Assembly: GCF_041248615.1 (NCBI RefSeq)
Contig: NZ_CP158426.1
Direction: 5' to 3' (one strand)
Source of the DNA: Escherichia coli
GTDB taxonomy: Bacteria; Pseudomonadota; Gammaproteobacteria; Enterobacterales; Enterobacteriaceae
Length of the DNA: 64,000 nt
Shown: positions 1 to 64,000 of the stretch, in pieces
How the letters are laid out: each line of letters opens with the position of its first letter
Numbering within the stretch: position 1 is the first letter of the stretch
Made by a program: the position numbers and the translations under genes
Notes under the pieces: model-generated
The model's database searches: none
Told to the model about the DNA's origin: nothing
What the model saw: the letters and a program-made list of their open reading frames with translations, nothing else

Positions 1-44
1 TTACCGAAAGCGATACCCGGGGATGCTAAAATGCCTGAAATCAT
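1..44 (-). CDS. ptsI: PTS enzyme I, 5' end only (gene continues beyond window start)
   Basis: Reverse complement of 1-44 translates MISGILASPGIAFGK, the PtsI N-terminus; lies directly downstream of ptsH as in the ptsHI-crr operon. Confidence 0.85.
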   Translation of the reverse strand, partial: MISGILASPGIAFG

Positions 45-88
45 AACCCTACCTTACTTGTGACTGATTTTTAAAAGAACCCGGGAAA

Positions 89-346
89 TTACTCGAGTTC
101 CGCCATCAGTTTAACCAGATGTTCAACCGCTTTCTGCTCGTCTTCGCCTTCTGCGGAGATAGTCACAACGGTACCTTGAGTCAGGCCCAGAGTCTGCAGT
201 TTAAACAGGCTTTTCGCGCTGGCGCTTTTGCCGTTGGAAGTCACAGTAATTTCAGAAGTGAAGCCCTTAGCTTCTTTTACAAACTGGGCAGCAGGGCGGG
301 TGTGCAGACCGTTCGGAGCGGTAATGGTAACTTCTTGCTGGAACAT
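89..346 (-). CDS. ptsH: Phosphocarrier protein HPr
   Basis: 85-aa [32 protein letters not shown]..., matches HPr as recalled. Confidence 0.95.
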
Positions 347-680
347 TGTATTTCCCCAACTTATAGGTTTAGTGTTGTGGAACTAAAGTCTAGCCTGGCG
401 GTTCGACTTTAGCCTGTATTGTTAGCGCCAGTTTTTAACAGACGCGACGCACGAAGAGCGCAATACAGTCCATTGCTGGCGGGTGTTGACCGCTGACGTT
501 TCGTACGTCATTAAACATTATGCCGCTAAAGGAAGAATTGAACCAAATCATAAAATCGATTCAGCTTTGGCTTTTCCTGTAACGATTAATTTCGCGCATC
601 AAAATAATTAGTCTGGTTAAATACCAGTTCCGACAGGCTGAATCAATGCCAGGAGGGGCGAAAGTTTGAAGCAGGCCACA

Positions 681-708
681 AAAAAGCACCTGAAAAGGTG
701 CTTTTTTA
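681..708. terminator. Bidirectional intrinsic terminator downstream of cysK
   Basis: Hairpin agcacc-tgaaaa-ggtgct flanked by an A-run and a T-run, seen directly in sequence. Confidence 0.6.
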
Positions 709-729
709 CGCATTTTTAACAAGCTGGCA

Positions 730-1701
730 TTACTGTTGCAATTCTTTCTCAGTGAAGAGATCGGCAAACAATGCGGTGCTTAAATAACGCTCACCCGATG
801 ACGGTAGAATAACCACAATATTCTTGTTGGTAAAGCTTTCATCTTCTTGTAGTTTCAACGCCGCAGCAACAGCTGCTCCAGAAGAGATACCTGCAAGAAT
901 ACCTTCTTCTTCCATCAGACGACGCGCGGTAGAAATGGCTTCTTCATTGGTGATGCCAATGACTTTATCGACCAGCTTGAGATCGAGGTTCGCCGGGATA
1001 AAACCAGCGCCAATACCCTGAATTTTATGCGGGCCAGGTTTAATCTCTTCACCTGCCAGCGCCTGGGCGATAACTGGAGAATCGGTTGGCTCAACGGCGA
1101 CAGAGATAAGATCGGTCTTGCCTTTGGTGCCTTTAATGTAGCGGCTGACGCCGGTCAGCGTACCGCCAGTCCCAACGCCAGCAATAAATACATCAACCTG
1201 ACCGTCGGTATCTTCCCAGATCTCCGGACCGGTGGTTTTTTCGTGAATTTCAGGGTTTGCCGGATTGCTGAATTGTTGCAGCAGCAGGTATTTCTCTGGA
1301 TTGCTGGCGACAATTTCTTCTGCTTTTTGGATTGCGCCTTTCATGCCTTTAGCACCTTCGGTCAGCACCAGGTTTGCACCTAACGCTTTCAGCAGCTTGC
1401 GGCGTTCAATACTCATGGTTTCTGGCATGGTCAGGGTGAGTTTGTAACCGCGAGCGGCAGCGACATAGGCCAGTGCAATCCCGGTATTACCGCTGGTCGG
1501 TTCAACCAGTTCAACGCCTGGTTTCAGCACGCCGCGCTTTTCGGCATCCCAAATCATGTTGGCACCGATACGGCACTTAACGCTGAAGCTGGGGTTACGA
1601 GATTCCACCTTCGCCAGAATGCGTCCGTTACCGATGCGATTCAGGCGAACCAGCGGCGTGTGACCGATAGTCAGCGAGTTATCTTCAAAAATCTTACTCA
1701 T
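730..1701 (-). CDS. cysK: Cysteine synthase A (O-acetylserine sulfhydrylase)
   Basis: 323-aa ORF with PLP-enzyme motifs, recognised as CysK. Confidence 0.95.
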
Positions 1702-1885
1702 GGCCTGTCCTTAACTGTATGAAATTGGGATACAACAGGTAGCATACCCGCTCAGAGAATATGCGGAAGTAAGGATTTAGCATATCTATATGCAGAAGGG
1801 AAATAATGACATGCAAGATGGAATAAGGGGCGGCATAAGCCACCCCTGTTTCACACAAGCGGTTTACAAAATAACCGGTAGATTG

Positions 1886-2647
1886 TTACCGCCACATCGC
1901 GTGTTTATCGCGATAGCAATCGACCCACATCGCCGTCGCACCACAAACGGCAACGGGCATGATGAACAGATTAAGCAGCGGGATCATCGTAAACAGGCTG
2001 GTTAAAGCACCAAACTGCATATTGGTGATTTTGCGTGTGCGCAGGGCGGTGCGCATCTCTTTAAACGGCACTTTGTGGTTATCGAAGGGGTAATCGCAAT
2101 ACTGGATGGCTAACATCCAGGCGCTAAACAGGAACCACAGTACCGGCGCGACGGTTTGCCCAATACCAGGGATGAAGTAAAGAATTAGTAATACAATTGC
2201 GCGCGGCAGATACCAGGCAAATTTTTGCCATTCGCGTTTCATGATTCGCGGCACATCTTTCATGATACCGAAAATCCCGGTATCTGGCGGTGTAGCGCCA
2301 GTCAATCGTGCTTCCAGTTGTTCAGCCAATAAACCATTGAACGGAGCGGCAATCCAGTTAGCAATCGTTGAGAAGAAATAGCCAAACACTAACAGCACAG
2401 AGATGACAGCCAGAGGCCACAACAGATAGCTCAGCCATTGTAACCAGTCCGGAACATAACTCATGAGAGTCGGGATCCAGACATCGAGTTGCGTAAAGAG
2501 CCACCAGAATGCGCCCCCCATCAACAAAATATTGACCAGCAGCGGTAAAATAACGAAACGCCGAATCCCAGGTTGCGAGACGAGCTTCCAGCCTTGCGCA
2601 AAATAGTAAAAACCGCTGCGTGGGGCAGATGTGAATGATGAAACCAT
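1886..2647 (-). CDS. cysZ: Sulfate transporter CysZ
   Basis: 253-aa polytopic membrane ORF, recognised as CysZ; conserved position between cysK and zipA. Confidence 0.9.
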
Positions 2648-2876
2648 AATCAGGATGAGCTCCTTTTGACCAATCCCAGGAAAATTCTGCGTATTTTACC
2701 GGGTAATTGCGCAATGGACAGTTAGGATATGTTCGAAAAAACAGCAAAAAGCACGATTTCATCTATCTTTGTGCTGTGAAAGTTAATAGTGCACTTGCAC
2801 TTGAGGTAATCGGCAAATACTCTTAGTGAGTAAATGTTTGCCGTGGTGGCAAGGTGTTAGAACAACAGAGAATATA

Positions 2877-3875
2877 ATGATGCAGGATTTGCGTCTGATA
2901 TTAATCATTGTTGGCGCGATCGCCATAATCGCTTTACTGGTACATGGTTTCTGGACCAGCCGTAAAGAACGATCTTCTATGTTCCGCGATCGGCCATTAA
3001 AACGAATGAAGTCAAAACGTGACGACGATTCTTATGACGAGGATGTCGAAGATGATGAGGGCGTTGGTGAGGTTCGTGTTCACCGCGTGAATCATGCCCC
3101 GGCTAACGCCCAGGAGCATGAGGCTGCTCGTCCGTCGCCGCAACACCAGTACCAACCGCCTTATGCGTCTGCGCAGCCGCGTCAACCGGTCCAGCAGCCG
3201 CCTGAAGCGCAGGTACCGCCGCAACATGCTCCGCGTCCAGCGCAGCCGGTGCAGCAACCCGTGCAGCAGCCTGCCTATCAGCCGCAGCCTGAACAGCCGT
3301 TGCAGCAGCCAGTTTCGCCACAAGTCGCGTCAGCGCCGCAGCCAGTGCATTCAGCACCGCAACCGGCACAACAGGCTTTCCAGCCTGCAGAACCCGTAGC
3401 GGCACCACAGCCTGAGCCTGTAGCGGAACCGGCTCCAGTTATGGATAAACCGAAGCGCAAAGAAGCGGTGATTATCATGAACGTCGCGGCGCATCACGGT
3501 AGCGAGCTAAACGGTGAACTGCTTCTTAACAGCATTCAACAAGCGGGCTTCATTTTTGGCGATATGAATATTTACCATCGTCATCTTAGCCCGGATGGCA
3601 GCGGCCCGGCGTTATTCAGCCTGGCGAATATGGTGAAACCGGGAACCTTTGATCCTGAAATGAAGGATTTCACTACTCCGGGTGTCACTATCTTTATGCA
3701 GGTACCGTCTTACGGTGACGAGCTGCAGAACTTCAAGCTGATGCTGCAATCTGCGCAGCATATTGCCGATGAAGTGGGCGGTGTAGTGCTTGACGATCAG
3801 CGCCGTATGATGACTCCGCAGAAATTGCGCGAGTACCAGGACATCATCCGCGAAGTCAAAGACGCCAACGCCTGA
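2877..3875 (+). CDS. zipA: Cell division protein ZipA
   Basis: Start placed at [21 protein letters not shown] (track ORF starts upstream at GTG 2826); N-terminal TM helix, P/Q-rich linker, C-terminal FtsZ-binding domain. Confidence 0.9.
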
Positions 3876-3904
3876 TACACTTAAGGCAAATTAACTCCTC
3901 TTCG

Positions 3905-3928
3905 AACCCCCGCTTGTCGGGGGTTTTT
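3905..3928 (+). terminator. Intrinsic terminator after zipA
   Basis: cccccg...cggggg stem followed by TTTTT. Confidence 0.55.
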
Positions 3929-3936
3929 AGCATTGA

Positions 3937-5961
<2,025 letters not shown>

Positions 5962-5962
5962 G

Positions 5963-6181
5963 ATGGAAAAAGAGCAGCTGATTGAAATAGCCAATACGAT
6001 AATGCCGTTTGGCAAATACAAAGGGCGTCGCTTAATCGACCTGCCGGAGGAGTATCTTCTGTGGTTTGCCCGCAAAGATGAGTTCCCGGCAGGGAAGCTC
6101 GGTGAGCTAATGCAAATCACGCTGCTGATTAAAACTGAGGGGCTGACGCAACTGGTCCAGCCCCTGAAGCGTCCTCTTTAA
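5963..6181 (+). CDS. ypeB: DUF3820 family small protein
   Basis: 72 codons starting MEKEQLIEIANTIMPFGKYKGRRL, ATG one base after the ligA stop; track ORF 5870-6181 is a 5' over-extension. Confidence 0.8.
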   Translation: MEKEQLIEIANTIMPFGKYKGRRLIDLPEEYLLWFARKDEFPAGKLGELMQITLLIKTEGLTQLVQPLKRPL

Positions 6182-7176
6182 GCTTTATTGGCGCGGCTTT
6201 CCTGCTGCGCCTGTAACTGTTCGGTCTGGTGTTTGTATCGACGCGCCAGCACCGCACAGACCATCAATTGGATCTGATGGAAAATCATCAGAGGCAGCAC
6301 CATCATACCGATCACCGATGTGGGGAAAAGAATGTTTGCCATCGGGATGCCATTTGCCAGACTCTTTTTCGAACCACAAAAGACGATAGTAATTTCATCT
6401 GCCTTATTGAAGCCCAGTCGGCGTGCCATAAAGACGTTAACTACAATCACGATAGCCAGAAGAACGCAGCTGACCACCACGATAAACAGCAATGATCCCC
6501 AGCCAACTTTATGCCAGATACCATTAACGACGGCTTCGCTGAACGCTGTATAAACCACCAACAGAATGGACGTCTGGTCAGTTTTCGCAATCCATTTTTT
6601 ATTGCGCGACACCCAGTCACCAATCCACGGCCGGGAAAGATGCCCCAACACAAACGGCAGCAGCAGTTGCAGCATAATTTTACCGACCTGCTCAAGGCTG
6701 CCTCCCGCACCGTGAACATTCATCACCAGACCAACCAGCAATGGTGAAAGGAAAATCCCCAACAGGCTGGATGCTGACGCAGAACAAACCGCTGCCGCGA
6801 CGTTACCGCCCGCCATTGAAGTAAAGGCGATTGCAGACTGCACGGTAGCGGGGAGAATGCACAAGTAGAGAAAACCGGAGTAGAGCATCGGGTCGACATT
6901 TACCGGTTTCCACCAGGCAAACAGCACGCCCAGAATCGGAAATAGTACAAAGGTGCTGCACATTACCCACAAATGCAGTCGCCAGTGACCACCGCCAGCA
7001 ATAATCGCTTCACGCGACAACTTCGCGCCGTGCATAAAGAACAGCAGGGCAATAGCTGCGGTGGTCAGATTTTCAAAGAAGGGGACGAAATCGCCTCTGG
7101 CCGGAAAGAAAGAGGCCAGCAACACCACCGTGATCAGGGTTAAGGTGAAAGGATCGAGGATACGAAAAAGTTTCAT
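6178..7176 (-). CDS. yfeH: Putative bile acid/sodium symporter family transporter
   Basis: 332-aa polytopic membrane ORF, recognised as YfeH. Confidence 0.85.
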   Translation of the reverse strand: MKLFRILDPFTLTLITVVLLASFFPARGDFVPFFENLTTAAIALLFFMHGAKLSREAIIAGGGHWRLHLWVMCSTFVLFPILGVLFAWWKPVNVDPMLYSGFLYLCILPATVQSAIAFTSMAGGNVAAAVCSASASSLLGIFLSPLLVGLVMNVHGAGGSLEQVGKIMLQLLLPFVLGHLSRPWIGDWVSRNKKWIAKTDQTSILLVVYTAFSEAVVNGIWHKVGWGSLLFIVVVSCVLLAIVIVVNVFMARRLGFNKADEITIVFCGSKKSLANGIPMANILFPTSVIGMMVLPLMIFHQIQLMVCAVLARRYKHQTEQLQAQQESRANKA

Positions 7177-7265
7177 AAAGACTCCAGATGATCGATGGTT
7201 CTATTGTGCTTCTTCCAGTTTGAGAAATAAAATTGATTTATTGCATCCATTCATGAAGAAAACAG

Positions 7266-8192
7266 ATGAATTATTCTTTAAAGCAATTAAAGGTTTTCGT
7301 CACAGTAGCGCAGGAGAAAAGTTTTAGTCGTGCAGGAGAGCGTATCGGCCTGAGTCAGTCGGCAGTAAGTCACAGTGTGAAGGAGCTGGAAAATCATACT
7401 GGTGTTCGCCTGCTGGACAGAACCACGCGTGAAGTGGTGCTTACAGATGCAGGGCAGCAGTTGGCTTTGCGTCTTGAGCGACTGCTGGATGAACTTAACA
7501 GCACGTTGCGCGATACCGGGCGTATGGGGCAACAACTGAGCGGAAAAGTTCGGGTCGCTGCCAGCCAGACCATTTCCGCGCATCTTATTCCGCAATGCAT
7601 TGCTGAAAGTCATCGCCGCTATCCAGATATTCAGTTTGTCCTGCACGATCGTCCGCAGCAGTGGGTGATGGAAAGTATTCGCCAGGGAGATGTCGATTTT
7701 GGCATCGTCATCGATCCAGGCCCAGTGGGCGATCTGCAATGTGAAGCGATTCTTTCCGAGCCTTTCTTCTTGCTTTGCCATCGCGATAGCGCTTTGGCCG
7801 CGGAAGATTATGTACCCTGGCAGGCATTACAGGGAGCGAAATTGGTGTTGCAGGATTACGCGTCAGGCAGCCGACCGCTGATTGACGCAGCGCTGGCGCG
7901 CTATGGTATTCAGGCGAATATTGTGCAGGAGATTGGACATCCGGCGACGCTGTTCCCGATGGTAGCCGCAGGCATCGGCATTAGTATTCTTCCCGCACTG
8001 GCGCTGCCATTGCCTGAAGGTAGCCCACTGGTGGTGAAGCGCATTACGCCGGTGGTGGAACGCCAGTTGATGCTGGTGCGCAGGAAAAACCGTTCACTTT
8101 CCACCGCCGCACAAGCGTTATGGGACGTGGTACGAGACCAGGGCCGTGCTCTAATGGCTGGGCGGGAAGGGGATCCGCTGTATCAGATATAG
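7266..8192 (+). CDS. yfeR: LysR-family transcriptional regulator
   Basis: 308 aa with N-terminal HTH ([38 protein letters not shown]), divergent from yfeH. Confidence 0.85.
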
Positions 8193-8229
8193 AGCTATTC
8201 ATACTGCCGGGAGCCCCGGCAGTAATCAA

Positions 8230-8994
8230 TCAGAAATTAAATTTGATGGAGTAGATTATTGCATCCTGGTAAAAATCTTCGCCCAGTTTGTCATCCGCAT
8301 AACGATACTGAATTCCTGTGGTGATGTGTGAAGTTGCATTCCACCAAAGTGCGACGGCACCGTTCAGACCTTCTTTGCCGCCATTACCTGCCGCGTAGGT
8401 GGCATCACGATCAAACTCGTACTCGTTCCAGTTGGTGAGGGTGAATTTCTCACTGCCCAGCATAAAGCTGTAACCTGCAACCCAACCGGCGACATAACCG
8501 TTATCGCCGGTATAATAGGTTTGGTCTGTATAGCGTTTTGCAAAGAACGGTTTGAACCACCAACCGCTGCCGGTGAAATTGTAGCCGATACCGTACAGGA
8601 ACATATCGTCGTGGAAATTCACGCGATTCGCAGAACCGTAGGTGCCATACGCATGCAAGTAGAAATTAAATCCGGTGTCACCCAGGTAAATACGGTTGGT
8701 ATTTTTAAATGTATAACGCTGCTCGCTACCCGGTTTATCATGACGATCATTATAAAAGTTTTCCCAGTCGAAGAACCCGTACATTTCTCCCCAACTAAAG
8801 TTAGCGCCGCCTTCCAGTTCCAGATATCCAAAATCATCTTTGTGTGATTTGGTCGACGATTTCTCAGTGGTTCTGCTAGTCCAGTCAAGATAATGAATAC
8901 CTATATCAGCAAAACCGCCTTTAAATTCTGCATGGGATACTGCTGGTATCGCCAATACAGAAGAGAGTGTCAGAGTAAAAAGATGTTTTTTCAT
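8230..8994 (-). CDS. yfeN: Tsx-like outer membrane protein
   Basis: 254 aa, signal peptide MKKHLFTLTLSSVLAIPAVSHA, aromatic-rich beta-barrel-like sequence ending in F. Confidence 0.8.
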   Translation of the reverse strand: MKKHLFTLTLSSVLAIPAVSHAEFKGGFADIGIHYLDWTSRTTEKSSTKSHKDDFGYLELEGGANFSWGEMYGFFDWENFYNDRHDKPGSEQRYTFKNTNRIYLGDTGFNFYLHAYGTYGSANRVNFHDDMFLYGIGYNFTGSGWWFKPFFAKRYTDQTYYTGDNGYVAGWVAGYSFMLGSEKFTLTNWNEYEFDRDATYAAGNGGKEGLNGAVALWWNATSHITTGIQYRYADDKLGEDFYQDAIIYSIKFNF

Positions 8995-9242
8995 AGCATA
9001 ATTCCCTATGCCGATCGTTATTAGTTGATTGCTTAATAAAAAGGTTGATTAAAAGCGGCATATTGTTAATGCAAGGGAAAGGAGAGTACCAATACAGTTT
9101 TTTCAGCCTATTAATAGTGAAAAAATATAAATATATCGATATCGAATAACTATCGGATACATGAAAAAAGTGTATTGGTATGAGGTAGGGCAATCTCGTT
9201 ATAAAAAGGCGTTAGATTCCACCCTACAAAAAAAGGATATAT

Positions 9243-10076
9243 ATGTCTCAGGCTCAGTTTTCTCATAACCCACTGTATTGCGTAGATATTATCAAGACTT
9301 ATAAACCTGATTTCACGCCACGAGTGGCCTTTATTTTAGGTTCCGGGCTGGGCGCGCTGGCCGATCAGATTGAGAACGCGGTCGCAATTTCCTACGAAAA
9401 GCTGCCTGGGTTCCCGGTAAGTACCGTACATGGCCATGCGGGTGAGCTGGTGCTGGGTTATCTCCAGGGGGTGCCAGTGGTGTGCATGAAAGGTCGCGGA
9501 CATTTCTACGAAGGTCGTGGGATGACCATCATGACGGATGCAATCCGTACCTTTAAGTTGCTGGGCTGCGAGTTGCTGTTCAGCACCAATGCGGCTGGCT
9601 CACTGCGTCCTGAAGTGGGGGCCGGCAGTCTGGTCGCATTGAAAGATCACATCAACACCATGCCGGGAACGCCGATGGTGGGTCTTAATGATGAACGTTT
9701 TGGTGAGCGCTTCTTCTCGCTGGCGAATGCCTACGATGCGGAATACCGCGCACTGTTACAAAAAGTGGCGAAAGAAGAGGGGTTCCCTCTGACGGAGGGC
9801 GTGTTCGTCTCGTATCCGGGTCCGAATTTCGAGACTGCGGCGGAAATTCGCATGATGCAAATTATTGGTGGGGATGTTGTTGGTATGTCTGTGGTGCCTG
9901 AGGTTATTTCTGCTCGCCATTGCGAACTTAAAGTCGTTGCGGTCTCTGCGATTACCAACATGGCGGAAGGTCTGAGTGACGTGAAGCTTTCTCATGCCCA
10001 AACGCTGGCAGCAGCGGAGCTCTCAAAGCAAAACTTTATTAATCTTATTTGCGGCTTTCTGCGCAAAATTGCCTGA
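9243..10076 (+). CDS. xapA: Xanthosine phosphorylase (purine nucleoside phosphorylase II)
   Basis: 277-aa ORF, PNP family, recognised as XapA. Confidence 0.9.
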   Translation: MSQAQFSHNPLYCVDIIKTYKPDFTPRVAFILGSGLGALADQIENAVAISYEKLPGFPVSTVHGHAGELVLGYLQGVPVVCMKGRGHFYEGRGMTIMTDAIRTFKLLGCELLFSTNAAGSLRPEVGAGSLVALKDHINTMPGTPMVGLNDERFGERFFSLANAYDAEYRALLQKVAKEEGFPLTEGVFVSYPGPNFETAAEIRMMQIIGGDVVGMSVVPEVISARHCELKVVAVSAITNMAEGLSDVKLSHAQTLAAAELSKQNFINLICGFLRKIA

Positions 10077-10136
10077 GTAAAACAACAATAAACGGCCTCA
10101 CTGAGTGAGGCCATATGATGCGACAAGGAAACGATT

Positions 10137-11393
10137 ATGAGCATCGCTTTGCGCTTAAAGGTAATGTCCTTTTTGCAATATTTTATCTGGGGGAGCTGGC
10201 TGGTTACCCTCGGTTCTTACATGATTAATACCCTTCATTTCACCGGCGCTAATGTTGGCATGGTTTACAGTTCCAAAGGGATCGCCGCGATTATTATGCC
10301 TGGTATAATGGGGATCATCGCAGACAAATGGCTGCGTGCAGAACGTGCATACATGCTGTGTCACCTGGTGTGTGCAGGCGTACTTTTTTATGCGGCATCC
10401 GTAACTGATCCGGATATGATGTTTTGGGTGATGTTAGTCAATGCGATGGCGTTTATGCCGACTATTGCGTTATCGAACAGCGTCTCTTATTCCTGTCTTG
10501 CCCAGGCAGGGCTTGACTCGGTGACCGCTTTCCCGCCCATTCGCGTTTTTGGTACGGTGGGGTTCATTGTCGCCATGTGGGCAGTAAGCCTGCTGCATCT
10601 GGAATTGAGTAGTCTGCAGCTGTATATCGCGTCCGGTGCGTCATTGCTGCTGTCGGCTTATGCGCTGACTTTGCCGAAGATTCCGGTTGCGGAGAAAAAA
10701 GCGACTACATCGCTTGCCAGCAAGCTGGGTCTGGATGCCTTCGTGCTGTTTAAAAATCCACGCATGGCTATCTTTTTCCTCTTCGCCATGATGCTGGGCG
10801 CGGTGCTGCAAATTACCAACGTTTTTGGCAACCCGTTCCTGCATGATTTCGCCCGTAATCCTGAGTTTGCTGATAGCTTCGTGGTGAAATACCCGTCCAT
10901 TTTACTGTCAGTTTCACAGATGGCTGAAGTCGGTTTCATTCTGACGATACCGTTCTTTTTGAAGCGTTTCGGTATTAAAACCGTCATGCTGATGAGTATG
11001 GTGGCGTGGACGCTGCGCTTTGGCTTCTTCGCCTATGGCGATCCGTCAACAACCGGATTTATTTTGCTGCTGCTGTCGATGATTGTTTATGGCTGTGCAT
11101 TCGATTTCTTCAATATTTCTGGTTCGGTATTTGTCGAACAGGAAGTTGATTCCAGCATTCGTGCCAGCGCGCAGGGCCTTTTTATGACGATGGTAAATGG
11201 CGTCGGCGCATGGGTTGGCTCGATTCTGAGCGGTATGGCAGTGGATTACTTCTCGGTGGATGGCGTAAAAGATTGGCATACCATTTGGCTGATGTTTGCA
11301 GGGTATGCTCTTTTCCTCGCAGTGATATTTTTCTTTGGGTTTAAATATAACCATGACCCTGAAAAGATAACGCATCGTTCAGTTACACATTAA
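10137..11393 (+). CDS. xapB: Xanthosine permease (MFS nucleoside:H+ symporter)
   Basis: 418-aa 12-TM ORF, recognised as XapB. Confidence 0.9.
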   Translation: MSIALRLKVMSFLQYFIWGSWLVTLGSYMINTLHFTGANVGMVYSSKGIAAIIMPGIMGIIADKWLRAERAYMLCHLVCAGVLFYAASVTDPDMMFWVMLVNAMAFMPTIALSNSVSYSCLAQAGLDSVTAFPPIRVFGTVGFIVAMWAVSLLHLELSSLQLYIASGASLLLSAYALTLPKIPVAEKKATTSLASKLGLDAFVLFKNPRMAIFFLFAMMLGAVLQITNVFGNPFLHDFARNPEFADSFVVKYPSILLSVSQMAEVGFILTIPFFLKRFGIKTVMLMSMVAWTLRFGFFAYGDPSTTGFILLLLSMIVYGCAFDFFNISGSVFVEQEVDSSIRASAQGLFMTMVNGVGAWVGSILSGMAVDYFSVDGVKDWHTIWLMFAGYALFLAVIFFFGFKYNHDPEKITHRSVTH

Positions 11394-11445
11394 AAGGATT
11401 CGCAGCTCTGTTCCTTGGGGCTGCTTTTATGATAAAGGTTAATTA

Positions 11446-11604
11446 GTGAAAGATATTTTATTTTCTTCTGGCGTTGGTTTTGGCATTGGTGCTTTGTTTA
11501 CAATCGTGCGCTTGCCTATTCCTGTACCAAATGTATTACCGGGTATATTATCCATTGTGTTTATGTATGTCGGATATCTGGTGGTGAAATACTTTATGCC
11601 ATGA
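11446..11604 (+). CDS. Small hydrophobic protein, XapX-like
   Basis: 52-codon ORF (GTG start, AAGG 8 nt upstream) VKDILFSSGVGFGIGALFTIVRLPIPVPNVLPGILSIVFMYVGYLVVKYFMP; too short for the ORF track; sits between xapB and xapR. Confidence 0.5.
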   Translation: MKDILFSSGVGFGIGALFTIVRLPIPVPNVLPGILSIVFMYVGYLVVKYFMP

Positions 11605-11644
11605 TAATTTAATACGATGTATTTTTTATATGGAGCACTTAATT

Positions 11645-12529
11645 ATGGAACGCGTATATAGAACAGATCTTAAGTTGCTCCGTTATTTTCTTGCAGTAGC
11701 GGAAGAGTTGCATTTTGGTCGCGCAGCAGCGCGTTTAAATATGTCTCAGCCTCCGCTCAGTATTCATATTAAAGAGCTGGAAAATCAACTCGGCACGCAG
11801 CTTTTTATTCGCCATTCGCGCAGCGTCGTACTGACACACGCGGGCAAAATCTTGATGGAAGAATCGCGTCGATTGTTGGTGAATGCAAATAATGTATTGG
11901 CTCGGGTTGAACAAATAGGTCGGGGAGAAGCAGGGCGGATTGAACTCGGGGTTGTGGGAACGGCAATGTGGGGACGGATGCGCCCGGTTATGCGGCGATT
12001 CCTTAGAGAAAATCCTAACGTTGAAGTTCTGTTTCGCGAAAAGATGCCTGCGATGCAAATGGCCTTGCTGGAACGCCGCGAACTTGATGCCGGAATCTGG
12101 AGAATGGCGACAGAACCACCGACTGGTTTTACCAGCTTACGGTTGCATGAATCGGCGTTTCTGGTGGCGATGCCTGAAGAGCATCATCTCTCATCATTTT
12201 CCACCGTCCCGCTGGAAGCGCTAGGTGACGAGTATTTCGTTACAATGCCGCCCGTGTACACTGACTGGGATTTTTTGCAGCGAGTTTGCCAGCAGGTGGG
12301 ATTTTCACCGGTTGTTATTCGCGAAGTTAATGAACCGCAAACGGTACTCGCCATGGTCAGTATGGGTATTGGTATCACATTGATAGCGGACAGCTACGCG
12401 CAGATGAACTGGCCCGGTGTCATATTCCGTCCGCTCAAAGAACGCATCCCGGCAGACTTATATATTGTTTATGAAACGCAGCAGGTGACGCCCGCGCTGG
12501 TTAAACTGCTGGCGGCGTTGGCGCAGTAG
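11645..12529 (+). CDS. xapR: LysR-family activator of xapAB
   Basis: 294 aa from MERVYRTDLKLLRYFLAVAEELHFGRAAARLNMSQPPLS; track start 11630 is an over-extension. Confidence 0.9.
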   Translation: MERVYRTDLKLLRYFLAVAEELHFGRAAARLNMSQPPLSIHIKELENQLGTQLFIRHSRSVVLTHAGKILMEESRRLLVNANNVLARVEQIGRGEAGRIELGVVGTAMWGRMRPVMRRFLRENPNVEVLFREKMPAMQMALLERRELDAGIWRMATEPPTGFTSLRLHESAFLVAMPEEHHLSSFSTVPLEALGDEYFVTMPPVYTDWDFLQRVCQQVGFSPVVIREVNEPQTVLAMVSMGIGITLIADSYAQMNWPGVIFRPLKERIPADLYIVYETQQVTPALVKLLAALAQ

Positions 12530-12605
12530 ATGAGAGGCACGGGAACTGCCGGACATAGTTGGTCTGATAAGCGAAGCGCATCAGGCAATTTCGCAAATTG
12601 CAGAT

Positions 12606-12636
12606 AGCAAAAAAGCGCCTTTAGGGCGCTTTTTTA
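12606..12636. terminator. Bidirectional terminator (tRNA operon / xapR)
   Basis: aaaaaagcgcc-ttta-gggcgctttttt hairpin with flanking A and T runs. Confidence 0.6.
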
Positions 12637-12639
12637 CAT

Positions 12640-12715
12640 TGGTGGGTCGTGCAGGATTCGAACCTGCGACCAATTGATTAAAAGTCAACTGCTCTACCAA
12701 CTGAGCTAACGACCC
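12640..12715 (-). tRNA. lysV: tRNA-Lys (anticodon UUU)
   Basis: Reverse complement reads GGGTCGTTAGCTCAGTTGGTAGAGCAGTTGACTTTTAATCAATTGGTCGCAGGTTCGAATCCTGCACGACCCACCA. Confidence 0.9.
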
Positions 12716-12719
12716 GAAG

Positions 12720-12795
12720 TGGTGGGTGATGACGGGATCGAACCGCCGACCCCCTCCTTGTAAGGGAGGTGCTCTCCCAGCTGAGCTAATCACCC
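12720..12795 (-). tRNA. valY: tRNA-Val (anticodon UAC)
   Basis: Reverse complement reads GGGTGATTAGCTCAGCTGGGAGAGCACCTCCCTTACAAGGAGGGGGTCGGCGGTTCGATCCCGTCATCACCCACCA. Confidence 0.9.
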
Positions 12796-12841
12796 ACTTC
12801 GGTACTTCACATTGTTACAAGAAATTTAGCTGGCGAGAAAG

Positions 12842-12917
12842 TGGTGGGTGATGACGGGATCGAACCGCCGACCCCCTCCTTGTAAGGGAGGTGCTCTCCC
12901 AGCTGAGCTAATCACCC
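12842..12917 (-). tRNA. valX: tRNA-Val (anticodon UAC)
   Basis: Second identical 76-nt tRNA-Val unit. Confidence 0.9.
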
Positions 12918-12961
12918 ACTTCTCAATTTCTTGCTACACGGCGGAGACTACATAAAGTAGT

Positions 12962-13037
12962 TGGTGGGTGATGACGGGATCGAACCGCCGACCCCCTCCT
13001 TGTAAGGGAGGTGCTCTCCCAGCTGAGCTAATCACCC
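12962..13037 (-). tRNA. valU: tRNA-Val (anticodon UAC)
   Basis: Third identical 76-nt tRNA-Val unit, first gene of the valU-valX-valY-lysV operon. Confidence 0.9.
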
Positions 13038-13295
13038 CCGCTGTGTGGATTCGCATTATAGGGAGAGTTCAAAATGAGTCAACGCATTTTCTAAAGAAAT
13101 TGTTCGTTCGTCGTAAATTTAAGCAAGATGATCGCAAAACAGACCGTGTTGCGCAATTTGTCAACGAAAACAATAATGCGTAAGGTTGCAACCCGAACTA
13201 CATTGAGGAATCAGGCGGGAGTGATAGAATATCGCCCACTCAATTTTTCCAGGATTTGCCGGTTGTCGGCATCTTTCTAAACGTAAGGCCATTTC

Positions 13296-14711
13296 ATGAA
13301 AATCAAAACTCGCTTCGCGCCAAGCCCAACAGGCTATCTGCACGTTGGCGGCGCGCGTACTGCTCTTTACTCCTGGCTTTTTGCACGTAACCACGGCGGT
13401 GAGTTCGTGCTGCGTATTGAAGACACCGATCTTGAGCGTTCCACGCCGGAAGCTATCGAAGCCATTATGGATGGCATGAACTGGCTGAGCCTGGAGTGGG
13501 ATGAAGGTCCGTACTTCCAGACCAAACGTTTTGATCGCTACAACGCGGTGATCGATCAGATGCTGGAAGAGGGCACTGCTTATAAATGCTATTGCTCTAA
13601 AGAGCGCCTGGAAGCGCTGCGCGAAGAACAAATGGCGAAAGGTGAGAAGCCGCGTTATGACGGTCGCTGCCGCCACAGTCATGAGCATCACGCTGATGAT
13701 GAGCCGTGTGTCGTACGTTTTGCTAACCCGCAGGAAGGTTCTGTTGTTTTTGACGATCAGATCCGTGGTCCGATCGAGTTCAGCAACCAGGAACTGGACG
13801 ATCTTATTATCCGCCGTACCGATGGTTCCCCAACCTATAACTTCTGTGTGGTTGTCGATGACTGGGATATGGAAATCACCCACGTTATCCGTGGCGAAGA
13901 CCATATCAACAACACGCCACGCCAGATCAACATTCTTAAAGCCCTGAAAGCGCCGGTACCGGTTTACGCGCACGTTTCTATGATCAACGGCGATGACGGC
14001 AAAAAACTGTCCAAACGTCACGGGGCAGTCAGCGTAATGCAGTATCGTGATGACGGTTATTTGCCAGAAGCACTGCTGAACTATCTGGTGCGTCTGGGCT
14101 GGTCCCACGGCGATCAGGAAATCTTCACTCGTGAAGAGATGATCAAATACTTCACTCTGAATGCCGTCAGCAAATCTGCCAGTGCGTTCAACACCGACAA
14201 GCTGCTGTGGCTGAACCATCACTACATTAACGCGTTGCCGCCGGAGTATGTTGCTACTCATTTACAGTGGCACATTGAGCAGGAAAATATCGATACCCGT
14301 AACGGCCCGCAGCTGGCTGATCTGGTGAAACTGCTGGGCGAACGCTGCAAGACGCTGAAAGAGATGGCACAGAGCTGCCGTTATTTCTACGAAGATTTTG
14401 CTGAGTTCGATGCCGACGCCGCGAAAAAACATCTGCGTCCGGTAGCGCGTCAGCCGCTGGAAGTTGTTCGTGACAAACTGGCCGCGATTACTGACTGGAC
14501 CGCTGAAAACGTTCATCACGCTATTCAGGCGACGGCGGATGAGCTGGAAGTGGGTATGGGTAAAGTTGGTATGCCGCTGCGTGTCGCCGTAACCGGTGCG
14601 GGGCAGTCTCCGGCACTGGATGTTACCGTTCACGCAATCGGTAAGACCCGCAGTATCGAGCGTATCAACAAAGCGCTGGCTTTTATTGCTGAACGCGAAA
14701 ATCAGCAGTAA
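13296..14711 (+). CDS. gltX: Glutamyl-tRNA synthetase
   Basis: 471 aa with class I HIGH-type motif ([24 protein letters not shown]) and KLSKR. Confidence 0.95.
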
Positions 14712-14727
14712 TTAGCGCATAAAAGAT

Positions 14728-14760
14728 AAACGGCAGGAGAGATACCCCTGCCGTTTTTTA
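14728..14760. terminator. Terminator between gltX and yfeD
   Basis: cggcagg-agagataccc-ctgccg hairpin followed by TTTTTT. Confidence 0.6.
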
Positions 14761-14761
14761 T

Positions 14762-15154
14762 TTATTCTGATTCATCTATGTCGAGACGAGCAAGGAAATG
14801 ACGAATTCCTTCGCGTGACAAAAATTGCGCAACTTTTTCCTGCTCACTGTGAGTCATGTTGTCTATTGCGCTGATGATTTGCCGATAAGCAGGAGTGCGA
14901 ATCCCCGGTGCGTATTCGGCAAGGGGTTCTTCGGCTTCCAGAAGCATCGGCGTGTTATGGAAGGCTGGCGTGTTCTGAATAAACTCGCAAACTTGCGTAT
15001 CGACCAGAATAAGTCTGGCACGACCGCCTTTCACGCCAGGAAATTTTTCCGTTTTCCAGCCTTTTTCTCTGATCCAACGGTTAACAGTTTGTTTAGCCAC
15101 ACCGAGGCATTCAGCCAGTTCTTCGGTGGTCATTTTATTGCGTAATCTTTTCAT
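14762..15154 (-). CDS. yfeD: Putative DNA-binding protein (DUF1323)
   Basis: 130 aa, paralogous to the adjacent yfeC (shared LAxxxGxxxQTVNRWIRKEGW motif). Confidence 0.8.
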   Translation of the reverse strand: MKRLRNKMTTEELAECLGVAKQTVNRWIREKGWKTEKFPGVKGGRARLILVDTQVCEFIQNTPAFHNTPMLLEAEEPLAEYAPGIRTPAYRQIISAIDNMTHSEQEKVAQFLSREGIRHFLARLDIDESE

Positions 15155-15155
15155 A

Positions 15156-15500
15156 TTATTTGCTATCGCGAATCCCTAAGCGTTGTAATAATCCGATAAT
15201 CCCTTCCCGCAGAAGCAAGGATGTAAACTGTTTTTGTTCAACTGGCGTCATCTCTTTCGCCAGTGTCACCAGCAACACTTCAAGCGGCGCATCACCAGAC
15301 AGGGCAGGCGCTTCTCCCTGACCTTCTGGACGTTCAGCATTGAGAATATATTCACGAACCTGTTCATTGACGTGAACCAGTCGGGCTTTGCCACCCTGGA
15401 CGCCTGGTTTTGGTGACGTTGTCCAGCCTTCCTTGCGTACCCATTTATTAATGGTCTGGCGGCTATAGCCGGTCAGTCTGGCAAGTTCATCTGGCGTCAT
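15156..15500 (-). CDS. yfeC: Putative DNA-binding protein (DUF1323)
   Basis: 114 aa from MTPDELARLTGYSRQTINKWVRKEGW; track start 15515 is an over-extension. Confidence 0.8.
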   Translation of the reverse strand: MTPDELARLTGYSRQTINKWVRKEGWTTSPKPGVQGGKARLVHVNEQVREYILNAERPEGQGEAPALSGDAPLEVLLVTLAKEMTPVEQKQFTSLLLREGIIGLLQRLGIRDSK

Positions 15501-15735
15501 CCTCTCCTTGAACATAACAATTCCCTGAATGTATGTGGGTCTATTAGTCGTTCATTTTATAACACCACTTTACAGGAAACCGTGACATGAATAACTACTG
15601 AATGCGAGCGGTTTTCCAAAATTGGTCATTTGCCTGATTTTTCAGCGATTGAAACTACACGTTGCAATTTGCCGTTGACACATTCGGGCGGAATTCATAT
15701 GATGCCGCCCGTCAACTCGACAAGCTTTACGTGAC

Positions 15736-15811
<76 letters not shown>

Positions 15812-15850
15812 AATTTTGCACCCAGCAAATTTGGTACGTAAACGCATCGT

Positions 15851-15926
<76 letters not shown>

Positions 15927-16133
15927 AATTTCAAACCCTCGCTGTAAAGCGGGGGTTTTTTGTCTCTGCTTTTTGCCGCTTTTGTAATACAGTCTACGTC
16001 CGGGTTAGCGCCGCCTGGTGAAAGCATCATTGGATGAAAAATCGGCAACAGGCTGGCCCCTGTTTGCTTCGCGATGCGAATAAACTTATTATTTGTGTGC
16101 CTGAAAACCCCGATCAGTGAGAGTAGTGTACTC

Positions 16134-18323
16134 ATGTTTGTGGAGCATAACCTGATAAAAAATATCAAGATATTCACACTAGCGTTTACGCTCACCGTGG
16201 TACTTATTCAGCTATCCCGTTTTATTTCGCCACTTGCCATTATCCATTCCAGTTATATCTTTCTGGCGTGGATGCCACTGTGCGTAATGCTGTCAATCTT
16301 GTTTATCTTTGGCTGGCGCGGTGTCGTCCCCGTTTTATGCGGGATGTTTTGCACCAATCTGTGGAACTTTCATCTCTCTTTTTTACAGACTGCGGTCATG
16401 CTCGGCAGCCAGACGTTTGTCGTGTTGTGTGCCTGCGCAATATTACGCTGGCAGCTGGGGACGCGTTGGCGTTATGGATTGACCAGCCGATATGTCTGGC
16501 AACGTCTGTTCTGGCTTGGTTTGGTGACGCCGATCGGCATCAAATGCAGCATGTATCTTGTGGGGAGCTTCTTTGATTTCCCGCTAAAGATATCCACCTT
16601 TTTCGGCGATGCGGATGCCATTTTCACGGTCGTTGATTTGCTAAGCCTTTTCACCGCTGTGCTGATTTACAACATGCTTTTCTACTATCTCACTCGCATG
16701 ATTGTAAGTCCCCACTTTGCGCAGATATTGTGGCGCAGGGATATCGCTCCGTCGTTGGGCAAAGAGAAACGCGCATTTACCTTAAGCTGGCTGGCAGCGT
16801 TAAGCGTGCTGCTACTTCTGCTGTGCACACCGTATGAAAATGACTTTATTGCCGGTTACCTGGTGCCCGTTTTCTTCATTATCTTTACCCTCGGGGTCGG
16901 TAAGCTCCGCTATCCGTTTTTAAATCTCACCTGGGCTGTTTCAACGCTTTGCCTTCTGAATTACAACCAGAACTTTTTGCAAGGGGTGGAAACCGAATAT
17001 TCGCTGGCATTTATTCTCGCGGTGCTGATTTCCTTTAGCGTTTGCCTGCTCTATATGGTGCGCATTTATCATCGCAGTGAATGGCTTAATCGCCGCTGGC
17101 ATTTGCAGGCGCTGACCGATCCGTTAACGCTCCTACCCAACTTTCGTGCGTTAGAACAAGCGCCGGAGCAAGAGGCGGGCAAGAGTTTTTGCTGCCTGCG
17201 CATTGATAATCTTGAGTTTATGAGTCGTCATTACGGCTTAATGATGCGCGTTCACTGTATCCGATCAATTTACCGTACGCTGCTGCCGTTGATGCAGGAA
17301 AATGAAAAGTTGTATCAATTGCCGGGTAGTGAACTGCTGTTAGTGCTGAGTGGGCCGGAAACGGAAGGGCGACTCCAGCATATGGTTAACATCCTGAATA
17401 GTCGGCAAATTCACTGGAACAATACCGGGCTGGATATGGGCTATGGTGCTGCCTGGGGGCGTTTTGATGGAAATCAGGAAACCCTGCAACCCTTGTTGGG
17501 GCAGTTAAGCTGGCTGGCGGAGCAATCCTGCGCACATCACCATGTGCTGGCGCTGGATAGCAGAGAGGAGATGGTTTCCGGGCAGACCACTAAACAGGTG
17601 CTATTGCTGAATACCATTCGCACGGCGTTAGATCAGGGTGATTTGCTGCTCTACGCCCAGCCAATTCGCAACAAAGAGGGTGAAGGTTATGATGAGATCC
17701 TCGCGCGACTGAAATATGACGGTGGCATTATGACCCCGGATAAGTTTCTGCCCCTTATTGCTCAGTTTAACCTTAGCGCGCGTTTTGATTTGCAAGTGCT
17801 GGAATCCCTGTTGAAGTGGCTGGCAACACATCCTTGCGACAAAAAAGGCCCGCGCTTTTCAGTCAATTTAATGCCGCTCACGCTGCTGCAAAAGAATATT
17901 GCCGGGCGGATTATTCGTCTGTTTAAGCGTTATAACATCTCCCCGCAGGCGGTCATTCTTGAGATCACCGAGGAGCAGGCGTTTTCTAACGCAGAAAGCA
18001 GCATGTACAACATCGAGCAACTGCATAAGTTTGGTTTCCGGATTGCGATTGATGACTTTGGCACCGGTTATGCCAACTACGAACGGTTAAAGCGTTTGCA
18101 GGCTGATATCATCAAAATTGATGGCGTCTTTGTGAAAGATATCGTCACGAATACGCTGGATGCGATGATTGTGAGATCAATTACCGATCTGGCGAAAGCG
18201 AAGTCATTGAGTGTGGTCGCGGAGTTTGTCGAGACGCAACAGCAGCAGGCGCTATTGCATAAGCTCGGGGTGCAATATCTGCAAGGGTATTTGATTGGTC
18301 GCCCGCAGCCATTAGCTGATTAA
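16134..18323 (+). CDS. pdeA: c-di-GMP phosphodiesterase PdeA (MASE1 / degenerate GGDEF / EAL)
   Basis: 729 aa from MFVEHNLIKNIKIF; N-terminal multi-TM domain and C-terminal EAL domain; formerly yfeA. Confidence 0.85.
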   Translation: MFVEHNLIKNIKIFTLAFTLTVVLIQLSRFISPLAIIHSSYIFLAWMPLCVMLSILFIFGWRGVVPVLCGMFCTNLWNFHLSFLQTAVMLGSQTFVVLCACAILRWQLGTRWRYGLTSRYVWQRLFWLGLVTPIGIKCSMYLVGSFFDFPLKISTFFGDADAIFTVVDLLSLFTAVLIYNMLFYYLTRMIVSPHFAQILWRRDIAPSLGKEKRAFTLSWLAALSVLLLLLCTPYENDFIAGYLVPVFFIIFTLGVGKLRYPFLNLTWAVSTLCLLNYNQNFLQGVETEYSLAFILAVLISFSVCLLYMVRIYHRSEWLNRRWHLQALTDPLTLLPNFRALEQAPEQEAGKSFCCLRIDNLEFMSRHYGLMMRVHCIRSIYRTLLPLMQENEKLYQLPGSELLLVLSGPETEGRLQHMVNILNSRQIHWNNTGLDMGYGAAWGRFDGNQETLQPLLGQLSWLAEQSCAHHHVLALDSREEMVSGQTTKQVLLLNTIRTALDQGDLLLYAQPIRNKEGEGYDEILARLKYDGGIMTPDKFLPLIAQFNLSARFDLQVLESLLKWLATHPCDKKGPRFSVNLMPLTLLQKNIAGRIIRLFKRYNISPQAVILEITEEQAFSNAESSMYNIEQLHKFGFRIAIDDFGTGYANYERLKRLQADIIKIDGVFVKDIVTNTLDAMIVRSITDLAKAKSLSVVAEFVETQQQQALLHKLGVQYLQGYLIGRPQPLAD

Positions 18324-18331
18324 CAGGCGTA

Positions 18332-18363
18332 AAAAAGCCGGGGAATGATCCCCGGCTTTTTTA
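18332..18363. terminator. Bidirectional terminator between pdeA and nupC
   Basis: aaaaaagccgggg-aatgat-ccccggctttttt. Confidence 0.65.
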
Positions 18364-18372
18364 TGTATGGTC

Positions 18373-19575
18373 TTACAGCACCAGTGCTGCGATTGACGCA
18401 GACAGCACACTCACCAGGGTAGAGCCGTAAACCAGCTTCAGACCGAAGCGAGAAACCACGTTACCTTGCTCTTCATTCAGGCCTTTAACCGCACCGGCGA
18501 TAATCCCGATAGAAGAGAAGTTAGCGAAGGAAACCAGGAACACAGAGATGATGCCTTCAGCACGCGGAGAGAGCGTGGAAGCAATTTTCTGCAGATCCAT
18601 CATCGCAACGAACTCGTTGGAAACCAGTTTGGTCGCCATGATACTGCCCACTTGCAGTGCTTCACTGGAAGGAACACCCATCACCCATGCAATCGGATAG
18701 AAGATGTAGCCCAGGATGCCCTGGAAGGAGATGCTGTAGCCAAACCAGCCAGTCACGGTAGCAAACAGTGCGTTCAGCGCGGCGATCAGGGCGATAAAGC
18801 CGATCAGCATTGCGGCAACGATAATGGCAACTTTGAAACCTGCCAGAATGTATTCACCCAGCATTTCGAAGAAGCTCTGACCTTCGTGTAGGTTGGACAT
18901 CTGAATGTTCTCTTCGCTGGCATCAACACGGTAAGGGTTGATCAGCGACAGCACGATAAAGGTGCTGAACATGTTCAGTACCAGCGCTGCAACGACGTAT
19001 TTCGGTTCCAGCATGGTCATGTATGCACCAACGATGGACATCGACACGGTGGACATCGCCGTTGCTGCCATGGTGTACATACGGTTACGGGAGATTTTGC
19101 CAAGGATATCTTTATAGGCAATAAAGTTTTCAGACTGACCCAGAATCAGGGAGCTGACGGCGTTAAAGGATTCCAGTTTGCCCATGCCGTTGACTTTGGA
19201 GAGCAGGAAACCAATTGCGCGGATAATCACCGGCAACACGCGAATGTGCTGGAGAATACCGATCAGTGCAGAGATAAAGACGATTGGACACAGCACTTTC
19301 AGGAAGAAGAATGCCAGGCCTTGATCATTCATGCTACCAAAGACGAAGTTAGTCCCTTCGTTGGCAAATCCGAGCAGTTTTTCGAACATTTCGGAGAAGC
19401 CTTTCACGAAGCCTAAACCAACGTCGGAGTTCAGGAAGAACCACGCCAGTAACACTTCGATAACAAGCAGTTGAATAACATAACGGATACGAATTTTTTT
19501 GCGGTCGCTGCTTACCAGCAGTGCGAGAATCGCAACAACGGCAAGTGCCAGTACAAAATGAAGGACGCGGTCCAT
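18373..19575 (-). CDS. nupC: Nucleoside:H+ symporter NupC
   Basis: 400 aa from [23 protein letters not shown]-family transporter. Confidence 0.9.
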
Positions 19576-19847
19576 ATTTGCTCCAAATATGAGGCAGGTT
19601 AAATTTCCGTGCACATTCTATGTAACATGGTTATGGAAAACGAGATCTGACACACACTATAATGACGTCCTGTGACCAGCTTCAAAAATAGTGAGCTGTC
19701 ATACATTTCTGCTATGTTGTGTATGGAAGCTGAAAGTTATGTAAATGTGCTAACATTAAACATAACCATAACATTCAAGTCATCAATCTTTTCGTAGTCA
19801 TAATCCTGGTCTATCAGAGAAATCACCACAACCCATTTAAATGAATT

Positions 19848-19861
19848 TGATAATCATTCTC
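19848..19861 (+). promoter_or_regulatory. Fur box-like site in the mntH promoter
   Basis: tgataatcattctc is one mismatch from the TGATAATCATTATC core of the Fur consensus; about 50 bp upstream of the mntH start. Confidence 0.5.
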
Positions 19862-19876
19862 GTTTGGCATAGCATG

Positions 19877-19898
19877 AAACATAGCAAAGGCTATGTTT
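19877..19898 (+). promoter_or_regulatory. MntR operator palindrome in the mntH promoter
   Basis: Near-perfect palindrome aaacatagc-aaag-gctatgttt immediately upstream of the mntH RBS. Confidence 0.6.
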
Positions 19899-19901
19899 TA
19901 G

Positions 19902-21149
<1,248 letters not shown>

Positions 21150-21176
21150 TTCAACTGGTGTCGCATTTGGCACCAT

Positions 21177-21268
<92 letters not shown>

Positions 21269-21289
21269 GTGCTCCATTGGCGAATGTGT

Positions 21290-21616
21290 TTAATGGCGGT
21301 GTCCATGTCCGCGGCCTTTTCCACGATGATCGTCACGATCGCGCCAGCCTTCACGATAGCCACGCTCATACGCCTTACGCTTATCCCAGCCACGATGGTA
21401 GCCATTATCATGACGCCACCAGCGGTTCTTACGCCATTCATAATTGCGATGCCAGTAGTCACGGTCGCGCCAGTGACCACCGTCCCAGTAATTACCGTAA
21501 TGATCGCGATCGCCAATTTGTAATTTGATCGATGGCAGTAGGGTGATTTCACCTGCGTTTGCCGCAAGCGGGGTAAATGCCATCAGGGCGGCCGCCAGAA
21601 ACAGTGACCTGAACAT
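21290..21616 (-). CDS. ypeC: DUF2502 periplasmic protein
   Basis: 108 aa with signal peptide [21 protein letters not shown] and an R/D/H/W-rich repetitive mature region. Confidence 0.8.
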
Positions 21617-21730
21617 TGTTATTCTCCTTCACGATCGAAGCCGTCAGCGGCCTGTTAACGCAATATTACGGGGAGGTAAAGCCCCGTATCATCGCCATAA
21701 CTCTTAAATCATAAAGGAGAGCATTATTTG

Positions 21731-22987
21731 CTAAACGTTATCGTGGGGTGGCTGTTGCTTCGGACGATTGACCATCATCATCGGCTTACCTGCTAATAAC
21801 AGCCATGCCGGAAGCATGACGATACAGAGCAGCGGTAGCAATGTGGTATTGGGTACAACGACTGCCGCCATAAAAAGACTTAACCAGCCATCGCGTGTTA
21901 CCACCAGCACGATGCCGAGAATAGCGCAGGAAACGGTTATTGCCGCTGGAACGGGGGGAACGTGCTCATGCAGCATCAACCCTAATGCCACGCCGACAAA
22001 CACTGCCGGGAAGATTCGTCCACCGCGAAAGCCACTGGCGGCAGCAACGACCAGGGCGGCAAGTTTAATCACCGCCAGCAAAAAGTAATCGCTGGTGCTG
22101 AAAGCCTGATTTGCCACCATCTGCTGCATCTCATCCAGCCCTTTAAACAGCGAAACTGGTCCACCCATAACCCCCAGAATACCGAGAATAAATCCGCCAA
22201 TACCCAGCACGAGCACCGGATTTTTCATTTGATGCATCATCGCGTGCAACCGTGGTAAGCACCATACGGCGACCATCCCTGCTGCGATGGCAATCGCCGC
22301 GACAATTGCACCGCTGAGAATATCGGTCATTTCCATCTGTCCGTAATGCGCAATGGGCAGTGAAAAATGGGGATGGAAAAATAATCCGGTAGTAAGTGCA
22401 CCAGCTGCTGCCGCCATTAATGGCGCAAAAAGACGATCCCATAGCGGAACTTCACTACTGCCATTTAAGGTTTGCGAAAATATCAACGCCGCCGCAACAG
22501 GTGTGCCAAACAGCGCGCCGATGGTGCCGGCAGAGGCTAAAATAGTCCACTCCATTCGGTTGACGCGCGGTAACAGACGAGCGCCAATGGCAACCGCAAG
22601 GGCGATATTGACGGTCATGATCGGATGTTCCGGCCCCAGGCTGACGCCGCCAGCAAGACCGAGAATTAATGCTACGATAAGTCCTGGTAGCGCAGAGGGC
22701 GGAACTGGTGCGCCGATCAGCGGTTCACAGGCGGGGTCTGGTCCGGCATGCCCCTGGCTGAAACGGATAACCAACCCCACCGCAATACCTGTTAGCGTTA
22801 ATATGGCGATGATCCAGAAAGGTGAATCCTGGGCTATCCCCAGAGTTCCCGGCAGTCGTTGCCAGAGCAAATTCTGTAATACCGAGGCGATTTTCATCAC
22901 CACAATCAGAATAAGACTGGACGCAATCCCAATTGCCACGGCGGGGAGCGATAATAACAACATGGTTCTGGCTCGCGGATGGAGCAT
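21731..22987 (-). CDS. yfeO: Putative ClC-family ion channel
   Basis: 418-aa polytopic membrane protein, recognised as YfeO. Confidence 0.85.
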
Positions 22988-23190
22988 ATTCTATTCCTTA
23001 TGCGGGGTCAGATACTTAGTTTGTCCAGCTTGCAAAAAGGCATCGCTGCAATTGGTGCTGAAACGATAAAGTAATTGTGTGACCCAGATCGATATTTACA
23101 GGGAGCCTGCCTTTCCGGCGTTGTTGTTATGCCCCCAGGTATTTACAGTGTGAGAAAGAATTATTTTGACTTTAGCGGAGCAGTTGAAGA

Positions 23191-24156
23191 ATGACAAAGT
23201 ATGCATTAGTCGGTGATGTGGGCGGCACCAACGCACGTCTTGCTCTGTGTGATATTGCCAGTGGTGAAATCTCGCAGGCTAAGACCTATTCAGGGCTTGA
23301 TTACCCCAGCCTCGAAGCGGTCATTCGCGTTTATCTTGAAGAACATAAGGTCGAGGTGAAAGACGGCTGTATTGCCATCGCTTGCCCAATTACCGGTGAC
23401 TGGGTGGCAATGACCAACCATACCTGGGCGTTCTCAATTGCCGAAATGAAAAAGAATCTCGGTTTTAGCCATCTGGAAATTATTAACGATTTTACCGCTG
23501 TATCGATGGCGATTCCGATGCTGAAAAAAGAGCATCTGATTCAGTTTGGTGGCGCAGAGCCGATAGAAGGTAAGCCTATTGCGGTTTACGGTGCTGGAAC
23601 GGGGCTTGGGGTTGCGCATCTGGTCCATGTAGATAAGCGTTGGGTAAGTTTGCCAGGCGAAGGCGGTCACGTTGATTTTGCGCCGAATAGTGAAGAAGAG
23701 GCCATTATCCTCGAAATACTGCGTGCAGAAATTGGTCATGTTTCGGCAGAGCGCGTGCTTTCTGGTCCTGGGCTGGTGAATTTGTATCGCGCGATTGTGA
23801 AAGCCGACAACCGCCTGCCAGAAAATCTCAAGCCAAAAGATATTACTGAACGCGCGCTGGCTGACAGCTGCACCGATTGTCGCCGCGCGTTGTCGCTATT
23901 TTGTGTGATTATGGGTCGTTTTGGCGGCAACCTTGCATTGACGCTGGGAACTTTCGGTGGGGTTTATATTGCAGGTGGCATCGTGCCACGTTTCCTTGAG
24001 TTCTTCAAAGCCTCCGGTTTCCGTGCCGCATTTGAGGATAAAGGGCGCTTTAAAGAATATGTCCATGATATTCCGGTGTATCTCATCGTCCATGACAATC
24101 CGGGCCTTCTCGGTTCCGGCGCACATTTACGCCAGACCTTAGGCCACATTCTGTAA
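23191..24156 (+). CDS. glk: Glucokinase
   Basis: 321 aa, [23 protein letters not shown]/glucokinase N-terminus. Confidence 0.95.
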
Positions 24157-24374
24157 CTCCTTCCTGTTATATCGGGAGGTAACTCTCCCGATAATCTTTT
24201 AAATCATACAGTTAATTCAATTTTCCTTTGTGTCCCCTCACAAGGCCGACCTGCGTCACACTTCCGTACAGCGGGATTAATTCTCCAGTAAATGCATTAT
24301 TTGTCTGGTAACGGCGATTTGTTTTGCACGTTCATAATTTCACTCGTCAACTATCACTGAACGAGGAATTAACG

Positions 24375-24701
24375 ATGAGTAAGAAACTGATTGCTTTATG
24401 TGCCTGCCCGATGGGTCTGGCTCACACCTTTATGGCAGCCCAGGCGCTGGAAGAAGCGGCGGTGGAAGCAGGCTATGAAGTGAAAATTGAAACTCAGGGC
24501 GCGGACGGCATCCAGAATCGCCTGACCGCGCAGGATATCGCCGAAGCGACCATCATCATCCACTCCGTGGCGGTTACCCCGGAAGATAACGAACGTTTCG
24601 AATCACGCGACGTTTATGAAATCACTTTGCAGGACGCAATTAAAAACGCTGCGGGCATCATCAAAGAAATCGAAGAGATGATTGCCTCTGAACAACAGTA
24701 A
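24375..24701 (+). CDS. fryB: PTS fructose-like IIB component
   Basis: 108 aa from MSKKLIALCACPMGLAHTFMAA (phospho-Cys motif); track start 24324 is an over-extension. Confidence 0.85.
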   Translation: MSKKLIALCACPMGLAHTFMAAQALEEAAVEAGYEVKIETQGADGIQNRLTAQDIAEATIIIHSVAVTPEDNERFESRDVYEITLQDAIKNAAGIIKEIEEMIASEQQ

Positions 24702-24722
24702 TATTCGACAGGGATAATTGTT

Positions 24723-25970
24723 ATGGCCATTAAAAAACGCAGTGCAACCGTTGTGCCTGGCGCATCCGGTGCGGCAGCGGCAGTTAAGAATCCGCAGGCC
24801 TCTAAAAGCAGCTTCTGGGGTGAACTCCCGCAGCATGTGATGTCAGGGATTTCACGCATGGTGCCGACCTTAATTATGGGCGGTGTGATCCTCGCTTTCA
24901 GCCAGCTGATTGCTTATAGCTGGCTTAAAATTCCTGCTGATATCGGCATCATGGATGCTCTTAATAGCGGGAAATTCTCCGGTTTCGACCTTTCCTTACT
25001 GAAATTTGCCTGGCTGTCGCAGTCCTTCGGCGGCGTGTTGTTTGGTTTCGCCATTCCGATGTTTGCCGCTTTTGTGGCGAACTCTATCGGCGGCAAACTG
25101 GCGTTCCCGGCTGGTTTTATTGGCGGCTTGATGTCTACCCAGCCGACGCAACTGCTGAACTTCGATCCCAGCACTATGCAATGGGCGACCTCTTCGCCGG
25201 TGCCGTCCACCTTCATTGGTGCCCTGATTATTTCTATCGTTGCTGGTTACCTTGTGAAATGGATGAACCAGAAAATCCAGTTACCGGATTTCCTGTTAGC
25301 GTTCAAAACCACATTTTTGCTACCGATTCTTTCCGCCATTTTTGTCATGCTGGCGATGTACTACGTCATCACCCCCTTTGGCGGCTGGATCAACGGCGGT
25401 ATCCGTACCGTGCTGACTGCCGCAGGTGAGAAGGGCGCGCTGATGTACGCGATGGGGATCGCCGCGGCGACAGCAATCGACCTTGGTGGCCCGATCAACA
25501 AAGCAGCTGGTTTCGTTGCCTTCAGCTTTACCACGGACCACGTATTACCGGTCACCGCACGTTCTATCGCTATCGTTATTCCGCCGATTGGTCTGGGTCT
25601 GGCGACCATTATCGACCGCCGTTTAACCGGCAAACGTCTGTTCAGTGCTCAGCTTTATCCGCAGGGTAAAACCGCCATGTTCCTGGCGTTTATGGGGATC
25701 AGTGAAGGTGCGATTCCGTTTGCACTGGAAAGCCCCATCACCGCCATTCCGTCCTATATGGTTGGCGCGATTGTCGGCTCAACCGCAGCTGTCTGGCTGG
25801 GCGCAGTGCAATGGTTCCCGGAGTCCGCTATCTGGGCATGGCCGCTGGTCACTAACCTCGGCGTCTACATGGCGGGGATCGCGCTGGGGGCAGTCATTAC
25901 TGCGCTGATGGTGGTGTTCCTGCGTCTGATGATGTTCCGCAAAGGTAAATTGTTAATCGATAGCCTGTAA
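24723..25970 (+). CDS. fryC: PTS fructose-like IIC component
   Basis: 415-aa polytopic membrane ORF. Confidence 0.85.
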   Translation: MAIKKRSATVVPGASGAAAAVKNPQASKSSFWGELPQHVMSGISRMVPTLIMGGVILAFSQLIAYSWLKIPADIGIMDALNSGKFSGFDLSLLKFAWLSQSFGGVLFGFAIPMFAAFVANSIGGKLAFPAGFIGGLMSTQPTQLLNFDPSTMQWATSSPVPSTFIGALIISIVAGYLVKWMNQKIQLPDFLLAFKTTFLLPILSAIFVMLAMYYVITPFGGWINGGIRTVLTAAGEKGALMYAMGIAAATAIDLGGPINKAAGFVAFSFTTDHVLPVTARSIAIVIPPIGLGLATIIDRRLTGKRLFSAQLYPQGKTAMFLAFMGISEGAIPFALESPITAIPSYMVGAIVGSTAAVWLGAVQWFPESAIWAWPLVTNLGVYMAGIALGAVITALMVVFLRLMMFRKGKLLIDSL

Positions 25971-25985
25971 GAAGGAAAAATCCAG

Positions 25986-27071
25986 ATGACATTACTCGCT
26001 TCGCTGCGTGACTGGCTTAAGGCGCAACAACTGGATGCGGTGCTTCTCTCCTCACGGCAGAACAAACAGCCGCATCTGGGGATCTCCACCGGATCAGGCT
26101 ATGTGCTGATTAGCCGTGAAAGTGCGCACATTCTGGTGGATTCGCGCTATTACGCGGATGTAGAAGCCCGCACGCAAGGCTACCAGCTGCATTTGCTTGA
26201 CGCGACGCACACGCTTGCAACCATCGCCAGGCAAATCATTGCCGATGAGCAGTTGCAAACGCTCGGTTTTGAAGGCCAGCAGGTGTGTTGGGAAACCGCG
26301 CACCGCTGGCAGTCTGAACTCAATGCGAAACTGGTTAGCGCCACGCCGGATGTGCTGCGGCAAATCAAAACGCCAGAGGAGGTGGAGAAAATCCGCCTCG
26401 CCTGTGGGATTGCCGATCGCGGTGCTGAGCATATTCGCCGCTTTATTCAGGCGGGGATGAGCGAGCGCGAGATAGCCGCTGAACTGGAGTGGTTTATGCG
26501 CCAGCAGGGCGCAGAAAAAGCCTCTTTCGATACCATTGTCGCCAGTGGCTGGCGTGGGGCGCTGCCGCACGGCAAAGCCAGCGACAAGATTGTTGCAGCG
26601 GGCGAGTTTGTCACTCTCGATTTCGGTGCGCTCTATCAGGGTTACTGCTCTGATATGACGCGTACCTTGCTTGTGAATGGCGAAGGGGTGAGCGCCGAAT
26701 TTCACCCGCTGTTTGACGTCTATCAGATTGTTTTGCAGGCACAGCTCGCAGCAATCTCCTCGATTCGCCCCGGCGTGCGCTGCCAGCAGGTTGACGACGC
26801 CGCGCGCCGGGTGATTACCGAGGCTGGATTTGGCGACTATTTCGGTCATAACACCGGTCATGCCATCGGTATTGAAGTCCATGAAGATCCGCGTTTTTCA
26901 CCGCGGGACACCACGACGCTACAGCCAGGAATGTTACTGACCGTGGAGCCGGGGATTTATTTGCCAGGGCAAGGGGGCGTGCGCATCGAAGATGTTGTGC
27001 TGGTCACCCCGCAAGGCGCAGAAGTGCTCTACGCCATGCCGAAAACAGTGTTGCTCACGGGAGAGGCATAA
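25986..27071 (+). CDS. ypdF: Xaa-Pro aminopeptidase (M24 family)
   Basis: 361-aa ORF, recognised as YpdF; embedded in the fry operon. Confidence 0.85.
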
Positions 27072-28108
27072 TGGATTTATCGTTATTAAAAGCGTTGAGC
27101 GAGGCAGATGCGATCGCCTCCTCGGAACAGGAAGTACGGCAGATCCTGCTGGAAGAAGCGGATCGCCTGCAAAAAGAAGTGCGATTTGATGGGCTGGGAT
27201 CGGTGCTGATCCGCCTCAATGAATCGACAGGTCCGAAGGTGATGATCTGTGCGCATATGGACGAAGTGGGATTTATGGTGCGCAGCATCTCCCGCGAAGG
27301 GGCGATCGATGTGTTGCCGGTTGGCAATGTACGCATGGCTGCCCGCCAGCTTCAGTCGGTGCGTATCACTACCCGTGAAGAGTGCAAAATTCCAGGCCTG
27401 CTTGACGGCGACCGGCAGGGGAATGATGTCAGCGCCATGCGCGTGGACATTGGTGCGCGCTCGTATGACGAAGTGATGCAGGCGGGAATTCGTCCAGGCG
27501 ATCGCGTCACCTTCGATACCACTTTTCAGGTCCTCCCTCACCAGCGGGTGATGGGGAAAGCTTTTGATGACCGCCTCGGTTGTTATCTGCTGGTGACGTT
27601 ACTGCGCGAGCTGCACGACGCCAAACTGCCTGCGGAAGTGTGGCTGGTGGCAAGTTCCAGCGAAGAGGTGGGATTACGCGGCGGGCAAACTGCCACCCGC
27701 GCGGTGTCGCCGGACGTCGCCATTGTGCTTGATACCGCCTGCTGGGCGAAAAACTTTGATTATGGCGCGGCTAACCATCGTCAGATTGGTAACGGGCCGA
27801 TGCTGGTGTTAAGCGATAAATCGCTGATTGCGCCGCCAAAACTTACCGCGTGGATTGAAACCGTGGCGGCAGAAATTGGCGTGCCGTTGCAGGCGGATAT
27901 GTTCAGCAACGGTGGCACGGACGGTGGGGCGGTGCACTTAACCGGCACTGGCGTACCCACAGTGGTGATGGGGCCTGCCACCCGCCACGGACATTGCGCG
28001 GCATCGATTGCCGATTGCCGTGACATTTTGCAGATGCAGCAGCTTTTATCTGCCCTTATTCAACGTCTTACGCGTGAGACGGTTGTTCAACTGACGGATT
28101 TCAGATGA
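27071..28108 (+). CDS. ypdE: M42-family aminopeptidase
   Basis: 345-aa ORF whose start overlaps the ypdF stop by 1 nt. Confidence 0.85.
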
Positions 28109-28132
28109 TCTCCTGATTAACCCGGAGCGGTT

Positions 28133-30628
28133 ATGTTAACGATTCAATTTCTCTGTCCTTTGCCTAACGGTATTCATGCTCGTCCGGCGTGGGAACTTAA
28201 AGAACAGTGCAGCCAGTGGCAAAGCGAAATCACTTTTATTAACCATCGCCAGAACGCAAAGGCCGATGCGAAAAGTTCGCTGGCGCTGATTGGCACCGGC
28301 ACTTTATTTAATGACAGTTGCAGCCTGAACATTAGCGGCAGCGATGAAGAGCAGGCGCGGCGCGTGCTGGAAGAGTACATCCAGGTGCGCTTTATCGACA
28401 GCGACAGCGTCCAGCCAACGCAGGCAGAACTGACGGCGCATCCGCTGCCGCGTTCATTAAGCCGTCTGAATCCTGATTTATTGTACGGCAATGTGCTGGC
28501 AAGCGGCGTCGGCGTGGGTACGCTGACCCTGTTACAGAGCGACAGCCTCGACAGTTATCGGGCCATCCCGGCCAGTGCGCAAGACTCCACCCGGCTGGAG
28601 CACAGCCTGGCAACGCTTGCCGAGCAACTGAACCAGCAGCTGCGTGAGCGTGACGGCGAAAGCAAAACTATCCTCAGCGCCCATTTGTCGCTGATTCAGG
28701 ATGATGAATTTGCAGGCAATATCCGTCGCCTTATGGCAGAACAGCATCAGGGGCTGGGGGCGGCGATCATCAGCAATATGGAGCAGGTTTGCGCCAAACT
28801 ATCTGCTTCTGCCAGCGATTATCTGCGCGAGCGGGTCAGCGACATTCGCGATATCAGCGAACAGTTGCTGCATATCACCTGGCCGGAACTGAAGCCGCGC
28901 AACAATCTGGTGCTGGAAAAACCGACTATTCTGGTGGCCGAGGATTTAACCCCAAGCCAGTTTTTGAGCCTCGATTTAAAAAATCTTGCGGGCATGATTC
29001 TGGAGAAAACCGGGCGCACCTCGCATACCCTGATTCTGGCCCGTGCCTCGGCGATCCCGGTTCTTAGCGGCCTGCCGCTGGATGCGATCGCGCGCTATGC
29101 CGGGCAACCGGCGGTGCTTGACGCCCAGTGCGGTGTGCTGGCGATTAACCCGAATGACGCGGTGAGCGGTTATTATCAGGTCGCGCAGACGCTGGCGGAT
29201 AAACGCCAAAAACAACAGGCGCAGGCTGCCGCGCAGCTGGCCTATTCCCGTGATAACAAGCGTATTGATATTGCGGCGAATATCGGCACCGCTCTGGAAG
29301 CGCCAGGCGCGTTTGCCAACGGCGCGGAAGGCGTTGGGCTGTTTCGTACCGAAATGCTCTATATGGAGCGCGACAGCGCGCCGGACGAGCAGGAGCAATT
29401 TGAAGCCTACCAGCAGGTGCTACTGGCAGCGGGCGACAAGCCGATTATCTTCCGCACAATGGACATCGGCGGCGATAAAAGCATTCCTTATCTGAATATT
29501 CCCCAGGAAGAGAACCCGTTCCTCGGCTATCGTGCGGTACGAATTTACCCGGAATTTGCTGGCCTGTTCCGCACTCAACTGCGGGCCATTTTGCGCGCCG
29601 CCAGTTTCGGCAACGCCCAGTTGATGATCCCAATGGTTCACAGCCTCGATCAGATCTTATGGGTGAAGGGCGAGATCCAAAAAGCGATCGTTGAGCTTAA
29701 GCGCGATGGCCTGCGTCATGCAGAGACGATTACGCTGGGTATCATGGTGGAAGTGCCGTCGGTGTGCTACATCATCGATCACTTCTGCGATGAGGTAGAT
29801 TTCTTCAGTATCGGTTCTAACGATATGACCCAGTATCTGTATGCGGTCGATCGTAATAACCCGCGCGTATCGCCGCTGTATAACCCGATTACGCCATCGT
29901 TCCTGCGCATGTTGCAGCAGATTATTACCACTGCGCATCAGCGGGGTAAATGGGTAGGCATTTGCGGTGAACTGGGCGGTGAAAGCCGTTATCTGCCGCT
30001 ACTGCTTGGGCTGGGCCTGGACGAGTTAAGTATGAGTAGCCCGCGCATTCCGGCGGTGAAAAGCCAGCTTCGTCAACTGGATAGCGAGGCGTGTCGGGAA
30101 CTGGCGCGTCAGGCATGTGAATGCCGCAGCGCGCAGGAAATTGAAGCGTTACTCACCGCCTTTACGCCGGAAGAAGACGTTCGCCCACTGCTGGCGCTGG
30201 AGAATATCTTTGTTGATCAGTCCTTTAGCAATAAAGAGCAGGCGATCCAGTTCCTGTGCGGTAACCTCGGCGTTAACGGGCGCACTGAACATCCGTTCGA
30301 GCTGGAAGAGGATGTCTGGCAGCGGGAAGAGATTGTTACCACAGGCGTTGGTTTTGGCGTAGCGATCCCGCACACCAAATCTCAGTGGATCCGTCATTCC
30401 AGTATCAGCATTGCCCGGCTAGTGAAACCGGTTGACTGGCAGTCAGAAATGGGCGAAGTCGAACTGGTGATCATGCTGACACTGGGCGCTAACGAAGGGA
30501 TGAATCATGTGAAAGTCTTCTCGCAGCTGGCGCGTAAACTGGTGAATAAAAACTTCCGCCAGTCGCTGTTCGCCGCGCAAGATGCGCAAAGCATCCTGAC
30601 GCTGCTGGAAACGGAATTAACCTTCTGA
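28133..30628 (+). CDS. fryA: PTS multiphosphoryl transfer protein (HPr-EI-IIA fusion)
   Basis: 831 aa; N-terminal HPr-like LHARPA motif, central enzyme I-like domain, C-terminal IIA-like domain. Confidence 0.9.
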   Translation: MLTIQFLCPLPNGIHARPAWELKEQCSQWQSEITFINHRQNAKADAKSSLALIGTGTLFNDSCSLNISGSDEEQARRVLEEYIQVRFIDSDSVQPTQAELTAHPLPRSLSRLNPDLLYGNVLASGVGVGTLTLLQSDSLDSYRAIPASAQDSTRLEHSLATLAEQLNQQLRERDGESKTILSAHLSLIQDDEFAGNIRRLMAEQHQGLGAAIISNMEQVCAKLSASASDYLRERVSDIRDISEQLLHITWPELKPRNNLVLEKPTILVAEDLTPSQFLSLDLKNLAGMILEKTGRTSHTLILARASAIPVLSGLPLDAIARYAGQPAVLDAQCGVLAINPNDAVSGYYQVAQTLADKRQKQQAQAAAQLAYSRDNKRIDIAANIGTALEAPGAFANGAEGVGLFRTEMLYMERDSAPDEQEQFEAYQQVLLAAGDKPIIFRTMDIGGDKSIPYLNIPQEENPFLGYRAVRIYPEFAGLFRTQLRAILRAASFGNAQLMIPMVHSLDQILWVKGEIQKAIVELKRDGLRHAETITLGIMVEVPSVCYIIDHFCDEVDFFSIGSNDMTQYLYAVDRNNPRVSPLYNPITPSFLRMLQQIITTAHQRGKWVGICGELGGESRYLPLLLGLGLDELSMSSPRIPAVKSQLRQLDSEACRELARQACECRSAQEIEALLTAFTPEEDVRPLLALENIFVDQSFSNKEQAIQFLCGNLGVNGRTEHPFELEEDVWQREEIVTTGVGFGVAIPHTKSQWIRHSSISIARLVKPVDWQSEMGEVELVIMLTLGANEGMNHVKVFSQLARKLVNKNFRQSLFAAQDAQSILTLLETELTF

Positions 30629-30630
30629 AG

Positions 30631-31488
30631 TTAGCCCTGAAAGCGGGCGCTGTACTCTCCCGGCGTCAGACCAAACTGACGCCGGAAGACGCGACAAAAA
30701 TAATCGCTATCCGGAAAACCGCAACGCTGCGCCACTTCATGAATCGACAGATGATATTTCTGCAAAATCATCCTCGCCTTCGCCATTCGCACCCAGCGAA
30801 CATACTCGATAAAACGCATCGTCCCATGTTGGGCAAACAGTTTTGACAGATGATTGGGCGTGATATTAAAAAACTGCGCCACGCTCTCGCGGGTGAGCGG
30901 CTGGGCATAATTATCCTGAACCCAGTTACAAATGCTGTGATAGAGAAAATCGCTGCGCGGCTGCGAATTGCCCGGTGGCATATTCACCACGTTGCGGCAA
31001 AGATGCAGCAAACTTAACACCAGTGGCTGAATGATATTCTGCTCCAGCGGTGAACGGCTAAGATGGGTGAGGGCGGTAAGCATCGCTTCACCTTCACCGC
31101 GTTGCAGGCTGGGAAGCTGGATCTGGCGAGCAGGATGCAACAACGACGTGGTGCGGCTATCGTAAAACGATAACCCAAGCCAGGTCGGAGCGAACACCAG
31201 GCTTAACAGCATCACCGGTTTGTTGTTGACCGGTAAATTAGCCGCGCGTGCCGGAATAAACAGCATTTCTCCTTCCACCATACGTTGCTGCTTTGCTTCC
31301 AGCAGATTGCCGTATTCGCCGCGTAGCACGATATCCAGACGGGGAAAATCAATACATAAACTGCCCACTGGCAATGAGGCAGGCTGGCTGGCAAACCAGA
31401 CGCGCCCAAGTAGTTGCGGGTTAAGCACCAGGCCGCTGAACAGATCGGCGAAAAATTGTTGATCGGCGGGCAAGCCTGGTGCTTTCAT
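30631..31488 (-). CDS. ypdC: AraC-family transcriptional regulator
   Basis: 285 aa with C-terminal AraC-type HTH. Confidence 0.8.
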   Translation of the reverse strand: MKAPGLPADQQFFADLFSGLVLNPQLLGRVWFASQPASLPVGSLCIDFPRLDIVLRGEYGNLLEAKQQRMVEGEMLFIPARAANLPVNNKPVMLLSLVFAPTWLGLSFYDSRTTSLLHPARQIQLPSLQRGEGEAMLTALTHLSRSPLEQNIIQPLVLSLLHLCRNVVNMPPGNSQPRSDFLYHSICNWVQDNYAQPLTRESVAQFFNITPNHLSKLFAQHGTMRFIEYVRWVRMAKARMILQKYHLSIHEVAQRCGFPDSDYFCRVFRRQFGLTPGEYSARFQG

Positions 31489-31500
31489 GAAAGTTCCCGA

Positions 31501-32235
31501 TTAAAGATGCATTAACTGGCGGAATTCTTTAACTTTGCTGCGGCTGACTGGCACTTCAAAATCCAGATCTTTCAGCCGCAGAATATAGGTGTTATTAAAC
31601 CACGGTTCGATCTCGCGGATTTTGTTCAGATTGACACAAAATGAGCGATGGCAGCGGAAAAAATGCGACGGCGGCAGCTTGCTGCAAAACTCGGTAATGT
31701 TCATCGGCATTACGTAGGATTCACGCCGCGTATAGACAAAGGTCATTTTCTCGTGCGCTTCGGCGTAATAGATATCGTTAATTGGCGTGACAATGATTCG
31801 CTCATCTTTCACCAGATTAATGGTGTCATTCTCACGCGTTACCGTCGTGGCAGGCGTACTGCTGGTCTGCTGTTGTTGCCAGGCCGCTTCCAGTTTTTGC
31901 AGCATCCCGGTAATGCGTGACTCCTGATACGGTTTGAGAATGTAGTCAAACGCTTCCAGTTCAAATGCTTCTACCGCATGTTCTTTCCACGCGGTGATGA
32001 ACACAATAAACGGTTTATGGGCGAACTGGCTGATGTTTTGCGCCAGCAACACGCCATCCAGCGACGGAATATTGATATCCAGAAAAATGGCGTCGACGCG
32101 GTTATGCTGCAAAAACTTCAACACGTCCAGACCGTCGTCAAAGGTGCCGACAATCTCCATCTGGCTGTGCTCTTTAATTAGCCAGCTCAGTTCCTGTTGT
32201 GCCAGGAATTCGTCTTCAACAATGATGACTTTCAC
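31501..32235 (-). CDS. ypdB: LytTR-type response regulator
   Basis: 244 aa if started at the GTG giving VKVIIVEDEF; the track uses an upstream TTG (32253) that would overlap ypdA. Confidence 0.8.
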   Translation of the reverse strand: MKVIIVEDEFLAQQELSWLIKEHSQMEIVGTFDDGLDVLKFLQHNRVDAIFLDINIPSLDGVLLAQNISQFAHKPFIVFITAWKEHAVEAFELEAFDYILKPYQESRITGMLQKLEAAWQQQQTSSTPATTVTRENDTINLVKDERIIVTPINDIYYAEAHEKMTFVYTRRESYVMPMNITEFCSKLPPSHFFRCHRSFCVNLNKIREIEPWFNNTYILRLKDLDFEVPVSRSKVKEFRQLMHL

Positions 32236-32249
32236 AATATCACTCCGGC

Positions 32250-33947
32250 TCAAAGCAATAACGTAGCCTGTGAGGCGACTGGGGTGCGTTGGTTAGGAAT
32301 GTAAAACGCAATTTCCGTCCCCGGTTCCAGGCGGCGGATATGCAGCCCCTCGCCATACAATAACTTCACGCGATGATGGACATTCAGCAGGCCAATTTTA
32401 TTGCCCGGCATTTCGTTCGCTTCGACCCGCTCAATCACCTTTGGATCGATGCCGTGCCCGGTATCTCGCACCGCAATACGTACCCGATTACCGCACTCTG
32501 CAACGCTGATGGTGACAACGCCTTTACCTTTGCAAGGCTGGATACCGTGGACAATGGCGTTTTCCACCAACGGCTGGATCAGCAGGCTGGGAATGCAGCA
32601 ATTCACCTCTTCATCAATATCATAGATAACCGTCAGCTTGTCGCCAAAGCGGGCCTGCTCAATGGCAATATAGTCTTTAATTTGATACAGCTCTTTTTTG
32701 ATATCGATTTGCTCATCGTCTTTTAATTCAATGTTATAGCGCAGATAACGCGACAGATTAAAGATCAGCTGGCGAGCGGTATCCGGATTCAGACGGATTG
32801 ACGATGAAATAGCGTTCAAAGCGTTAAACAGGAAATGGGGATTAATTTTGCTTTGCAGGGCGCGAAGCTCTGCCTTATTTGCCATTTCACGTAGCTGCTC
32901 GGCGCGTGAAACCTCCAGTTGCGTGGAGATGATTTGCGACAGACCGACCGCCATTTCCTGTAATGATGACGTAATCTGATGCGCGTGGCAGTAGTAAATT
33001 TTCAGTGTTCCGGTCACAACGCCTTTCTCCCACAATGGGATCACCAGCATGGAATGAATCTCTGGTGTGCGGTGGGCTTCATCATTGTTTTTAATGATGA
33101 TTTTTCCGTAATTCATCGCCTGTCGGGTAGTCGGGCTAATGAAGTCATCGCCATTCTGATAGTTGTGTTCACCCACGCCAACATAGGCCAGCACATGATC
33201 GGTATTGGTAATCGCCACCGCATCGGCATGAATATCATCGCGGATAATTTCACAAACTTTGCGTAATGACTCGCTATTGACATGGCGAAACAGCGGCAGC
33301 GTTTTGTTGGCGATATCCAGCGCCAGCTTGGCCTGCCGCGCGGCGCTGGCCTCTTTTTCGCCCTCAACGCTTTGCACCAGCAGCACAATAAAGCCGATAC
33401 AGACGCTACCGAGGATCATTGGAATCCCGATTTTAGAGACGATATCGATCCCCAATGCGGTAGTTGGTGCCCAGACAATCACCAGAATCATGGTCAACGT
33501 TTCACACAACATGCCGCCGAGAATACCGACGCGCCAGCGCTGTGCTTTGGGGATTTTCAGGTTGATCCAGCCCGATATACAACCCGCCAGAATGCTGGTG
33601 ATAAAGCAGGGGATTGCCGTCACGCCGCCGATATCAATTAAATAACGGTGAATACCTGCGATCACGCCGGTAATAATGCCTACCCACGGGCCAAACAGAA
33701 TCCCGCCTGACATCACCGCGATAATACGAACGTTCACCAGCGAGCCTTCTACGGGAACGCCGGACCAGGTGCTGAACAGGGCGAACAGCGAGAAAATGGC
33801 GGTAACAGCGAGCAGCTCTTTTGGGGAGTGCGCCGACTTGTGCAACAGTTCGCGAAACAGGCGGATACGGATGAGAAAGAACAGGCAGATAAGCATTAAC
33901 GCTGCCCGATCGAAGACCGCCAGCAGCATGTTGAATATTTCGTGCAC
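32250..33947 (-). CDS. ypdA: LytS-type sensor histidine kinase
   Basis: 565 aa with N-terminal multi-TM domain, GAF and HATPase regions; pairs with ypdB. Confidence 0.85.
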
Positions 33948-34323
33948 GGGTGACTCTGAATAAGGATTAAACCTCTATGATAGGTAACCTGAAGGCTGAT
34001 GACCAGCAGGCCGTTTTTGAGGAAAAACCACAATTTTAAAAGGGGATTGAAAGATAAATGGTGTATTAGCAATGCATCTCTTGATAATGCACATCTGCTT
34101 GGTAAATTTATTGAAATTATAATGTTAATAAAATGAGTGGTAATTTTCTTGTTAGCGCAGATAAATTTCCTGTTTTTGAAGTGGAGTTCCTCATTTAAAG
34201 CGATTGATAAAAATGTTCTAAAACGCTGGACAGACAGAAATTAATCAGGCTATTTTCAAAACAGCCACCATCGTGGCAGCGTCGCTCGGACGGTCCGGGC
34301 GCTAACGTTAATCTGAGGAAATT

Positions 34324-35562
34324 ATGGCTGACACTCGCCCTGAACGTCGCTTTACGCGCATTGATCGTCTCCCGCCCTACGTTTTTAATATTACCGCTGA
34401 ACTGAAAATGGCTGCGCGTCGGCGCGGCGAAGATATTATCGATTTCAGTATGGGTAACCCGGACGGTGCGACTCCGCCGCACATCGTCGAAAAATTATGT
34501 ACTGTGGCCCAGCGCCCGGACACGCATGGTTACTCCACGTCACGCGGCATTCCGCGGCTACGTCGCGCCATTTCCCGCTGGTATCAGGATCGCTACGACG
34601 TTGAAATCGACCCGGAATCAGAAGCCATCGTCACTATTGGTTCGAAAGAGGGACTGGCGCATCTGATGCTGGCGACGCTGGATCATGGTGACACGGTGCT
34701 GGTGCCTAATCCAAGCTACCCCATTCATATTTATGGCGCGGTGATTGCAGGGGCGCAGGTACGCTCAGTGCCGCTGGTGGAAGGTGTCGATTTCTTCAAC
34801 GAACTGGAACGCGCCATTCGCGAAAGTTATCCGAAACCGAAGATGATGATCCTCGGCTTCCCGTCGAACCCAACCGCGCAATGCGTGGAACTGGAATTCT
34901 TTGAGAAGGTTGTGGCGCTGGCAAAACGCTACGATGTGCTGGTGGTCCATGACCTGGCCTATGCCGATATCGTCTACGATGGCTGGAAAGCGCCGTCAAT
35001 CATGCAGGTGCCGGGCGCACGCGACGTGGCGGTCGAGTTCTTTACCCTGTCGAAAAGTTACAACATGGCGGGCTGGCGTATCGGCTTTATGGTTGGCAAC
35101 AAAACGCTGGTCAGCGCGTTGGCACGTATTAAAAGCTATCACGATTACGGCACCTTTACGCCGTTGCAGGTGGCAGCGATTGCGGCGCTGGAGGGCGATC
35201 AACAGTGCGTGCGCGACATTGCTGAACAGTACAAACGCCGCCGTGATGTACTGGTAAAAGGGCTGCATGAAGCGGGCTGGATGGTCGAAATGCCGAAGGC
35301 TTCGATGTATGTCTGGGCGAAAATCCCGGAACCGTATGCTGCCATGGGCTCGCTGGAATTTGCCAAGAAGCTGCTGAACGAAGCGAAGGTCTGTGTCTCT
35401 CCGGGGATTGGCTTTGGCGACTACGGCGACACGCATGTTCGCTTTGCACTGATTGAAAACCGCGACCGTATTCGTCAGGCGATTCGTGGAATTAAAGCGA
35501 TGTTCCGTGCCGACAGTTTACTACCCGCCAGCAGCAAACATATTCACGAAAACGCGGAATAA
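34324..35562 (+). CDS. alaC: Glutamate-pyruvate aminotransferase
   Basis: 412-aa PLP-dependent class I/II aminotransferase; formerly yfdZ. Confidence 0.9.
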
Positions 35563-35583
35563 ACACCATCGCCAGAAATGCAA

Positions 35584-35609
35584 ACAGGAGCCAGATGGCT
35601 CCTGTTTTT
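35584..35609 (+). terminator. Intrinsic terminator after alaC
   Basis: caggagcca-ga-tggctcctg hairpin followed by TTTTT. Confidence 0.65.
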
Positions 35610-35626
35610 CATTGCACAGTTTGCTT

Positions 35627-35698
35627 TTAGATCATCAGGGCAAAAGTACCGGCCCAAACGATGACCATAAAAGAAATGCCCATAAAGAAATATTTCAC
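35627..35698 (-). CDS. ypdK: Small membrane protein YpdK
   Basis: 23 codons (GTG start) giving VKYFFMGISFMVIVWAGTFALMI, matching the K-12 small protein YpdK as I recall it. Confidence 0.55.
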   Translation of the reverse strand: MKYFFMGISFMVIVWAGTFALMI

Positions 35699-36052
35699 TT
35701 TACATCTCTCCGCGTAATTACTGTTACGCCTGAATGACTTCATTACACCTGATACAGTGAGTTGACACCGGGCAAAACGACCTTAAAAGTCCTGTATTTT
35801 ACCGTGGGCATCACCCCAGAATTCTGAGCTAAACTGCTCCAGACGGCGCTAATGTACGCCTAAAACTGAAACGAGACAAGAGGCATTTTCTTATTTACTT
35901 TTAGTAACTTACAGGTGTCTCATATCGGCGACAGTTTAATTTCTGACGGTAATAATTAGAGATTCAGCGAAGGAAAAAACTTAAGAAAAAAGCCATAAAA
36001 ACCATGAGGTTATTATGGCTGATTTGAGGAGGGAAAGAGTAAGAGCAGTTTG

Positions 36053-36973
36053 TTAAATGTATAGCGACGATTCTCCCACCGGGCGCGTTTTAAAGCGACG
36101 GTGGATCCAGAGGTACTGCTCCGGTGCGCGCATGATCTCTTTTTCGATAATCTTGTTCATATAGGCAGCGGCTTGATTTTCATCTGCCGGGTAGCCTTCC
36201 ATCTCTGGGGTGATGTACAAACGATATCCGCTGTAATCCGCTTTTCTTACCATCGTTACGGTTAACATGGCTGCGCCAGAGAGACGTGAAAGGACATACG
36301 TACCATTGGTTGTGGCGACATTTTCCACCGCAAAGAACGGCGCGAAGGAGCTGCCTTTACGACCATAATCCTGATCGGGAGCAAACCATACCGCTTCACC
36401 TTTCTTCAGTGCACCGACAATGCCGCGCAGATTATTTCTGCCGATCATCGCTTTGTTAGAGCGCATGCGCCCACGGGTCTGCACCCATTCCATCAGCTGA
36501 TTATTATGTGGACGATAGGTAGCCATCATTGGTTGGCACAGTCCCATCACGCGGCCGCCCAGTTCCAGCGACATAAAATGGACGCCGACAACCATTACGC
36601 CGCGATTTTGCATTTGTGCGCGTTTAAGGTTATCCAACCCTTCAACATCAAACCATTTACGTACGCGACTGTCGGGCCAGAACCACGCCATGCCGGTTTC
36701 TACCAGCGCCATGCCGAGTGAACGAAAGTTTTCGGCAATCATCTTCTCGCGTTCTTCCGCAGAATGCTGTGGGAAACAAAGTTCCAGGTTTTTACGGGCG
36801 ATAGATTCACGCCGTTTCAGGAATGGTCGCGCCATTGCGCCAATACGCGTGCCGAGAAAGCAGAGAACAGGATAAGGAAGCTGTACCCAAAGCCAGAGTA
36901 CACCAAGCCCAAACCACGTGAGCCAGTAGCGAGGATGCAGAAACTCGCGGGAAAATTTGCATTTTGGAAACAT
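36053..36973 (-). CDS. lpxP: Lipid A palmitoleoyltransferase (cold-induced LpxL paralogue)
   Basis: 306 aa from MFPKCKFSREFLHPRYWLTWFGLG; track start 37039 is an over-extension. Confidence 0.9.
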   Translation of the reverse strand: MFPKCKFSREFLHPRYWLTWFGLGVLWLWVQLPYPVLCFLGTRIGAMARPFLKRRESIARKNLELCFPQHSAEEREKMIAENFRSLGMALVETGMAWFWPDSRVRKWFDVEGLDNLKRAQMQNRGVMVVGVHFMSLELGGRVMGLCQPMMATYRPHNNQLMEWVQTRGRMRSNKAMIGRNNLRGIVGALKKGEAVWFAPDQDYGRKGSSFAPFFAVENVATTNGTYVLSRLSGAAMLTVTMVRKADYSGYRLYITPEMEGYPADENQAAAYMNKIIEKEIMRAPEQYLWIHRRFKTRPVGESSLYI

Positions 36974-37325
36974 AGTTACCTTCTGTAGATACGAATTGTT
37001 GTATCGCAGAAGATTCCATGTCGACAGCGGTACACTCAATTGATTAGGCCATCATGTACGACAATGGTTCCTGTAAAGAGTGTAAAGACTAGTCAGGACA
37101 TAACCACGAGGAGCATGAATGCGGTATCTGTACTTTATCACTCGCTGACTGCTTTCAGCTACTGATTATTAATCGTGCAAAGTAAATATTTTTCCGTACG
37201 CAACAGTCTTGCATTTAACATGCTGTTTTCATTGATGCTTAGCAAAAATTGCCAGAGGTTAAGGATTGTCTTACTATTAAAGTGACTGAAGTTACAGGTT
37301 TTTTAGCGCGGCAGGAGGTTGAGCT

Positions 37326-37568
37326 ATGATTTATTTATGGATGTTTCTCGCCCTGTGTATTGTCTGCGTAAGCGGATACATCGGTCAGGTACTGAACGTG
37401 GTATCGGCGGTCTCTTCTTTCTTCGGCATGGTGATCCTCGCTGCACTCATTTATTACTTCACCATGTGGTTAACTGGCGGTAATGAACTGGTGACGGGGA
37501 TATTTATGTTTCTTGCCCCGGCTTGTGGCTTGATGATTCGCTTTATGGTGGGATATGGCAGGCGGTAG
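37326..37568 (+). CDS. yfdY: DUF2545 small inner membrane protein
   Basis: 80-aa two-TM ORF. Confidence 0.8.
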   Translation: MIYLWMFLALCIVCVSGYIGQVLNVVSAVSSFFGMVILAALIYYFTMWLTGGNELVTGIFMFLAPACGLMIRFMVGYGRR

Positions 37569-37644
37569 TGGGTCAGGATGGCTCATTTGGGCAGGTGTTC
37601 ACATCAGCATCAGACATGATTGTTCACCTGCCGTGTGACAGACG

Positions 37645-37872
37645 CTATCGCACAGGATGGATAAGATAATTCGCCTTTGTCGGAAAAGGGGGCGGAATTT
37701 CTTCTGTGAGGTTTAATGGTGGCGCATCTTCTCTCATTTTTAACAAAATCGCCTGTGATGGCTGAAATTTTGTAGAGTGAGTTGTCGTCATCGCTGACGT
37801 TTTTTCCGTCTCTTTATAGCTCGTCTCACTTCCACCACCAGAAATGGAAAATGCAAAAACATTGCATGCCAT
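37645..37872 (-). pseudogene. ypdI: Probable 5'-truncated ypdI (lipoprotein gene) abutting IS1
   Basis: 75-codon ORF MACNVFAFSISGGGSETSYKETEK... whose upstream frame runs straight into the IS1 left end at 37878; no signal peptide remains. Confidence 0.45.
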
Positions 37873-37932
37873 AATAGGGTGATGCTGCCAACTTACTGAT
37901 TTAGTGTATGATGGTGTTTTTGAGGTGCTCCA

Positions 37933-38208
37933 GTGGCTTCTGTTTCTATCAGCTGTCCCTCCTGTTCAGCTACTGACGGGGTGGTGCGTAACGGCAAAAG
38001 CACCGCCGGACATCAGCGCTATCTCTGCTCTCACTGCCGTAAAACATGGCAACTGCAGTTCACTTACACCGCTTCTCAACCCGGTACGCACCAGAAAATC
38101 ATTGATATGGCCATGAATGGCGTTGGATGCCGGGCAACCGCCCGCATTATGGGCGTTGGCCTCAACACGATTTTCCGCCATTTAAAAAACTCAGGCCGCA
38201 GTCGGTAA
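37933..38208 (+). CDS. insA: IS1 InsA
   Basis: 91 aa [43 protein letters not shown]... Confidence 0.95.
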
Positions 38209-38630
38209 CCTCGCGCATACAGCCGGGCAGTGACGTCATCGTCTGCGCGGAAATGGACGAACAGTGGGGATACGTCGGGGCTAAATCGCGCCAGCGCTGG
38301 CTGTTTTACGCGTATGACAGGCTCCGGAAGACGGTTGTTGCGCACGTATTCGGTGAACGCACTATGGCGACGCTGGGGCGTCTTATGAGCCTGCTGTCAC
38401 CCTTTGACGTGGTGATATGGATGACGGATGGCTGGCCGCTGTATGAATCCCGCCTGAAGGGAAAGCTGCACGTAATCAGCAAGCGATATACGCAGCGAAT
38501 TGAGCGGCATAACCTGAATCTGAGGCAGCACCTGGCACGGCTGGGACGGAAGTCGCTGTCGTTCTCAAAATCGGTGGAGCTGCATGACAAAGTCATCGGG
38601 CATTATCTGAACATAAAACACTATCAATAA
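38127..38630 (+). CDS. insB: IS1 InsB frame (expressed as InsAB' by -1 frameshift)
   Basis: 167-aa [19 protein letters not shown]... overlapping the insA 3' end in the -1 frame. Confidence 0.9.
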
Positions 38631-38646
38631 GTTGGAGTCATTACCT

Positions 38647-39222
38647 AATGCATTAAGTGCTGTGCGCGATGTATTGCGCGAGAACCAGGATATTTATTTA
38701 GTTAATGAAGGTGCAAATACCCTGGATAATGCACGAAATATTATTGATATGTATAAACCACGTCGCCGTCTGGATTGTGGTACCTGGGGTGTCATGGGCA
38801 TCGGTATGGGCTATGCCATCGGTGCTAGCGTGACCTCTGGTTCTCCGGTTGTCGCCATTGAAGGTGATAGTGCTTTTGGTTTCAGTGGGATGGAGATTGA
38901 AACGATTTGTCGATATAACCTGCCGGTGACGATCGTTATTTTTAATAATGGCGGCATTTACAGAGGAGACGGTGTTGATCTCAGTGGCGCTGGTGCACCA
39001 TCACCAACGGATCTGCTGCACCATGCAAGGTATGACAAATTAATGGATGCGTTTCGTGGCGTTGGCTATAACGTCACTACGACAGATGAACTTCGTCATG
39101 CTTTAACCACCGGTATTCAGTCGCGCAAACCGACCATTATTAATGTGGTCATCGACCCTGCAGCAGGAACTGAAAGTGGCCATATTACCAAACTTAACCC
39201 AAAACAAGTCGCTGGTAATTAA
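38647..39222 (+). pseudogene. oxc: oxc 3' remnant (C-terminal ~192 codons of oxalyl-CoA decarboxylase)
   Basis: Frame [27 protein letters not shown]...[33 protein letters not shown] is the TPP-binding C-terminal domain; N-terminal two-thirds absent; the track ORF begins at a TTG inside the IS1 right end (38632). Confidence 0.85.
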
Positions 39223-39290
39223 ATACTGACATCGTCTCCTCTTGCCAACTCATTATCGATGGTGAGGGGACCCTTATCGGAAATACTATT

Positions 39291-40235
39291 ATGCTAACAT
39301 TTTTTATTGGCGATTTATTGCCTATTATCGTAATCATGCTGTTGGGTTATTTTAGCGGCAGACGAGAAACTTTTTCAGAAGATCAAGCCCGGGCATTTAA
39401 TAAACTGGTATTAAACTACGCTCTTCCTGCGGCCCTATTTGTTTCTATTACCCGGGCAAACAGGGAAATGATTTTTGCGGACACTCGCCTGACCCTTGTA
39501 TCACTTGTGGTTATTGTCGGATGTTTCTTTTTCTCCTGGTTTGGTTGCTACAAATTTTTTAAACGTACTCATGCAGAAGCAGCAGTATGTGCATTAATTG
39601 CAGGTTCACCTACCATCGGATTCCTGGGATTTGCAGTTCTCGATCCTATTTATGGTGATTCCGTATCAACAGGTTTAGTTGTAGCAATTATTTCTATTAT
39701 TGTTAACGCAATTACTATTCCTATTGGTCTGTATTTGCTGAATCCTTCCTCAGGAGCAGATGGTAAGAAGAATAGTAATCTGAGCGCATTAATTTCTGCG
39801 GCAAAGGAGCCAGTAGTATGGGCACCTGTTCTGGCAACGATCCTGGTGTTGGTTGGGGTAAAAATTCCGGCAGCATGGGACCCAACCTTTAATCTGATTG
39901 CGAAGGCTAACTCAGGGGTAGCGGTATTCGCTGCGGGGTTGACTCTGGCTGCACATAAATTCGAGTTCAGTGCTGAAATTGCTTATAACACCTTCCTGAA
40001 GCTGATTCTGATGCCACTGGCGCTGCTTCTCGTGGGTATGGCATGTCATTTGAACAGCGAACATTTGCAGATGATGGTACTGGCAGGCGCCTTACCGCCG
40101 GCATTCTCCGGAATCATTATTGCCAGCCGGTTTAATGTCTACACCCGCACTGGTACAGCATCATTGGCTGTGAGCGTACTGGGCTTTGTCGTCACGGCTC
40201 CTTTGTGGATTTATGTCAGTCGACTGGTTTCATAA
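39291..40235 (+). CDS. yfdV: AEC-family (auxin efflux carrier-like) transporter
   Basis: 314-aa polytopic membrane ORF. Confidence 0.85.
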
Positions 40236-40262
40236 TTAATCATGTTATTGATTTTACATAAA

Positions 40263-40296
40263 TGCCGAAGTGTCTTTTCACCTTCGGCTTTTTTCA
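40263..40296 (+). terminator. Hairpin plus T-run between yfdV and yfdE
   Basis: gccgaagtg-tcttttcac-cttcggc followed by TTTTTT. Confidence 0.5.
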
Positions 40297-40308
40297 AGGC
40301 ATAAGCAA

Positions 40309-41454
40309 ATGACAAATAATGAATGCAAAGGGCCGTTTGAAGGCTTATTAGTTATCGATATGACACATGTCCTTAATGGACCTTTCGGAACTCAACTTCT
40401 TTGTAATATGGGCGCAAGGGTAATTAAAGTTGAGCCGCCGGGTCATGGTGATGATACCCGCACATTTGGTCCCTATGTGGATGGGCAGTCACTCTATTAC
40501 AGTTTTATTAATCATGGCAAAGAGAGTGTGGTTCTTGATTTAAAGAATGCTCACGATAAAAGTATATTTATAAATATGCTTAAACAAGCTGATGTATTAG
40601 CTGAGAATTTTCGCCCAGGTACAATGGAAAAACTGGGGTTTTCATGGGAAAGGTTACAAGAAATCAACCCGCGCCTCATCTATGCTTCATCGTCGGGTTT
40701 CGGGCATACCGGTCCGTTAAAAGATGCTCCTGCCTACGATACCATTATTCAGGCAATGAGCGGGATAATGATGGAAACAGGGTACCCTGATGCTCCTCCA
40801 GTGCGTGTTGGTACCTCTCTTGCGGATCTATGCGGCGGTGTCTATTTATTCAGCGGAATAGTGAGTGCACTTTATGGTCGCGAAAAGAGCCAGAGAGGGG
40901 CGCATGTCGATATAGCGATGTTTGATGCCACGCTGAGTTTTCTGGAGCATGGTCTGATGGCATATATTGCGACAGGGAAGTCACCACAACGCCTGGGAAA
41001 TCGCCATCCCTACATGGCACCTTTTGATGTTTTTGATACTCAGGATAAGCCGATTACGATTTGTTGTGGTAATGACAAGCTTTTTTCTGCGTTATGCCAG
41101 GCACTGGAGCTTACAGAACTGGTTGATGATCCCCGATTTATCAGCAATATTTTACGCGTACAAAACCAGGCTATTCTTAAACAATATATTGAGCGGACGT
41201 TAAAAACACAGGCAGCTGAAGTTTGGTTAGCCAGAATACATGAAGTTGGTGTACCCGTAGCGCCGTTATTAAGTGTGGCTGAGGCCATTAATTTGCCACA
41301 AACTCAGGCGAGAAATATGTTGATTGAAGCCGGGGGAATAATGATGCCGGGTAATCCGATAAAAATCAGCGGCTGCGCGGACCCGCATGTTATGCCGGGA
41401 GCGGCAACGCTCGACCAGCATGGGGAACAAATTCGCCAGGAATTCTCATCGTAA
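40309..41454 (+). CDS. yfdE: Acetyl-CoA:oxalate CoA-transferase (family III CoA transferase)
   Basis: 381 aa from MTNNECKGPFEGLLVIDMTHVLNGPFGTQ; track start 40270 is an over-extension. Confidence 0.85.
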   Translation: MTNNECKGPFEGLLVIDMTHVLNGPFGTQLLCNMGARVIKVEPPGHGDDTRTFGPYVDGQSLYYSFINHGKESVVLDLKNAHDKSIFINMLKQADVLAENFRPGTMEKLGFSWERLQEINPRLIYASSSGFGHTGPLKDAPAYDTIIQAMSGIMMETGYPDAPPVRVGTSLADLCGGVYLFSGIVSALYGREKSQRGAHVDIAMFDATLSFLEHGLMAYIATGKSPQRLGNRHPYMAPFDVFDTQDKPITICCGNDKLFSALCQALELTELVDDPRFISNILRVQNQAILKQYIERTLKTQAAEVWLARIHEVGVPVAPLLSVAEAINLPQTQARNMLIEAGGIMMPGNPIKISGCADPHVMPGAATLDQHGEQIRQEFSS

Positions 41455-41508
41455 ATTAAGATGTGCTGGTAAATAGCTCCCACATTTGAACATTGTGGGA
41501 GCCGCTAT

Positions 41509-44500
41509 TTAGTCATTTTGTTGACAGAAAACAGCAATCTCCTGGTCCAGCTCTGCAATGTGTTCTTTAACAGAGTTCAGCAGCTGAAGAATTTCAGGCT
41601 TACTGTCATCTGAAACAGGTGTTATTTCTAACTGATGGCTAATATTAATCAACTTTTGCAAATTCAGGATGTTAGCCGCACCGTGGATGCGATGAATACA
41701 CTGATGGAAAGTTCTGTTGTCGCCAGCTTCTAGTGCATGAAACGCAGCGGGTAGATCTTTATGCGTTTCATGCTGGAAAGTCATGAGAATCTCCTGCATC
41801 AGTTGTAGATCGTTCGCCGTATTATTTTTCAGGGCCTCGATATCAAGGTGGCGATACTGAGGTGCAATAGGCGCAACCTGGTGTAACTGACTTAAATGTG
41901 TTTTCATTACATCCAGGGTCAACGGTTTGAACAAACATAAGTTCATGCCGTAATTTAACCCTTTTTCACGTTCGTTAGCCTGTGCGTTGGCTGTAAGCCC
42001 CCAGATGGGTAAGGAAGAATTTTGCTCACGGAGTTTGCGAGTCAACTCAAAACCATCCATATTCGGCATATTAACGTCAGTAATAAGCAGATCATAATGT
42101 TGCATACTGACTTTGTGTAGCGCTTGCACACCATCAGTTGCTTCATCAACATCATATCCTAATAGGTTTAGCTGGCGTTTGAGTAATAGCCTGTTGGTCG
42201 GATGATCATCCGCGATTAATATGCTCAACTTTTCAGGGAGTGTCATGGGTTGTTCTGCTTTTGCCTCGACAGTCGCCACTTGTTGGGTAATTTCTACCGG
42301 GATTGTGATCGTAAATGTCGTTCCTATGCCTGGATGACTTTCTAATGACAAATCGCCCTGCATGTTTTTAATTAATTCTTTGCAGATCATTAAGCCTAAA
42401 CCAGAACCTGTTTGCTGACGACCTGCACTTGTTTGGCTATAGCGTTTAAACAGTTGTTGTTGTTCTTCCTGTGATAATCCACTTCCAGAATCCATAATCG
42501 TCATTTTGATTACAGCGTGGTTGTCATCAATGTTAACCAGGGAGGTCGTAATTTTTACTGCCCCCTCGGTGGTAAATTTGAGAGCATTGCTCAGTAAATT
42601 AGATAAGACCTGCTTAAACGCCTGAGGGTCGATCTTAACCAGGTAATGTTCAGGAAACGTACTGCTGCAACTTAATGCGATCGATTTGCTTGCAGCAATC
42701 GCACCGAAAGAGTGACAAGTGTTCTGGACTAAAGTAGGGATATCGACCCATTGTGGTTGAAGTTGATAGTTACCCGACTCAATTTTGTCGACATCAAGGA
42801 TTTCACCAATTAAGCCGAGGAGTGATTGTCCGGTGGCGTAGGCAAGTGAAATCGCCTCCACCCGTTGCTCCTTGCTAAGACCAGAACCCGACAGAAGTTC
42901 CAGGAAGCCCATAATGGAGCTTATTGGTGTTCTTATTTCGTGACTCATTGTTGCCAGAAACTGGCTTTTTGCGACAGTTGCATTGATCGCTTTATTTCTC
43001 TCTACTTCGAGTGCATGAATTAAATCACGCGTCTCGGTAATATCTTGCCAACCACAAATATAAACAGCATGATCGCTGGCTGGCAGATTGCATAATGTAT
43101 GCCAGTGATTAATGCATCTTTTCTCTATGCCATTATCAATTTCAAATACCTGTGTGTATATTGTTCGATTTTCTTTCGTTTCTGCTGTGACTTCATGCGC
43201 ATTAGAAAAAACATCTTTAAAGGGTGAGTCACTGTTTTCTAATGGTAACATTGCATTTTTGTAGTAATCCGCAGTGAAATAATGTTCAAAAGCACTATTA
43301 TGACTAATGACATTACCTTGCCAGTTTACAACATAAGTTGGATTCGGTAAGGAATCCGAGAGTGCTTTTCGGAATGATATTTGGTTTTCTAAATCACCCT
43401 GAATGACTTTACGACGACGAACTGAGCGTAACAGGTAGAATCCCCATAAAAGGCTACTGCCAACTAATAAAACGGATAATGTCGTGACAATATAAAATTG
43501 CTCGCTATAGAGGTCCCATGTGTCAATGGTCACATTGGGCATTTTAATCCATTTTTCCGTCAGGCGCAGAACTTCGCTTGGGGGAATTGCATTCAGAGCT
43601 TTATTAATAATATCCTTAAGTTCCGGTTCTCCGCGAGGAAAAGCGAACGAAAGCGATGCATTCTGAACGCCGGGAATAAGAAAATGATAAAGTTCATTAG
43701 GATAGTAATGGTCGATCATGTAACGTGAATTTAGCTGTGTCGCGACCAGAGCATCAAGTTCACCTTCCTTGACCTTGTGAAATGCAGCGCTGGCGTTATC
43801 GACTTTTATCCACTCTACCTCCGGATACATCTCTTTTAATTGCGAATGCAGCTCATAATAATATGGAATGGCAACTTTCATTCCTTTTTTTAATGTTTGT
43901 TCACTGTCAGGCGCTTTTTGCATGACAAAAACGTAAGGCGTTGTTATGAAGGCTTCAGCAAATAAAACATTATTTTCTCTATCTTCACTATAAATAGCAC
44001 CGGGTAATATATCCCATCCGCCGGGATTCAGCTGTGTTCCAGCATGGATATTGTGTGAAACGGTGATCGGAGAAAAATTTAAACCTGTTTGCAAGGTAAT
44101 AATATTAAGAATATCCCCCATAACGCCCCGAACCGAGCCATTTTCATCCGTCATAGAATAGGGAGGGGAGTAAGGATTTTCCAGCACCTTTAAATCGGGA
44201 TGCTGCTTAATCCACTGTTTTTCATGTTCAGTGAGTTCTAATGGTTTGTTCAGAAAGGCCAGGTTTCCTGTATCAAGCCAATTTTGTGATACTTCATAGC
44301 GAACTTCGTTTGTCAAAGCATCAACAAATCGATTGAGTACTTCATTAAGAACGACAGATTCTTTTCTGGTCAAGAAAAAATTATATTGACGCGGTGAGTT
44401 ATAATATTTCACTACATTTAAGGAGTGAGTGAAATAGCGGGAAATCATACTGCTGGTAATAATGTTACTACCAATAAAGTAATCATTCTGTCCGGCTGAG

Positions 44501-45102
44501 ACGGATGCTAATGCCTGATATAAATTTGTAAAAGAGATAATTGTTGCTTTTGGAAATGATTGATGAATTACCTCGTCTGGAGGGTAATTTGCTACCCGAG
44601 CAATATTTACTGGTTTTGATGAGGTAAGCGGTCTCATTGAATCGTGAAGGGTGGTGACGAGCGCCGGAAAGGTAATTATCAGCGGTTTGGTTGCAGCAAT
44701 GTCATCATTAAGAGGCGGCGAAGCAACTAAATGTGATAACACTATATCGACTTCCCCTTCTGTAAGCGCGTCCATTGCTTTTTGATGATCTGCGTATTCC
44801 CGGAGTGTTAATTTGATATTTAACGCTCTTTTTAAAAGATTTAAATAATCAGCATTAATACCACGAACCCGTTGCTGCGAATCGGTATGCAACAAAGTAG
44901 CCGTTTGGGACTTGTGTACTGCAATCACAAGATTTTTTTTGCTCGCTAACCAACGTAATTCCTTGTTGCTCAGACGTAGTGGATCAAGCGTGACACGGTT
45001 GTTACTACTGATGCCACGATATTCGATGTAATCTTCGTCTGCGAAACTTATGGTCGACCAAAGACCACAACAGAGAAGAATAATATAGGGTAAAAACTTC
45101 AT
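41509..45102 (-). CDS. evgS: Hybrid sensor histidine kinase EvgS
   Basis: 1197 aa with periplasmic domains, HisKA/HATPase, receiver and HPt domains. Confidence 0.95.
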   Translation of the reverse strand: MKFLPYIILLCCGLWSTISFADEDYIEYRGISSNNRVTLDPLRLSNKELRWLASKKNLVIAVHKSQTATLLHTDSQQRVRGINADYLNLLKRALNIKLTLREYADHQKAMDALTEGEVDIVLSHLVASPPLNDDIAATKPLIITFPALVTTLHDSMRPLTSSKPVNIARVANYPPDEVIHQSFPKATIISFTNLYQALASVSAGQNDYFIGSNIITSSMISRYFTHSLNVVKYYNSPRQYNFFLTRKESVVLNEVLNRFVDALTNEVRYEVSQNWLDTGNLAFLNKPLELTEHEKQWIKQHPDLKVLENPYSPPYSMTDENGSVRGVMGDILNIITLQTGLNFSPITVSHNIHAGTQLNPGGWDILPGAIYSEDRENNVLFAEAFITTPYVFVMQKAPDSEQTLKKGMKVAIPYYYELHSQLKEMYPEVEWIKVDNASAAFHKVKEGELDALVATQLNSRYMIDHYYPNELYHFLIPGVQNASLSFAFPRGEPELKDIINKALNAIPPSEVLRLTEKWIKMPNVTIDTWDLYSEQFYIVTTLSVLLVGSSLLWGFYLLRSVRRRKVIQGDLENQISFRKALSDSLPNPTYVVNWQGNVISHNSAFEHYFTADYYKNAMLPLENSDSPFKDVFSNAHEVTAETKENRTIYTQVFEIDNGIEKRCINHWHTLCNLPASDHAVYICGWQDITETRDLIHALEVERNKAINATVAKSQFLATMSHEIRTPISSIMGFLELLSGSGLSKEQRVEAISLAYATGQSLLGLIGEILDVDKIESGNYQLQPQWVDIPTLVQNTCHSFGAIAASKSIALSCSSTFPEHYLVKIDPQAFKQVLSNLLSNALKFTTEGAVKITTSLVNIDDNHAVIKMTIMDSGSGLSQEEQQQLFKRYSQTSAGRQQTGSGLGLMICKELIKNMQGDLSLESHPGIGTTFTITIPVEITQQVATVEAKAEQPMTLPEKLSILIADDHPTNRLLLKRQLNLLGYDVDEATDGVQALHKVSMQHYDLLITDVNMPNMDGFELTRKLREQNSSLPIWGLTANAQANEREKGLNYGMNLCLFKPLTLDVMKTHLSQLHQVAPIAPQYRHLDIEALKNNTANDLQLMQEILMTFQHETHKDLPAAFHALEAGDNRTFHQCIHRIHGAANILNLQKLINISHQLEITPVSDDSKPEILQLLNSVKEHIAELDQEIAVFCQQND

Positions 45103-45106
45103 GTGG

Positions 45107-45721
45107 TTAGCCGATTTTGTTACGTTGTGCGAATGTGTAAAGATCCATCAGTGATTTACATTCTAATTTTTCCATCAGGCGACTTTTATAAGTGCTGACA
45201 GTTTTGTTGCTGATGAACATTTTTTCCGCAATGTCATTATTATCCTTGCCATCAAGAATATATCGCATGACACTAATTTCTTGTTTCGATAAGGAGTCGA
45301 GTTTTTGCTGGTCGGACGTTAAACTTCCAACAAACCGGTTGAGAGAGAAGGGGAAATAGCAGTAGCCATTTTTTGCAGCTTCAATAGCCGCAATGATATT
45401 GTTCATGCCTTCTTTTTTACTCACGAATCCATTAGCGCCAGCATCAGCACAATGTTTCCCGTAAAAATGGTCATTTTTAGCGGAGACGATAATAATAATT
45501 CCGCTATATTGGCGCTTCCTCAGCGTTTCTAACACCTGGATACCGTTAACTCCGGGGATATCGACATCAATGATGACGATATCAGGTTTAAGTGTTTCCA
45601 CCCGCTGAACGGCACTTCCCCCTTCAGTCAACTCCGCTAAGATTTCAATATCGTTTTTGATCAATAAATTACGAATTGCTGCGATAGCAAGAGGATGGTC
45701 ATCAATAATTATTGCGTTCAT
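45107..45721 (-). CDS. evgA: Response regulator EvgA (NarL/FixJ family)
   Basis: 204 aa, MNAIIIDDHPLAIAAIRNLL receiver plus LuxR-type HTH. Confidence 0.95.
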   Translation of the reverse strand: MNAIIIDDHPLAIAAIRNLLIKNDIEILAELTEGGSAVQRVETLKPDIVIIDVDIPGVNGIQVLETLRKRQYSGIIIIVSAKNDHFYGKHCADAGANGFVSKKEGMNNIIAAIEAAKNGYCYFPFSLNRFVGSLTSDQQKLDSLSKQEISVMRYILDGKDNNDIAEKMFISNKTVSTYKSRLMEKLECKSLMDLYTFAQRNKIG

Positions 45722-45945
45722 AGATTATTCCCTTTGCAATGAAGCATCTCCCTTCTCCCTGTAGTAATACAGACATAAGGCATCATCTCATTTTCTCAAT
45801 AAAAATAAGAAAATTTGAGCTTCCTTTAAGATAATTCGACAAGTATACCATATAAATAGTCGGCATAAATGAAATGTCAACAATAAAATCAGGGATTGTA
45901 CCGATGATTTATAGTTTCACATTAGCACTATAAGTCTTCTCACTA

Positions 45946-45963
45946 ATCCTACATGCGTAAGAA
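45946..45963. promoter_or_regulatory. Candidate EvgA box in the evgA-emrK divergent region
   Basis: atcctaca-tg-cgtaagaa resembles the 18-bp EvgA inverted-repeat consensus TTCYTACA-NN-TGTARGAA (2 mismatches). Confidence 0.4.
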
Positions 45964-46136
45964 TTGTATTGCAAAAGCTACGGTTTAGTCCTCTGTTGTT
46001 TTTTTTGCACCTCATTTAAATTAGGCCTCCAACGTTCCTGGGACAATGTGCAACACATGCACTGTGTTTGATATGAAGAATGAATACTCTTTTCATTCAA
46101 TTCATAAATTTCATCTATGCGAAATGAGAGATAATA

Positions 46137-47300
46137 GTGGAACAGATTAATTCAAATAAAAAACATTCTAACAGAAGAAAATACTTTTCTTTATTGGCGG
46201 TAGTTTTATTTATTGCGTTTTCAGGTGCCTATGCCTATTGGTCAATGGAATTAGAAGACATGATTAGTACAGATGACGCCTATGTCACGGGGAATGCAGA
46301 TCCAATTTCTGCACAAGTTTCAGGCAGCGTCACTGTCGTTAATCATAAAGATACGAACTACGTTCGACAGGGTGACATTTTAGTCTCACTGGATAAGACT
46401 GATGCCACTATCGCACTCAATAAAGCTAAAAATAATCTGGCCAATATTGTTCGGCAAACGAATAAACTGTACTTACAGGATAAACAATACAGTGCCGAAG
46501 TCGCTTCAGCACGTATTCAGTATCAACAATCTTTAGAAGATTATAACCGTCGTGTACCTTTAGCGAAGCAGGGGGTTATTTCAAAAGAAACGCTGGAGCA
46601 TACCAAAGATACGTTAATAAGTAGCAAAGCGGCATTGAATGCTGCTATTCAGGCTTATAAAGCGAATAAAGCTTTAGTAATGAACACACCATTAAACCGT
46701 CAGCCACAAGTCGTTGAAGCGGCGGATGCAACCAAAGAAGCCTGGTTGGCGCTTAAACGTACGGATATTAAGAGTCCGGTTACCGGCTATATTGCCCAGC
46801 GAAGTGTTCAGGTCGGCGAAACAGTGAGTCCCGGACAATCGTTAATGGCTGTCGTACCGGCACGTCAAATGTGGGTTAATGCTAACTTTAAAGAAACACA
46901 ACTCACGGATGTACGGATTGGTCAATCGGTCAATATTATCAGCGATCTTTATGGTGAAAATGTTGTGTTTCATGGTCGGGTGACAGGGATCAATATGGGA
47001 ACCGGCAATGCGTTCTCCTTATTACCTGCACAAAATGCGACAGGGAACTGGATCAAAATCGTTCAGCGTGTACCGGTTGAAGTTTCTCTTGATCCAAAAG
47101 AACTCATGGAACATCCCTTACGTATTGGTTTATCGATGACAGCAACTATTGATACGAAGAACGAAGACATTGCCGAGATGCCTGAGCTGGCTTCAACCGT
47201 GACGTCCATGCCTGCTTATACCAGTAAGGCTTTAGTTATCGATACCAGTCCGATAGAAAAAGAAATTAGCAACATTATTTCGCATAATGGACAACTTTAA
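46137..47300 (+). CDS. emrK: Multidrug efflux periplasmic adaptor (EmrA paralogue)
   Basis: 387-codon ORF from a GTG; true start may be an internal ATG; HlyD-family adaptor. Confidence 0.85.
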   Translation: MEQINSNKKHSNRRKYFSLLAVVLFIAFSGAYAYWSMELEDMISTDDAYVTGNADPISAQVSGSVTVVNHKDTNYVRQGDILVSLDKTDATIALNKAKNNLANIVRQTNKLYLQDKQYSAEVASARIQYQQSLEDYNRRVPLAKQGVISKETLEHTKDTLISSKAALNAAIQAYKANKALVMNTPLNRQPQVVEAADATKEAWLALKRTDIKSPVTGYIAQRSVQVGETVSPGQSLMAVVPARQMWVNANFKETQLTDVRIGQSVNIISDLYGENVVFHGRVTGINMGTGNAFSLLPAQNATGNWIKIVQRVPVEVSLDPKELMEHPLRIGLSMTATIDTKNEDIAEMPELASTVTSMPAYTSKALVIDTSPIEKEISNIISHNGQL

Positions 47301-48838
47301 TGGCAATCACTAAATCAACTCCGGCACCATTAACCGGTGGGACGTTATGGTGCGTCACTATTGCATTGTCATTAGCGACGTTTATGCAAATGTTGGATTC
47401 CACTATTTCTAACGTCGCAATACCGACAATATCTGGCTTTCTGGGAGCATCAACAGACGAAGGCACCTGGGTTATCACCTCGTTTGGCGTAGCAAATGCC
47501 ATTGCGATCCCTGTTACCGGCAGGCTGGCACAAAGAATAGGCGAATTAAGATTATTTTTACTTTCAGTCACTTTTTTTTCGCTGTCTTCCTTAATGTGTA
47601 GTTTATCGACCAATCTTGATGTGCTGATATTTTTTAGAGTCGTTCAGGGATTAATGGCGGGGCCGTTAATTCCACTGTCACAGAGTTTATTATTAAGGAA
47701 TTATCCACCAGAAAAAAGAACATTTGCTCTGGCATTATGGTCTATGACCGTGATTATCGCGCCGATATGTGGGCCGATATTGGGCGGTTATATTTGTGAT
47801 AACTTTAGCTGGGGTTGGATATTTTTAATCAATGTCCCTATGGGGATTATCGTCCTGACATTATGCTTAACCTTACTTAAAGGAAGAGAAACTGAGACTT
47901 CACCGGTCAAAATGAATCTACCAGGACTGACCCTGTTAGTGCTCGGTGTTGGTGGCTTGCAAATTATGCTCGATAAAGGGCGCGATCTGGATTGGTTCAA
48001 CTCGAGTACAATAATAATACTAACAGTAGTGTCAGTTATTTCTCTGATCTCTTTAGTCATTTGGGAGTCGACCTCAGAGAATCCGATTCTTGACCTCAGT
48101 TTGTTTAAGTCCCGTAATTTCACCATTGGTATTGTGAGTATCACATGCGCGTATTTATTTTACTCTGGGGCAATAGTCCTTATGCCGCAATTACTCCAGG
48201 AAACGATGGGGTATAATGCGATATGGGCCGGACTTGCCTATGCGCCCATCGGCATCATGCCGCTATTAATATCGCCTTTGATAGGACGTTATGGCAACAA
48301 AATTGATATGCGGTTGTTGGTGACATTTAGTTTTTTAATGTATGCGGTTTGCTATTACTGGCGTTCTGTGACATTTATGCCAACGATTGATTTTACAGGC
48401 ATCATTTTGCCACAGTTTTTCCAGGGATTCGCCGTCGCCTGTTTCTTTTTACCCTTAACAACGATTTCGTTTTCAGGTTTGCCAGATAATAAATTTGCCA
48501 ATGCCTCGAGTATGAGTAATTTTTTTCGTACCTTGTCAGGATCAGTTGGTACGTCGTTGACAATGACGCTGTGGGGACGACGCGAATCGTTACACCATAG
48601 TCAGTTGACAGCAACCATCGATCAATTTAACCCCGTGTTTAATTCATCGTCACAAATTATGGATAAATACTATGGTTCGCTTTCAGGGGTTCTTAATGAA
48701 ATTAATAATGAAATAACTCAGCAGTCACTTTCAATTTCTGCAAATGAGATTTTCCGTATGGCGGCTATTGCTTTTATCTTACTTACGGTTTTGGTTTGGT
48801 TTGCGAAACCGCCGTTTACAGCGAAAGGCGTTGGGTGA
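47300..48838 (+). CDS. emrY: MFS multidrug efflux transporter (EmrB paralogue)
   Basis: 512-aa 14-TM MFS protein; start overlaps the emrK stop (TAATG). Confidence 0.9.
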   Translation: MAITKSTPAPLTGGTLWCVTIALSLATFMQMLDSTISNVAIPTISGFLGASTDEGTWVITSFGVANAIAIPVTGRLAQRIGELRLFLLSVTFFSLSSLMCSLSTNLDVLIFFRVVQGLMAGPLIPLSQSLLLRNYPPEKRTFALALWSMTVIIAPICGPILGGYICDNFSWGWIFLINVPMGIIVLTLCLTLLKGRETETSPVKMNLPGLTLLVLGVGGLQIMLDKGRDLDWFNSSTIIILTVVSVISLISLVIWESTSENPILDLSLFKSRNFTIGIVSITCAYLFYSGAIVLMPQLLQETMGYNAIWAGLAYAPIGIMPLLISPLIGRYGNKIDMRLLVTFSFLMYAVCYYWRSVTFMPTIDFTGIILPQFFQGFAVACFFLPLTTISFSGLPDNKFANASSMSNFFRTLSGSVGTSLTMTLWGRRESLHHSQLTATIDQFNPVFNSSSQIMDKYYGSLSGVLNEINNEITQQSLSISANEIFRMAAIAFILLTVLVWFAKPPFTAKGVG

Positions 48839-48943
48839 TGGTAAAAAGAGAGAGCTATAGCAGGTAAGACGGTAGAATCTTAAGTCTGCGCCATCGGCAG
48901 CATCGCTCACCCAGGGAAAGGATGGCGATGCTGCGTTGAAACG

Positions 48944-50275
48944 TTATGAACGGCCTTTTGCCAGATATTGCTCCATCTCTTCTTCCGGCACCATTCCACC
49001 TCCCGTCGCCCACACCAGATGAGTGGCATTACGCAGTTGTTCTGCGCTGAAACCGTGCATCTGTTGGTAACTTACTGATGCGCACACGCGCTGAGGCCCG
49101 GCCATACCCGCCAGTGCCGAAGGTTCAAGACGAATACCTTCTTCCTGCGCCAGCCAGCCAAGCATGTCATACATGGTTTGATCGCTAAGGGTATAGAAGC
49201 CATCCAGTAGACGCTCCATTGCCCGCCCGACAAAGCCTGATGCGCGACCAACTGCAAGGCCATCCGCTGCGGTAAGGTTGTCGATACCAATATCCTGAAC
49301 AGAAATCTGATCGTGTAATCCTGTATGGACGCCTAGCAGCATACAAGGGGAGTGCGTTGGTTCGGCAAAAAAGCAGTGAACATGATCGCCAAATGCCAGT
49401 TTAAGCCCGAATGCGACGCCACCAGGACCACCGCCAACACCACACGGCAGATAGACAAACAGTGGGTTATCAGCATCGACAATACGACCTTGCTCGGCAA
49501 ATTGCGCTTTAAGACGCTGGCCTGCGACGGAATACCCAAGGAACAACGTGCGGGAATTCTCGTCATCAATAAAGAAACAGTTCGGGTCAGACTGCGCTAC
49601 TTTACGTCCTTCCTCGACGGCAACACCATAATCTTGCTCATATTCCACGACCGTAACGCCATGGCTGCGCAGTTTCGCTTTTTTCCATGCCCGGGCATCA
49701 GCAGACATATGTACTGTCACCTTAAAGCCAATGCGGGCGCTCATAATGCCGATTGATAACCCCAGATTTCCGGTTGAGCCCACAGCAATGCTGTATTGAC
49801 TAAAGAACTGTTTAAACTCCGGAGAAAGCAGTTTGCTGTAGTCATCTTCAATCGTCAGCAACCCCGCTTCCAGAGCCAGTTTTTCTGCATGTGCCAGGAC
49901 TTCATAAATCCCGCCGCGTGCTTTTATGGAGCCGGAAATGGGCAAATGGCTATCTTTTTTCAGTAGCAGTTGCCCGCTGATCGGTTGTTGATATTCCTTT
50001 TCCAGCCGTTTTTGCATAGCCGGAATGGCAACCAGTTCTGATTCAATAATCCCCCCAGTAGCAGCAGTTTCAGGAAATGCTTTTGCCAGATAGGGTGCAA
50101 AACGGGATAAGCGCGCATGGGCGTCCTGAACATCCTGTTCGGTCAGGCCAACATAAGGTAAACCTTCAGCCAATGAGGTCGTGCCAGGATTAAACCAGGT
50201 GGTTTCTTTAAGAGCAACCAGATCCTTTACCAACGGATACTGGGCGATGAGCGAGTTCATTTTAGCGTTTTCCAT
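48944..50275 (-). CDS. dsdA: D-serine ammonia-lyase (dehydratase)
   Basis: 443-aa PLP enzyme, [20 protein letters not shown]..., recognised as DsdA. Confidence 0.95.
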
Positions 50276-50292
50276 AGTACGTCTCTTTGCGC

Positions 50293-50511
50293 TTAGATGA
50301 TAAATGACAGCAGGAATGTGCCCGCCAGAGCGACGACTGAAGCGATAAATGTCGCGGTCGTATAGTATTTAAATGTTTCATTGAGCGTAGCGTCGCAATA
50401 TTGCTTCACCAGCCAGAAAAGCGAGTCCGTAACGATCGTGCAGCCAATCGCACCTGAACCGATAGCAATCGCAATAATTTCCGGGCTGATGTCGGGATAC
50501 AGCGGCAGCAC
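50293..50511 (-). pseudogene. dsdX: dsdX 3' remnant (last ~70 codons of the D-serine permease gene)
   Basis: Frame ...[71 protein letters not shown] is a GntP-family C-terminus; the upstream frame hits a stop within 15 nt, so the 5' ~85% of the gene is absent. Confidence 0.8.
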
Positions 50512-50753
50512 AATGATCCATATTTATATTTTCTTCTCCAGATTGGCGATGCCAGTTGGCATGTTTTACCTACTTGCCTACATGGTTACTCGTTGGCGAG
50601 AACAGAGGCGGAATTGGGTACAATTGTCCGGGAATTATTGTTATTTTTTATTGTATTGCCGTGTCGGGTGATAGGGCGTCGAGAATATCGTTGGATCTCG
50701 CCAGTGACGTCTGTTTCTGCTACAGTGCCCGTTTTACGGCAAACGGCTTGGGT

Positions 50754-51749
50754 ATGGCTTCATTAAAGGATGTCGCACGCCTGGCGGGAGTGTCGATGAT
50801 GACAGTCTCCCGGGTGATGCATAATGCAGAATCTGTGCGTCCTGCAACGCGTGATCGCGTATTGCAGGCAATCCAGACCCTGAATTATGTTCCTGATCTT
50901 TCCGCCCGTAAGATGCGCGCTCAAGGACGTAAGCCGTCGACTCTCGCCGTGCTGGCGCAGGACACGGCCACCACTCCTTTCTCTGTTGATATTCTGCTTG
51001 CCATTGAGCAAACCGCCAGCGAGTTCGGCTGGAATAGTTTTTTAATCAATATTTTTTCTGAAGATGACGCTGCCCGCGCGGCACGTCAGCTGCTTGCCCA
51101 CCGTCCGGATGGCATTATCTATACAACAATGGGGCTGCGACATATCACGCTGCCTGAGTCTCTGTATGGTGAAAATATTGTATTGGCGAACTGTGTGGCG
51201 GATGACCCAGCGTTACCCAGTTATATCCCTGATGATTACACTGCACAATATGAATCAACACAGCATTTGCTCGCGGCGGGCTATCGTCAACCGTTATGCT
51301 TCTGGCTACCGGAAAGTGCGTTGGCAACAGGGTATCGTCGGCAGGGATTTGAGCAGGCCTGGCGTGATGCTGGACGAGATCTGGCTGAGGTGAAACAATT
51401 TCACATGGCAACAGGTGATGATCACTACACCGATCTCGCAAGTTTACTCAATGACCACTTCAAATCTGGCAAACCAGATTTTGATGTTCTGATATGTGGT
51501 AACGATCGCGCAGCCTTTGTCGCTTATCAGGTTCTCCTGGCGAAGGGGGTACGTATCCCGCAGGATGTCGCCGTAATGGGCTTTGATAATCTGGTTGGCG
51601 TCGGGCATCTGTTTTTACCGCCGCTGACCACAATTCAGCTTCCACATGACATTATCGGGCGGGAAGCTGCATTGCATATTATTGAAGGTCGTGAAGGGGG
51701 AAGAGTGACGCGGATCCCTTGCCCGCTGTTGATCCGTTGTTCCACCTGA
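50754..51749 (+). CDS. cscR: Sucrose operon repressor (LacI family)
   Basis: 331 aa from MASLKDVARLAGVSMMTVSRVMHN (LacI-type HTH); track start 50556 is a TTG over-extension. Confidence 0.9.
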   Translation: MASLKDVARLAGVSMMTVSRVMHNAESVRPATRDRVLQAIQTLNYVPDLSARKMRAQGRKPSTLAVLAQDTATTPFSVDILLAIEQTASEFGWNSFLINIFSEDDAARAARQLLAHRPDGIIYTTMGLRHITLPESLYGENIVLANCVADDPALPSYIPDDYTAQYESTQHLLAAGYRQPLCFWLPESALATGYRRQGFEQAWRDAGRDLAEVKQFHMATGDDHYTDLASLLNDHFKSGKPDFDVLICGNDRAAFVAYQVLLAKGVRIPQDVAVMGFDNLVGVGHLFLPPLTTIQLPHDIIGREAALHIIEGREGGRVTRIPCPLLIRCST

Positions 51750-51756
51750 TATTATG

Positions 51757-53190
51757 TTAACCCAGTTGCCAGAGTGCTCCATGTTGCAGCACAGCCACTC
51801 CGTGGGAGGCATAGAGCGACAGTTCCCGTTCTTCTGGCTGCGGATATATTCGGCTACTCATCACCGCCTCCCCGTCGTTAATAAATACTTCCACGGATGA
51901 TGTATCGATAAATATCCTTAGGGCGAGCATGTCACCCTGCGGGAGGGGAATACTACGGTAGCCATCTAAATTCTCGTGTGGGTAATACCGCCACAAAACA
52001 AGTCGCTCAGATTGGTTATCAATATACAGCCGCATTCCAGTGCCGAGCTGTAATCCGTAATGTTCGGCATCACTGTTCTTCAGCGCCCACTGCAACTGAA
52101 TCTCAACTGCTTGCGCGTTTTCCTGCAAAACATATTTATTGCTGATTGTGCGGGGAGAGATAGATTGATGCTGCTGGCGTAACGACTCAGCTTCGTGTAC
52201 CGGGCGTTGTAGAAGTTTGCCATTGCTCTCTGATAGCTCGCGCGCCAGCGTCATGCAGCCTGCCCAGCCTTCACGTTTTGAGGGCATTGGCGATTCCCAC
52301 ATATCCATCCAGCCGATAACAATACGCCGACCATCCTTCGCTAAAAAGCTTTGTGGTGCATAAAAGTCATGCCCGTTATCAAGTTCAGTAAAATACCCGG
52401 ATTGTGCAAAAAGTCGTCCTGGCGACCACATTCCGGGTATTACGCCACTTTGAAAGCGATTTCGGTAACTGTATCCCTCGGCATTCATTCCCTGCGGGGA
52501 AAACATCAGATAATGCTGATCGCCAAGGCTGAAAAAGTCCGGACATTCCCACATATAGCTTTCACCCGCATCAGCGTGGGCCAGTACGCGATCGAAGGTC
52601 CATTCACGCAATGAACTGCCGCGATAAAGCAAGATCTGCCCCGTGTTGCCTGGATCTTTCGCCCCGACAACCATCCACCATGTGTCGGCTTCACGCCACA
52701 CTTTAGGATCGCGGAAGTGCATGATGCCTTCTGGTGGAGTGAGGATCACGCCCTGTTTCTCGAAATGAATACCATCCCGACTGGTAGCCAGACATTGTAC
52801 TTCGCGAATTGCATCGTCATTACCAGCACCATCGAGCCAGACGTGTCCGGTGTAGATAAGTGAGAGGACACCATTGTCATCGACAGCACTACCTGAAAAA
52901 CACCCGTCTTTGTCATTCTCGTCTCCTGGCGCTAGCGCAATAGGCTCATGCTGCCAGTGGATCATATCGTCGCTGGTGGCATGTCCCCAGTGCATTGGCC
53001 CCCAGTGTTCGCTCATCGGGTGATGTTGATAAAACGCGTGATAACGATCGTTAAACCAGATCAGGCCGTTTGGATCGTTCATCCACCCGGCAGGAGGCGC
53101 GAGGTGAAAATGGGGATAGAAAGTGTTACCTCGGCGCTCGTGAAGTTTTGCTAGTGCGTTTTGCGCCGCATGTAATCGAGATTGCGTCAT
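51757..53190 (-). CDS. cscA: Sucrose-6-phosphate hydrolase / invertase (GH32)
   Basis: 477 aa from MTQSRLHAAQNALAKL; GH32 motifs WMNDPNG and RDP. Confidence 0.9.
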   Translation of the reverse strand: MTQSRLHAAQNALAKLHERRGNTFYPHFHLAPPAGWMNDPNGLIWFNDRYHAFYQHHPMSEHWGPMHWGHATSDDMIHWQHEPIALAPGDENDKDGCFSGSAVDDNGVLSLIYTGHVWLDGAGNDDAIREVQCLATSRDGIHFEKQGVILTPPEGIMHFRDPKVWREADTWWMVVGAKDPGNTGQILLYRGSSLREWTFDRVLAHADAGESYMWECPDFFSLGDQHYLMFSPQGMNAEGYSYRNRFQSGVIPGMWSPGRLFAQSGYFTELDNGHDFYAPQSFLAKDGRRIVIGWMDMWESPMPSKREGWAGCMTLARELSESNGKLLQRPVHEAESLRQQHQSISPRTISNKYVLQENAQAVEIQLQWALKNSDAEHYGLQLGTGMRLYIDNQSERLVLWRYYPHENLDGYRSIPLPQGDMLALRIFIDTSSVEVFINDGEAVMSSRIYPQPEERELSLYASHGVAVLQHGALWQLG

Positions 53191-53405
53191 TTTTATCATC
53201 CTGGTTAAGCAAATTTGGTGAATTGTTAACGTTAACTTTTATAAAAATAAAGTCCCTTACTTTCATAAATGCGATGAATATCACAAATGTTAACGTTAAC
53301 TATGACGTTTTGTGATCGAATATGCATGTTTTAGTAAATCCATGACGATTTTGCGAAAAAGAGGTTTATCACTATGCGTAAGTCAGATGAATTTAAGGGA
53401 AAAAA

Positions 53406-54329
53406 ATGTCAGCCAAAGTATGGGTTTTAGGGGATGCGGTCGTAGATCTCTTGCCAGAATCAGACGGGCGGCTACTGCCTTGTCCTGGCGGCGCGCCAGC
53501 TAACGTTGCGGTGGGAATCGCCAGATTAGGCGGAACAAGTGGGTTTATAGGTCGGGTCGGTGATGATCCTTTTGGTGCGTTAATGCAAAGAACGCTGCTA
53601 ACTGAGGGTGTCGATATCACGTTTCTGAAGCAAGATGAATGGCACCGGACATCCACGGTGCTTGTCGATCTGAACGATCAAGGAGAACGTTCATTTACGT
53701 TTATGGTCCGCCCCAGTGCCGATCTTTTTTTAGAGACGACAGACTTGCCCCGCTGGCGACATGGCGAATGGTTACATCTCTGTTCAATTGCGTTGTCTGC
53801 CGAGCCTTCGCGTACCAGCGCATTTACTGCGATGACGGCGATCCGGCATGCCGGAGGTTTTGTCAGCTTCGATCCCAATATTCGTGAAGATCTATGGCAA
53901 GACGAGCATTTGCTCCGCTTGTGTTTGCGGCAGGCGCTACAACTGGCGGATGTCGTCAAGCTCTCGGAAGAAGAATGGCGACTTATCAGTGGAAAAACAC
54001 AGAACGATCGGGATATATGCGCCCTGGCAAAAGAGTATGAGATCGCCATGCTGTTGGTGACTAAAGGTGCAGAAGGGGTGGTGGTCTGTTATCGAGGACA
54101 AGTTCACCATTTTGCTGGAATGTCTGTGAATTGTGTCGATAGCACTGGGGCGGGAGATGCGTTCGTTGCCGGGTTACTCACAGGTCTGTCCTCTACGGGA
54201 TTATCTACAGATGAGAGAGAAATGCGACGAATTATCGATCTCGCTCAACGTTGCGGAGCGCTTGCAGTAACAGCGAAAGGGGCAATGACAGCGCTGCCAT
54301 GTCGACAAGAACTGGAAGGTGAGAAGTAA
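53406..54329 (+). CDS. cscK: Fructokinase (pfkB/ribokinase family)
   Basis: 307 aa, MSAKVWVLGDAVVDLL...GAGDAF motifs. Confidence 0.9.
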   Translation: MSAKVWVLGDAVVDLLPESDGRLLPCPGGAPANVAVGIARLGGTSGFIGRVGDDPFGALMQRTLLTEGVDITFLKQDEWHRTSTVLVDLNDQGERSFTFMVRPSADLFLETTDLPRWRHGEWLHLCSIALSAEPSRTSAFTAMTAIRHAGGFVSFDPNIREDLWQDEHLLRLCLRQALQLADVVKLSEEEWRLISGKTQNDRDICALAKEYEIAMLLVTKGAEGVVVCYRGQVHHFAGMSVNCVDSTGAGDAFVAGLLTGLSSTGLSTDEREMRRIIDLAQRCGALAVTAKGAMTALPCRQELEGEK

Positions 54330-54390
54330 ACGGCGAGGCCGCTCTTATCTCTAAATAGGACATGAATTTTTTAACGACAGGCAGGTAATT

Positions 54391-55638
54391 ATGGCACTGA
54401 ATATTCCATTCAGAAATGCGTACTATCGTTTTGCATCCAGTTACTCATTTCTCTTTTTTATTTCCTGGTCGCTGTGGTGGTCGTTATACGCTATTTGGCT
54501 GAAAGGACATCTAGGATTAACAGGGACGGAATTAGGTACACTTTATTCGGTCAACCAGTTTACCAGCATTCTATTTATGATGTTCTACGGCATCGTTCAG
54601 GATAAACTCGGTCTGAAGAAACCGCTCATCTGGTGTATGAGTTTCATTCTGGTCTTGACCGGACCGTTTATGATTTACGTTTATGAACCGTTACTGCAAA
54701 GCAATTTTTCTGTAGGTCTAATTCTGGGGGCGCTCTTTTTTGGCCTGGGGTATCTGGCGGGATGCGGTTTGCTTGACAGCTTCACCGAAAAAATGGCGCG
54801 AAATTTTCATTTCGAATATGGAACAGCGCGCGCCTGGGGATCTTTTGGCTATGCTATTGGCGCGTTCTTTGCCGGTATATTTTTTAGTATCAGTCCCCAT
54901 ATCAACTTCTGGTTGGTCTCGCTATTTGGCGCTGTATTTATGATGATCAACATGCGTTTTAAAGATAAGGATCACCAGTGCATAGCGGCGGATGCGGGAG
55001 GGGTAAAAAAAGAGGATTTTATCGCAGTTTTCAAGGATCGAAACTTCTGGGTTTTCGTCATATTTATTGTGGGGACGTGGTCTTTCTATAACATTTTTGA
55101 TCAACAACTCTTTCCTGTCTTTTATGCAGGTTTATTCGAATCACACGATGTAGGAACGCGCCTGTATGGTTATCTCAACTCATTCCAGGTGGTACTCGAA
55201 GCGCTGTGCATGGCGATTATTCCTTTCTTTGTGAATCGGGTAGGGCCAAAAAATGCATTACTTATCGGTGTTGTGATTATGGCGTTGCGTATCCTTTCTT
55301 GCGCGCTGTTCGTTAACCCCTGGATTATTTCATTAGTGAAGCTGTTACATGCCATTGAGGTTCCACTTTGTGTCATATCCGTCTTCAAATACAGCGTGGC
55401 AAACTTTGATAAGCGCCTGTCGTCGACGATCTTTCTGATTGGTTTTCAAATTGCCAGTTCGCTTGGGATTGTGCTGCTTTCAACGCCGACTGGGATACTC
55501 TTTGACCACGCAGGCTACCAGACAGTTTTCTTCGCAATTTCGGGTATTGTCTGCCTGATGTTGCTATTTGGCATTTTCTTCCTGAGTAAAAAACGCGAGC
55601 AAATAGTTATGGAAACGCCTGTACCTTCAGCAATATAG
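54391..55638 (+). CDS. cscB: Sucrose:H+ symporter (MFS oligosaccharide:H+ symporter family)
   Basis: 415-aa 12-TM MFS protein, LacY-like. Confidence 0.9.
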   Translation: MALNIPFRNAYYRFASSYSFLFFISWSLWWSLYAIWLKGHLGLTGTELGTLYSVNQFTSILFMMFYGIVQDKLGLKKPLIWCMSFILVLTGPFMIYVYEPLLQSNFSVGLILGALFFGLGYLAGCGLLDSFTEKMARNFHFEYGTARAWGSFGYAIGAFFAGIFFSISPHINFWLVSLFGAVFMMINMRFKDKDHQCIAADAGGVKKEDFIAVFKDRNFWVFVIFIVGTWSFYNIFDQQLFPVFYAGLFESHDVGTRLYGYLNSFQVVLEALCMAIIPFFVNRVGPKNALLIGVVIMALRILSCALFVNPWIISLVKLLHAIEVPLCVISVFKYSVANFDKRLSSTIFLIGFQIASSLGIVLLSTPTGILFDHAGYQTVFFAISGIVCLMLLFGIFFLSKKREQIVMETPVPSAI

Positions 55639-56079
55639 ACGTAAACTTTTTCCGGTTGTTGTCGATATCTCCATATCCCTCAACCGGAAAATAATAATAC
55701 AAAAATGCTTAGCCCAACTAATAATCACCTAATCCAAACGCCTCATTCATGTTCTGGTACAGTCGCTCAAATGTACTCCGGATACGCGGTTCGCTGATTT
55801 CCAGGACATTGTCGTCATTCAGCGACCTGTCCCGAGTATCACGGGCCTGCGAATTCATCAAGGAATGCATTGCAGAGTGAAGTATCGAGTCACGCCATAT
55901 TTCGCTATCAGGATTCTGTATGATGGTTACATCGCCCAGCCCAGGGCTGTTTAGTCATCAGCGCTTTCTGACAGTGCTGAGATTTCAACCTGTTGCAGTA
56001 AAAATGAGTAGATATAGGGCAAGTGTGCTGCCAAACCCATCTTTTACGGGGTGAAGGTAGATTTGGTTTGAAGGGTATC

Positions 56080-56154
56080 TGGTGTCCCCTGCAGGAATCG
56101 AACCTGCAATTAGCCCTTAGGAGGGGCTCGTTATATCCATTTAACTAAGAGGAC
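56080..56154 (-). tRNA. argW: tRNA-Arg (anticodon CCU)
   Basis: Reverse complement reads GTCCTCTTAGTTAAATGGATATAACGAGCCCCTCCTAAGGGCTAATTGCAGGTTCGATTCCTGCAGGGGACACCA. Confidence 0.9.
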
Positions 56155-56229
56155 AATGCGGCATGAGTATACCCGCTAATGGACTGCGGGGTAAGTACGC
56201 TGCCGCTCGATTGCTTAAACCCTCGCCAT

Positions 56230-57162
56230 TTATGCCGGGTTTTTATCATTTTTCTTAATGTTTTCCGCACGTTCTGCTTTTTGGCGTGCTTCTGCTTTGC
56301 GCTTGTTGCTCATGTCGTTGCGGATCTGTGCATGACTCATTAACGCGAAGATAAAGGTGCCGCCGCAGATGTTCCCCGCTAAAGTAGGTAGTGCGAAGGG
56401 CCAGATGAAATCGCTCCAGTGCAGCGTACCGTTAAACACCAGATAGAGGATTTCAACAGAACCGACAACGATGTGAGTGGTGTCACCCAGGGCAATAAGC
56501 CAGGTCATCAATATAATCACCACAATCTTTGCCGCACCCGCTGCAGGAAACATCCAAACCATAGTGGCGATCAGCCAGCCGGAAATGATCGCGTTGGCAA
56601 ACATCTCGCTGGGGGTGTTCTTCATCACATCCATGCCGATTTTGACAAATGCATCGCGAGTTTCTTCATTGAAGATTGGCATATATTCAAATGCCCACGC
56701 CGCAATACCTGTCCCGAGAATATTACCCAGCAGCACGACGCCCCATAACCGCATAAGTAAGCCAACGTTGCTCATTGTCGGTTTTTGCATGACGGGTAGT
56801 ACCGCAGTCACGGTGTTTTCGGTAAATAATTGCTGGCGGGCCATAATGACGATAATAAAACCAAAGGTATAACCGAGATTCTCAAGCAAGAAGCTGCCCG
56901 GCACGCCTTCCAGTTCGACATGAAATATCCCTTTTGCCAGTAATGACGCGCCCATCGACAGACCCGCCGCAATGGCTGACCACAGTAGTGCCATTGCGTC
57001 GCGTTCCAGCTCTTTTTCACCATCCTGGCGGATATGCTCATGAATTGCCATCGCCCGGGAGGGGAGTCGGTCTTCATCTATTTCTATTTTTTTGCCGCGC
57101 TCTTTTTCTTCGCTCTCAACTTCAATTTCGTCGCTGTGTTGATCAATTTTGTCGTTGTCCAT
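56230..57162 (-). CDS. yfdC: Formate/nitrite transporter family inner membrane protein
   Basis: 310-aa ORF with charged N-terminal extension and FNT-like TM core. Confidence 0.85.
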   Translation of the reverse strand: MDNDKIDQHSDEIEVESEEKERGKKIEIDEDRLPSRAMAIHEHIRQDGEKELERDAMALLWSAIAAGLSMGASLLAKGIFHVELEGVPGSFLLENLGYTFGFIIVIMARQQLFTENTVTAVLPVMQKPTMSNVGLLMRLWGVVLLGNILGTGIAAWAFEYMPIFNEETRDAFVKIGMDVMKNTPSEMFANAIISGWLIATMVWMFPAAGAAKIVVIILMTWLIALGDTTHIVVGSVEILYLVFNGTLHWSDFIWPFALPTLAGNICGGTFIFALMSHAQIRNDMSNKRKAEARQKAERAENIKKNDKNPA

Positions 57163-57455
57163 GGTCTCTTCTCTTGAATTAGCACGTATAGCTAAAGCGT
57201 AGCGGCTTTTTTGCTCGCAACTGGCGGGAGTTACTCTGAAAATGTAGAAAAGGCCGCGTTTGCCTTTTTCTGTTTCTATAGAATCAAGTAGCCTACAGGG
57301 CGGCGATTACCAGGCTATGATCAAATCAGCAAATCAGGGCGTCTGGACATCAGTTGACGTGCTGTTACAATCGCCCACACCTAAACAGGCGGATACGGTA
57401 TCGTTCCGTCATGGATGGCAAACTGCATAAGCCATAAAAAAACAGGGAGACATTT

Positions 57456-58211
57456 ATGAAGCTTCGCCTGTCGGCGCTTGCTCTGGGAACTACGCTTCTG
57501 GTGGGGTGTGCGAGTTCCGGTACAGATCAGCAAGGGCGTTCTGACCCGTTAGAAGGGTTCAACCGCACCATGTACAACTTCAACTTCAATGTATTAGACC
57601 CGTATATTGTTCGACCGGTCGCTGTCGCCTGGCGTGATTATGTTCCGCAACCGGCGCGTAACGGTTTGAGCAACTTTACTGGCAACCTTGAAGAACCTGC
57701 GGTGATGGTTAACTACTTCTTGCAGGGCGACCCTTATCAGGGGATGGTCCACTTTACCCGCTTTTTCCTGAACACCATTTTGGGGATGGGCGGCTTTATT
57801 GATGTTGCAGGGATGGCGAACCCGAAACTGCAACGGACTGAACCTCACCGCTTCGGTAGTACGCTTGGTCATTATGGTGTGGGTTATGGGCCATACGTTC
57901 AGTTACCGTTCTACGGTAGCTTCACGCTGCGTGATGACGGTGGTGATATGGCGGATGGTCTTTACCCGGTTCTTTCCTGGCTGACCTGGCCGATGTCTGT
58001 GGGTAAATGGACGCTTGAAGGGATAGAAACTCGTGCGCAGTTGTTGGACTCCGATGGTCTGCTGCGTCAGTCGTCCGATCCTTATATTATGGTGCGCGAA
58101 GCGTACTTCCAGCGTCATGATTTCATCGCTAATGGCGGCGAACTCAAACCGCAGGAAAATCCGAACGCGCAAGCGATTCAGGATGATTTAAAAGATATCG
58201 ATTCTGAATAA
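57456..58211 (+). CDS. mlaA: Outer membrane lipoprotein MlaA (VacJ)
   Basis: 251 aa, lipobox LLVGC in MKLRLSALALGTTLLVGCASSG. Confidence 0.9.
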   Translation: MKLRLSALALGTTLLVGCASSGTDQQGRSDPLEGFNRTMYNFNFNVLDPYIVRPVAVAWRDYVPQPARNGLSNFTGNLEEPAVMVNYFLQGDPYQGMVHFTRFFLNTILGMGGFIDVAGMANPKLQRTEPHRFGSTLGHYGVGYGPYVQLPFYGSFTLRDDGGDMADGLYPVLSWLTWPMSVGKWTLEGIETRAQLLDSDGLLRQSSDPYIMVREAYFQRHDFIANGGELKPQENPNAQAIQDDLKDIDSE

Positions 58212-58220
58212 GAAATAAAT

Positions 58221-58252
58221 AAAAAAGGTGAGTCACAAAACTCACCTTTTTT
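58221..58252. terminator. Bidirectional terminator between mlaA and yfdF
   Basis: aaaaaaggtgagt-cacaaaa-ctcaccttttttg. Confidence 0.65.
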
Positions 58253-58389
58253 GTTGTTATCCCTCAATTACCCCAAGTAAAAGAAGATAAACCGACAATG
58301 ACCTGGACATAATTATGTAAAAATACTGATGTTCGTCATTGTCTGTTTCCGATATTCAGACGTTGAAAAATCAAAAAAACTGGACAATT

Positions 58390-59637
58390 TTAATTATCAT
58401 CAAAATTAACACCCAATGCAGATAGTTGATTAATTTCATTTTGATATTTAGCCTGGCGATTTTGAAGCCTTTTTTCAACTTTATCTTCGATTTCCTTAAA
58501 GTGGTCATATTTATTTTGAGAACGGTCAACTTCGTTATCGACTAAAGTAGAAATTATTTCTTTTACATTATCGCGTCTAAATTTTGCATCGTCTACTTGA
58601 AAATTATATCTTATTGCTCGACCTAAACGTTTAAAAACTTCGTTTGGCTCTCTCAGTCTTTCCCCGTTGAGCTCGTTTACAACCTGATGATCGGAACCTG
58701 TTGCAAATGATTCTGCCATGATAGCTTTACTGCTTTCAAACCACGCTGAAGCATTCCTGGCTTTTTCACTACAATATTGGGTGAGACTATCACCATTAAT
58801 ACGAATTCCTCTTTGAATGTGGTAGTCGTCCTGATCATAGTAACCGAGAGATAAGTAATCATTTCCGTTTTTATTTTTAATTACAATAGCGAGAGAATCG
58901 CCTTTTTTATCTTTACCGTACCAGGTAAATAAGTCCGTTGGTTCGCTTTTCCCATTCTCATCAAATTCCGTTATCGTATGTCTGAGTTTTTGTGATATCT
59001 TATCGAAGATAAAACCAGGATCTCCATCATATATTTCTTTTAATGCGCTGAAGATCATTTCCTTGTTATTGATATCATGAGTATTCTCTACTACATTTTC
59101 ATGGATGATGGTTTGGCCGACTTTTTTGTTTTCATCGTTCGTAGGTGATTTTATTGGTTCTTGATTATAGATACCACTAGTAATATCGGCTGTATCATTG
59201 GAGTCAATAGCACCCTCATTACCACTAACAACGATACTACCATCAGTAAAGTCAGCATTATTTATATCATTATGAGTCTTCTCAACTATGTTGTCATTAA
59301 TGATAGCACGGACGAGTTCTTTGTCTTTATAGCTCGCAAGTAATTTTATTGTTTCTTGGTTATCGATACCAATAGTAATATAGTCTGTATCATTGGAGCT
59401 AATATCAATATAAGTAACTGAGGAATTATTAATATTAAATCTATCAGGATTGTCGTTTCCTCGTATGGCGTTTTTTATAAGCGCAAGTAGATGTTTAACA
59501 CAGGTGCTTATTCCTTCCTTACCATTAAAAAGGTTTTTGAGCTCTTGTACTAATCCATTAACTTCATCATTGTTATTTTCATTGATGGATTCTGTGTAAG
59601 CTGCGCTGGTATTGTTGATTGAAATAGATGGTAGCAT
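58390..59637 (-). CDS. yfdF: AT-rich protein of unknown function with internal 65-aa tandem repeat
   Basis: Start placed at MLPSISINNTSAAYTESINENNND (track extends to 59700); N/D/K-rich, no signal peptide or TM segment; position between mlaA and fadL matches K-12 yfdF. Confidence 0.7.
   Translation of the reverse strand: MLPSISINNTSAAYTESINENNNDEVNGLVQELKNLFNGKEGISTCVKHLLALIKNAIRGNDNPDRFNINNSSVTYIDISSNDTDYITIGIDNQETIKLLASYKDKELVRAIINDNIVEKTHNDINNADFTDGSIVVSGNEGAIDSNDTADITSGIYNQEPIKSPTNDENKKVGQTIIHENVVENTHDINNKEMIFSALKEIYDGDPGFIFDKISQKLRHTITEFDENGKSEPTDLFTWYGKDKKGDSLAIVIKNKNGNDYLSLGYYDQDDYHIQRGIRINGDSLTQYCSEKARNASAWFESSKAIMAESFATGSDHQVVNELNGERLREPNEVFKRLGRAIRYNFQVDDAKFRRDNVKEIISTLVDNEVDRSQNKYDHFKEIEDKVEKRLQNRQAKYQNEINQLSALGVNFDDN

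Positions 59638-64000: not shown

Follow-up and report, generated by a model that had tools for sequence, protein, structure and literature searches.

The ZipA of Escherichia coli K-12, the closest described counterpart of the protein studied here, has a total of 328 aa, with a transmembrane helix (aa 7 to 28), a charged region (aa 29 to 85), a PQ domain (aa 86 to 185), and an FtsZ-binding domain (aa 186 to 328) (PMC6904479). The same paper treats the PQ domain as a flexible, intrinsically unstructured tether but argues that it may have a more compact form than a freely moving one; for the role of flexible spacer it cites Ohashi et al. 2002 (PMC6904479). The locus analyzed here lies in a window of 64,000 nucleotides of E. 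coli DNA (the whole stretch under analysis) and carries a longer linker than K-12. It resembles slipped-strand indels in disordered low-complexity linkers, being an in-frame, one-unit indel between short direct repeats in a region that tolerates changes of length. Unlike phase-variable contingency loci, the zipA indel is never frame-shifting and its alleles are stable across large clades. Classification as a phase-variable simple-sequence contingency locus was considered and rejected, given that the site has just two imperfect units of 12 nt, that the indel is in frame, and that the alleles are fixed across thousands of genomes.

We hold with high confidence that this is an ordinary zipA with two PVQQ units where K-12 has one, the difference being a repeat-mediated indel of 12 nt that represents an old, shared, and near-neutral polymorphism, with the two-unit form likely the older of the two.

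The zipA gene and its product

The features of the locus are collected in Table 1. Translation starts at ATG ATG CAG GAT (MMQDL) at position 2877 and yields a protein of 332 aa. The same 999-bp gene is annotated by RefSeq in NZ_LT599825.1 (E. coli NRZ14408), where positions 1570877 to 1571875 correspond to 2877 to 3875 of the window and the product is WP_001317975.1. The window as a whole matches 1568001 to 1632000 of this chromosome, with 100% identity over its first 25 kb. The mechanical list of open reading frames (ORFs) proposed a GTG start at 2826 (a 349-aa ORF), which we discarded as an artifact, the annotated ATG at 2877 being conserved in K-12; positions 2826 to 2876 are the upstream stretch that this list adds to the gene. 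On either side lie cysZ (1886 to 2647, minus strand) and ligA (3946 to 5961), and the order cysZ-zipA-ligA-ypeB-yfeH is common to the window and K-12. The cysZ and ligA neighbors were also found in NZ_CM149869.1 and NZ_CP063476.1, the two records with shorter linkers described below.

Table 1. Features of the zipA locus in the window
Feature	Position	Strand	Evidence or remark
zipA CDS	2877..3875	+	332 aa plus stop, 999 bp; Pfam ZipA_C, PDB 9iue, RefSeq annotation
ZipA membrane anchor and charged region, N-terminal, aa 1-85	2877..3131	+	protein identical to K-12; limits per PMC6904479
ZipA P/Q-rich linker, aa 86-189 (K-12 numbering 86-185)	3132..3443	+	composition; PMC6904479
PVQQ unit 1 (CCG GTG CAG CAA)	3246..3257	+	sequence
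PVQQ unit 2 (CCC GTG CAG CAG), 10/12 identical to unit 1	3258..3269	+	sequence
Indel zone	3249..3268	+	bounded by exact direct repeat GTGCAGCA
ZipA C-terminal FtsZ-binding globular domain, aa 190-332	3444..3872	+	protein identical to K-12; Pfam, 1F46/1F47/1F7W
Antisense ORF, 103 aa	3012..3323	-	stop-poor linker composition
Antisense ORF, 101 aa	3103..3408	-	stop-poor linker composition
Antisense ORF, 66 aa	3278..3478	-	stop-poor linker composition
Sense off-frame ORF, 101 aa	3094..3399	+	stop-poor linker composition

The product has the complete architecture of ZipA. The anchor and the charged region that follows it (aa 1 to 85) have the K-12 sequence, the linker is rich in P and Q (30% P, 25% Q, and 16% A over aa 86 to 188), and Pfam PF04354 (ZipA_C) matched aa 198 to 321 with an E value of 3.2e-46 (156.8 bits; cut-off, 23). 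The full-length ZipA structure PDB 9iue was matched with an E value of 4e-213, and residues 189 to 332 matched the C-terminal domain chains 1F46, 1F47, and 1F7W. As the binding domain is 100% identical to that of K-12, the protein would be expected to bind the C-terminal peptide of FtsZ and to be needed for division.

No sigma-70-like site was found upstream of zipA by a promoter and terminator consensus scan. Between zipA and ligA, a G+C-rich hairpin at 3904 to 3928 (GAACCCCCG/CGGGGGUUU, -15.5 kcal/mol, z = -3.0) precedes a run of T residues and has the appearance of an intrinsic terminator; this hairpin was missed by the consensus scan and confirmed by folding.

Four long off-frame ORFs cover the linker (Table 1). 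None of them had a Pfam match, and there is no RefSeq annotation at their positions in K-12 or in NZ_LT599825.1. They arise because the P/Q/A linker is built of GC-rich, stop-poor CCN, CAR, and GCN codons. The GC content of the stretch from 3090 to 3440 is 65.5%, versus 49.7% for the rest of zipA, and the five noncoding frames of 3104 to 3396 contain about 10 stops in about 490 codons (2%), versus about 6% elsewhere in the gene. With an off-frame stop density of approximately one third of that in the rest of zipA, these figures agree with the first-pass annotation, which had attributed the antisense ORFs to the low-complexity linker. None of these off-frame ORFs warrants annotation as a gene.

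The linker indel and its flanking repeats

The zipA gene of K-12 MG1655 (b2412, NP_416907.1) has 987 bp and encodes 328 aa, the length stated for it in the first-pass annotation and also that given in PMC6904479. Pairwise alignment of both proteins, the check which that annotation had proposed, gave one gap of 4 aa at the PVQQ reiteration and two substitutions, R120H and S152P (R120 and S152 in the window, H and P in K-12). The linkers are therefore not identical, and all differences between the proteins are confined to this P/Q-rich region; the anchor, the charged region, and the FtsZ-binding domain are the same, in what is plainly the same gene. The two genes differ by one in-frame indel of 12 nt, by the two amino acid substitutions, and by five silent changes. 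A 17-aa peptide with a reiterated PVQQ had been singled out beforehand and was located at aa 121 to 137 (nt 3237 to 3287), and the proposed length of 332 aa from MMQDL was borne out by the ORF count from 2877 and by RefSeq.

At the level of codons, the window has CAG CCG GTG CAG CAA CCC GTG CAG CAG CCT at this site, whereas K-12 has CAG CCG GTG CAG CAG CCT (QPVQQP). An exact direct repeat of 8 nt, GTGCAGCA, flanks the indel, with copies at 3249 to 3256 and 3261 to 3268. Because GTGCAGCA is present twice, exactly, there are nine equivalent deletion registers, and the K-12 sequence is regained by deleting any 12-nt block from 3249-3260 through 3257-3268. During replication, the two copies would allow the strands to slip and mispair, or a deletion to arise between short direct repeats. 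The repeat slippage suggested for this site in the first-pass annotation is a mechanism that fits both the exact 8-nt repeat and the variation in unit number across Escherichia described below.

The repeat by itself is unremarkable. Shuffling of the linker gave an exact tandem 4-mer peptide in 8.4% of cases, and codon shuffling gave a tandem 12-mer at 10/12 identity in 29%; as a tandem PVQQ is not improbable for a linker of this composition, we claim no statistical significance for it. Tandem Repeats Finder reported no repeat in 2800 to 3900, the units being too short and imperfect for this program, so that the repeat is defined by comparison. Motifs of the QP[VL]QQP type start at aa 103, 123, 127, and 140 of the protein. 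It is the position of the indel, which coincides precisely with the repeat when the alleles are compared, that establishes the feature as real.

Rare, larger linker deletions were found in two of the unusual records, which were examined individually. Strain HCP5S3_I4 has a ZipA of 308 aa with an in-frame linker deletion of 24 aa (NZ_CM149869.1, locus 295-1221), the junction of which is also present in ECCHD184 and EH2252, i.e., in at least three genomes in all; this count rests on three single-piece junction-probe matches at 100%, the coverage of split matches being uninformative. EM10-18-28 has a ZipA of 295 aa with an in-frame deletion of 37 aa (NZ_CP063476.1, locus 301-1188). Each of these deletions fuses two motifs of the QPV|QQP type and shows, at larger scale, the repeat-mediated pattern of the 12-nt indel.

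Linker alleles in E. coli and its relatives

To follow the indel among complete E. coli genomes, we used a 110-nt probe across the site, which matched zipA in 5,423 of 5,426 genomes. The two-unit allele accounted for 2,379 records (2,011 + 368) at ≥95% probe identity, ca. 44% of the complete genomes, and the one-unit, K-12-like allele for 3,042 records at 80 to 90% probe identity, which reflects the 12-nt gap. A few dozen records with other values of probe identity differ in other ways. Two-unit alleles other than that of the window showed 0 to 5% divergence in the 110-nt probe region. Among the matches listed, the two-unit allele was carried by O157:H7, UTI89, NU14, and O25b:H4-ST131, and the one-unit allele by K-12, E. 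coli C, ST167, O111:H8, O111:H11, and O22:H8; we take these two sets of strains to represent phylogroups B2/E and A/B1, respectively. The 332-aa form is thus a common, widespread allele that is not peculiar to the strain of the window. It is already known under its own RefSeq accession, WP_001317975.1, a protein of non-K-12 lineages (O157:H7, UTI89, and ST131-type) that is the window protein itself.

Two of the zipA matches fell on plasmid-labeled records, and a single genome out of 5,426 gave no zipA match; these are probably assembly or labeling oddities, zipA being reported as essential in E. coli. Over positions 1 to 25000 of the window, the only near-identical records (100.0%) in the E. 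coli genome collection were NZ_LT599825.1 and NZ_OW967178.1, the next best listed having 98.7% identity. With only two such records over 25 kb, the lineage of the window is sparse among complete genomes.

Outside E. coli, we searched species-representative Enterobacteriaceae genomes with a degenerate DNA pattern for the two-unit linker peptide of the window and found 54 loci, 49 of which provided a whole ZipA. The outgroup sample comprises the species returned by this pattern, among which E. fergusonii and E. marmotae do not appear. Together with three E. coli alleles (52 sequences), total ZipA length ranged from 295 to 350 aa, with a linker of 67 to 120 aa between an N-terminal part of 85 to 89 aa and a C-terminal part of 143 to 144 aa. 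Mean identity to the window ZipA was ca. 50% in the linker, 85% in the N-terminal part, and 90% in the C-terminal part.

The proteins of E. albertii and of divergent Escherichia lineages resemble that of E. coli in having a variable number of units at the same site between conserved flanking domains. E. albertii (ligA identity to the window, 89.7%) has two 18-nt units of the QPVQQP type, SCPM-O-B-8794 (91.1%) has two units, Escherichia sp. E1V33 (90.9%) three, and Escherichia sp. MOD1-EC7003 (93.7%) one. They differ from E. coli in that the unit is of 18 nt (QPVQQP), in contrast to the 12-nt PVQQ step between E. coli alleles, and in having further indels downstream in the linker. Since this 18-nt unit is found in one to three copies at the site homologous to 3243-3272, indels have recurred at this position across the genus, which makes it a hotspot.

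History and consequence of the length difference

That the additional 12 nt could be an artifact of sequencing or assembly in a low-complexity region has nothing in its favor apart from repeats being hard to assemble in general, and we give it practically no credence: ca. 2,000 complete genomes, independent of one another, have the identical allele at ≥99% identity over the site, it is annotated by RefSeq, and the frequency of the two-unit allele among complete genomes refutes it. The order of the units bears on the history of the indel. SCPM-O-B-8794 and E1V33 have CAG CAA at the end of the first unit and CAG CAG at the end of the last, the same asymmetry as in the window. K-12 retains the CAG CAG CCT version alone, which corresponds to unit 2 of the window, and MOD1-EC7003 retains the CAA version alone. 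Because the pattern of CAA first and CAG last is shared and two silent sites distinguish the units of the window, the most parsimonious history is probably a multi-unit ancestor that underwent independent losses of units, one of which would have given rise to the K-12-type allele.

The opposite polarity, in which a K-12-like, one-unit ancestor acquired a 12-nt tandem duplication in a non-K-12 lineage and the window allele is the derived one, seems unlikely to us. A one-unit ancestor with later duplication in E. coli is conceivable because MOD1-EC7003, the nearest outgroup genome by ligA, has a single unit, and slippage is able to add units, E1V33 having three. However, freshly duplicated units would be identical, while those of the window show two synonymous differences (CCG/CCC and CAA/CAG), in an order that recurs in more distantly related Escherichia with two or three units, and the correspondence of the K-12 unit to unit 2 is what would be expected of a deletion from a window-like allele. 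As the K-12 allele probably derives by deletion, the window allele would not be an expansion. We therefore favor a multi-unit ancestor: an in-frame loss of 12 nt from a two-unit allele would have produced the K-12-type (phylogroup A/B1-like) allele, and the two forms constitute an old allelic polymorphism, common to thousands of E. coli genomes. The difference from K-12 reported in the first-pass annotation is thus real, and what changes is its reading, from an event in the window genome to an old, shared allele from which K-12 itself probably departed by deletion.

As for its consequence, the linker would connect the membrane anchor to the FtsZ-binding domain as a flexible spacer, and a change of ca. 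4% in its length would be neutral or nearly so; given such a role, near-neutrality is expected for four residues in ca. 100. We consider it very improbable that the length difference is adaptive, with tether length tuned by lineage to alter the reach of ZipA or its organization of FtsZ filaments. The alleles do appear to segregate by major lineage, judged by strain names, and the amino acid differences between both proteins all fall within the linker, but shared ancestry alone would produce the association with lineage. Moreover, conservation within ZipA is lowest in the linker, the length of which differs by over 50 aa between close relatives, and viable isolates bear the 24- and 37-aa deletions. 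Schoenemann, Vega and Margolin (J Bacteriol 2020) reportedly found the ZipA linker dispensable for division. Slightly less probable still is the proposal that selection acts on the one- and two-unit alleles as well as on the rarer deletions of 24 and 37 aa, which would tune tether reach or crowding, subtly changing the organization of the Z-ring between lineages.

Neutrality, which we prefer, would fit the high frequency of both alleles, the larger natural deletions in isolates, and the wide variation in linker length between species. With the description of the linker as a flexible tether (PMC6904479), these observations (both alleles common, deletions of 24 and 37 aa in isolates, and linkers of 67 to 120 aa) lend indirect support to the first-pass view that the difference is unlikely to be functionally important. 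The biological weight of four residues is thus very small. K-12 is not a universal reference for the length of ZipA, and past position 124 residue numbers shift by four between the K-12-based literature and strains with the 332-aa protein. The indel site in the linker could also act as a simple lineage marker.

Follow-up and report, generated by a model that had tools for sequence, protein, structure and literature searches.

In the xanthosine locus of Escherichia coli, the spacer that separates xapB from xapR holds a short open reading frame, xapX, which, judged from sequence comparisons, is a genuine protein-coding gene under purifying selection and not a chance ORF. Four independent lines of evidence lead to its classification as a gene: a family profile match, the presence of orthologues, the pattern of substitutions, and the conservation of length. 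For its product we propose, with a probability of about 0.4, that XapX is a non-essential inner-membrane accessory factor of nucleoside uptake or catabolism, acting in E. coli most plausibly on XapB. The genes xapA, xapB, and xapR form a textbook inducible transport-and-catabolism unit and a model genetic switch, and xapX is a conserved fourth gene inside it. Without a nucleoside-related role, xapX would be an ordinary, already catalogued hypothetical gene. The features of the locus are listed below with their positions in the window, that is, the whole stretch of 64,000 nucleotides that was analyzed.

8230 to 8994, minus strand: yfeN, on the 5' side of xapA.
9243 to 10076, plus strand: xapA, xanthosine phosphorylase, first gene of the cassette (a listed ORF, annotated as xapA by RefSeq in an identical locus).
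10137 to 11393, plus strand: xapB, xanthosine/H+ symporter of the NHS family of MFS transporters, directly upstream of xapX.
11402 to 11430, plus strand: terminator-like hairpin (9-bp stem at 11402 to 11424 with a 5-nt loop, then UUUUAU), from a consensus scan and RNA folding.
11435 to 11438, plus strand: AAGG, a Shine-Dalgarno-like motif 7 nt 5' of the xapX start codon, seen in the sequence.
11446 to 11604, plus strand: xapX coding sequence, 52 codons from a GTG to a TGA stop, assigned from TIGR03510 (64.2 bits), RefSeq WP_000651752.1, and dN/dS.
11449 to 11505, plus strand: predicted hydrophobic helix 1 of XapX, codons 2 to 20, with a glycine ladder (G9, G11, G13, G15), from AlphaFold2 and the alignment.
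11506 to 11535, plus strand: predicted turn of XapX, V-R-L-P-I-P-V-P-N-V, codons 21 to 30, from AlphaFold2 and the family alignment.
11536 to 11595, plus strand: predicted hydrophobic helix 2 of XapX, codons 31 to 50, from AlphaFold2 and the family alignment.
11632 to 11635, plus strand: GGAG, the Shine-Dalgarno sequence of xapR, 9 nt before ATG 11645, from the sequence and the RefSeq start.
11645 to 12529, plus strand: xapR, LysR-type activator of xapAB, directly downstream, 40 nt past the xapX stop.
12640 to 13037, minus strand: lysV-valY-valX-valU, downstream of xapR and followed by gltX.

The initial annotation had placed a GTG-initiated ORF of 52 codons at 11446 to 11604 of the plus strand, and these coordinates are correct in both the sequence and the ORF listing; the AAGG that it described upstream is also present, 7 nt 5' of the GTG. 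The coding sequence ends with a TGA (11602 to 11604) immediately followed by a TAA, and an in-frame TAA at 11440 to 11442, just 5' of the GTG, means that xapX cannot start further upstream. The encoded peptide, MKDILFSSGVGFGIGALFTIVRLPIPVPNVLPGILSIVFMYVGYLVVKYFMP, is strongly hydrophobic (GRAVY 1.31). The spacer length first reported, 236 bp, has to be revised: the longest ORF of xapR starts at ATG 11630, the RefSeq start, preceded by GGAG, is ATG 11645, and with this accepted start the distance between xapB and xapR becomes 251 bp. Downstream of xapR, an RtT sRNA repeat is annotated in W3110 between xapR and the tRNA-Lys gene lysV (4745 to 4870 in its locus extract); the window (12530 to 12640) and the 100%-identical NZ_OW967178.1 lack this repeat, and xapR is followed by the tRNA-Lys/Val/Val/Val cluster within ~110 bp.

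Regarding its family, XapX matches the NCBIfam model TIGR03510 ("XapX") with 64.2 bits (E = 5.8e-18) over profile positions 2 to 48 of 49, above the curated cut-off of 27.8 bits, so the resemblance to the XapX family that had been suspected from the sequence is borne out by the profile search. The model, "XapX domain", takes its name from the ORF that separates xapB from xapR in E. coli. Our ORF has this genomic position and is the founding type of the family, to which no function has been assigned: it lies between xapB (which ends at 11393) and xapR (which starts at 11645), and the same order is found in six other genera. Orthologues of 52 residues and 71-87% identity were identified in Salmonella, Entomohabitans, Enterobacter, Citrobacter enshiensis, and Chimaeribacter, in all cases located between the orthologues of xapB and xapR. 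The length of 52 codons is kept in every orthologue except that of Limnobaculum (51), and the flanking spacers are variable in size (34-57 bp on the 5' side and 39-119 bp on the 3' side) and have diverged in sequence as well. In addition, purine-rich elements resembling a Shine-Dalgarno sequence are found at the corresponding place before xapX in all orthologous loci (AAAGG, AAAGGAGG, AAGAGG, GAAGGA, and GGGGG). Three genera use ATG as the start codon; the others use GTG.

The substitution pattern is that of a coding sequence. When compared with the orthologue species, xapX has dN/dS values of 0.03-0.17, with synonymous sites near saturation, and 25 of the 32 nucleotide differences between E. 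coli and Salmonella fall at third codon positions (binomial p = 2.7e-7). The omega value of xapX against Salmonella (0.068) is similar to those of its neighbors xapA (0.032) and xapR (0.041); that of xapB is 0.017. The xapX locus is not present in the supplementary lists of the E. coli studies of Stringer et al. 2021 or of PIRT-seq; it is important to consider that absence from such ribosome-profiling and ORF-screen lists is weak evidence, because xap was not induced in the media used.

These data also bear on the reading of the ORF as a regulatory uORF or leader peptide that controls xapR, or as an incidental ORF within a conserved xapR promoter, which we regard as highly improbable. The ORF does end 40 nt 5' of xapR on the same strand, and genomic SELEX placed a binding peak of the RpoN (sigma-54) holoenzyme within the xapB-xapR spacer, at ~2,522,542 of MG1655 (PMC8743547). 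However, selection acts on the amino-acid sequence, as indicated by the dN/dS range and the third-position bias; the ORF stays constant at 52 codons whereas its flanking spacers diverge in length and sequence; in other phyla, members of the family are followed by quite different genes (deoC, cdd, PNP) or by none; and there are xapR loci that do not carry the ORF. Regarding the promoter variant of this reading, strict and relaxed sigma-70 scans and a search for the sigma-54 GG-N10-GC consensus gave nothing convincing in 11380 to 11660, and the GG-N10-GC motif is absent from 11394 to 11644. The leader-peptide candidate was rejected on the basis of the constraint on the peptide, its homologues in front of unrelated genes, and the xapR loci without the ORF. 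The spacer was also considered as an RNA element and rejected in the absence of any Rfam family match, with a scan of 11250 to 11750 returning only one meaningless sub-threshold plastid match.

The gene is already catalogued in databases and is therefore not new. The identical protein is RefSeq WP_000651752.1, named "DUF1427 family protein", which is annotated in W3110 and in the 100%-identical strain; the NCBI pipeline annotated it, as full-length matches, in all 48 of the xap-carrying complete E. coli genomes that were sampled, 19 from one set of matches and 29 from another. The exact sequence occurs on at least 1000 public contigs, and a UniRef entry exists. The curated MG1655 record (NC_000913.3) lists no gene between xapR (b2405) and xapB (b2406). 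The description of this ORF as unlisted thus holds for the ORF track that had been supplied and for curated MG1655, but not for RefSeq, given its entries in W3110 and the 48 sampled genomes. As a result of its absence from curated MG1655, xapX is ignored by the knock-out collections, Tn-seq tables, expression atlases, and models that rest on this record. The statement that no function is established for the ORF agrees with our literature search by family name (XapX and DUF1427), protein accession, and Vibrio locus tag, which yielded no functional study; the only mentions found were in a domain census from 2005 and in a table of genes in a Citrobacter koseri genome paper from 2026.

It is important to note that the RefSeq product name does not correspond to membership of the Pfam family. 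A Pfam scan of E. coli XapX gave no match at E <= 1, and its relatives score only 11-27 bits against PF07235 (DUF1427), with 18-27 bits for the single-domain ones, all of them below its gathering threshold of 27.1 bits and covering only the N-terminal half of the 84-position model. Since the Pfam model misses E. coli XapX, the RefSeq name must reflect a looser relationship than Pfam membership; the assignment of XapX to Pfam DUF1427 was rejected, and the RefSeq label was not reproduced. The long "YVGRNE..." relatives under DUF1427 (Pandoraea, Oxalicibacterium, and Afipia) have the G-x3-G ... LPIPAP ... G core in common with XapX, but, unlike the E. coli protein, they have a charged C-terminal tail and formamidase-like neighbors instead of nucleoside genes.

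The conserved positions of the family coincide with the elements of a predicted membrane hairpin. An alignment of 31 diverse relatives shows no variation at P24, P26, P28, and G43 and almost none at G11 and G15, and the AlphaFold2 model built from these 31 sequences (pLDDT 93.1) has helices at residues 2 to 20 and 31 to 50 joined by a ten-residue proline-rich turn at 21 to 30. Both helices are uniformly hydrophobic and each is long enough to cross a bilayer, and the model thus favors the earlier prediction that the peptide would be embedded in the membrane. XapX displays the pattern of its family, a hydrophobic unit of ~50 residues with two helices, a G-x3-G in the first of them, and an L-P-x-P-x-P turn. 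No related structure was found in the PDB, either by a profile search with the sequence or by a Foldseek search with the model. Charge counts leave the topology of the short-type proteins ambiguous; the long-type relatives have a C-terminal tail that averages 3.3 Lys+Arg, which by the positive-inside rule suggests that the termini are cytoplasmic and the proline turn lies outside. On this basis, the termini of XapX probably face the cytoplasm.

Small and very hydrophobic peptides bring to mind the toxins of type I toxin-antitoxin systems and holin-like peptides, and one relative of XapX is weakly similar to a Pfam phage holin model (E = 0.02, sub-threshold). We consider this identity extremely improbable: XapX is predicted to fold into two helices on either side of a conserved proline turn and not into a single helix with a charged tail, the family is single-copy across phyla and found in metabolic operons, no antisense or other RNA family match was obtained in the region, and no phage context was seen. 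Membership of the type I toxins or holins was rejected on the basis of the two predicted helices, the metabolic operons across phyla, and the lack of an RNA family in the region.

The gene has been inherited together with xapA, xapB, and xapR as one cassette. It occupies the same position in Enterobacteriaceae, in Yersiniaceae, represented by Chimaeribacter, which keeps the order xapA-xapB-X-xapR in another chromosomal neighborhood (metG, rha), and in Budviciaceae; since the position is shared by three families, the simplest history is that the ancestral cassette had four genes and that X was lost several times afterwards. In Pragia and Limnobaculum, X remains adjacent to xapB despite the presence of deoC between X and xapR. 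The inserted gene of these Budviciaceae encodes a deoC-like aldolase (5001 to 5950 in the locus extract of Pragia fontium and 4865 to 5813 in that of Limnobaculum parvum); in Pragia, the longest-ORF call of deoC overlaps the end of X by 16 bp, and deoB is divergent, upstream of xapA.

The losses were identified in three species, Klebsiella huaxiensis, Citrobacter freundii, and Lelliottia amnigena, whose XapB orthologues have 78-88% identity and lie in the same yfeR/xapA/xapB/xapR/gltX neighborhood. Their xapB-xapR spacers measure ~100, 97, and 67 bp, respectively (4758 to 4857, 4758 to 4854, and 4758 to 4824 in the extracts), and no protein or DNA remnant of X was found in them. The expectation that the frame be maintained in other Enterobacterales therefore holds only in part: where it is present, it is kept at 52 codons, or 51 in Limnobaculum, under purifying selection, but it is missing in these three species. 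Three syntenic xap loci thus do without X, which makes it dispensable to the cassette, and XapB has no strict need of it.

Within E. coli, the xap operon was found in 4102 of the 5426 complete genomes and the xapB-xapR spacer in 4077, and the remaining 1324 (~24%) have no match to xapA-xapR (9243 to 12529 of the window), so that the ORF goes with the operon. Two allele classes occur among the carriers, one of 1523 genomes (95-99% identity) and one of 2563 (90-95%); the xap locus of the window has 94.6% identity to the K-12 type, a high divergence for a chromosomal locus of E. coli. In strain FDAARGOS_944, an IS1 (3288 to 4073 in the extract) stands in place of xapA, xapB, and the 5' two thirds of xapX, and only xapR and query positions 164 to 236 of the spacer are retained.

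Regarding the expression of xapX, the RNA fold of the whole 70-nt hairpin region after xapB is not better than that of shuffled sequences (z = -0.38). The hairpin and its T-run also follow xapB in Salmonella, Citrobacter, and Enterobacter, and they are retained in the loci of Klebsiella and C. freundii that have no X; as it occurs in such loci, the hairpin looks like the terminator of xapAB, with X located beyond it. With a terminator-like hairpin between xapB and X and no promoter consensus found, the co-expression of both genes is putative. In our proposal, the mRNA of xapX would come either from read-through of the weak hairpin after xapB, which would be induced by xanthosine, or from the xapR transcript, and ribosomes would begin at the GTG, by way of the Shine-Dalgarno sequence that belongs to xapX itself.

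To what extent the family keeps company with nucleoside genes was determined by a scan of one genome per species that identified 69 XapX-type loci, a sample biased towards members that carry the pattern of the scan (LPIP[AV]P[NP]V...) and covering only part of the XapX family. All the family members tested scored above the TIGR03510 cut-off. Two types were distinguished, a short one of ~52-57 residues that starts with "MKE..." and is XapX-like, and a long one of ~64-88 residues with a "YVGRNE"-like start and a charged tail. The neighboring genes were called in each locus and labeled by means of Pfam and seed searches; the xapB homologues carry Pfam Nuc_H_symport. The arrangements with nucleoside genes were the following.

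xapA-xapB-X-xapR: Enterobacterales.
xapA-xapB-X-deoC-xapR: Pragia and Limnobaculum.
tatD-nupC(CNT)-X-deoC-deoA-deoB: ten Vibrio and Photobacterium species.
nupC-X: Endozoicomonas and an Oceanospirillales strain.
nupC...X...deoB: an Enterobacterales MAG.
pdp-deoC-X-cdd, with gaps of 42 and 15 bp: Bacillus taeanensis.
X, followed after 13 bp by two PNP_UDP_1 phosphorylases: Alkalihalobacillus and a Bacillus species.
pdp-X, with a gap of 15 bp: Ammoniphilus.

A gene for nucleoside transport or catabolism lies within two genes of X in 15 of the 24 short-type genera and in none of the 13 long-type genera (Fisher p = 2.3e-4). The other nine short-type genera, among them Exiguobacterium, Cohnella, and Mesobacillus, present other contexts. 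In ten species of Exiguobacterium the gene follows ppx-ppk (exopolyphosphatase and polyphosphate kinase) after a gap of 65-75 bp (~1200 to 5170 in the extracts), with no nucleoside connection; in Cohnella it lies beside an Lnt-like gene; and in Mesobacillus it is convergent with the gene of a formate/nitrite (FNT) transporter (5197 to 6036 in the extract), with a Crp-like regulator nearby. The long-type genes are flanked by FmdA_AmdA (formamidase/acetamidase-like) genes, as seen in three loci (~3400 to 8000 in the extracts), and one of these neighbors is fused to an AraC-type regulator. The formamidase-like and FNT neighbors hint that small nitrogen or one-carbon products may be involved.

Such unrelated contexts, namely those of the ten Exiguobacterium species, Cohnella, Mesobacillus, and the long-type genes, are what would be expected if XapX were a general-purpose small membrane protein, a folding or packing helper or an organizer of lipids, with no role in nucleoside metabolism, which would have hitch-hiked in xap for historical reasons and would be made constitutively, in small amounts, along with xapR. 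The clean loss of X from three syntenic xap loci, the terminator-like hairpin that separates it from xapB, and the distance of only 40 nt to xapR are in line with this explanation, which we consider somewhat unlikely. What speaks against it is that nucleoside genes adjoin X in at least five arrangements in both Gammaproteobacteria and Bacilli, with the bias of 15/24 against 0/13 genera given above; the recurrence of nucleoside neighbors in unrelated arrangements makes hitch-hiking unlikely. A further point against it comes from the Budviciaceae, where X stays by xapB when deoC parts it from xapR.

A further explanation, in our view rather improbable, is that XapX, acting alone and not through the nucleoside transporter, assembles into a small channel or carrier that would move something released when nucleosides are broken down, either a free base or a small by-product such as ammonium. 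This would explain why X is found in operons of cytoplasmic enzymes without a transporter (pdp-deoC-X-cdd and X-PNP-PNP) and why it accompanies unrelated transporter families, and the relatives beside formamidase-like genes and a formate/nitrite transporter would fit it as well. Helix 1 of XapX has a glycine ladder, and helix surfaces of this kind support oligomerization. Nevertheless, neither helix has polar or charged residues that could line a pore, and the explanation is based on context, with no solved structure or fold match in its support.

We return to the reading of XapX as an accessory factor of nucleoside uptake or catabolism. According to this proposal, XapX would be a 52-residue inner-membrane protein whose helices, joined by the invariant Pro-x-Pro-x-Pro turn, pack through small-residue (GxxxG-type) faces, and it would modulate or stabilize the xanthosine symporter XapB, in the manner of the small proteins that tune larger transporters. 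A subunit dedicated to a transporter is difficult to reconcile with two observations: XapX-type proteins accompany two structurally unrelated transporter families, and in Bacilli the gene lies among genes of cytoplasmic enzymes with no transporter called adjacent to it. Owing to these unrelated transporters and enzyme-only contexts, a transporter-specific subunit is a poor fit. A broader version of the proposal, which we judge doubtful, is that the short XapX-type hairpins serve nucleoside salvage as dedicated accessory factors in the membranes of both Gammaproteobacteria and Bacilli, acting on or beside structurally unrelated importers (NHS-type XapB and CNT-type NupC) and the phosphorylase and deaminase enzymes. 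If this broader version is correct, the hairpins would be a hitherto overlooked part of an E. coli catabolic system that is among the best studied, and a part still missing from the K-12 reference annotation. In either version, the association with nucleoside genes across phyla offers a concrete and cheaply testable hypothesis for a family without an assigned function.

Several small inner-membrane proteins bind or tune larger transporters or membrane enzymes, such as AcrZ with AcrB, KdpF with KdpABC, MgtS with MgtA, and CydX with CydAB. The link of XapX to these modulators rests on gene neighborhood, and the comparison is an analogy and not a matter of membership: AcrZ, KdpF, MgtS, and CydX have one transmembrane helix, whereas XapX is predicted to form a two-helix hairpin, and there is no sequence relationship between them. 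Like these proteins, XapX has about 50 residues or less, is hydrophobic, is encoded at a transporter operon, and is dispensable in some lineages, and it could thus be another small membrane protein that tunes transporters.

Follow-up and report, generated by a model that had tools for sequence, protein, structure and literature searches.

The uninterrupted pdeA–nupC junction of an Escherichia coli strain carries a predicted shared terminator hairpin that is also an IS186 target

In Escherichia coli K-12 MG1655, the converging genes nupC and pdeA (yfeA) are held apart by a copy of the IS4-family insertion sequence IS186, whereas in the strain analyzed here they are separated by a short spacer. 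The junction raises the question of which arrangement is the original one, and whether the difference matters beyond marking a strain. We addressed this question in a 64,000-nucleotide stretch of E. coli DNA, referred to in its full length as the window, and in the complete genomes of the species.

In the window, pdeA occupies positions 16134..18323 on the + strand (729 aa plus stop) and nupC positions 18373..19575 on the − strand (400 aa plus stop), as assigned from the list of open reading frames (ORFs), the RefSeq annotation of strain Ecol_316 and Pfam. The mechanically called ORFs extend beyond these coding sequences, that of pdeA starting earlier, at 16074, and that of nupC reaching 19614. 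The stop codons (18321..18323 for pdeA and 18373..18375 for nupC) converge on a spacer at 18324..18372, and the ORF ends at 18323 (+) and 18373 (−) bear out the 49-bp separation given in the original prediction. The genome of Ecol_316 (NZ_CP018957.1) is 100% identical to the window over 1049 bp (17824..18872). Its RefSeq annotation lists a pdeA of 2190 nt, a nupC of 1203 nt and a gap that is likewise 49 bp, within the gene order gltX, yfeD, yfeC, two tRNA-Ala, pdeA, nupC, ypeD, mntH, ypeC, yfeO. In Pfam searches, the pdeA product matched MASE1, EAL and, weakly and under the cut-off, GGDEF, and the nupC product matched Nucleos_tra2_N, Gate and Nucleos_tra2_C. Upstream of pdeA, two identical tRNA genes at 15736..15808 and 15851..15923 (+; Rfam tRNA, 63 bits each) were both 100% identical to MG1655 alaX and alaW, the genes for tRNA-Ala(GGC).

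When MG1655 IS186C was used as the blastn query, no match was obtained anywhere in the 64-kb window, in agreement with the prediction that no IS186 lies between its pdeA and nupC genes. The MG1655 copy is indeed annotated in NC_000913.3 between nupC and pdeA, as 'insertion sequence:IS186C' at 2514273..2515617 with the transposase gene insL3 (b2394); nupC ends at 2514244 and pdeA occupies 2515643..2517832. Inspection of the MG1655 junction thus showed an interrupted spacer and not the 49-bp junction of the window. Alignment of a 10-kb MG1655 stretch with the window gave two blocks, each of 97.8% identity, one ending at 18352 and the other starting at 18341. The two blocks overlap solely at 18341..18352, the segment that was duplicated on insertion and that takes in the loop of the hairpin described below and the inner part of its stem. 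This 12-base segment, GGGAATGATCCC, is the direct repeat that flanks IS186 in occupied genomes, and it is present as a single copy in the window. No IS186 footprint was present in the window, which has neither a repeated GGGAATGATCCC nor leftover bases of the inverted repeat. In MG1655, IS186C is a 1337-bp element with the inverted repeat ATAAGCGCTAACTTAAGGGTTG at its bounds and the 12-bp direct repeat GGGAATTATCCC on both sides; how these 12 bases are shared out between the IS termini and the target duplication is a matter of definition, and the annotation adds four bases per end to give 1345 bp. The MG1655 junction minus IS186C reads AAAAAAACCGGGGAATTATCCCCGGCTTTTTT, which is the window hairpin with two substitutions, one at the stem base and one in the loop.

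The hairpin itself, A6-GCCGGGG-AATGAT-CCCCGGC-T6, spans 18331..18362 and consists of perfect 13-bp arms around a 6-nt loop (AAAAAAGCCGGGG AATGAT CCCCGGCTTTTTT). It begins 7 nt past the pdeA stop codon and 10 nt past that of nupC. Predicted free energies of the RNA fold were −31.1 (+ strand) and −25.8 kcal/mol (− strand; z = −7.4 and −6.0, respectively), and none of 200 shuffled sequences was equally stable. On either strand the stem is followed on its 3′ side by a U-tract: T6 at 18357..18362 encodes that of the + strand, and A6 at 18331..18336 gives U6 in transcripts of the − strand. A GC-rich stem that lies between A6 and T6 and starts 7–10 nt past the stops of two convergent genes matches the textbook description of a bidirectional intrinsic terminator. 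The hairpin has this form, and its structure predicts that it terminates transcription of both pdeA and nupC; the folds and the U6 tracts on both strands thus support the "clean bidirectional terminator" of the original prediction as far as structure prediction can. A simple consensus terminator scanner reported a partial stem on the − strand only, which is a product of its narrow stem and loop rules and not of the sequence. Two other candidate features in this region were rejected. The Rfam family ar35 matched 18327..18501 (−) with 27.9 bits against a cut-off of 45, which we took as chance, and a promoter-like TTAACA-18-AATGAT in the spacer was dismissed, the total for the region being 2 where 0.9 are expected.

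The same structure prediction gave a different result in K-12. There, the 61 nt past each of the two stop codons fold at −10.2 and −8.9 kcal/mol with z of about 0, no better than shuffled sequences. The predicted shared terminator is destroyed in K-12 by IS186C. The absence of the element had been described as a strain marker with little functional consequence. The marker stands, and so does the small consequence for the window, where the predicted terminator is intact; the refinement is that the consequence lies in K-12, where the predicted terminator is split. A 2025 RNA-seq survey of K-12 lists insL3-pdeA as overlapping convergent transcripts (PMC12288877). That overlap is consistent with terminator loss in K-12 and is not a test of it. 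A literature search found no paper that joins IS186 with nupC or yfeA, and a wider one yielded only the RNA-seq list naming insL3-pdeA.

The position of IS186C agrees with the known target preference of the element. IS186 targets the motif 5′-GGGG(N6/N7)CCCC-3′ and can insert either way round, the motif being a palindrome; K-12 has only 54 such sites (19 N6 and 35 N7), some of which were struck many times (Lee et al. 2016, PMC5009759). In the window, GGGGAATGATCCCC at 18340..18353, within the hairpin, is an unoccupied match to GGGG(N6)CCCC and the sole GGGG(N6/N7)CCCC site in the 64 kb. Since 0.64 sites are expected by chance in a stretch of this length, one site is close to chance, and the weight of GGGGAATGATCCCC is in its coincidence with a known insertion point and not in its mere presence. 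All three MG1655 copies of IS186 lie in CGGGG-N6-CCCCG palindromes. IS186A (15387..16731) and IS186B (608007..609351) adjoin the toxin loci hokC/mokC and hokE, and their hairpins have the form GCGGGG-N6-CCCCGC, so that each of the three K-12 copies is located at a gene's 3′ end, in a hairpin-shaped G4-N6-C4 site. SaiSree et al. are said to have described a further IS186 hot spot at the lon promoter in 2001.

The state of the junction was then surveyed in 5426 complete E. coli genomes, of which 5424 matched the 1049-bp junction query. In 4460 of the 5424 (82%), which include O157:H7 and O104:H4 as well as isolates of varied host and origin, the junction was uninterrupted and in one place; the contiguous spacer was found at ≥93.5% identity in 4156 genomes. 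IS186 was present in the K-12 orientation, with the transposase on the nupC strand, in 474 genomes, and in the inverted orientation, with the transposase on the pdeA strand, in 466. Short junction queries of 107 nt, used at a strict E-value that admits true junctions only, gave 475 and 464, respectively. About 939 complete genomes (~17%) thus carry IS186 at this junction in one orientation or the other, and about 25 genomes, by difference, have other junction states. The K-12-orientation set consists mostly of laboratory derivatives (MG1655, DH5alpha, BW25113, J53, C600, TG1, XL1-Blue) and also holds some field isolates, while the inverted set, among the matches listed, contains field and clinical isolates throughout, including ETEC H10407. 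The empty junction is the majority state and most likely the ancestral one, K-12 and the ~17% of complete genomes being derived.

Queries that joined the pdeA flank to an IS186 end matched a median of 1 place per genome and a maximum of 22 or 23 places, with 784 to 825 of the matched places on plasmids. The median of 1 implies that at least half of the genomes have no IS186 end apart from the match at the pdeA flank, and at least half of the complete E. coli genomes thus appear to be without any IS186 copy.

The window represents a rare version of the empty junction. Its exact 77-nt allele (18310..18386, the spacer with 14 nt of pdeA and 14 nt of nupC) was found in 45 of 20,395 records, and 76 records were ≥99% identical to the window over the 1049 bp, the human isolate Ecol_316 being the best match. 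The rarity of the 77-nt allele indicates that the lineage of the window has been little sampled; at this locus the window and K-12 differ by about 2.2%. The G4 and C4 runs were invariant among the five empty alleles that were sampled, and variation was confined to loop position 4, the stem base, one 4-bp deletion in the right arm and one extra A in the A-run.

To what extent the occupied junctions are independent of each other can be judged from eight occupied genomes that were read at both junctions. Twelve-bp direct repeats of the form GGG-N6-CCC surrounded the 1337-bp element in seven of the eight. Among the occupied genomes the flanks differed by up to 30 substitutions in 1500 nt. Three hairpin alleles were distinguished by the stem base and the loop. 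The allele with A at the stem base and the loop AATTAT carried IS186 in the K-12 orientation in MG1655 and RM10410 and inverted in 300709 and, by its right-hand repeat only, in EM20-18-50. With G at the stem base and the loop AATGAT, which is the window's allele, IS186 was in the K-12 orientation in PK8568 and SW070917 and inverted in F6326-C1. The combination of G at the stem base and AATTAT was represented by the inverted insertion in EcPF7, with none sampled in the K-12 orientation. The eight genomes therefore comprise five combinations of allele and orientation, and both repeat copies had the same loop allele in every one of them but EM20-18-50.

The existence of two orientations requires at least two insertion events. 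Inversion of the element in situ by recombination between IS copies was considered as a source of the second orientation and rejected. Such recombination turns around the DNA that lies between two copies and does not flip one element against the native sequence on either side, and the sampled genomes have native sequence on both flanks. The pattern of alleles is suggestive of at least five insertion events, a count that rests on the eight sampled genomes. The presence of IS186 on three hairpin alleles indicates that the site is a recurrent natural hot spot. The window's hairpin allele, GCCGGGGAATGATCCCCGGC, carries IS186 in both orientations in other genomes, and the window's own allele is thus demonstrably usable as an IS186 target.

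Three genomes showed irregular structures at this junction. In EM20-18-50 (NZ_CP063467.1; junctions at ~2790 and ~4137), the repeats are unequal, the one next to pdeA being GGGATCTCTCCC and the one next to nupC GGGAATTATCCC. They differ by three substitutions, all in the 6-nt core, and both outer flanks are native, a configuration that is not explained by simple insertion; it might stem from a sequencing error, from a second event or from gene conversion among IS186 sites. In MFDS1019527 (NZ_CP169309.1, 1999..2140), the spacer is 142 bp instead of 49 and contains two diverged hairpin copies with the REP-like sequence GCCTGATGCGCTACGCTTATCAGGCCTAC between them, and the 3′ end of nupC is also different. 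ST2747 (NZ_CP007394.1, ~4430..4760) has lost nupC through a deletion from the last ~90 nt of pdeA to a point upstream of mntH, which leaves a 2214-nt pdeA with an altered C-terminus.

We conclude, with a probability of roughly 0.93, that the window holds an uninterrupted and probably never-occupied pdeA–nupC junction, in which one hairpin is common to both genes and is also an IS186 target. With its A-run and T-run, the hairpin may stop transcripts arriving from either side, and its G4-N6-C4 core doubles as a consensus target of the IS186 transposase. Both in K-12 and, as separate events, in other lineages, the element has entered the loop and inner stem, duplicating GGG-N6-CCC and splitting the predicted terminator. 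In the window strain, which has no insertion, the locus should act as an ordinary convergent pair with a common terminator.

Three other explanations were weighed against this reading. An ancestor of the window strain might have acquired IS186 once and lost it again through a precise excision, with the single hairpin restored. Such an event would be traceless, leaving the same single copy that we observed, and it would have occurred at a proven hot spot whose very allele is occupied in PK8568, SW070917 and F6326-C1. Even so, precise excision is unparsimonious when 82% of complete genomes, from O157:H7 to O104:H4 and across many hosts and sources, are uninterrupted. It also has to contend with the ~2% difference between the window flanks and the occupied K-12-type flanks, with the failure of blastn to find IS186 in the 64-kb window, and with the rarity of excision itself, for which PMC5009759 gives one in 857 IS events in mutation-accumulation lines. 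We regard this history as highly improbable. That an IS copy was collapsed out during assembly has a next to negligible chance of being correct, even if IS elements are classic points of breakage and collapse in short-read assemblies. The junction is base-for-base the same as in the complete genome Ecol_316 (100% over 1049 bp) and 4460 complete genomes share its contiguous layout, an identity that excludes an assembly artifact for practical purposes, and a collapse would not rebuild a perfect single-copy palindrome.

A third explanation leaves the empty state unquestioned and concerns the nature of the hairpin, which might be mainly another palindromic element, such as a protein-binding site or a REP-like repeat, whose placement between the two genes is incidental. 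The spacer of MFDS1019527, with its REP-like sequence between two hairpin copies, speaks for this possibility in that it shows the segment to be duplicable. Against it stand the textbook terminator form just past two converging stops and the Rfam search, in which no family reached the gathering score over the hairpin. The wide distribution of the form A5-RCCGGGG-N6-CCCCGGY-T5 also argues against a specific element. It was found in at least 120 stretches from contigs of unrelated bacteria (Marinobacter, Acinetobacter, Rhizobiales and others), the spread to be expected if this is simply a generic shape of bidirectional terminators, as it appears to be. Several copies each were seen in Marinobacter and Acinetobacter genomes. 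These matches came from a genome_contigs scan for outgroup hairpins with AAAAARCCGGGGNNNNNNCCCCGGYTTTTT, whose free 6-nt loop made the pattern too generic; Escherichia was absent among the 80 loci listed from the at least 120 matches, and the scan carried no outgroup information. We consider it very unlikely that the hairpin is mainly such an element, and a predicted terminator that doubles as an IS186 target is the reading we retain.

The absence of IS186 from the window is an ordinary strain or lineage marker of a kind already known, and nothing in these results challenges current knowledge. What they usefully add is that the uninterrupted hairpin is a consensus and repeatedly used IS186 target. 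Few consensus targets exist for IS186, and one of them has been struck repeatedly in natural populations, an instance of target-driven recurrence. With its three states (empty, orientation A and orientation B), the junction offers a simple marker for typing. K-12 is atypical at this locus, and work on the 3′ ends or the expression of nupC and pdeA in K-12 needs a check before it is transferred to other strains. A more far-reaching idea, which we regard as unlikely, is that insertion at the common nupC–pdeA terminator may be more than neutral and that the natural hot spot is under selection. If this were true, the split terminator would allow nupC or pdeA transcription to continue into the element and the gene opposite, selection acting on nucleoside uptake or c-di-GMP turnover, in addition to target preference, could account for the repeated insertions in two orientations (~17%), and the window would show this switch in its 'off' position.

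Compared with the IS186C site of MG1655, the window has the same chromosomal site to the base, with flanks that are 97.8% identical. It differs in that the element is missing, in having one copy of the 12-base segment that is doubled in K-12, and in its hairpin allele, which has G instead of A at the stem base and the loop AATGAT instead of AATTAT. The bidirectional Rho-independent terminators of convergent E. coli genes are like the window hairpin in their perfect GC-rich stem with A- and T-tracts, in their strong predicted folds on both strands and in their location within 7–10 nt of the stop codons; the window hairpin, known here from predicted folds, differs from them in doubling as a transposase target. 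In relation to published IS186 hot spots, the target in the window is empty and its hot-spot behavior is read from natural isolates rather than from laboratory transposition, whereas GGGGAATGATCCCC is an exact fit to the N6 form of the motif and other genomes are occupied here in both orientations, as the motif predicts.

What the first reader, a model, noticed from the sequence alone, without database searches (positions are those of the whole stretch)
35699..36052. 354-bp AT-rich spacer between ypdK and lpxP with no assignable feature
This interval has no ORF above about 15 codons and no strong hairpin that I can see. It lies downstream of the cold-induced lpxP and upstream of the GTG-initiated small protein gene ypdK. 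The spacer could hold the ypdK promoter or an unannotated small RNA, but I cannot support either from sequence alone.
Basis: seen in the sequence. Interest (0 to 1): 0.2.

Follow-up and report, generated by a model that had tools for sequence, protein, structure and literature searches.

The report
ypdK promoter, leader and lpxP terminator
The "empty" 354-bp spacer is ordinary control DNA: it holds the transcription terminator of lpxP, and a deeply conserved promoter with a 146-nt folded leader RNA for the tiny membrane-protein gene ypdK.

Summary
The interval is not featureless.

1. **lpxP terminator.** At 35986-36019 (- strand) there is a strong hairpin followed by six U (-15.8 kcal/mol, z = -5.1). 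A published Term-seq 3' end falls in the U tract.

2. **Tpke70.** The EcoCyc-listed sRNA candidate Tpke70 lies on the + strand, and its first 64 nt overlap 35989-36052. The two datasets I could read show no start or end for it.

3. **ypdK control region.** Positions 35811-35970 are as conserved as the ypdK coding sequence across about 40 Enterobacteriaceae species: 0.74 identity, against 0.52 at alaC four-fold sites. This holds even where lpxP is absent. The block reads as an UP-like A/T tract, a -35 TTGTCT, a 17-nt spacer, a -10 TACATT and an AGCGCC discriminator. I predicted the start site at G35844. This is exactly the ypdK start site mapped by Kim et al. 2012, which gives a 146-nt 5' UTR.

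4. **Leader RNA.** The leader contains stem-loops with compensatory base changes, and it matches no Rfam family.

Verdict: a terminator, a promoter and a structured 5' UTR. The "no hairpin, no feature" description was wrong. Interest is low to moderate.

The parts
35986..36019 (-). lpxP intrinsic terminator: hairpin 35992-36019 plus U6 tract 35986-35991
   Evidence: Fold of -15.8 kcal/mol, z = -5.09. The Term-seq 3' end at MG1655 v3 position 2496632(+) falls on the last U of the tract, which is window 35986 (Adams et al. 2021 supplement). The sequence is not conserved outside Escherichia. Salmonella and Citrobacter use different lpxP terminators.
35989..36424 (+). EcoCyc sRNA candidate Tpke70 (G0-8906, 436 nt), antisense to the lpxP 3' end. 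Only 35989-36052 lies inside the interval. Its status is doubtful.
   Evidence: The 436-nt Tpke70 sequence in the INTERFACE supplement starts AAAGCCATAAAAACCATGAGG, which is window 35989. Adams et al. label the 2496632 and 2496246 3' ends as antisense to tpke70. No - strand (MG1655) 3' end or start site is listed there. A sigma70-like site, GCGACA-17-AATAAT at 35928-35956 (+), could serve it, but its -10 is degenerate in most genera.
35905..35970 (-). Conserved upstream block of the ypdK promoter (-61 to -126). It includes the inverted repeat TGTCGCCGATATGAGACA (35916-35933, -72 to -89) and GTAAGT (35907-35912). It is a candidate transcription-factor or nucleoid-protein binding region.
   Evidence: Column identity is 0.75-0.87 across 28 species. 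The motif TGTCGNC-N7-GACA occurs exactly once, at a fixed distance from the -10, in 40 of the Enterobacteriaceae alaC-ypdK loci. The left arm is invariant and the right arm varies without compensation, which points to a DNA-level site. No factor was identified.
35884..35904 (-). A/T-rich UP-element-like tract (-40 to -60)
   Evidence: The E. coli sequence is CTAAAAGTAAATAAGAAAATG. The family consensus is ACTAAAAnTAAATAAAAAAAT directly 5' of the -35. The arrangement is the same as the UP element and CCTCTTGTCA of rrnB P1, read from MG1655. Alpha-CTD binding was not tested.
35851..35879 (-). ypdK core promoter P1: -35 TTGTCT (35874-35879), 17-nt spacer, -10 TACATT (35851-35856)
   Evidence: In 73 distinct Enterobacterales sequences the -10 is TA[C/A/G/T]ATT, with five of six positions invariant. 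The upstream part of the spacer is variable (entropy 1.6-2.0 bits). The mapped start site lies 7 nt downstream.
35844..35850 (-). GC-rich discriminator AGCGCC (35845-35850) and transcription start G35844
   Evidence: Kim et al. 2012 supplementary table lists a start site at NC_000913.2 position 2494797(+), 18 reads, gene ypdK, 146-nt UTR, upstream sequence ...GGCGTACATTAGCGCCG. The discriminator is AGCGCC in 41 of 73 sequences and is G+C-rich in nearly all.
35699..35844 (-). 146-nt ypdK 5' UTR. It contains H1 (35824-35842), the long stem-loop SL2 (35759-35816), SL3 (35712-35729) and the Shine-Dalgarno sequence GGAGAG (35706-35711).
   Evidence: RNAalifold and pair counts were run on a plain MAFFT alignment of 40 sequences. 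The SL2 base is 95% paired with 5 pairs changed on both sides. SL3 is 91.7% paired with 4 such pairs. The whole structure is 86.3% paired, against 35-47% when partners are slid. The 63 G-U cells in SL2 favour the ypdK-sense strand (95% against 81% paired). H1 is 76-86% paired with weaker covariation. There is no Rfam match and no Term-seq 3' end inside the leader.
35579..35698 (-). ypdK coding sequence (35627-35698, GTG start, 23 aa) and its 3' UTR, up to the terminator shared with the convergent alaC (3' end at 35579)
   Evidence: NCBIfam NF033437 YpdK, E = 9e-16. RefSeq annotation. Term-seq 'primary' 3' end at v3 position 2497040(+). The whole transcript, 35844 to 35579, is 266 nt.

Best explanation
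The spacer is a composite of three ordinary functional elements, all read on the - strand.

1. **lpxP terminator.** The lpxP transcript ends at a Rho-independent terminator at 36019-35986.

2. **ypdK promoter.** About 110 bp further on lies the promoter of the small-protein gene ypdK. It is a sigma70-type promoter: -35 TTGTCT, 17-nt spacer, -10 TACATT. An A/T-rich UP-like tract and about 65 bp of conserved upstream DNA precede it; that DNA probably holds binding sites and includes an inverted repeat at -89 to -72. A G+C-rich discriminator, AGCGCC, follows the -10. Transcription starts at G35844.

3. **Structured leader.** The 146-nt leader folds into three elements:
   - a hairpin (H1) that begins 3 nt from the 5' end;
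   - a long imperfect stem-loop (SL2), whose conserved base pairs a Shine-Dalgarno-like GAGGUGAU with GUCAxCUC;
   - a short hairpin (SL3) that abuts the true Shine-Dalgarno sequence GGAGAG, 7 nt before the GTG.

The mRNA ends at the terminator shared with alaC, giving a 266-nt RNA.

**Shown:** the terminator 3' end, the start site, the conservation, and the covariation in SL2 and SL3.

**Inferred:**
- the promoter is strong and growth-rate or ppGpp sensitive, by analogy with rrnB P1, with which it shares CCTCTTGTC and a GCGCC discriminator;
- H1 protects the 5' end from RppH and RNase E, as 5'-terminal stem-loops are known to do (Emory, Bouvet and Belasco 1992, cited from memory);
- SL3 and its flanks tune access to the ribosome-binding site.

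The module travels with ypdK-alaC, not with lpxP. lpxP is simply the upstream neighbour in Escherichia, Salmonella, Citrobacter and Enterobacter.
For: - **Identity and coordinates:**
- **Terminator:** (fold; Term-seq 3' end at 2496632).
- **Conservation:** blastn of the spacer against 80 alaC loci finds only positions 109-272 conserved (71-89%), including in genera with no lpxP nearby and with a different upstream gene in each genus. The core block has identity 0.74, against 0.52 at alaC four-fold sites and 0.35 for the lpxP-proximal part.
- **Promoter anatomy across 73 sequences from three families:**
- **Start site:** I predicted it from sequence at v2 position 2494797 (note). I then found the same position in the Kim et al. 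2012 table.
- **rrnB P1 comparison:**
- **RNA structure:**
- **No premature 3' ends in the leader:**
- **ORFs in the leader are not conserved:** the ATG is absent in many genera, and there is a 29-nt deletion in L003.
Against: - The mapped start site has only 18 reads in one dataset. I could not read dRNA-seq or Cappable-seq tables to confirm it (searches found nothing in the held files).
- The E. coli leader alone does not fold better than shuffles (z = -1.27).
- H1 covariation is modest and partly comes from a structure-fitted alignment. Across 71 sequences the mean z for the first 36 nt is only -0.88.
- No factor is identified for the upstream block.
- Stringent control, stabilisation by H1 and translational tuning are analogies, not results.
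- Leader length varies from 36 to 183 nt in more distant genera, so SL2 is not universal.
Confidence: 0.85

Rival explanations
1. The interval's main product is an independent trans-acting small RNA on the + strand: Tpke70, or a shorter RNA of about 40-65 nt. It would start near 35963 from the GCGACA-17-AATAAT site and end at the bidirectional hairpin 35992-36019. On this view the conserved block is its promoter.
For: - EcoCyc lists Tpke70 over 35989-36424 (+).
- A sigma70-like site lies at 35928-35956 on the + strand.
- One paper describes Tpke70 as about 40 nt.
- In vitro binding of Tpke70 to some mRNAs has been reported.
Against: - No start site on that strand at MG1655 v2 positions 24945xx-24949xx in Kim et al. 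2012.
- No 3' end on that strand in the Term-seq tables.
- The + strand -10 loses its final T (AATAAA) in most genera, while the block stays conserved.
- The sequence downstream of that site (35971-36052) is not conserved beyond Escherichia (0.35 identity).
- G-U pairs place the folded RNA on the other strand.
- Tpke70 is reported as not bound by Hfq.
- Overexpression gave no biofilm phenotype.
Confidence: 0.07
2. The conserved leader is more than a passive 5' UTR. It could be a cis-acting sensor (riboswitch, thermometer or protein-binding switch) that controls ypdK. Alternatively, the 266-nt ypdK RNA could be a dual-function RNA whose leader base-pairs with other mRNAs.
For: - Covarying helices whose flanks are conserved in sequence, AAUUCUGAGGUGAUGC and CAGCUCUCUAUACU.
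- No Rfam family matches.
- The transcript has sRNA-like size, with only 72 of 266 nt coding.
- The segment between the Shine-Dalgarno sequence and the start codon can pair with UCAU(UC) upstream of SL3 (84-85% of cells).
Against: - There is no multi-helix junction or obvious ligand pocket.
- No premature 3' end occurs in the leader.
- The Shine-Dalgarno-occluding extension shows no covariation.
- SL2 is missing in genera with short leaders.
- ypdK appears in none of the full texts of the searchable library in the context of RNA-RNA interactomes.
Confidence: 0.12
3. A small upstream ORF in the leader (ATG at 35811, 22 codons, MPTVKYRTFKVVLPGVNSLYQV, preceded by the Shine-Dalgarno-like GGGGUG) is translated and is the reason for the conservation.
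For: A mechanical ORF exists, and a Shine-Dalgarno-like GAGGUGAU immediately precedes the AUG.
Against: - The AUG is absent in Enterobacter, Kosakonia and Phytobacter.
- Frames and lengths differ between genera.
- L003 has a 29-nt (non-triplet) deletion.
- The middle of the ORF is the least conserved part.
- The Shine-Dalgarno to AUG spacing of about 2 nt is too short (established knowledge).
- There is no NCBIfam match.
Confidence: 0.02

Closest known systems
rRNA-type (rrnB P1-like) sigma70 promoters with an UP element and a GC-rich discriminator
   Same: Both have an A/T-rich tract directly upstream of the -35. The -35 context CCTCTTGTC(A) is identical to rrnB P1 as read from MG1655. GCGCC lies right after the -10. 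Conserved DNA extends further upstream, where rrn P1 promoters carry Fis sites.
   Different: The spacer is 17 nt rather than 16. The -10 is TACATT, not the consensus TATAAT. The start site had only 18 reads, so the promoter is not obviously strong. ppGpp/DksA sensitivity and Fis binding are untested. The product is a 23-aa membrane-protein mRNA, not a stable RNA.
5'-terminal stabilising stem-loops of enterobacterial mRNAs (the ompA 5' UTR type)
   Same: The hairpin begins 2-3 nt from the 5' end. It is conserved as a structure while its sequence varies: 53 distinct 5'-arm strings in 71 sequences.
   Different: No half-life data exist. Covariation support is moderate. The leader has two further stem-loops of unknown role.
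Small-protein mRNAs that double as regulatory RNAs (SgrS/SgrT, AzuCR, Spot 42/SpfP; from general knowledge)
   Same: A short transcript of 266 nt, mostly non-coding, with a conserved structured non-coding part and a tiny ORF.
   Different: There is no evidence of Hfq or ProQ binding, of targets, or of a seed region. This is only a possibility.
Tpke70 (EcoCyc G0-8906; the QRNA candidate that the papers read here cite, which I attribute from memory to Rivas et al. 2001)
   Same: It overlaps the lpxP-proximal 64 nt of the interval and the terminator hairpin.
   Different: It is on the opposite strand and lies mostly inside lpxP. It lacks start-site and 3'-end support in the data I could read. It is not the conserved element.

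Membership tests
Sigma70-type promoter | -35 and -10 hexamers separated by 17 +/- 1 nt, with the hexamers conserved and the spacer variable | tested here: met
   TTGTCT-17-TACATT. Across 73 sequences the -10 is TAnATT with five of six positions invariant, and spacer entropy is 1.6-2.0 bits.
Sigma70-type promoter | A primary 5' end about 7 nt downstream of the -10 | tested here: met
   Kim et al. 2012 start site at v2 position 2494797, which is window G35844, 7 nt after TACATT. This rests on a single dataset with 18 reads.
Sigma70-type promoter | Dependence on sigma70 holoenzyme | not testable with these tools
   Needs in vitro transcription or ChIP.
UP-element / stringently controlled (rrn P1-like) promoter | A/T-rich -40 to -60 tract and a G+C-rich discriminator | tested here: met
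   The tract is CTAAAAGTAAATAAGAAAATG and the discriminator is AGCGCC. It shares CCTCTTGTC and GCGCC with rrnB P1.
UP-element / stringently controlled (rrn P1-like) promoter | Negative control by ppGpp/DksA; growth-rate dependence; alpha-CTD contact | not testable with these tools
   Inference only.
Rho-independent terminator (lpxP) | A stable hairpin directly followed by a U tract downstream of the stop codon | tested here: met
   A 12-bp interrupted stem plus U6, -15.8 kcal/mol, z = -5.09. The simple scanner missed it because of the internal loop.
Rho-independent terminator (lpxP) | RNA 3' ends map in the U tract | tested here: met
   Term-seq 3' end at v3 position 2496632(+), on the last U.
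Tpke70 sRNA gene | Own start site and defined 3' end on the + strand of the window | tested here: inconclusive
   Neither is listed in Kim et al. 2012 or in the Adams et al. 2021 tables. Absence from two datasets is not proof.
Tpke70 sRNA gene | Conserved sequence or structure on its own strand beyond what the lpxP coding sequence explains | tested here: not met
   Positions 35971-36052 have 0.35 identity outside Escherichia. G-U pairs favour the other strand.
Any Rfam family | Covariance-model match | tested here: not met
   cmscan at E <= 10 over 34000-38000 gives only chance hits to eukaryotic and plastid families, far below their gathering scores.
Riboswitch / attenuator leader | Conserved structure with covariation | tested here: met
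   SL2 and SL3.
Riboswitch / attenuator leader | Expression platform: a premature terminator or a Shine-Dalgarno-sequestering helix supported by covariation | tested here: not met
   No 3' ends occur in the leader. Shine-Dalgarno-proximal pairings are possible but show no change on both sides.
Leader peptide / upstream ORF | An ORF conserved in frame, start codon and length | tested here: not met
5'-terminal stabiliser hairpin | A stem-loop within a few nt of the 5' end, conserved as a structure | tested here: inconclusive
   H1 starts at +3. It is 76% paired in the MAFFT alignment and 86% in the model-fitted alignment, with 4 pairs changed on both sides. The mean folding z is only -0.88. The effect on stability cannot be tested here.

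The most novel reading that the evidence does not exclude
The ypdK leader (35699-35844) is an undescribed, family-wide regulatory RNA element. Its SL2 base holds a Shine-Dalgarno-like GAGGUGAU, and its single-stranded flanks are invariant. It would either sense a signal to gate synthesis of the 23-aa membrane protein, or make the 266-nt ypdK RNA a dual-function riboregulator. In either case it is driven by an rRNA-like, growth-rate-coupled promoter.
Probability: 0.12. Interest if true: 0.55.

Novelty: new member of a known kind. Interest (0 to 1): 0.25.

Why it matters
**Genome annotation.** A spacer that looks empty in RefSeq can be fully assigned: a terminator, a promoter with a mapped start site, and a 5' UTR.

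**Small-protein biology.** ypdK is one of the E. coli small membrane proteins of unknown function. Its control region is as conserved as its coding sequence across three enterobacterial families. It resembles an rRNA promoter and makes a leader with covarying helices. Together these suggest that YpdK expression is tightly and specifically regulated, possibly coupled to growth rate. That gives concrete handles (promoter, inverted repeat, SL2, SL3) for finding when and why the protein is made.

**Tpke70.** The results also cast doubt on the old Tpke70 sRNA annotation.

None of this is surprising in kind.

Tried and rejected
- **Rfam scan** at a permissive threshold found nothing relevant.
- **The simple promoter/terminator scanner** missed both the real promoter (4/6 + 4/6 hexamers) and the lpxP terminator. 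It flagged only a + strand site.
- **Coding hypotheses** for the 22-23-codon ORF, and for a 3-codon ATG-TAC-GCC-TAA on the + strand under the -10, were rejected for lack of conserved start or frame.
- **The inverted repeat TGTCG...GACA as an RNA hairpin or + strand terminator** was rejected. The left arm is invariant and the right arm changes without compensation.
- **The GGCG...CGCC pairing around the -10 as an RNA stem** was rejected for the same reason.
- **A CUCAG-AAUU-CUGAG alternative hairpin** (a 14-bp DNA palindrome in Citrobacter) was rejected because the left half is not conserved.
- **By-eye comparisons of the repeat with known operator consensus sequences** (CRP, FNR, LexA, PhoB, UvrY, Cra, FabR, DeoR, recalled from memory) gave no convincing match in E. 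coli. Pantoea and Serratia do have CRP-like TGTGA-N6-TC(T/A)CA sites at a different distance. The motif has no second copy in the window.
- **Alternative sigma factors** (sigmaE, sigma32, sigma28, sigma54), again compared by eye with remembered consensus sequences, gave no match.
- **A second promoter at the CTATACT motif** is plausible in other genera. It is degenerate in E. coli and has no start site in Kim et al. 2012.
- **Start-site look-ups** in the Cappable-seq, ROSE, SMRT-Cappable-seq and Rend-seq supplements returned nothing, because the files were not held or were truncated. Thomason et al. 2015 is not in the library.
- **A Klebsiella start site** was not found in the held part of the Kim et al. 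tables.

Full report
**Locus and coordinates.** The window is Escherichia coli. Positions 35500-36200 are 100% identical to NZ_OW967178.1 and are present in 5,422 of 5,426 complete E. coli genomes. RefSeq annotation places alaC at 34324-35562 (+), ypdK at 35627-35698 (-, GTG start, 23 aa) and lpxP at 36053-36973 (-). In MG1655 the same spacer is 2496566-2496920 in version 3 coordinates (version 2 = version 3 - 1978) and carries no RefSeq feature. The interval is therefore exactly the 354-bp lpxP-ypdK spacer. Its GC content is 0.404 against 0.488 for the window, the 9th percentile of 354-bp windows. That is ordinary for intergenic DNA.

**lpxP-proximal end: a terminator.** On the - strand, 33 nt after the lpxP stop codon, GCCAUAAUAACCUCAUGGUUUUUAUGGC is followed by UUUUUU (36019-35986). 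It folds at -15.8 kcal/mol with z = -5.09. The Term-seq tables of Adams et al. 2021 (PMC7815308) list a 3' end at v3 position 2496632(+), and the printed flank places it on the last U of this tract. The same table labels that 3' end "antisense to tpke70". EcoCyc carries an sRNA candidate, Tpke70, on the other strand. Its 436-nt sequence, printed in the INTERFACE supplement (PMC6172242), starts at window 35989 and runs into lpxP. So 64 nt of the interval already carry a database feature, although RefSeq omits it. This lpxP-proximal part is not conserved outside Escherichia (0.35 identity). Salmonella and Citrobacter use different terminators.

**Conserved core.** I fetched 80 alaC loci from one genome per species. 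blastn of the spacer finds only spacer positions 109-272 (window about 35807-35970) conserved, at 71-89% identity. The genera include Citrobacter, Salmonella, Kluyvera, Yokenella, Enterobacter, Lelliottia, Pluralibacter, Phytobacter and Kosakonia. Many of these have no lpxP nearby, and the upstream gene differs from genus to genus: a transporter, a dipeptidase, a beta-lactamase and others. ypdK itself sits next to alaC out to Pantoea, Erwinia and Serratia. The conserved block therefore belongs to ypdK, not to lpxP. In a 28-species alignment, column identity over 35811-35970 is 0.75-0.97, comparable to the ypdK coding sequence. Pairwise identity to E. coli averages 0.74 for the core. The comparison values are 0.52 at alaC four-fold degenerate sites, 0.52 for the promoter-distal leader and 0.35 for the lpxP-proximal part. 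As a control, the distal 278 bp of the neighbouring pyrS-alaC spacer cannot be aligned beyond Citrobacter.

**The core is a promoter.** Read on the ypdK strand, the block contains:
- a conserved distal region (-126 to -61), including the inverted repeat TGTCGCCGATATGAGACA at -89 to -72;
- an A/T-rich tract (-60 to -40);
- CCTCTTGTCT with -35 TTGTCT (35879-35874);
- a 17-nt spacer that is variable in its upstream part;
- TACATT (35856-35851);
- AGCGCC.

From this I predicted a start at G35844, which is v2 position 2494797 (noted). The supplementary start-site table of Kim et al. 2012 (PMC3415461) lists exactly this position. The entry reads: 2494797, + strand, 18 reads, gene ypdK, 146-nt 5' UTR, upstream sequence ...TTGTCTCGTTTCAGTTTTAGGCGTACATTAGCGCCG.

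Across 73 distinct sequences from Enterobacteriaceae, Erwiniaceae and Yersiniaceae, the -10 is TACATT (54), TAAATT (12), TAGATT (5) or TATATT (2). Five of its six positions are invariant. The discriminator is AGCGCC in 41 sequences and G+C-rich in nearly all. Spacer entropy is 1.6-2.0 bits. This is the classic promoter signature.

The -35 context CCTCTTGTC, the upstream A/T tract and the GCGCC discriminator are shared with rrnB P1, which I read from MG1655. Growth-rate or ppGpp control is therefore an inference, not a result. The inverted repeat occurs once per locus at a fixed distance. Its left arm is invariant and its right arm varies without compensation, so it is a DNA-level site. I could not name its factor. 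Serratia and Pantoea instead carry CRP-like sites at other distances.

**Leader RNA.** From G35844 to the GTG is 146 nt. RNAalifold on a plain MAFFT alignment of 40 Enterobacteriaceae leaders predicts two elements:
- a long stem-loop (SL2, 35816-35759), whose base pairs GAGGUGAUGCC with GGUGUCAACUC;
- a hairpin (SL3, 35729-35712) that ends one base before the Shine-Dalgarno sequence GGAGAG.

Pair counts:

| Element | Cells paired | Pairs changed on both sides |
|---|---|---|
| SL2 base | 95% | 5 (for example AU 14 / UG 13 / UA 9; CG 30 / UA 8; CG 14 / UA 12) |
| SL3 | 91.7% | 4 (GC 28 / AU 7) |
| Whole structure | 86.3% | - |
| Partners slid by 1-3 columns | 35-47% | - |

The 63 G-U cells in SL2 mean the helix holds on the ypdK-sense strand (95% paired) better than on the opposite strand (81%).

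A 5'-proximal hairpin (H1, 35842-35824, starting at +3) is present in nearly all taxa, with many different stem sequences. It is 76% paired in the MAFFT alignment and 86% in a model-fitted one, with 4 pairs changed on both sides. The mean folding z is only -0.88, so its support is moderate.

Two possible extensions of SL3 would cover the Shine-Dalgarno sequence or the segment between it and the start codon. Both are compatible with the sequences (84-85% paired), but neither has covariation. The E. coli leader alone is not unusually stable (z = -1.27). No Rfam family matches. No Term-seq 3' end lies within the leader; the next 3' end on this strand is the ypdK "primary" end at v3 position 2497040, which is window 35579. 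The ypdK RNA is therefore 266 nt, of which 72 nt are coding.

**Alternatives.**
- Tpke70 or another + strand sRNA. A sigma70-like site, GCGACA-17-AATAAT, exists on the + strand at 35928-35956. However, neither dataset lists a start site or 3' end on that strand. The -10 of this site is degenerate in most genera. The sequence downstream of it is not conserved.
- A 22-codon upstream ORF starting at 35811. It is not conserved in start, frame or length.
- A riboswitch-like or dual-function role for the leader. This cannot be excluded, but it lacks positive evidence such as an expression platform or interactome data.

**Verdict.** The spacer is a textbook arrangement: the terminator of the upstream gene, then the promoter and structured 5' UTR of the downstream gene. 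The promoter's start site is already in a public high-throughput dataset, and an old sRNA candidate overlaps the terminator. What appears undescribed is how strongly the control region is conserved and that the leader has covarying helices. This is a modest addition: a new member of a known kind.

Noticed in passing
window 34263-34323 (+), alaC 5' UTR: The alaC (yfdZ) start site is mapped at window A34263 (1,217 reads, 61-nt UTR). Term-seq shows a very high-scoring 'orphan' 3' end (score 64,902) at window 34312, 12 nt before the ATG and just 5' of the Shine-Dalgarno sequence. The 50-nt fragment folds into two hairpins (-23.9 kcal/mol). The last 45-100 nt of this spacer are conserved in all 82 alaC loci. 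It looks like an abundant RNA derived from the 5' UTR, or a site of premature termination or processing.
   Followed up: partly
window about 36062 to 35986 (-), lpxP 3' end: Kim et al. 2012 list a second weak 5' end (12 reads) at v2 position 2494578, 10 nt before the lpxP stop codon. Together with the lpxP terminator this would give a 77-nt fragment derived from the 3' UTR. It carries a C/U-rich tract, CUCUUACUCUUUCCCUCCUC. The 3' UTR is not conserved outside Escherichia.
   Followed up: partly
window 35752-35758 (-); alignment A2 columns 101-107: Most genera have a perfect -10-like CTATACT or CTATAAT inside the ypdK leader, just 3' of SL2. E. coli has CTGTATC, and no start site is listed there. 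This may be a second promoter that Escherichia has lost or weakened.
   Followed up: partly
L019:5729-6604 (+) (Kluyvera genomosp. 1): A 291-aa ORF (MVKTSLRQLTLIAAAALPLL...) lies immediately upstream of the conserved ypdK control region in this Kluyvera locus. From its N-terminus I judged it to resemble a class A beta-lactamase. Neither that identity nor the sister locus L021 (K. cryocrescens) was checked with any tool.
   Followed up: no
window 37933-38208 (+): An ORF that I recognised from memory as IS1 insA ([42 protein letters not shown]...) lies beyond yfdY. Here the otherwise identical strain NZ_OW967178.1 and MG1655 have ypdI, so this looks like a strain-specific IS insertion.
   Followed up: no
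MG1655 v3 position 2496246 (+), window about 36372 (-), inside lpxP: A second supplementary table of Adams et al. lists a 3' end internal to lpxP and antisense to Tpke70, with two pairs of read counts, a ratio of 2.08 and p = 7e-6. I take this to be their table of bicyclomycin-sensitive (Rho-dependent) ends, but the excerpt I read does not say so.
   Followed up: no
L081 (record titled Pseudomonas resinovorans DSM 21078): This contig encodes an AlaC that is 91% identical to the E. coli protein, and it has the conserved alaC leader block. That is unexpected for a Pseudomonas and suggests contamination or a mislabelled contig. No ypdK was found on it.
   Followed up: no

Follow-up and report, generated by a model that had tools for sequence, protein, structure and literature searches.

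The 64-kb window of Escherichia coli DNA analysed here (the whole stretch, positions 1-64000) lacks 3.9 kb of the ypdI-yfdX-frc-oxc region, and the missing segment begins exactly at the left end of a complete IS1 element. The loss was probably produced by IS1 itself, through adjacent deletion. It is a real but ordinary gene loss of a textbook kind, described to the base, and a clean natural example in which two otherwise identical genomes stand one IS1-adjacent deletion apart; because a third near-identical genome has an intact locus, the endpoints and their nesting can be placed at single-base resolution. The finding also suggests that ypdI contains a hot spot for IS1 targeting. No question of long standing is opened by it, and the oxalate module affected is not essential for general acid resistance.

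A complete IS1 between two gene remnants

The element is a complete IS1 of the IS1B type, 768 bp long (37878-38645, plus strand), and the sole IS1 within the 64 kb. Reading of the sequence between 37400 and 39400 places its first bases, GGTGATGCTGCC, at 37878 and its last, GAGTCATTACC, at 38645. The terminal inverted repeats, aligned in the window, are 23 bp long and imperfect (IRL, 37878-37900; IRR, 38623-38645), so that both size and repeats (768 bp; ~23 bp, imperfect, GGTGATGCTGCCAACTTACTGAT / GGTAATGACTCCAACTTATTGAT) are those of IS1. The insA (37933-38208) and insB' (38127-38630) frames are open, both match NF033558, and the A6C motif for the -1 frameshift that gives the InsAB' transposase is intact (TTTAAAAAAC, 38181-38190). 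A copy with 100% identical sequence in E. coli NRZ14408 is annotated as an IS1B transposase with programmed frameshift.

The 9-mers that abut the two ends are different. On the left, ccataatag (37869-37877) adjoins IRL and forms the new left junction, which reads ...CCATAATAG joined to GGTGATGCTG; on the right, taatgcatt (38646-38654) adjoins IRR, corresponds to oxc nt 1119-1127 and forms the old right junction, presumably the original IS1 target site. The 30-bp flanks have no word longer than 6 bp in common, and the 6-bp word that they share lies out of register. Since the loss of a duplication is expected after a later rearrangement, its absence is no argument against the element being IS1. 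The initial annotation had described a complete IS1 at 37878-38646 without target-site duplication, set between a 5'-truncated ypdI and the last ~192 codons of oxc; all of this holds except the end of the element, which lies one base earlier. Separately, other genomes align at the right junction from 6 bp inside IS1, and we treated this microhomology as chance: the match between the native ATTACTT and the IS1 end ATTACC is imperfect and needs a gap.

To the left of IS1, yfdY is intact (37326-37568, plus strand, 80 aa; an ORF identical to the annotated yfdY of NRZ14408). It is followed by the ypdI remnant (37645-37877, minus strand; nt 44-276, or 233 of 276 nt), to which YpdI residues 16-91 align at 100% by tblastn. 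This remnant has lost its first 43 nt, that is, the start codon, the first 14 codons plus 1 nt, and the promoter, and with them most of the YpdI lipoprotein signal peptide. The sole ORF left in it is 75 aa long and starts at the internal Met17. To the right, the oxc remnant (38646-39222, plus strand) spans nt 1119-1695, which is codons 374-564 plus the stop (191 codons). It encodes the C-terminal ThDP-binding (PP) domain only; PF02775 was the single domain matched, and in the NF006721 profile, which has 574 positions, the residues fall at 382-571.

Near-identical genomes define the extent of the deletion

The window aligns to NRZ14408 (NZ_LT599825.1), an mcr-1/KPC-2 clinical strain, at 100.000% identity in two blocks of 37,877 and 26,123 bp. 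Window positions 1-37877 equal record positions 1,568,001-1,605,877, and 37878-64000 equal 1,609,549-1,635,671. The sole difference in 64 kb is the absence of 3,671 bp (record 1,605,878-1,609,548) that abut the left end of IS1, the gap starting exactly at the first base of the element, while NRZ14408 has the identical IS1 and the identical right junction inside oxc, the gene for oxalyl-CoA decarboxylase. Relative to this parent, the change thus has the form of an adjacent deletion: it starts at an IS1 terminus and leaves both the IS1 and the other junction as they were. The window has the coordinate frame of the NRZ14408 record, its base 1 being record base 1,568,001, which equals 49 x 32,000 + 1; its source may thus be a sibling of that strain, or the strain itself in a re-sequenced or otherwise altered version.

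NRZ14408 is itself rearranged. Its IS1 also lacks a duplication (ggcggcaga / taatgcatt), and its oxc lacks nt 885-1118, or 234 bp; the same structure is found at 100% identity in GCA_014863425.1. Isolate 362 (NZ_OW967178.1) has an intact locus, and some 9.8 kb of flanking sequence contain 2 SNPs between it and the window lineage. With isolate 362 as reference, 234 bp are missing in NRZ14408 and 3,905 bp in the window; with K-12 as reference, 3,907 bp are missing from the window. The lost DNA comprises ypdI nt 1-43, the ypdI-yfdX intergenic region, yfdX, the yfdX-frc intergenic region, frc and oxc nt 1-1118 (codons 1-373).

These comparisons bear out the earlier estimate that about 3-4 kb is missing relative to K-12, including frc and the N-terminal two-thirds of oxc. 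In NRZ14408, which is 100% identical elsewhere, ypdI, yfdX, frc and oxc nt 1-884 are all present, and the objection that this lineage never carried the genes at this locus therefore fails. No second copy of yfdX, frc or oxc is present within the 64-kb window. A simple insertion whose duplication has degenerated was considered as well and rejected, since 3.9 kb is missing relative to these relatives.

IS1 insertions and deletions recur at the locus

Simple IS1 insertions at this locus in other complete genomes carry exact 9-bp duplications in five of five cases: one in oxc (locus L002), three in ypdI (L006, the first copy in L007, and L008) and one in yfdE (L023). The IS1 copies linked to deletions have none, again in five of five cases, namely those of the window, NRZ14408, FORC_081, CUVET17-972 and the second copy in JNEC-KY203 (the last three at L021 3738-4505, L022 4723-5490 and L007 8329-9096). 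Because all five simple insertions at the locus carry 9-bp duplications, a missing duplication is meaningful here.

The three insertions in ypdI, found in the unrelated genomes of ST131 strain 751, JNEC-KY203 and J2, are independent and lie 1, 6 and 7 bp from the left junction of the window (window 37865-37885; L006 6051-6068, L007 6057-6074, L008 6058-6075). Their duplications are gccataata, atagagacc and tagagacca, one of the insertions has the opposite orientation, and the IS1 variants involved share 95-99% identity with the window IS1. With three insertions and a deletion endpoint within 7 bp, the first 50 nt of ypdI are an apparent IS1 insertion hot spot. Because independent insertions lie within 7 bp of it, the left endpoint is apparently a site preferred by the IS1 transposase; an endpoint at such a site speaks for a target chosen by the transposase, and makes a random break or an artefact of editing less likely.

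IS1-linked deletions at the locus also recur independently. In FORC_081 the structure is yfdX'-IS1-'oxc and 3,198 bp are missing. In CUVET17-972 it is ypdI-IS1-dsdA, and the whole stretch from yfdX to emrY is gone. JNEC-KY203, which carries two IS1 copies at the locus, has yfdX-IS1-dsdA, the loss running through evgAS and emrKY up to dsdA. In all three, as in the window, an IS1 without duplication replaces part or all of yfdXWUVE; unlike the window, CUVET17-972 and JNEC-KY203 have also lost evgAS-emrKY. The three are independent events with other endpoints, IS1 variants and strain backgrounds, and they share neither junction with the window.

From the NRZ14408 lineage, FORC_081, CUVET17-972 and JNEC-KY203 it could be argued that IS1-driven erosion of yfdXWUVE/evgAS is recurrently selected in host-associated multidrug-resistant E. 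coli, and is not neutral decay. We hold this reading to be improbable. If it were true, a strong IS1 hot spot in the 5' end of ypdI would provide the starting point of the erosion, the outcome would be akin to pathoadaptive "black hole" deletions, and selection might act via the cost of Frc without Oxc, or via that of YfdX.

Probable stepwise adjacent deletion and its alternatives

The probable course of events is an IS1-mediated adjacent deletion in at least two steps. First, IS1 would have inserted into oxc, duplicating TAATGCATT (oxc nt 1119-1127). IRL would then have gained a new junction at oxc nt 884, with loss of 234 bp and of the left-hand duplicate; the resulting state is the one observed in NRZ14408 and GCA_014863425.1. 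In a third step the IRL junction would have shifted 3,671 bp further left, into the site at the ypdI 5' end that IS1 favours; the corresponding change is the only difference between the window and NRZ14408, and the IRR junction is constant throughout. The likely chemistry, judged by established IS1 biology, is intramolecular replicative transposition: the IS1 ends would attack a nearby target on the same molecule, whereupon the intervening DNA would leave as a non-replicating circle with one IS1, and the chromosome would keep one IS1 and no duplication.

We infer that the NRZ-type state preceded the window-type state; both could also derive independently from a simple-insertion ancestor, and no such ancestor of the two states was found. 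NRZ14408 lacks both the duplication and the 234 bp, and the deletions are therefore nested from one fixed IS1 end. Judged from the sequences, nested deletions from one IS1 end are the classic signature of IS1 adjacent deletion.

Adjacent deletions caused by IS1 have been known since the 1970s, and the classical gal and Tn9 cases of IS1-promoted adjacent deletion are reportedly those of Reif & Saedler in 1975 and Turlan & Chandler in 1995. The window resembles the classical deletions in that the IS1 is retained intact and the deletion runs from its exact terminus, with the other junction left as it was and no 9-bp duplication present, and in that the endpoints vary and nest. In mechanism nothing sets it apart; it differs from them in its natural clinical mcr-1/KPC-2 background, as opposed to a selected laboratory event, and in being known here from sequence. 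Deletions without direct repeats are typical of IS1/Tn9 intramolecular transposition (PMC9330008), and adjacent deletions without duplications have been observed to start small and grow stepwise (PMC11708052). A stepwise case involving an element of the IS3 family follows the same course of insertion, small adjacent deletion and then extension, with deletion-linked copies that lack a duplication; the element there belongs to the IS3 and not to the IS1 family, and the order was proven by a time-series, whereas here it is deduced from two sibling genomes.

The proposal that the structure reflects an adjacent deletion and no simple insertion, put forward earlier from the window itself, gains its support from the NRZ14408 comparison; the sequence alone fits recombination between two IS1 copies too. 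In that alternative, a second IS1 in direct orientation would have entered the ypdI hot spot, duplicating ccataatag, and RecA-dependent recombination with the oxc copy would have removed the DNA between them along with one of the two IS1 copies. The product would be indistinguishable in sequence from an adjacent deletion. The ypdI site is a demonstrated IS1 target, two IS1 copies coexist at the locus in JNEC-KY203, and the NRZ14408 chromosome has about 9 IS1-matching places, so donors exist; recombination between IS copies is also a recognised cause of missing duplications (PMC11708052). However, the two-copy intermediate that this route requires was present in none of 5,426 complete genomes and the left junction likewise in none, the annotated NRZ14408 record has no IS1 in ypdI (though a transient copy there is conceivable), and the same rare route would be needed twice, for the 234-bp and for the 3,671-bp step. 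We therefore regard recombination between two copies as possible but rather unlikely.

A non-biological origin, through assembly collapse between IS1 copies or a change between versions of the NRZ14408 sequence, is a good deal less probable. The window is otherwise identical to NRZ14408 and shares its coordinate frame, and its left junction is absent from all searched public assemblies, as an artefact would have it. Yet a collapse requires another IS1 copy in ypdI, where the NRZ14408 record shows none; coincidence with the exact first base of IS1 and with a 7-bp IS1 hot spot is unlikely for an arbitrary edit or error; and analogous real deletions are present in other finished genomes. Finally, a deletion independent of IS1 that ended at the element by chance, through illegitimate or microhomology recombination or replication slippage, is very improbable: spontaneous deletions do occur, but nothing specific favours one here, one endpoint is precisely the outermost nucleotide of IS1, the endpoints share no useful microhomology, and a second, nested deletion has the same IS1 end.

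Consequences for the EvgA-controlled oxalate module

Whichever route was taken, with IS1 adjacent deletion being the one we favour, the contiguity of yfdX-frc-oxc-yfdV-yfdE next to evgS is broken and only 'oxc, yfdV and yfdE are left. Downstream of IS1, yfdV (39291-40235, plus strand, 314 aa; NF007384 positions 1-314 of 314) is intact and has no EvgA box, and yfdE, which encodes acetyl-CoA:oxalate CoA-transferase (40309-41454, plus strand, 381 aa; NF008511 positions 1-381 of 381), is intact as well. So are evgS (41509-45102, minus strand, 1197 aa), evgA (45107-45721, minus strand) and emrK-emrY (46137-48838, plus strand). The integrity of these genes, already proposed in the initial annotation, is supported by full-length profile matches and by the NRZ14408 annotation, which is valid for evgA, emrK and emrY of the window because the sequence is identical. 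Compared with K-12, in which the yfdXWUVE operon has the same gene order and flanks (lpxP-yfdY-ypdI ... evgSA-emrKY) at about 97% identity, the window differs in keeping only 'oxc-yfdV-yfdE, having lost both EvgA boxes of the operon, yfdX, frc and two-thirds of oxc.

As a separate observation, EvgS carries the substitution C1051Y (window 41951, codon 1051) in both the window and NRZ14408 when compared with isolate 362 and K-12. In the flanks that were compared, only two SNPs distinguish the lineage from isolate 362, and this is one of them.

A search of the NRZ14408 locus with a palindrome that we take to be the EvgA-box consensus gave 4 matches against 0.16 expected by chance. Two of these EvgA-box-like sites precede yfdX, a perfect match precedes frc, and the fourth lies between evgA and emrK. 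The first three (L001 4515, 4553 and 5544) are all inside the deleted segment, and the window accordingly has no such box in the yfdX and frc upstream positions; its sole remaining palindrome is the one in the evgA-emrK intergenic region (45946-45963, plus strand). EvgA activates yfdXWUVE via inverted repeats that precede yfdX and yfdW(frc)UVE (PMC3720670). From the sequence it would appear that both EvgA-activated promoter regions are lost, leaving yfdV-yfdE without known activator sites. A consensus scan for an outward promoter at the right end of IS1 found none and matched only the IS1 insA promoter region. With the EvgA sites gone and no obvious outward promoter, expression of yfdV-yfdE would have to come from read-through or from cryptic promoters.

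The regulator and its efflux target are thus intact, and the oxalate operon is without its activator sites, yfdX, frc and two-thirds of oxc. YfdW (Frc) and YfdU (Oxc) are required for the oxalate-induced response, according to the statement in PMC3720670 that cites Fontenot 2013, and oxalate-induced acid tolerance is predicted to be absent from a strain with the window arrangement. The initial annotation had held that the deletion disables the oxalate module. This is correct insofar as the operon is decapitated, but oxc was already broken in the parent by IS1 and the 234-bp deletion. Because oxc was already disrupted there, the 3.7-kb extension removed genes of an already non-functional operon: the large deletion extended an earlier knockout and did not cause it, and ypdI is a collateral loss.

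Distribution of the segment and junctions in public genomes

Loss of the segment is rare. Of 5,426 complete E. coli genomes, 5,397 match the 3,671-bp segment with a coverage of at least 80%, corresponding to loss in about 0.5%; the segment is typically single-copy (median one place per genome, highest 3). The right junction (IRR-taatgcatt) occurs in one of the 5,426 complete genomes, which is NRZ14408, and also in GCA_014863425.1, the assembly of NRZ type. The left junction of the window occurs in none of the 5,426 complete RefSeq E. coli genomes; no public assembly searched has it, and the window-type deletion therefore rests on one assembly.

Searches with the protein fragments gave a similar picture. 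The 196-aa Oxc fragment with a TTG start that the window encodes has no record in public assemblies. The matches to the 186-aa Oxc fragment comprise NRZ-type assemblies plus unrelated frameshifted oxc alleles, and the window arrangement is absent among those listed (ten places). The exact 75-aa YpdI remnant is encoded on one public contig only, the metagenomic k111_1779 of ENA ERZ27238078.

Positions 1-3643 of k111_1779 correspond to window 34283-37877 at 100% identity, and the contig has a Nextera (Tn5 mosaic-end) adaptor at both ends, one of which abuts the exact nucleotide where IS1 abuts in the window. The position of this adaptor may be a coincidence, with a chance estimated at a few percent in view of the way the contig was chosen, or may reflect a site favoured by both transposases.

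Several assemblies, mostly Logan read-set assemblies, have single-base deletions in oxc at varied positions within nt 1082-1108, which split the gene into fragments of about 365 aa and 186 aa. These frameshifted alleles may be sporadic pseudogenes or assembly errors, the look-up having selected for such cases.

Other features of the window

Further along the window, a csc sucrose island (50293-55900) encodes a LacI-type CscR, CscA, a CscK-like kinase and a CscB-like MFS protein. It adjoins a dsdX pseudogene truncated at its 5' end and, beside tRNA-Arg (argW), a DUF4942 fragment, and dsdA is intact; we take this to resemble the known variable argW-dsd/csc arrangement. Between mlaA and fadL lies a gene for a 415-aa "hypothetical protein" (58390-59637, minus strand).

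Follow-up and report, generated by a model that had tools for sequence, protein, structure and literature searches.

An IS1-bounded deletion appears to have removed the front of the acid-induced oxalate operon of an Escherichia coli strain, leaving a gene stub and two intact genes without their native promoters

IS1 insertions are classically polar. The element also gives rise to adjacent deletions that leave one IS copy without direct repeats, an outcome that has been documented (PMC9330008). In E. coli, EvgA sites upstream of yfdX and yfdW drive expression of yfdX and yfdWUVE (PMC3720670), and in K-12 grown at pH 5.8 the genes yfdX, frc, oxc and yfdV are co-induced (PMC10746267). Here we describe a locus in which both subjects meet. 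In the stretch of E. coli DNA that was analysed (64,000 nucleotides, hereafter the window), IS1 appears to have deleted the front of the acid-induced oxalate operon yfdX-frc-oxc-yfdV-yfdE, leaving behind a gene stub and two intact genes that lack their native promoters. Considered as a whole, with its structure and its regulatory consequences taken together, the locus is probably an ordinary IS1-promoted adjacent deletion that truncated an EvgA-activated operon. It is genome decay of the ordinary sort, with no demonstrable rewiring. The features of the region are listed in Table 1.

Table 1. Positions of the features discussed, in window coordinates.
Feature	Coordinates	Strand	Basis or remark
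ypdI remnant	37645..37877	-	blastn against K-12 and NRZ14408; translation comparison
IS1 (IS1B-like), intact	37878..38645	+	100% identical to the PGAP-annotated IS1B-family element in NZ_LT599825.1
PIRL, IS1 promoter (CTGCCA-16-TATGAT)	37885..37912	+	sigma-70 score 8.63; only good sigma-70 match upstream of yfdV
insA	GTG 37933 to stop 38208	+	
A6C frameshift motif	38184-38190	+	joins insA and insB' (-1 frameshifting)
insAB' transposase frame	37933..38630 (TAA 38628-38630)	+	PGAP 'programmed frameshift' CDS at the equivalent NRZ14408 position
'Fusion' ORF	38632..39222 (TTG 38632 to stop 39220-39222)	+	196 codons
oxc-derived DNA proper	38646-39222 (577 nt)	+	pseudogene remnant; annotated in NRZ14408 as a 'missing N-terminus' pseudogene
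Candidate weak constitutive sigma-70 yfdV promoter (CTGACA-19-CATTAT)	39226..39256	+	K-12 SELEX-chip peak; hexamers identical in the window
yfdV, AEC/Mem_trans transporter, intact	39291..40235	+	100% identical to K-12 YfdV
Intrinsic-terminator-like hairpin	40264..40294	+	between yfdV and yfdE; 9-bp stem with one bulge, then U6
yfdE, acetyl-CoA:oxalate CoA-transferase (CoA_transf_3), intact	40309..41454	+	7 substitutions relative to K-12; DNA identical to NRZ14408
Sole EvgA box left in the window	45946-45963	+	evgA-emrK intergenic; positive control for the motif search

The IS1 element is 768 bp long and is the sole IS1 copy within the 64-kb window. Its inverted repeats (IRL, 37878-37900; IRR, 38623-38645) both match the canonical IS1 repeats with 0 mismatches, and the element is oriented such that its own transcription is directed towards oxc'-yfdV-yfdE. 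The hexamers of PIRL are identical to those given for the insAB promoter in PMC3946193. The sequences that flank the element differ (CCATAATAG on the left and TAATGCATT on the right), and therefore the target-site duplication of a simple insertion (~9 bp) is missing. This is expected if an adjacent deletion came after the insertion, and is no argument against the identity of the element as IS1.

Comparison with K-12 by blastn reveals that 3,907 bp are missing. The lost DNA comprises all of yfdX and frc, the control regions in front of each (ypdI-yfdX and yfdX-frc), codons 1-373 of oxc and the first 43 nt of ypdI. Without these 43 nt, ypdI lacks a start codon and the N-terminal portion of its lipoprotein signal peptide, and the left breakpoint of the deletion falls at 37877/37878. 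The window also corresponds to positions 1568001-1635671 of NZ_LT599825.1 (E. coli NRZ14408) with 0 mismatches over 64 kb, minus record positions 1605878-1609548. Thus, the window departs from NRZ14408 solely by the loss of 3,671 bp, with one end of the gap placed exactly at IS1 base 1. The right junction between IRR and oxc is identical in NRZ14408, but this strain already lacks 233 bp of oxc and carries no target-site duplication, which rules it out as an ancestor with a simple IS1 insertion. Among 5,426 complete E. coli genomes, the right junction was found in NRZ14408 only, and the left (ypdI-IS1) junction yielded 0 matches. The oxalate operon is at least 80% present in 5,395 of these 5,426 genomes. 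An operon that is nearly universal in E. coli is uncommonly lost, although the manner of its loss here is mechanistically routine.

These observations indicate that IS1 originally inserted in oxc, at about nt 1117, and that the right junction has been fixed since. The left end of IS1 was then joined twice to new DNA located farther left. The first event removed 233 bp of oxc, producing the state seen in NRZ14408. In the strain of the window, ypdI was reached by a second deletion, which might be an extension of the first or might have proceeded independently from the original insertion. The locus has the features of an adjacent deletion, in that one junction is as in the relative, the other IS end abuts non-contiguous DNA at its terminal base, and the intervening DNA is absent.

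An alternative route to the same structure is homologous recombination between two direct IS1 copies, one in oxc and one from a transient insertion in ypdI, in place of one-step intramolecular transposition. Recombination of this type yields the same product of one IS, no target-site duplication, and loss of the DNA between (PMC9330008). Furthermore, the yfdX-oxc region has received repeated IS1 insertions in other E. coli, and a few genomes carry IS1 copies near ypdI. However, IS1 is present at this precise ypdI position in 0 of the 5,426 complete genomes, and ypdI is free of IS1 in NRZ14408, which otherwise matches the window throughout the 64 kb. Two left breakpoints combined with a single fixed right junction are the signature of classical nested adjacent deletions, and we consider the recombination route unlikely. 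Although 0 mismatches with NRZ14408 over 64,000 bases, and a deletion end that sits in a multicopy repeat where assemblers err, could point to a mis-assembly or a minority culture variant of what is really an NRZ14408-like strain, the join of unique ypdI sequence to exactly the first IRL base is the sort of precise junction that transposition makes, and an assembler could not have been misled by an IS1 in ypdI of NRZ14408, where there is none, such that this explanation is highly improbable.

EvgA boxes were sought as the inverted repeat TTCYTACA-N2-TGTARGAA. The intact relative carries three (L001 positions 515-532, 553-570 and 1544-1561), all of which lie inside the deleted interval (330-4000). 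A motif search of the window found no EvgA box near the junction (around 37500-41500). The loss of native EvgA control asserted in the preliminary description is therefore borne out, because every EvgA box of the operon is deleted. The same description was correct that the native promoter upstream of yfdX is gone, but its count was too low, since two EvgA-dependent promoter regions (one preceding yfdX, the other preceding frc) have been removed and not one. From the DNA alone, we infer that neither acid nor EvgA can any longer induce yfdV and yfdE.

The preliminary description also proposed that yfdV and yfdE may now depend on read-through from IS1. Neighbouring genes can indeed be activated by IS1 fusion promoters (PMC8764528, PMC9330008), but a hybrid promoter of this kind needs a -10 element that is correctly spaced from the IS1 -35 (PMC8764528). 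In the window, the candidate -35 within IRR is TTGGAG (38632-38637), which overlaps the TTG start codon of the junction-spanning frame. When scored with a position weight matrix (PWM) and spacers of 15-19, its best -10 partner reached a log-odds value of 0.19, versus 8.63 for PIRL. A hybrid promoter at the IRR junction was rejected on this basis, and a further scan at a 9/12 threshold likewise reported none there. A cryptic sigma-70 promoter within the oxc remnant was also rejected, given that the best scores of 7.24 (38891) and 6.57 (38702) compare with a mean shuffle maximum of 9.48. Promoter-like sites scoring at least 6 numbered 6, compared with 13.1 expected in shuffles.

A further candidate lies directly upstream of yfdV. 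For the K-12 oxc-yfdV spacer, an in vitro SELEX-chip study with RpoD holoenzyme reported a binding peak along with a predicted promoter, CTGACA-19-CATTAT (PMC3946193), whose hexamers were picked out by eye and stand at a non-optimal distance of 19 bp. The relative height of the peak in vitro is 0.04 (PMC3946193), the PWM score of 5.61 falls below the same mean shuffle maximum, and the site overlaps a 12-bp hairpin predicted by folding at 39234-39271. In addition, the spacer is flagged as H-NS-bound in Table S2B of that study, and for this reason the promoter may be silent in vivo. An independent promoter immediately upstream of yfdV had been named beforehand as evidence against dependence on IS1. 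The conserved in vitro site, with its weak PWM score, would supply that evidence in part. Regarding termination, a scan found no intrinsic terminator above chance level between PIRL and yfdV. Windows with C>G are present at 39067-39262, and a terminator within IS1 has been described (Hubner 1987, as cited in PMC12095673). No structured RNA or sRNA match to Rfam was found in 36000-46500.

What can be said of transcript levels in the window's strain is read from these sequence features. Some IS1 read-through may occur, because IS1 is co-oriented with oxc'-yfdV-yfdE and no intrinsic terminator above chance intervenes. A stronger version of this proposal is that yfdV and yfdE are mainly transcribed from IS1, starting at PIRL or at a hybrid promoter in IRR and continuing through the oxc remnant, with the Oxc C-terminal domain made from TTG 38632. 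The standing of PIRL as the best sigma-70 match upstream of yfdV and the open frame across the junction also agree with this version. However, the -35 in IRR lacks a correctly spaced -10, the TTG has no Shine-Dalgarno (SD) sequence, and polarity is the classical behaviour of IS1 insertions. PIRL is itself reportedly weak and repressed by InsA, findings that are attributed to Zerbib (1990) and Machida (1989). Transcripts from PIRL would have to cross ~1.08 kb of essentially untranslated RNA between the insA stop codon (38208) and the yfdV start codon (39291), a stretch that favours Rho termination and where Rho should curtail read-through. An independent RNA polymerase site, known in vitro, is located directly upstream of yfdV, and a terminator precedes yfdE. 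We therefore regard transcription mainly from IS1 as doubtful; the dependence of yfdV-yfdE on IS1 is not supported in view of the missing hybrid promoter, the poorly translated RNA and the sigma-70 site in the spacer. Residual expression of both genes would be low, and would more probably stem from the weak sigma-70 site between oxc and yfdV than from IS1. Expression of yfdE would be attenuated further by the terminator in front of it.

The junction itself creates the frame noted in the preliminary description, which begins at a TTG inside the IS1 right repeat and continues into oxc without a stop. This observation is confirmed. The frame is open from 38617, following an in-frame TAA at 38614-38616, until 39222, and IS1 contributes 14 nt to the ORF. 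Its predicted product starts with L-E-S-L-P and continues with 191 residues that match K-12 Oxc N374-N564 exactly. None of the three frames contains a stop within the final ~15 nt of IS1, so the probability that the TTG would be in frame with oxc is about 1 in 3. The in-frame fusion does not go beyond what chance would provide and is a by-product of the junction. The data also do not support a functional translational fusion. Anti-SD pairing at TTG 38632 amounts to -0.3 kcal/mol, compared with -6.9 for insA, only 5 codons stem from the junction, and the product retains TPP_enzyme_C and is devoid of TPP_enzyme_N and TPP_enzyme_M. In thiamine diphosphate (ThDP) enzymes the PYR and PP domains jointly form the active sites, and an isolated PP domain should not be capable of acting as a ThDP enzyme. 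Translation of the fusion frame would probably not reach a useful level. Two alternative in-frame start codons, ATG 38794 and ATG 38806, are preceded by some SD-like pairing (-6.0 kcal/mol) and would yield even shorter PP-domain fragments.

Both yfdV and yfdE were stated to be intact, and this is correct. The yfdV-yfdE spacer, which contains the terminator-like hairpin, is identical to that of K-12. A promoter for yfdE in this spacer was considered and rejected, as there are weak matches only, in one of which the -10 shares bases with the start codon, and PMC3946193 lists no SELEX entry for it.

The deletion has cost the strain Frc and Oxc, and also periplasmic YfdX and an intact YpdI. The oxalate-dependent acid response needs both Frc and Oxc (PMC3720670), and the strain should therefore have lost oxalate-dependent acid tolerance. 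At least one of the deleted AT-rich control regions, the yfdX-frc spacer, is flagged as H-NS-bound, and the loss of such regions could alter local silencing in either direction. It is conceivable, though improbable, that the deletion has turned yfdV-yfdE from a tightly silenced, acid-induced unit into one with weak constitutive expression via PIRL read-through, the spacer promoter, or both. If so, the strain would possess an EvgA-independent transporter and an acetyl-CoA:oxalate CoA-transferase whose product, oxalyl-CoA, would not be consumed by any decarboxylase. Since the window's strain is a clonal relative of NRZ14408, the importance of the locus beyond strain bookkeeping is slight. The two strains nevertheless form a natural and nearly isogenic pair (identical at least across the 64-kb window) for gauging yfdV and yfdE expression without EvgA promoters.

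Among described systems, the locus most closely follows the classic nested deletions of IS1 (Turlan & Chandler 1995, IS1/Tn9), as these are summarized in the review PMC9330008. In both cases a single IS1 persists with one of its junctions preserved, its opposite end meets a new AT-rich site exactly at the terminal base, direct repeats are absent, and the intervening DNA is lost. The two left end-points and the one fixed right junction formed by the window and NRZ14408 are a further likeness. There is no difference in kind, and only the ypdI end-point (0 of the 5,426 complete genomes) is new.

The yfdX'-IS1A-'oxc allele of E. coli FORC_081 (NZ_CP029057.1) is an IS1-bounded deletion of independent origin that affects this operon in the same orientation, and it likewise keeps a 3' remnant of oxc (627 nt there) together with intact yfdV and yfdE. 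In contrast to the window, it involves another IS1 variant and other breakpoints, keeps the yfdX promoter and EvgA boxes, and has an intact ypdI. IS1 fusion promoters, such as those at blaTEM (Prentki 1986), acrEF (Olliver 2005) and afaA in ST131 (PMC8764528), share with this locus an outward -35-like hexamer, TTGGAG, that faces downstream genes. However, here the flank offers no -10 at 16-18 bp (the candidates are TAAGTG, AAGTGC and AGTGCT), and the first intact gene begins only after 645 bp instead of immediately downstream. Finally, the classic polar IS1 insertions in gal and lac, with their Rho-dependent polarity, resemble the locus in having IS1 within an operon whose distal genes are intact, with a long run of untranslated sequence before the next start codon. 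The upstream promoters are also deleted in the window, and the issue is consequently the residual expression of distal genes rather than polarity on an active operon.

The best-supported reading of this locus is routine IS1-mediated operon decay, with the Frc/Oxc oxalate pathway abolished and yfdV and yfdE now EvgA-blind and, at best, weakly expressed. Aligned with the near-identical strain NRZ14408 (NZ_LT599825.1), the window has 100.000% identity and 0 mismatches except for one gap. Window positions 1-37877 correspond to 1568001-1605877 and positions 37878-64000 to 1609549-1635671, and the 3,671 bp missing from the window (1605878-1609548) are the sole difference. The window's source is a clonal sibling or sub-line of NRZ14408, an isolate name found in the literature on mcr-colistin resistance and on the KPC-2 carbapenemase, and zero divergence between the two marks the deletion as very recent.

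The gap edge is exactly the first base of the IS1 left inverted repeat (IRL). Searches with the canonical repeats located IRL (GGTGATGCTGCCAACTTACTGAT, 37878-37900) and the right repeat IRR (ATCAATAAGTTGGAGTCATTACC, 38623-38645), each with 0 mismatches and a single occurrence in the 64 kb. A target-site duplication is absent around the element, whose flanks are CCATAATAG and TAATGCATT. NRZ14408 carries the same element with the same IRR-oxc junction, and there IRL adjoins oxc at about nt 884. This copy (3117-5345 in L001, a locally numbered piece of that chromosome; NZ_LT599825.1 1608665-1610893) has no target duplication and is not a simple insertion, and NRZ14408 oxc is without 233 bp relative to K-12 (K-12 oxc nt ~885-1117); the strain therefore already has a first IS1 adjacent deletion of smaller size. 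A junction that stays fixed while the end-point opposite it differs between the two strains is the hallmark of nested adjacent deletions promoted by IS1, a documented class of event in which the remaining element is without direct repeats (PMC9330008).

Features at and around the IS1-oxc junction (window coordinates)
Feature	Position	Strand	Basis or detail
ypdI remnant (colanic-acid lipoprotein gene)	37645-37877	-	first 43 nt removed by same deletion
IS1, intact, 768 bp	37878-38645	+	both canonical end repeats matched
PIRL (IS1's own promoter at IRL), CTGCCA-16-TATGAT	37885-37912	+	PWM score 8.63
insA	GTG 37933 to 38208	+	frame listing
A6C frameshift motif	38184-38190	+	sequence
insB' frame end	TAA 38628-38630	+	frame listing
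TTG frame, 196 aa	38632-39222	+	ORF list
Candidate yfdV promoter, CTGACA-19-CATTAT	39226-39256	+	hexamers and spacer identical to K-12
GC-rich hairpin, 12-bp	39234-39271	+	-18.6 kcal/mol, z = -1.9, no U-tract
yfdV	39291-40235	+	ORF list
Intrinsic terminator-like hairpin	40264-40294	+	9-bp stem, 40264-40288 (GCCGAAGUG...CACCUUCGGC), then U6, 40289-40294
yfdE	40309-41454	+	ORF list

Relative to K-12, 3,907 bp are absent, comprising the first 43 nt of ypdI, the ypdI-yfdX intergenic region, yfdX, the 512-bp yfdX-frc spacer, frc and oxc codons 1-373. The loss from ypdI includes its start codon, signal-peptide residues MKVNLILFSLFLLV and promoter region; its listed 75-aa ORF uses an internal Met start (37872), 5 nt from the IS1 end, and the outward -35 of IRL (TTGGCA) has no properly spaced -10 toward ypdI. 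Past yfdE lie evgS and evgA on the minus strand. Elsewhere in the window (~50293-55900), dsdX is cut to a 219-nt remnant beside dsdA, followed by a sucrose-utilisation cluster (LacI-type regulator, cscA, kinase and MFS transporter), and a DUF4942 fragment beside tRNA-Arg (56080-56154) is the remnant of an integrated element.

The preliminary description had stated that the native operon promoter is deleted, which is right but understated, as both EvgA-dependent promoters are lost. EvgA-binding inverted repeats precede both yfdX and yfdW (frc) and drive yfdX and yfdWUVE (PMC3720670). A search with the pattern TTCYTACANNTGTARGAA, allowing up to 3 mismatches, yielded 3 matches in NRZ14408 versus 0.14 expected: two upstream of yfdX (L001 515-532 and 553-570) and a perfect match upstream of frc (L001 1544-1561), all inside the deleted interval (L001 330-4000). 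The single match in the window (45946-45963) falls in the evgA-emrK region. At pH 5.8, K-12 induces yfdX, frc, oxc and yfdV together, by about 16- to 30-fold in RNA-seq and Ribo-seq alike (PMC10746267), which agrees with yfdV normally relying on these promoters.

The TTG frame running from the IS1 right repeat into the 3' part of oxc had been placed correctly to the base, as the ORF list and translation confirm; this junction anatomy, like the loss of EvgA control, stands. Its product starts with L-E-S-L-P and continues as 191 residues that match K-12 Oxc N374-N564 exactly. The in-frame fusion is a chance by-product of the IS1-oxc junction. IS1 contributes 14 nt (38632-38645), the TTG is that of the IRR hexamer TTGGAG, a TAA lies in frame upstream (38614-38616), and the prior for falling in the oxc frame is about one in three. 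Anti-SD pairing in the 20 nt upstream is only -0.3 kcal/mol, compared with -6.9 for insA, -3.5 for yfdV and -3.0 for yfdE. Pfam recovers TPP_enzyme_C only (profile positions 10-151 of 151), with neither the N-terminal PYR domain nor the middle domain found, and PGAP calls the same DNA in NRZ14408 a pseudogene.

IS1 has the same orientation as oxc'-yfdV-yfdE, and PIRL is the best sigma-70 match on the plus strand from 37878 to 40320 in a PWM scan; a genomic SELEX study of K-12 gives its hexamers for the insAB promoter (PMC3946193). IS1 fusion promoters use an outward -35 in the repeat only with a correctly spaced -10 (PMC8764528; PMC9330008), and the IRR -35 (TTGGAG, 38632-38637) has no such partner, with spacers of 15 to 19 bp totalling 0.19 down to -8.9. 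Inside the oxc remnant, the scan found no promoter beyond shuffle levels. A score of 6 or more was reached by 6 sites, versus 13.1 expected in shuffles, where the mean maximum was 9.48. A PIRL transcript would be translated only up to the insA stop at 38208 and InsAB' frameshifting is rare, so ~1,083 nt without efficient translation would precede the yfdV start. In the final ~200 nt of that segment (39067-39262), C outnumbers G (C/G 1.2-2.3). PIRL is a weak promoter under InsA repression, insertions of IS1 exert polarity, and untranslated RNA is a target of Rho. A terminator within IS1 has been described (Hubner 1987, as cited in PMC12095673). On these grounds we infer that read-through from IS1 as far as yfdV is low. 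The proposed dependence of yfdV-yfdE on IS1 read-through is not demonstrated, and the sequence does not favour it.

An independent promoter directly upstream of yfdV, which the preliminary description had set against such dependence, finds partial support. Shimada et al. (2014) reported an in vitro RpoD-holoenzyme binding peak in the K-12 oxc-yfdV spacer (position 2488236; relative height 0.04; flagged HNS in Table S2B) and assigned it a promoter for yfdV (PMC3946193) whose motif is kept in the window, with a 1-nt deletion relative to K-12 just downstream of the -10. Against this, the peak records polymerase binding in vitro alone, the PWM score is a modest 5.61, and the 19-bp spacer is sub-optimal. 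The GC-rich hairpin within the 68-bp oxc-yfdV spacer overlaps this candidate and could act in processing or stability, or be incidental. Transcription arriving at yfdV is probably attenuated ahead of yfdE by the terminator-like hairpin, which went unreported by a standard terminator scan. The yfdV-yfdE spacer is identical to that of K-12, and conservation of the hairpin there points to attenuation of yfdE relative to yfdV in the intact operon as well. Across E. coli, yfdE is under strong purifying selection (dN/dS 0.06; PMC5706723). Because the deletion is so recent, the fact that yfdV and yfdE are still intact is uninformative on present expression or selection.

The operon is near-universal: of 5,426 complete E. 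coli genomes, 5,395 carry 80% or more of its 6.38 kb. Among the same 5,426 genomes, the ypdI'-IS1 junction was found in none and the IS1-oxc junction in NRZ14408 only. IS1 insertions in yfdX-frc-oxc recur independently across E. coli genomes (for example, L002 3817-5532), with IS1A in or beside yfdX in many and IS1 in oxc in several, which suggests that this AT-rich region is a local IS1 target hot spot. E. coli FORC_081 (NZ_CP029057.1) carries an independent yfdX'-IS1A-'oxc deletion in the same operon. Only the private allele is new here, and the kind of event is well known.

Follow-up and report, generated by a model that had tools for sequence, protein, structure and literature searches.

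Gene content of the dsdA-csc locus

The window analysed here is a 64,000-nucleotide stretch of Escherichia coli DNA (contig NZ_CP158426.1), and all coordinates given below refer to it. An earlier, sequence-only reading had drawn attention to the interval 50276-50753, which is flanked by two genes pointing away from each other, dsdA and cscR. The features of the locus, from dsdA to argW, are as follows.

48944-50275, minus strand: dsdA, D-serine ammonia-lyase; intact ORF of 443 aa, also named dsdA in the annotation of NZ_LT599825.1, a record that is 100 % identical
50276-50292, minus strand: native dsdX-dsdA spacer of 17 nt with the dsdA ribosome-binding region; spacing as in K-12
50293-50510, minus strand: 3' remnant of dsdX, a pseudogene of 218 nt (codons 374-445 plus stop), identified by alignment and profile; 'incomplete, missing N-terminus' in the PGAP annotation
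50511-50753, no strand: csc-side non-coding spacer of 243 nt from the junction to the cscR start, presumably with the cscR promoter; no similarity to K-12 dsdX
50754-51749, plus strand: cscR, LacI-family sucrose repressor, 331 aa, convergent with cscA; identified by profile and annotated as cscR in strain AHB7
51757-53190, minus strand: cscA, sucrose hydrolase (invertase) of 477 aa, with transcription running towards cscR and dsdA; TIGR01322, 477 bits
53406-54329, plus strand: cscK, fructokinase, 307 aa; NF006957, 506.8 bits against a cut-off of 450
54391-55638, plus strand: cscB, sucrose:H+ symporter of the MFS, 415 aa; TIGR00882, 594.6 bits
55718-55900, minus strand: short DUF4942 remnant ORF between cscB and argW, taken from the annotation of an identical record
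56080-56154, minus strand: argW, tRNA-Arg(CCT), the island boundary

All four csc genes were thus present, in the order cscR(+), cscA(-), cscK(+), cscB(+). The island extends from argW to the truncated dsdX, followed by dsdA, and both dsdC and the promoter region of dsdX were absent; the position and the absence are each those of the csc-type argW-dsd allele. The argW gene has been described as a recombination hot spot (Jahreis 2002, cited in PMC4366372 and PMC11251922). The locus is the classical csc allele of the argW-dsd region in E. coli, in which cscRAKB stands in place of dsdC and of the 5' portion of dsdX.

The dsdA gene had been called intact, and this was confirmed: the reading frame was free of internal stops, and its product was 98.6 % identical to K-12 DsdA with all 442 residues covered. 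Profile matches were full-length and at the equivalog level (TIGR02035, 810.8 bits against a cut-off of 368; NF002823, 777.1 bits against a cut-off of 246), and the PLP lysine K118 was retained within the SGSIKARGG motif. At the end of the gene (48944-48949) the stop codon TAA was changed to TCA, which adds one C-terminal Ser (443 versus 442 aa). Since the dsd+ strain M160133 shares this TAA to TCA variant, the extra residue is a lineage allele unrelated to the csc junction.

The dsdX remnant and its junction with the csc island

Nucleotides 1121-1338 of the 1338-nt K-12 dsdX gene were aligned by blastn to window positions 50510-50293 (97.7 %, E=2e-104). The encoded stub corresponds to residues 374-445 of the 445 residues of DsdX; only positions 374-445 of the profile NF007395 were matched, with 144 bits against a cut-off of 618, and what was found is therefore a fragment rather than a complete permease of the GntP family (about 445 aa). 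In the alignments, dsdX homology ended between 50510 and 50511, with csc DNA from 50511 on, and the dsdX frame was closed by a minus-strand TAA at 50524-50526, on the csc side. The sequence-only reading had described this arrangement correctly, with about 70 remaining codons (72 were aligned), a stop near the junction at 50512-50526, and an interval end at 50753, the base just before the cscR ATG at 50754.

Small differences between strains were seen on both sides of the junction. At 50393, which is 118 nt before the dsdA ATG, a SNP changes Gly to Asp in the dead dsdX frame; among seven aligned sequences it was private to the lineage of the window and isolate NRZ14408, and a weak internal dsdA promoter has been placed nearby in the literature. 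Within the spacer that precedes cscR, 12-bp deletions were found in PRO_A-1412 (near 50677-50688) and in AHB7 (near 50541-50553), and these are allelic differences within the probable cscR promoter region.

Comparison with known loci

The gene order of the window, emrY, dsdA, dsdX', cscR, cscA, cscK, cscB and the argW side, was the same as in EDL933 (z3623-z3626) and in sucrose-positive strains of the EC3132/W type. Over 2.9 kb across the junction, EDL933 and the window were 98.7 % identical in one piece over the full query length, with the same dsdX breakpoint base, a stub of like length (219 nt as annotated) and a cscR spacer that was alike except for SNPs. The differences comprised two substitutions in DsdA together with the additional C-terminal Ser of the window, several base differences in the stub and the csc spacer, and the content of the cscB-argW interval, where a DUF4942 remnant adjoins argW in the window whereas EDL933 has a recombinase gene.

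Strains with an intact dsdCXA locus, K-12 and the UPEC strain CFT073, share the left flank (emrKY, evgAS) with the window, and their dsdA, dsdX-dsdA spacer and last 218 nt of dsdX were homologous to it (~98 %). Beyond this point they possess codons 1-373 of dsdX, the divergent promoter region and dsdC, whereas the window has the csc genes instead.

Closest genomes and other features of the window

Compared with NZ_LT599825.1 (isolate NRZ14408), the window was a 100 % match except for a 3,671-bp deletion beside an IS1 element. This IS1 (768 bp) is located at 37878-38645, with flanks at about 37850-39222. The 3,671 bp missing directly to its left relative to NRZ14408 comprise the 5' end of ypdI, yfdX, frc and the 5' part of oxc, and only a 3' fragment of oxc remains to the right of IS1. 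A target-site duplication at IS1 was seen in neither the window nor NRZ14408, which suggests IS1-mediated adjacent deletions. The left IS1 junction of the window was found in none of 5426 complete genomes. The window also contains two ordinary E. coli tRNA operons, one on the minus strand at 12640-13037 (Lys(UUU) and three Val(UAC)) and one on the plus strand at 15736-15926 (two Ala(GGC)).

Loss of dsdC and search for a second dsd locus

By blastn, no significant match to dsdC or to the 217-nt intergenic region between dsdX and dsdC was obtained anywhere in the 64-kb window. A tblastn search of the same 64 kb with DsdC returned only remote LysR paralogues, with 28 % and 42 % identity, at 7272-7778 and 11669-11848, and the earlier statement that dsdC is missing from the window was thereby borne out.

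It had also been proposed that the rest of the genome be searched for a second dsdCXA copy. Relatives rather than the source strain were used here, namely the two closest complete genomes, NZ_LT599825.1 and NZ_OW967178.1, both of which were 100 % identical to the window around the dsdA-csc locus. They were searched for dsdC with a chimeric query that joined the left IS1 junction to K-12 dsdC, and no match to K-12 dsdC was obtained in either. With a query containing all of dsdA, no second dsdA was found in the two genomes (a single match place, for example, in NZ_LT599825.1), and no second dsdCXA was thus found elsewhere in these relatives. In addition, of the 40 genomes that were nearest to the window over the lpxP-ypdI test segment, 39 had no dsdC. 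Since its closest relatives lack dsdC and a second dsdA, a second dsdCXA copy in the source strain is unlikely.

Distribution of the junction among E. coli genomes

To count the junction, a 2.9-kb query comprising dsdA, the stub, the junction and cscR was required to be covered to at least 80 % in one place. The same nucleotide-exact junction was found in 2660 of 5426 complete E. coli genomes, about half, including O157:H7 EDL933. In the remaining genomes the match broke off at query position 1611, which is window position 50510, and was followed by full dsdX. A second match place was present in one of 30 csc+ genomes in a spread sample. It has also been reported that some csc+ strains retain dsdC or even possess both loci (PMC11251922).

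A multiple alignment was made of six csc+ sequences of different backgrounds (the window, EDL933, O22:H8, a bloodstream isolate, a Tanzanian faecal ESBL isolate and AHB7), and the breakpoint base was identical in all six. The alleles of dsdA and of the stub followed the host background and not csc status. For example, DsdA of the csc+ strain PRO_A-1412 is identical to the K-12 protein (WP_000426427.1), with one synonymous change in the gene, and the dsdA of csc+ AHB7 was nearly identical to that of dsd+ ECAMP047. Because dsdA alleles track the background while the breakpoint is constant, these facts suggest one event that was spread by recombination. The simplest reading would be one ancient replacement, later carried from lineage to lineage through homologous recombination at the argW hot spot. 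The same recombination account is given in the literature (PMC4366372 and PMC11251922, quoting Jahreis 2002).

The arrangement is therefore an ordinary, very common allele class that has long been known, and it adds no new biology. The mutual exclusion of csc and D-serine use was already described by Alaeddinoglu and Charles in 1979 (quoted in PMC4366372 and PMC11251922), and later accounts of the locus and its consequences include those attributed to Jahreis et al. 2002 and Moritz and Welch 2006 and the studies of Connolly et al. 2015 (PMC4366372) and O'Boyle et al. 2020 (PMC7486766).

Integrity of dsdA in csc+ strains

The dsdA gene was intact in five of the six csc+ sequences, the window included. 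The exception was AHB7 (NZ_OZ547152.1, a bloodstream isolate; L007 148-1476), which has the same junction and a dsdA with an internal stop that is annotated as a pseudogene, and this indicates that the orphan dsdA decays in some lineages. Selection was assessed by pairwise NG86 dN/dS on six csc+ and five dsd+ dsdA alleles. The ratios were similar in the two groups, about 0.03-0.26, and near-identical alleles were common to both. Since csc+ and dsd+ strains share alleles, dsdA divergence cannot be assigned to the orphan state. Apart from the csc+ strains, O145 strain RM8995-C1 (NZ_CP031355.1; L009 1494-1811) has a dsdX-type locus, not csc, yet its dsdX is frameshifted, which is another route to disruption of the dsd locus.

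Expression and phenotype of the orphan dsdA

Published data are available for EDL933. It has been reported that acquisition of cscBKAR in this strain removed dsdC and truncated dsdX, and that the system does not work in the absence of DsdC (O'Boyle et al. 2020, PMC7486766). The EDL933 derivative TUV93-0 did not grow on D-serine and its growth was inhibited by D-serine; in the EDL933 work, D-serine in glucose medium lowered the growth rate from 0.63 to 0.19 per hour (PMC7486766). EHEC was able to grow on D-serine only with plasmid-borne dsdA supplied in trans, and over 1591 genomes a strong segregation was seen between intact dsdCXA and the LEE island (Connolly et al. 2015, PMC4366372). The dsdA gene has been called a silent enzyme gene, and D-serine-tolerant variants had lost 1,120 bp or 5,637 bp in the region around cscR; in variant LCV2 (1,120 bp deletion), dsdA transcription was increased 33-fold by RNA-seq (PMC7486766). 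Activation was explained by the placement of dsdA under read-through from cscAp or z3622p after deletion of the cscR region, and D-serine was then consumed. In gfp fusions the wild-type context gave 63-134 RFU, versus 2001 RFU for the cscAp fusion (PMC7486766). The expectation of the sequence-only reading, that D-serine detoxification would be impaired or reliant on adventitious transcription from the csc side, is supported by these EDL933/TUV93-0 data, which concern the same junction.

The accompanying statement that the native promoter and its activator are gone holds only in part. The inducible, DsdC-dependent dsdX promoter is lost, but published work places a weak dsdA promoter about 115 bp before the ATG of dsdA (PMC7486766), and since this position falls within the retained dsdX stub, a weak DsdC-independent promoter is kept. 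A consensus scan, which is weak evidence, found no sigma-70-like site on either strand in 50200-53500, versus 3.7 expected by chance, and an adventitious junction promoter for dsdA was thus left unsupported. A scan for minus-strand terminator-like sites between the cscA stop and the dsdX stub found none, so that read-through from cscAp is structurally possible in the intact arrangement. The single minus-strand match, at 50327-50308, is native dsdX 3' sequence, which lies between dsdX and dsdA in dsd+ strains also.

Taken together, the best explanation, in which we have high confidence as a whole, is a csc allele with a silent orphan dsdA. A single ancestral recombination would have put cscRAKB in place of dsdC, of the control region between the divergent dsdC and dsdX, and of dsdX nucleotides 1-1120; dsdA is therefore without both the DsdC-activated promoter and the activator. 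Upstream of dsdA this would leave the 218-nt dsdX stub, in which a weak internal promoter would act constitutively, and 243 nt of non-coding DNA from the csc side. Judging from other strains, dsdA would probably be transcribed only at a low basal level. The strain is predicted to be sucrose-positive, fermenting sucrose slowly under CscR control, and to be inhibited by D-serine and unable to use it for growth. The dsdA gene may then act as a silent reserve, which deletions in the cscR area could re-activate through the stub from the minus-strand cscA promoter or another upstream promoter.

Alternative explanations

It might instead be supposed that dsdA is conditionally expressed. Sucrose would lift CscR repression, a transcript from cscAp would run antisense through cscR and the stub, and detoxification would be sucrose-dependent rather than lost. 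The layout allows for this, as dsdA shares its strand with cscA, only 7 nt lie between the stop codons of cscA and cscR, and the scan between the cscA stop and the stub was free of minus-strand terminator-like sites. Furthermore, an isogenic cscR deletion made EHEC D-serine-tolerant, and this was reversed by cscR in trans (PMC7486766). However, the authors of that study credited mainly the changed chromosomal context and not derepression alone, and their wild-type gfp fragment from cscAp to dsdA gave only low fluorescence. The intactness of dsdA in five of six csc+ sequences and the dN/dS of 0.04-0.26 among intact csc+ alleles would also fit a gene still in use, but the low ratios cannot be dated to after csc acquisition because the alleles are shared with dsd+ backgrounds, and one sampled csc+ genome has an internal stop in dsdA. 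We consider sucrose-dependent expression unlikely. It is similarly doubtful that the csc allele rewires detoxification and does not abolish it, with dsdA kept intact in many csc+ lineages for its conditional usefulness, either through cscA read-through or as a silent reserve that small and frequent deletions activate.

A second complete dsdCXA elsewhere in the genome, as in K1/NMEC strains, would make the strain D-serine-positive and the orphan dsdA irrelevant. Two copies do occur in some E. coli (attributed to Moritz and Welch 2006; NMEC strain CE10, PMC7486766), and up to 3-4 match places per genome were seen in the collection. This reading is very unlikely here, given the one dsdA place in NZ_LT599825.1, the zero dsdC places in both NZ_LT599825.1 and NZ_OW967178.1, and the lack of dsdC in nearly all of the 40 genomes closest over the lpxP-ypdI segment. 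The probability that the junction arose through faulty assembly, or through a deletion private to this strain, is close to nil, and this reading was ruled out by the identical junction in 2660 independently assembled complete genomes and by the shared breakpoint base in the six aligned sequences.

Biological meaning

In E. coli, the csc/dsd polymorphism is a textbook-level case of gene exchange linked to the niche. Urine is rich in D-serine. This compound has a toxic effect on csc-type strains, and in EHEC the type III secretion system is repressed by it; for dsdCXA+ strains it is a nutrient. For the window, the finding serves only to classify the strain, as csc-type with a predicted sucrose-positive and D-serine-sensitive phenotype.
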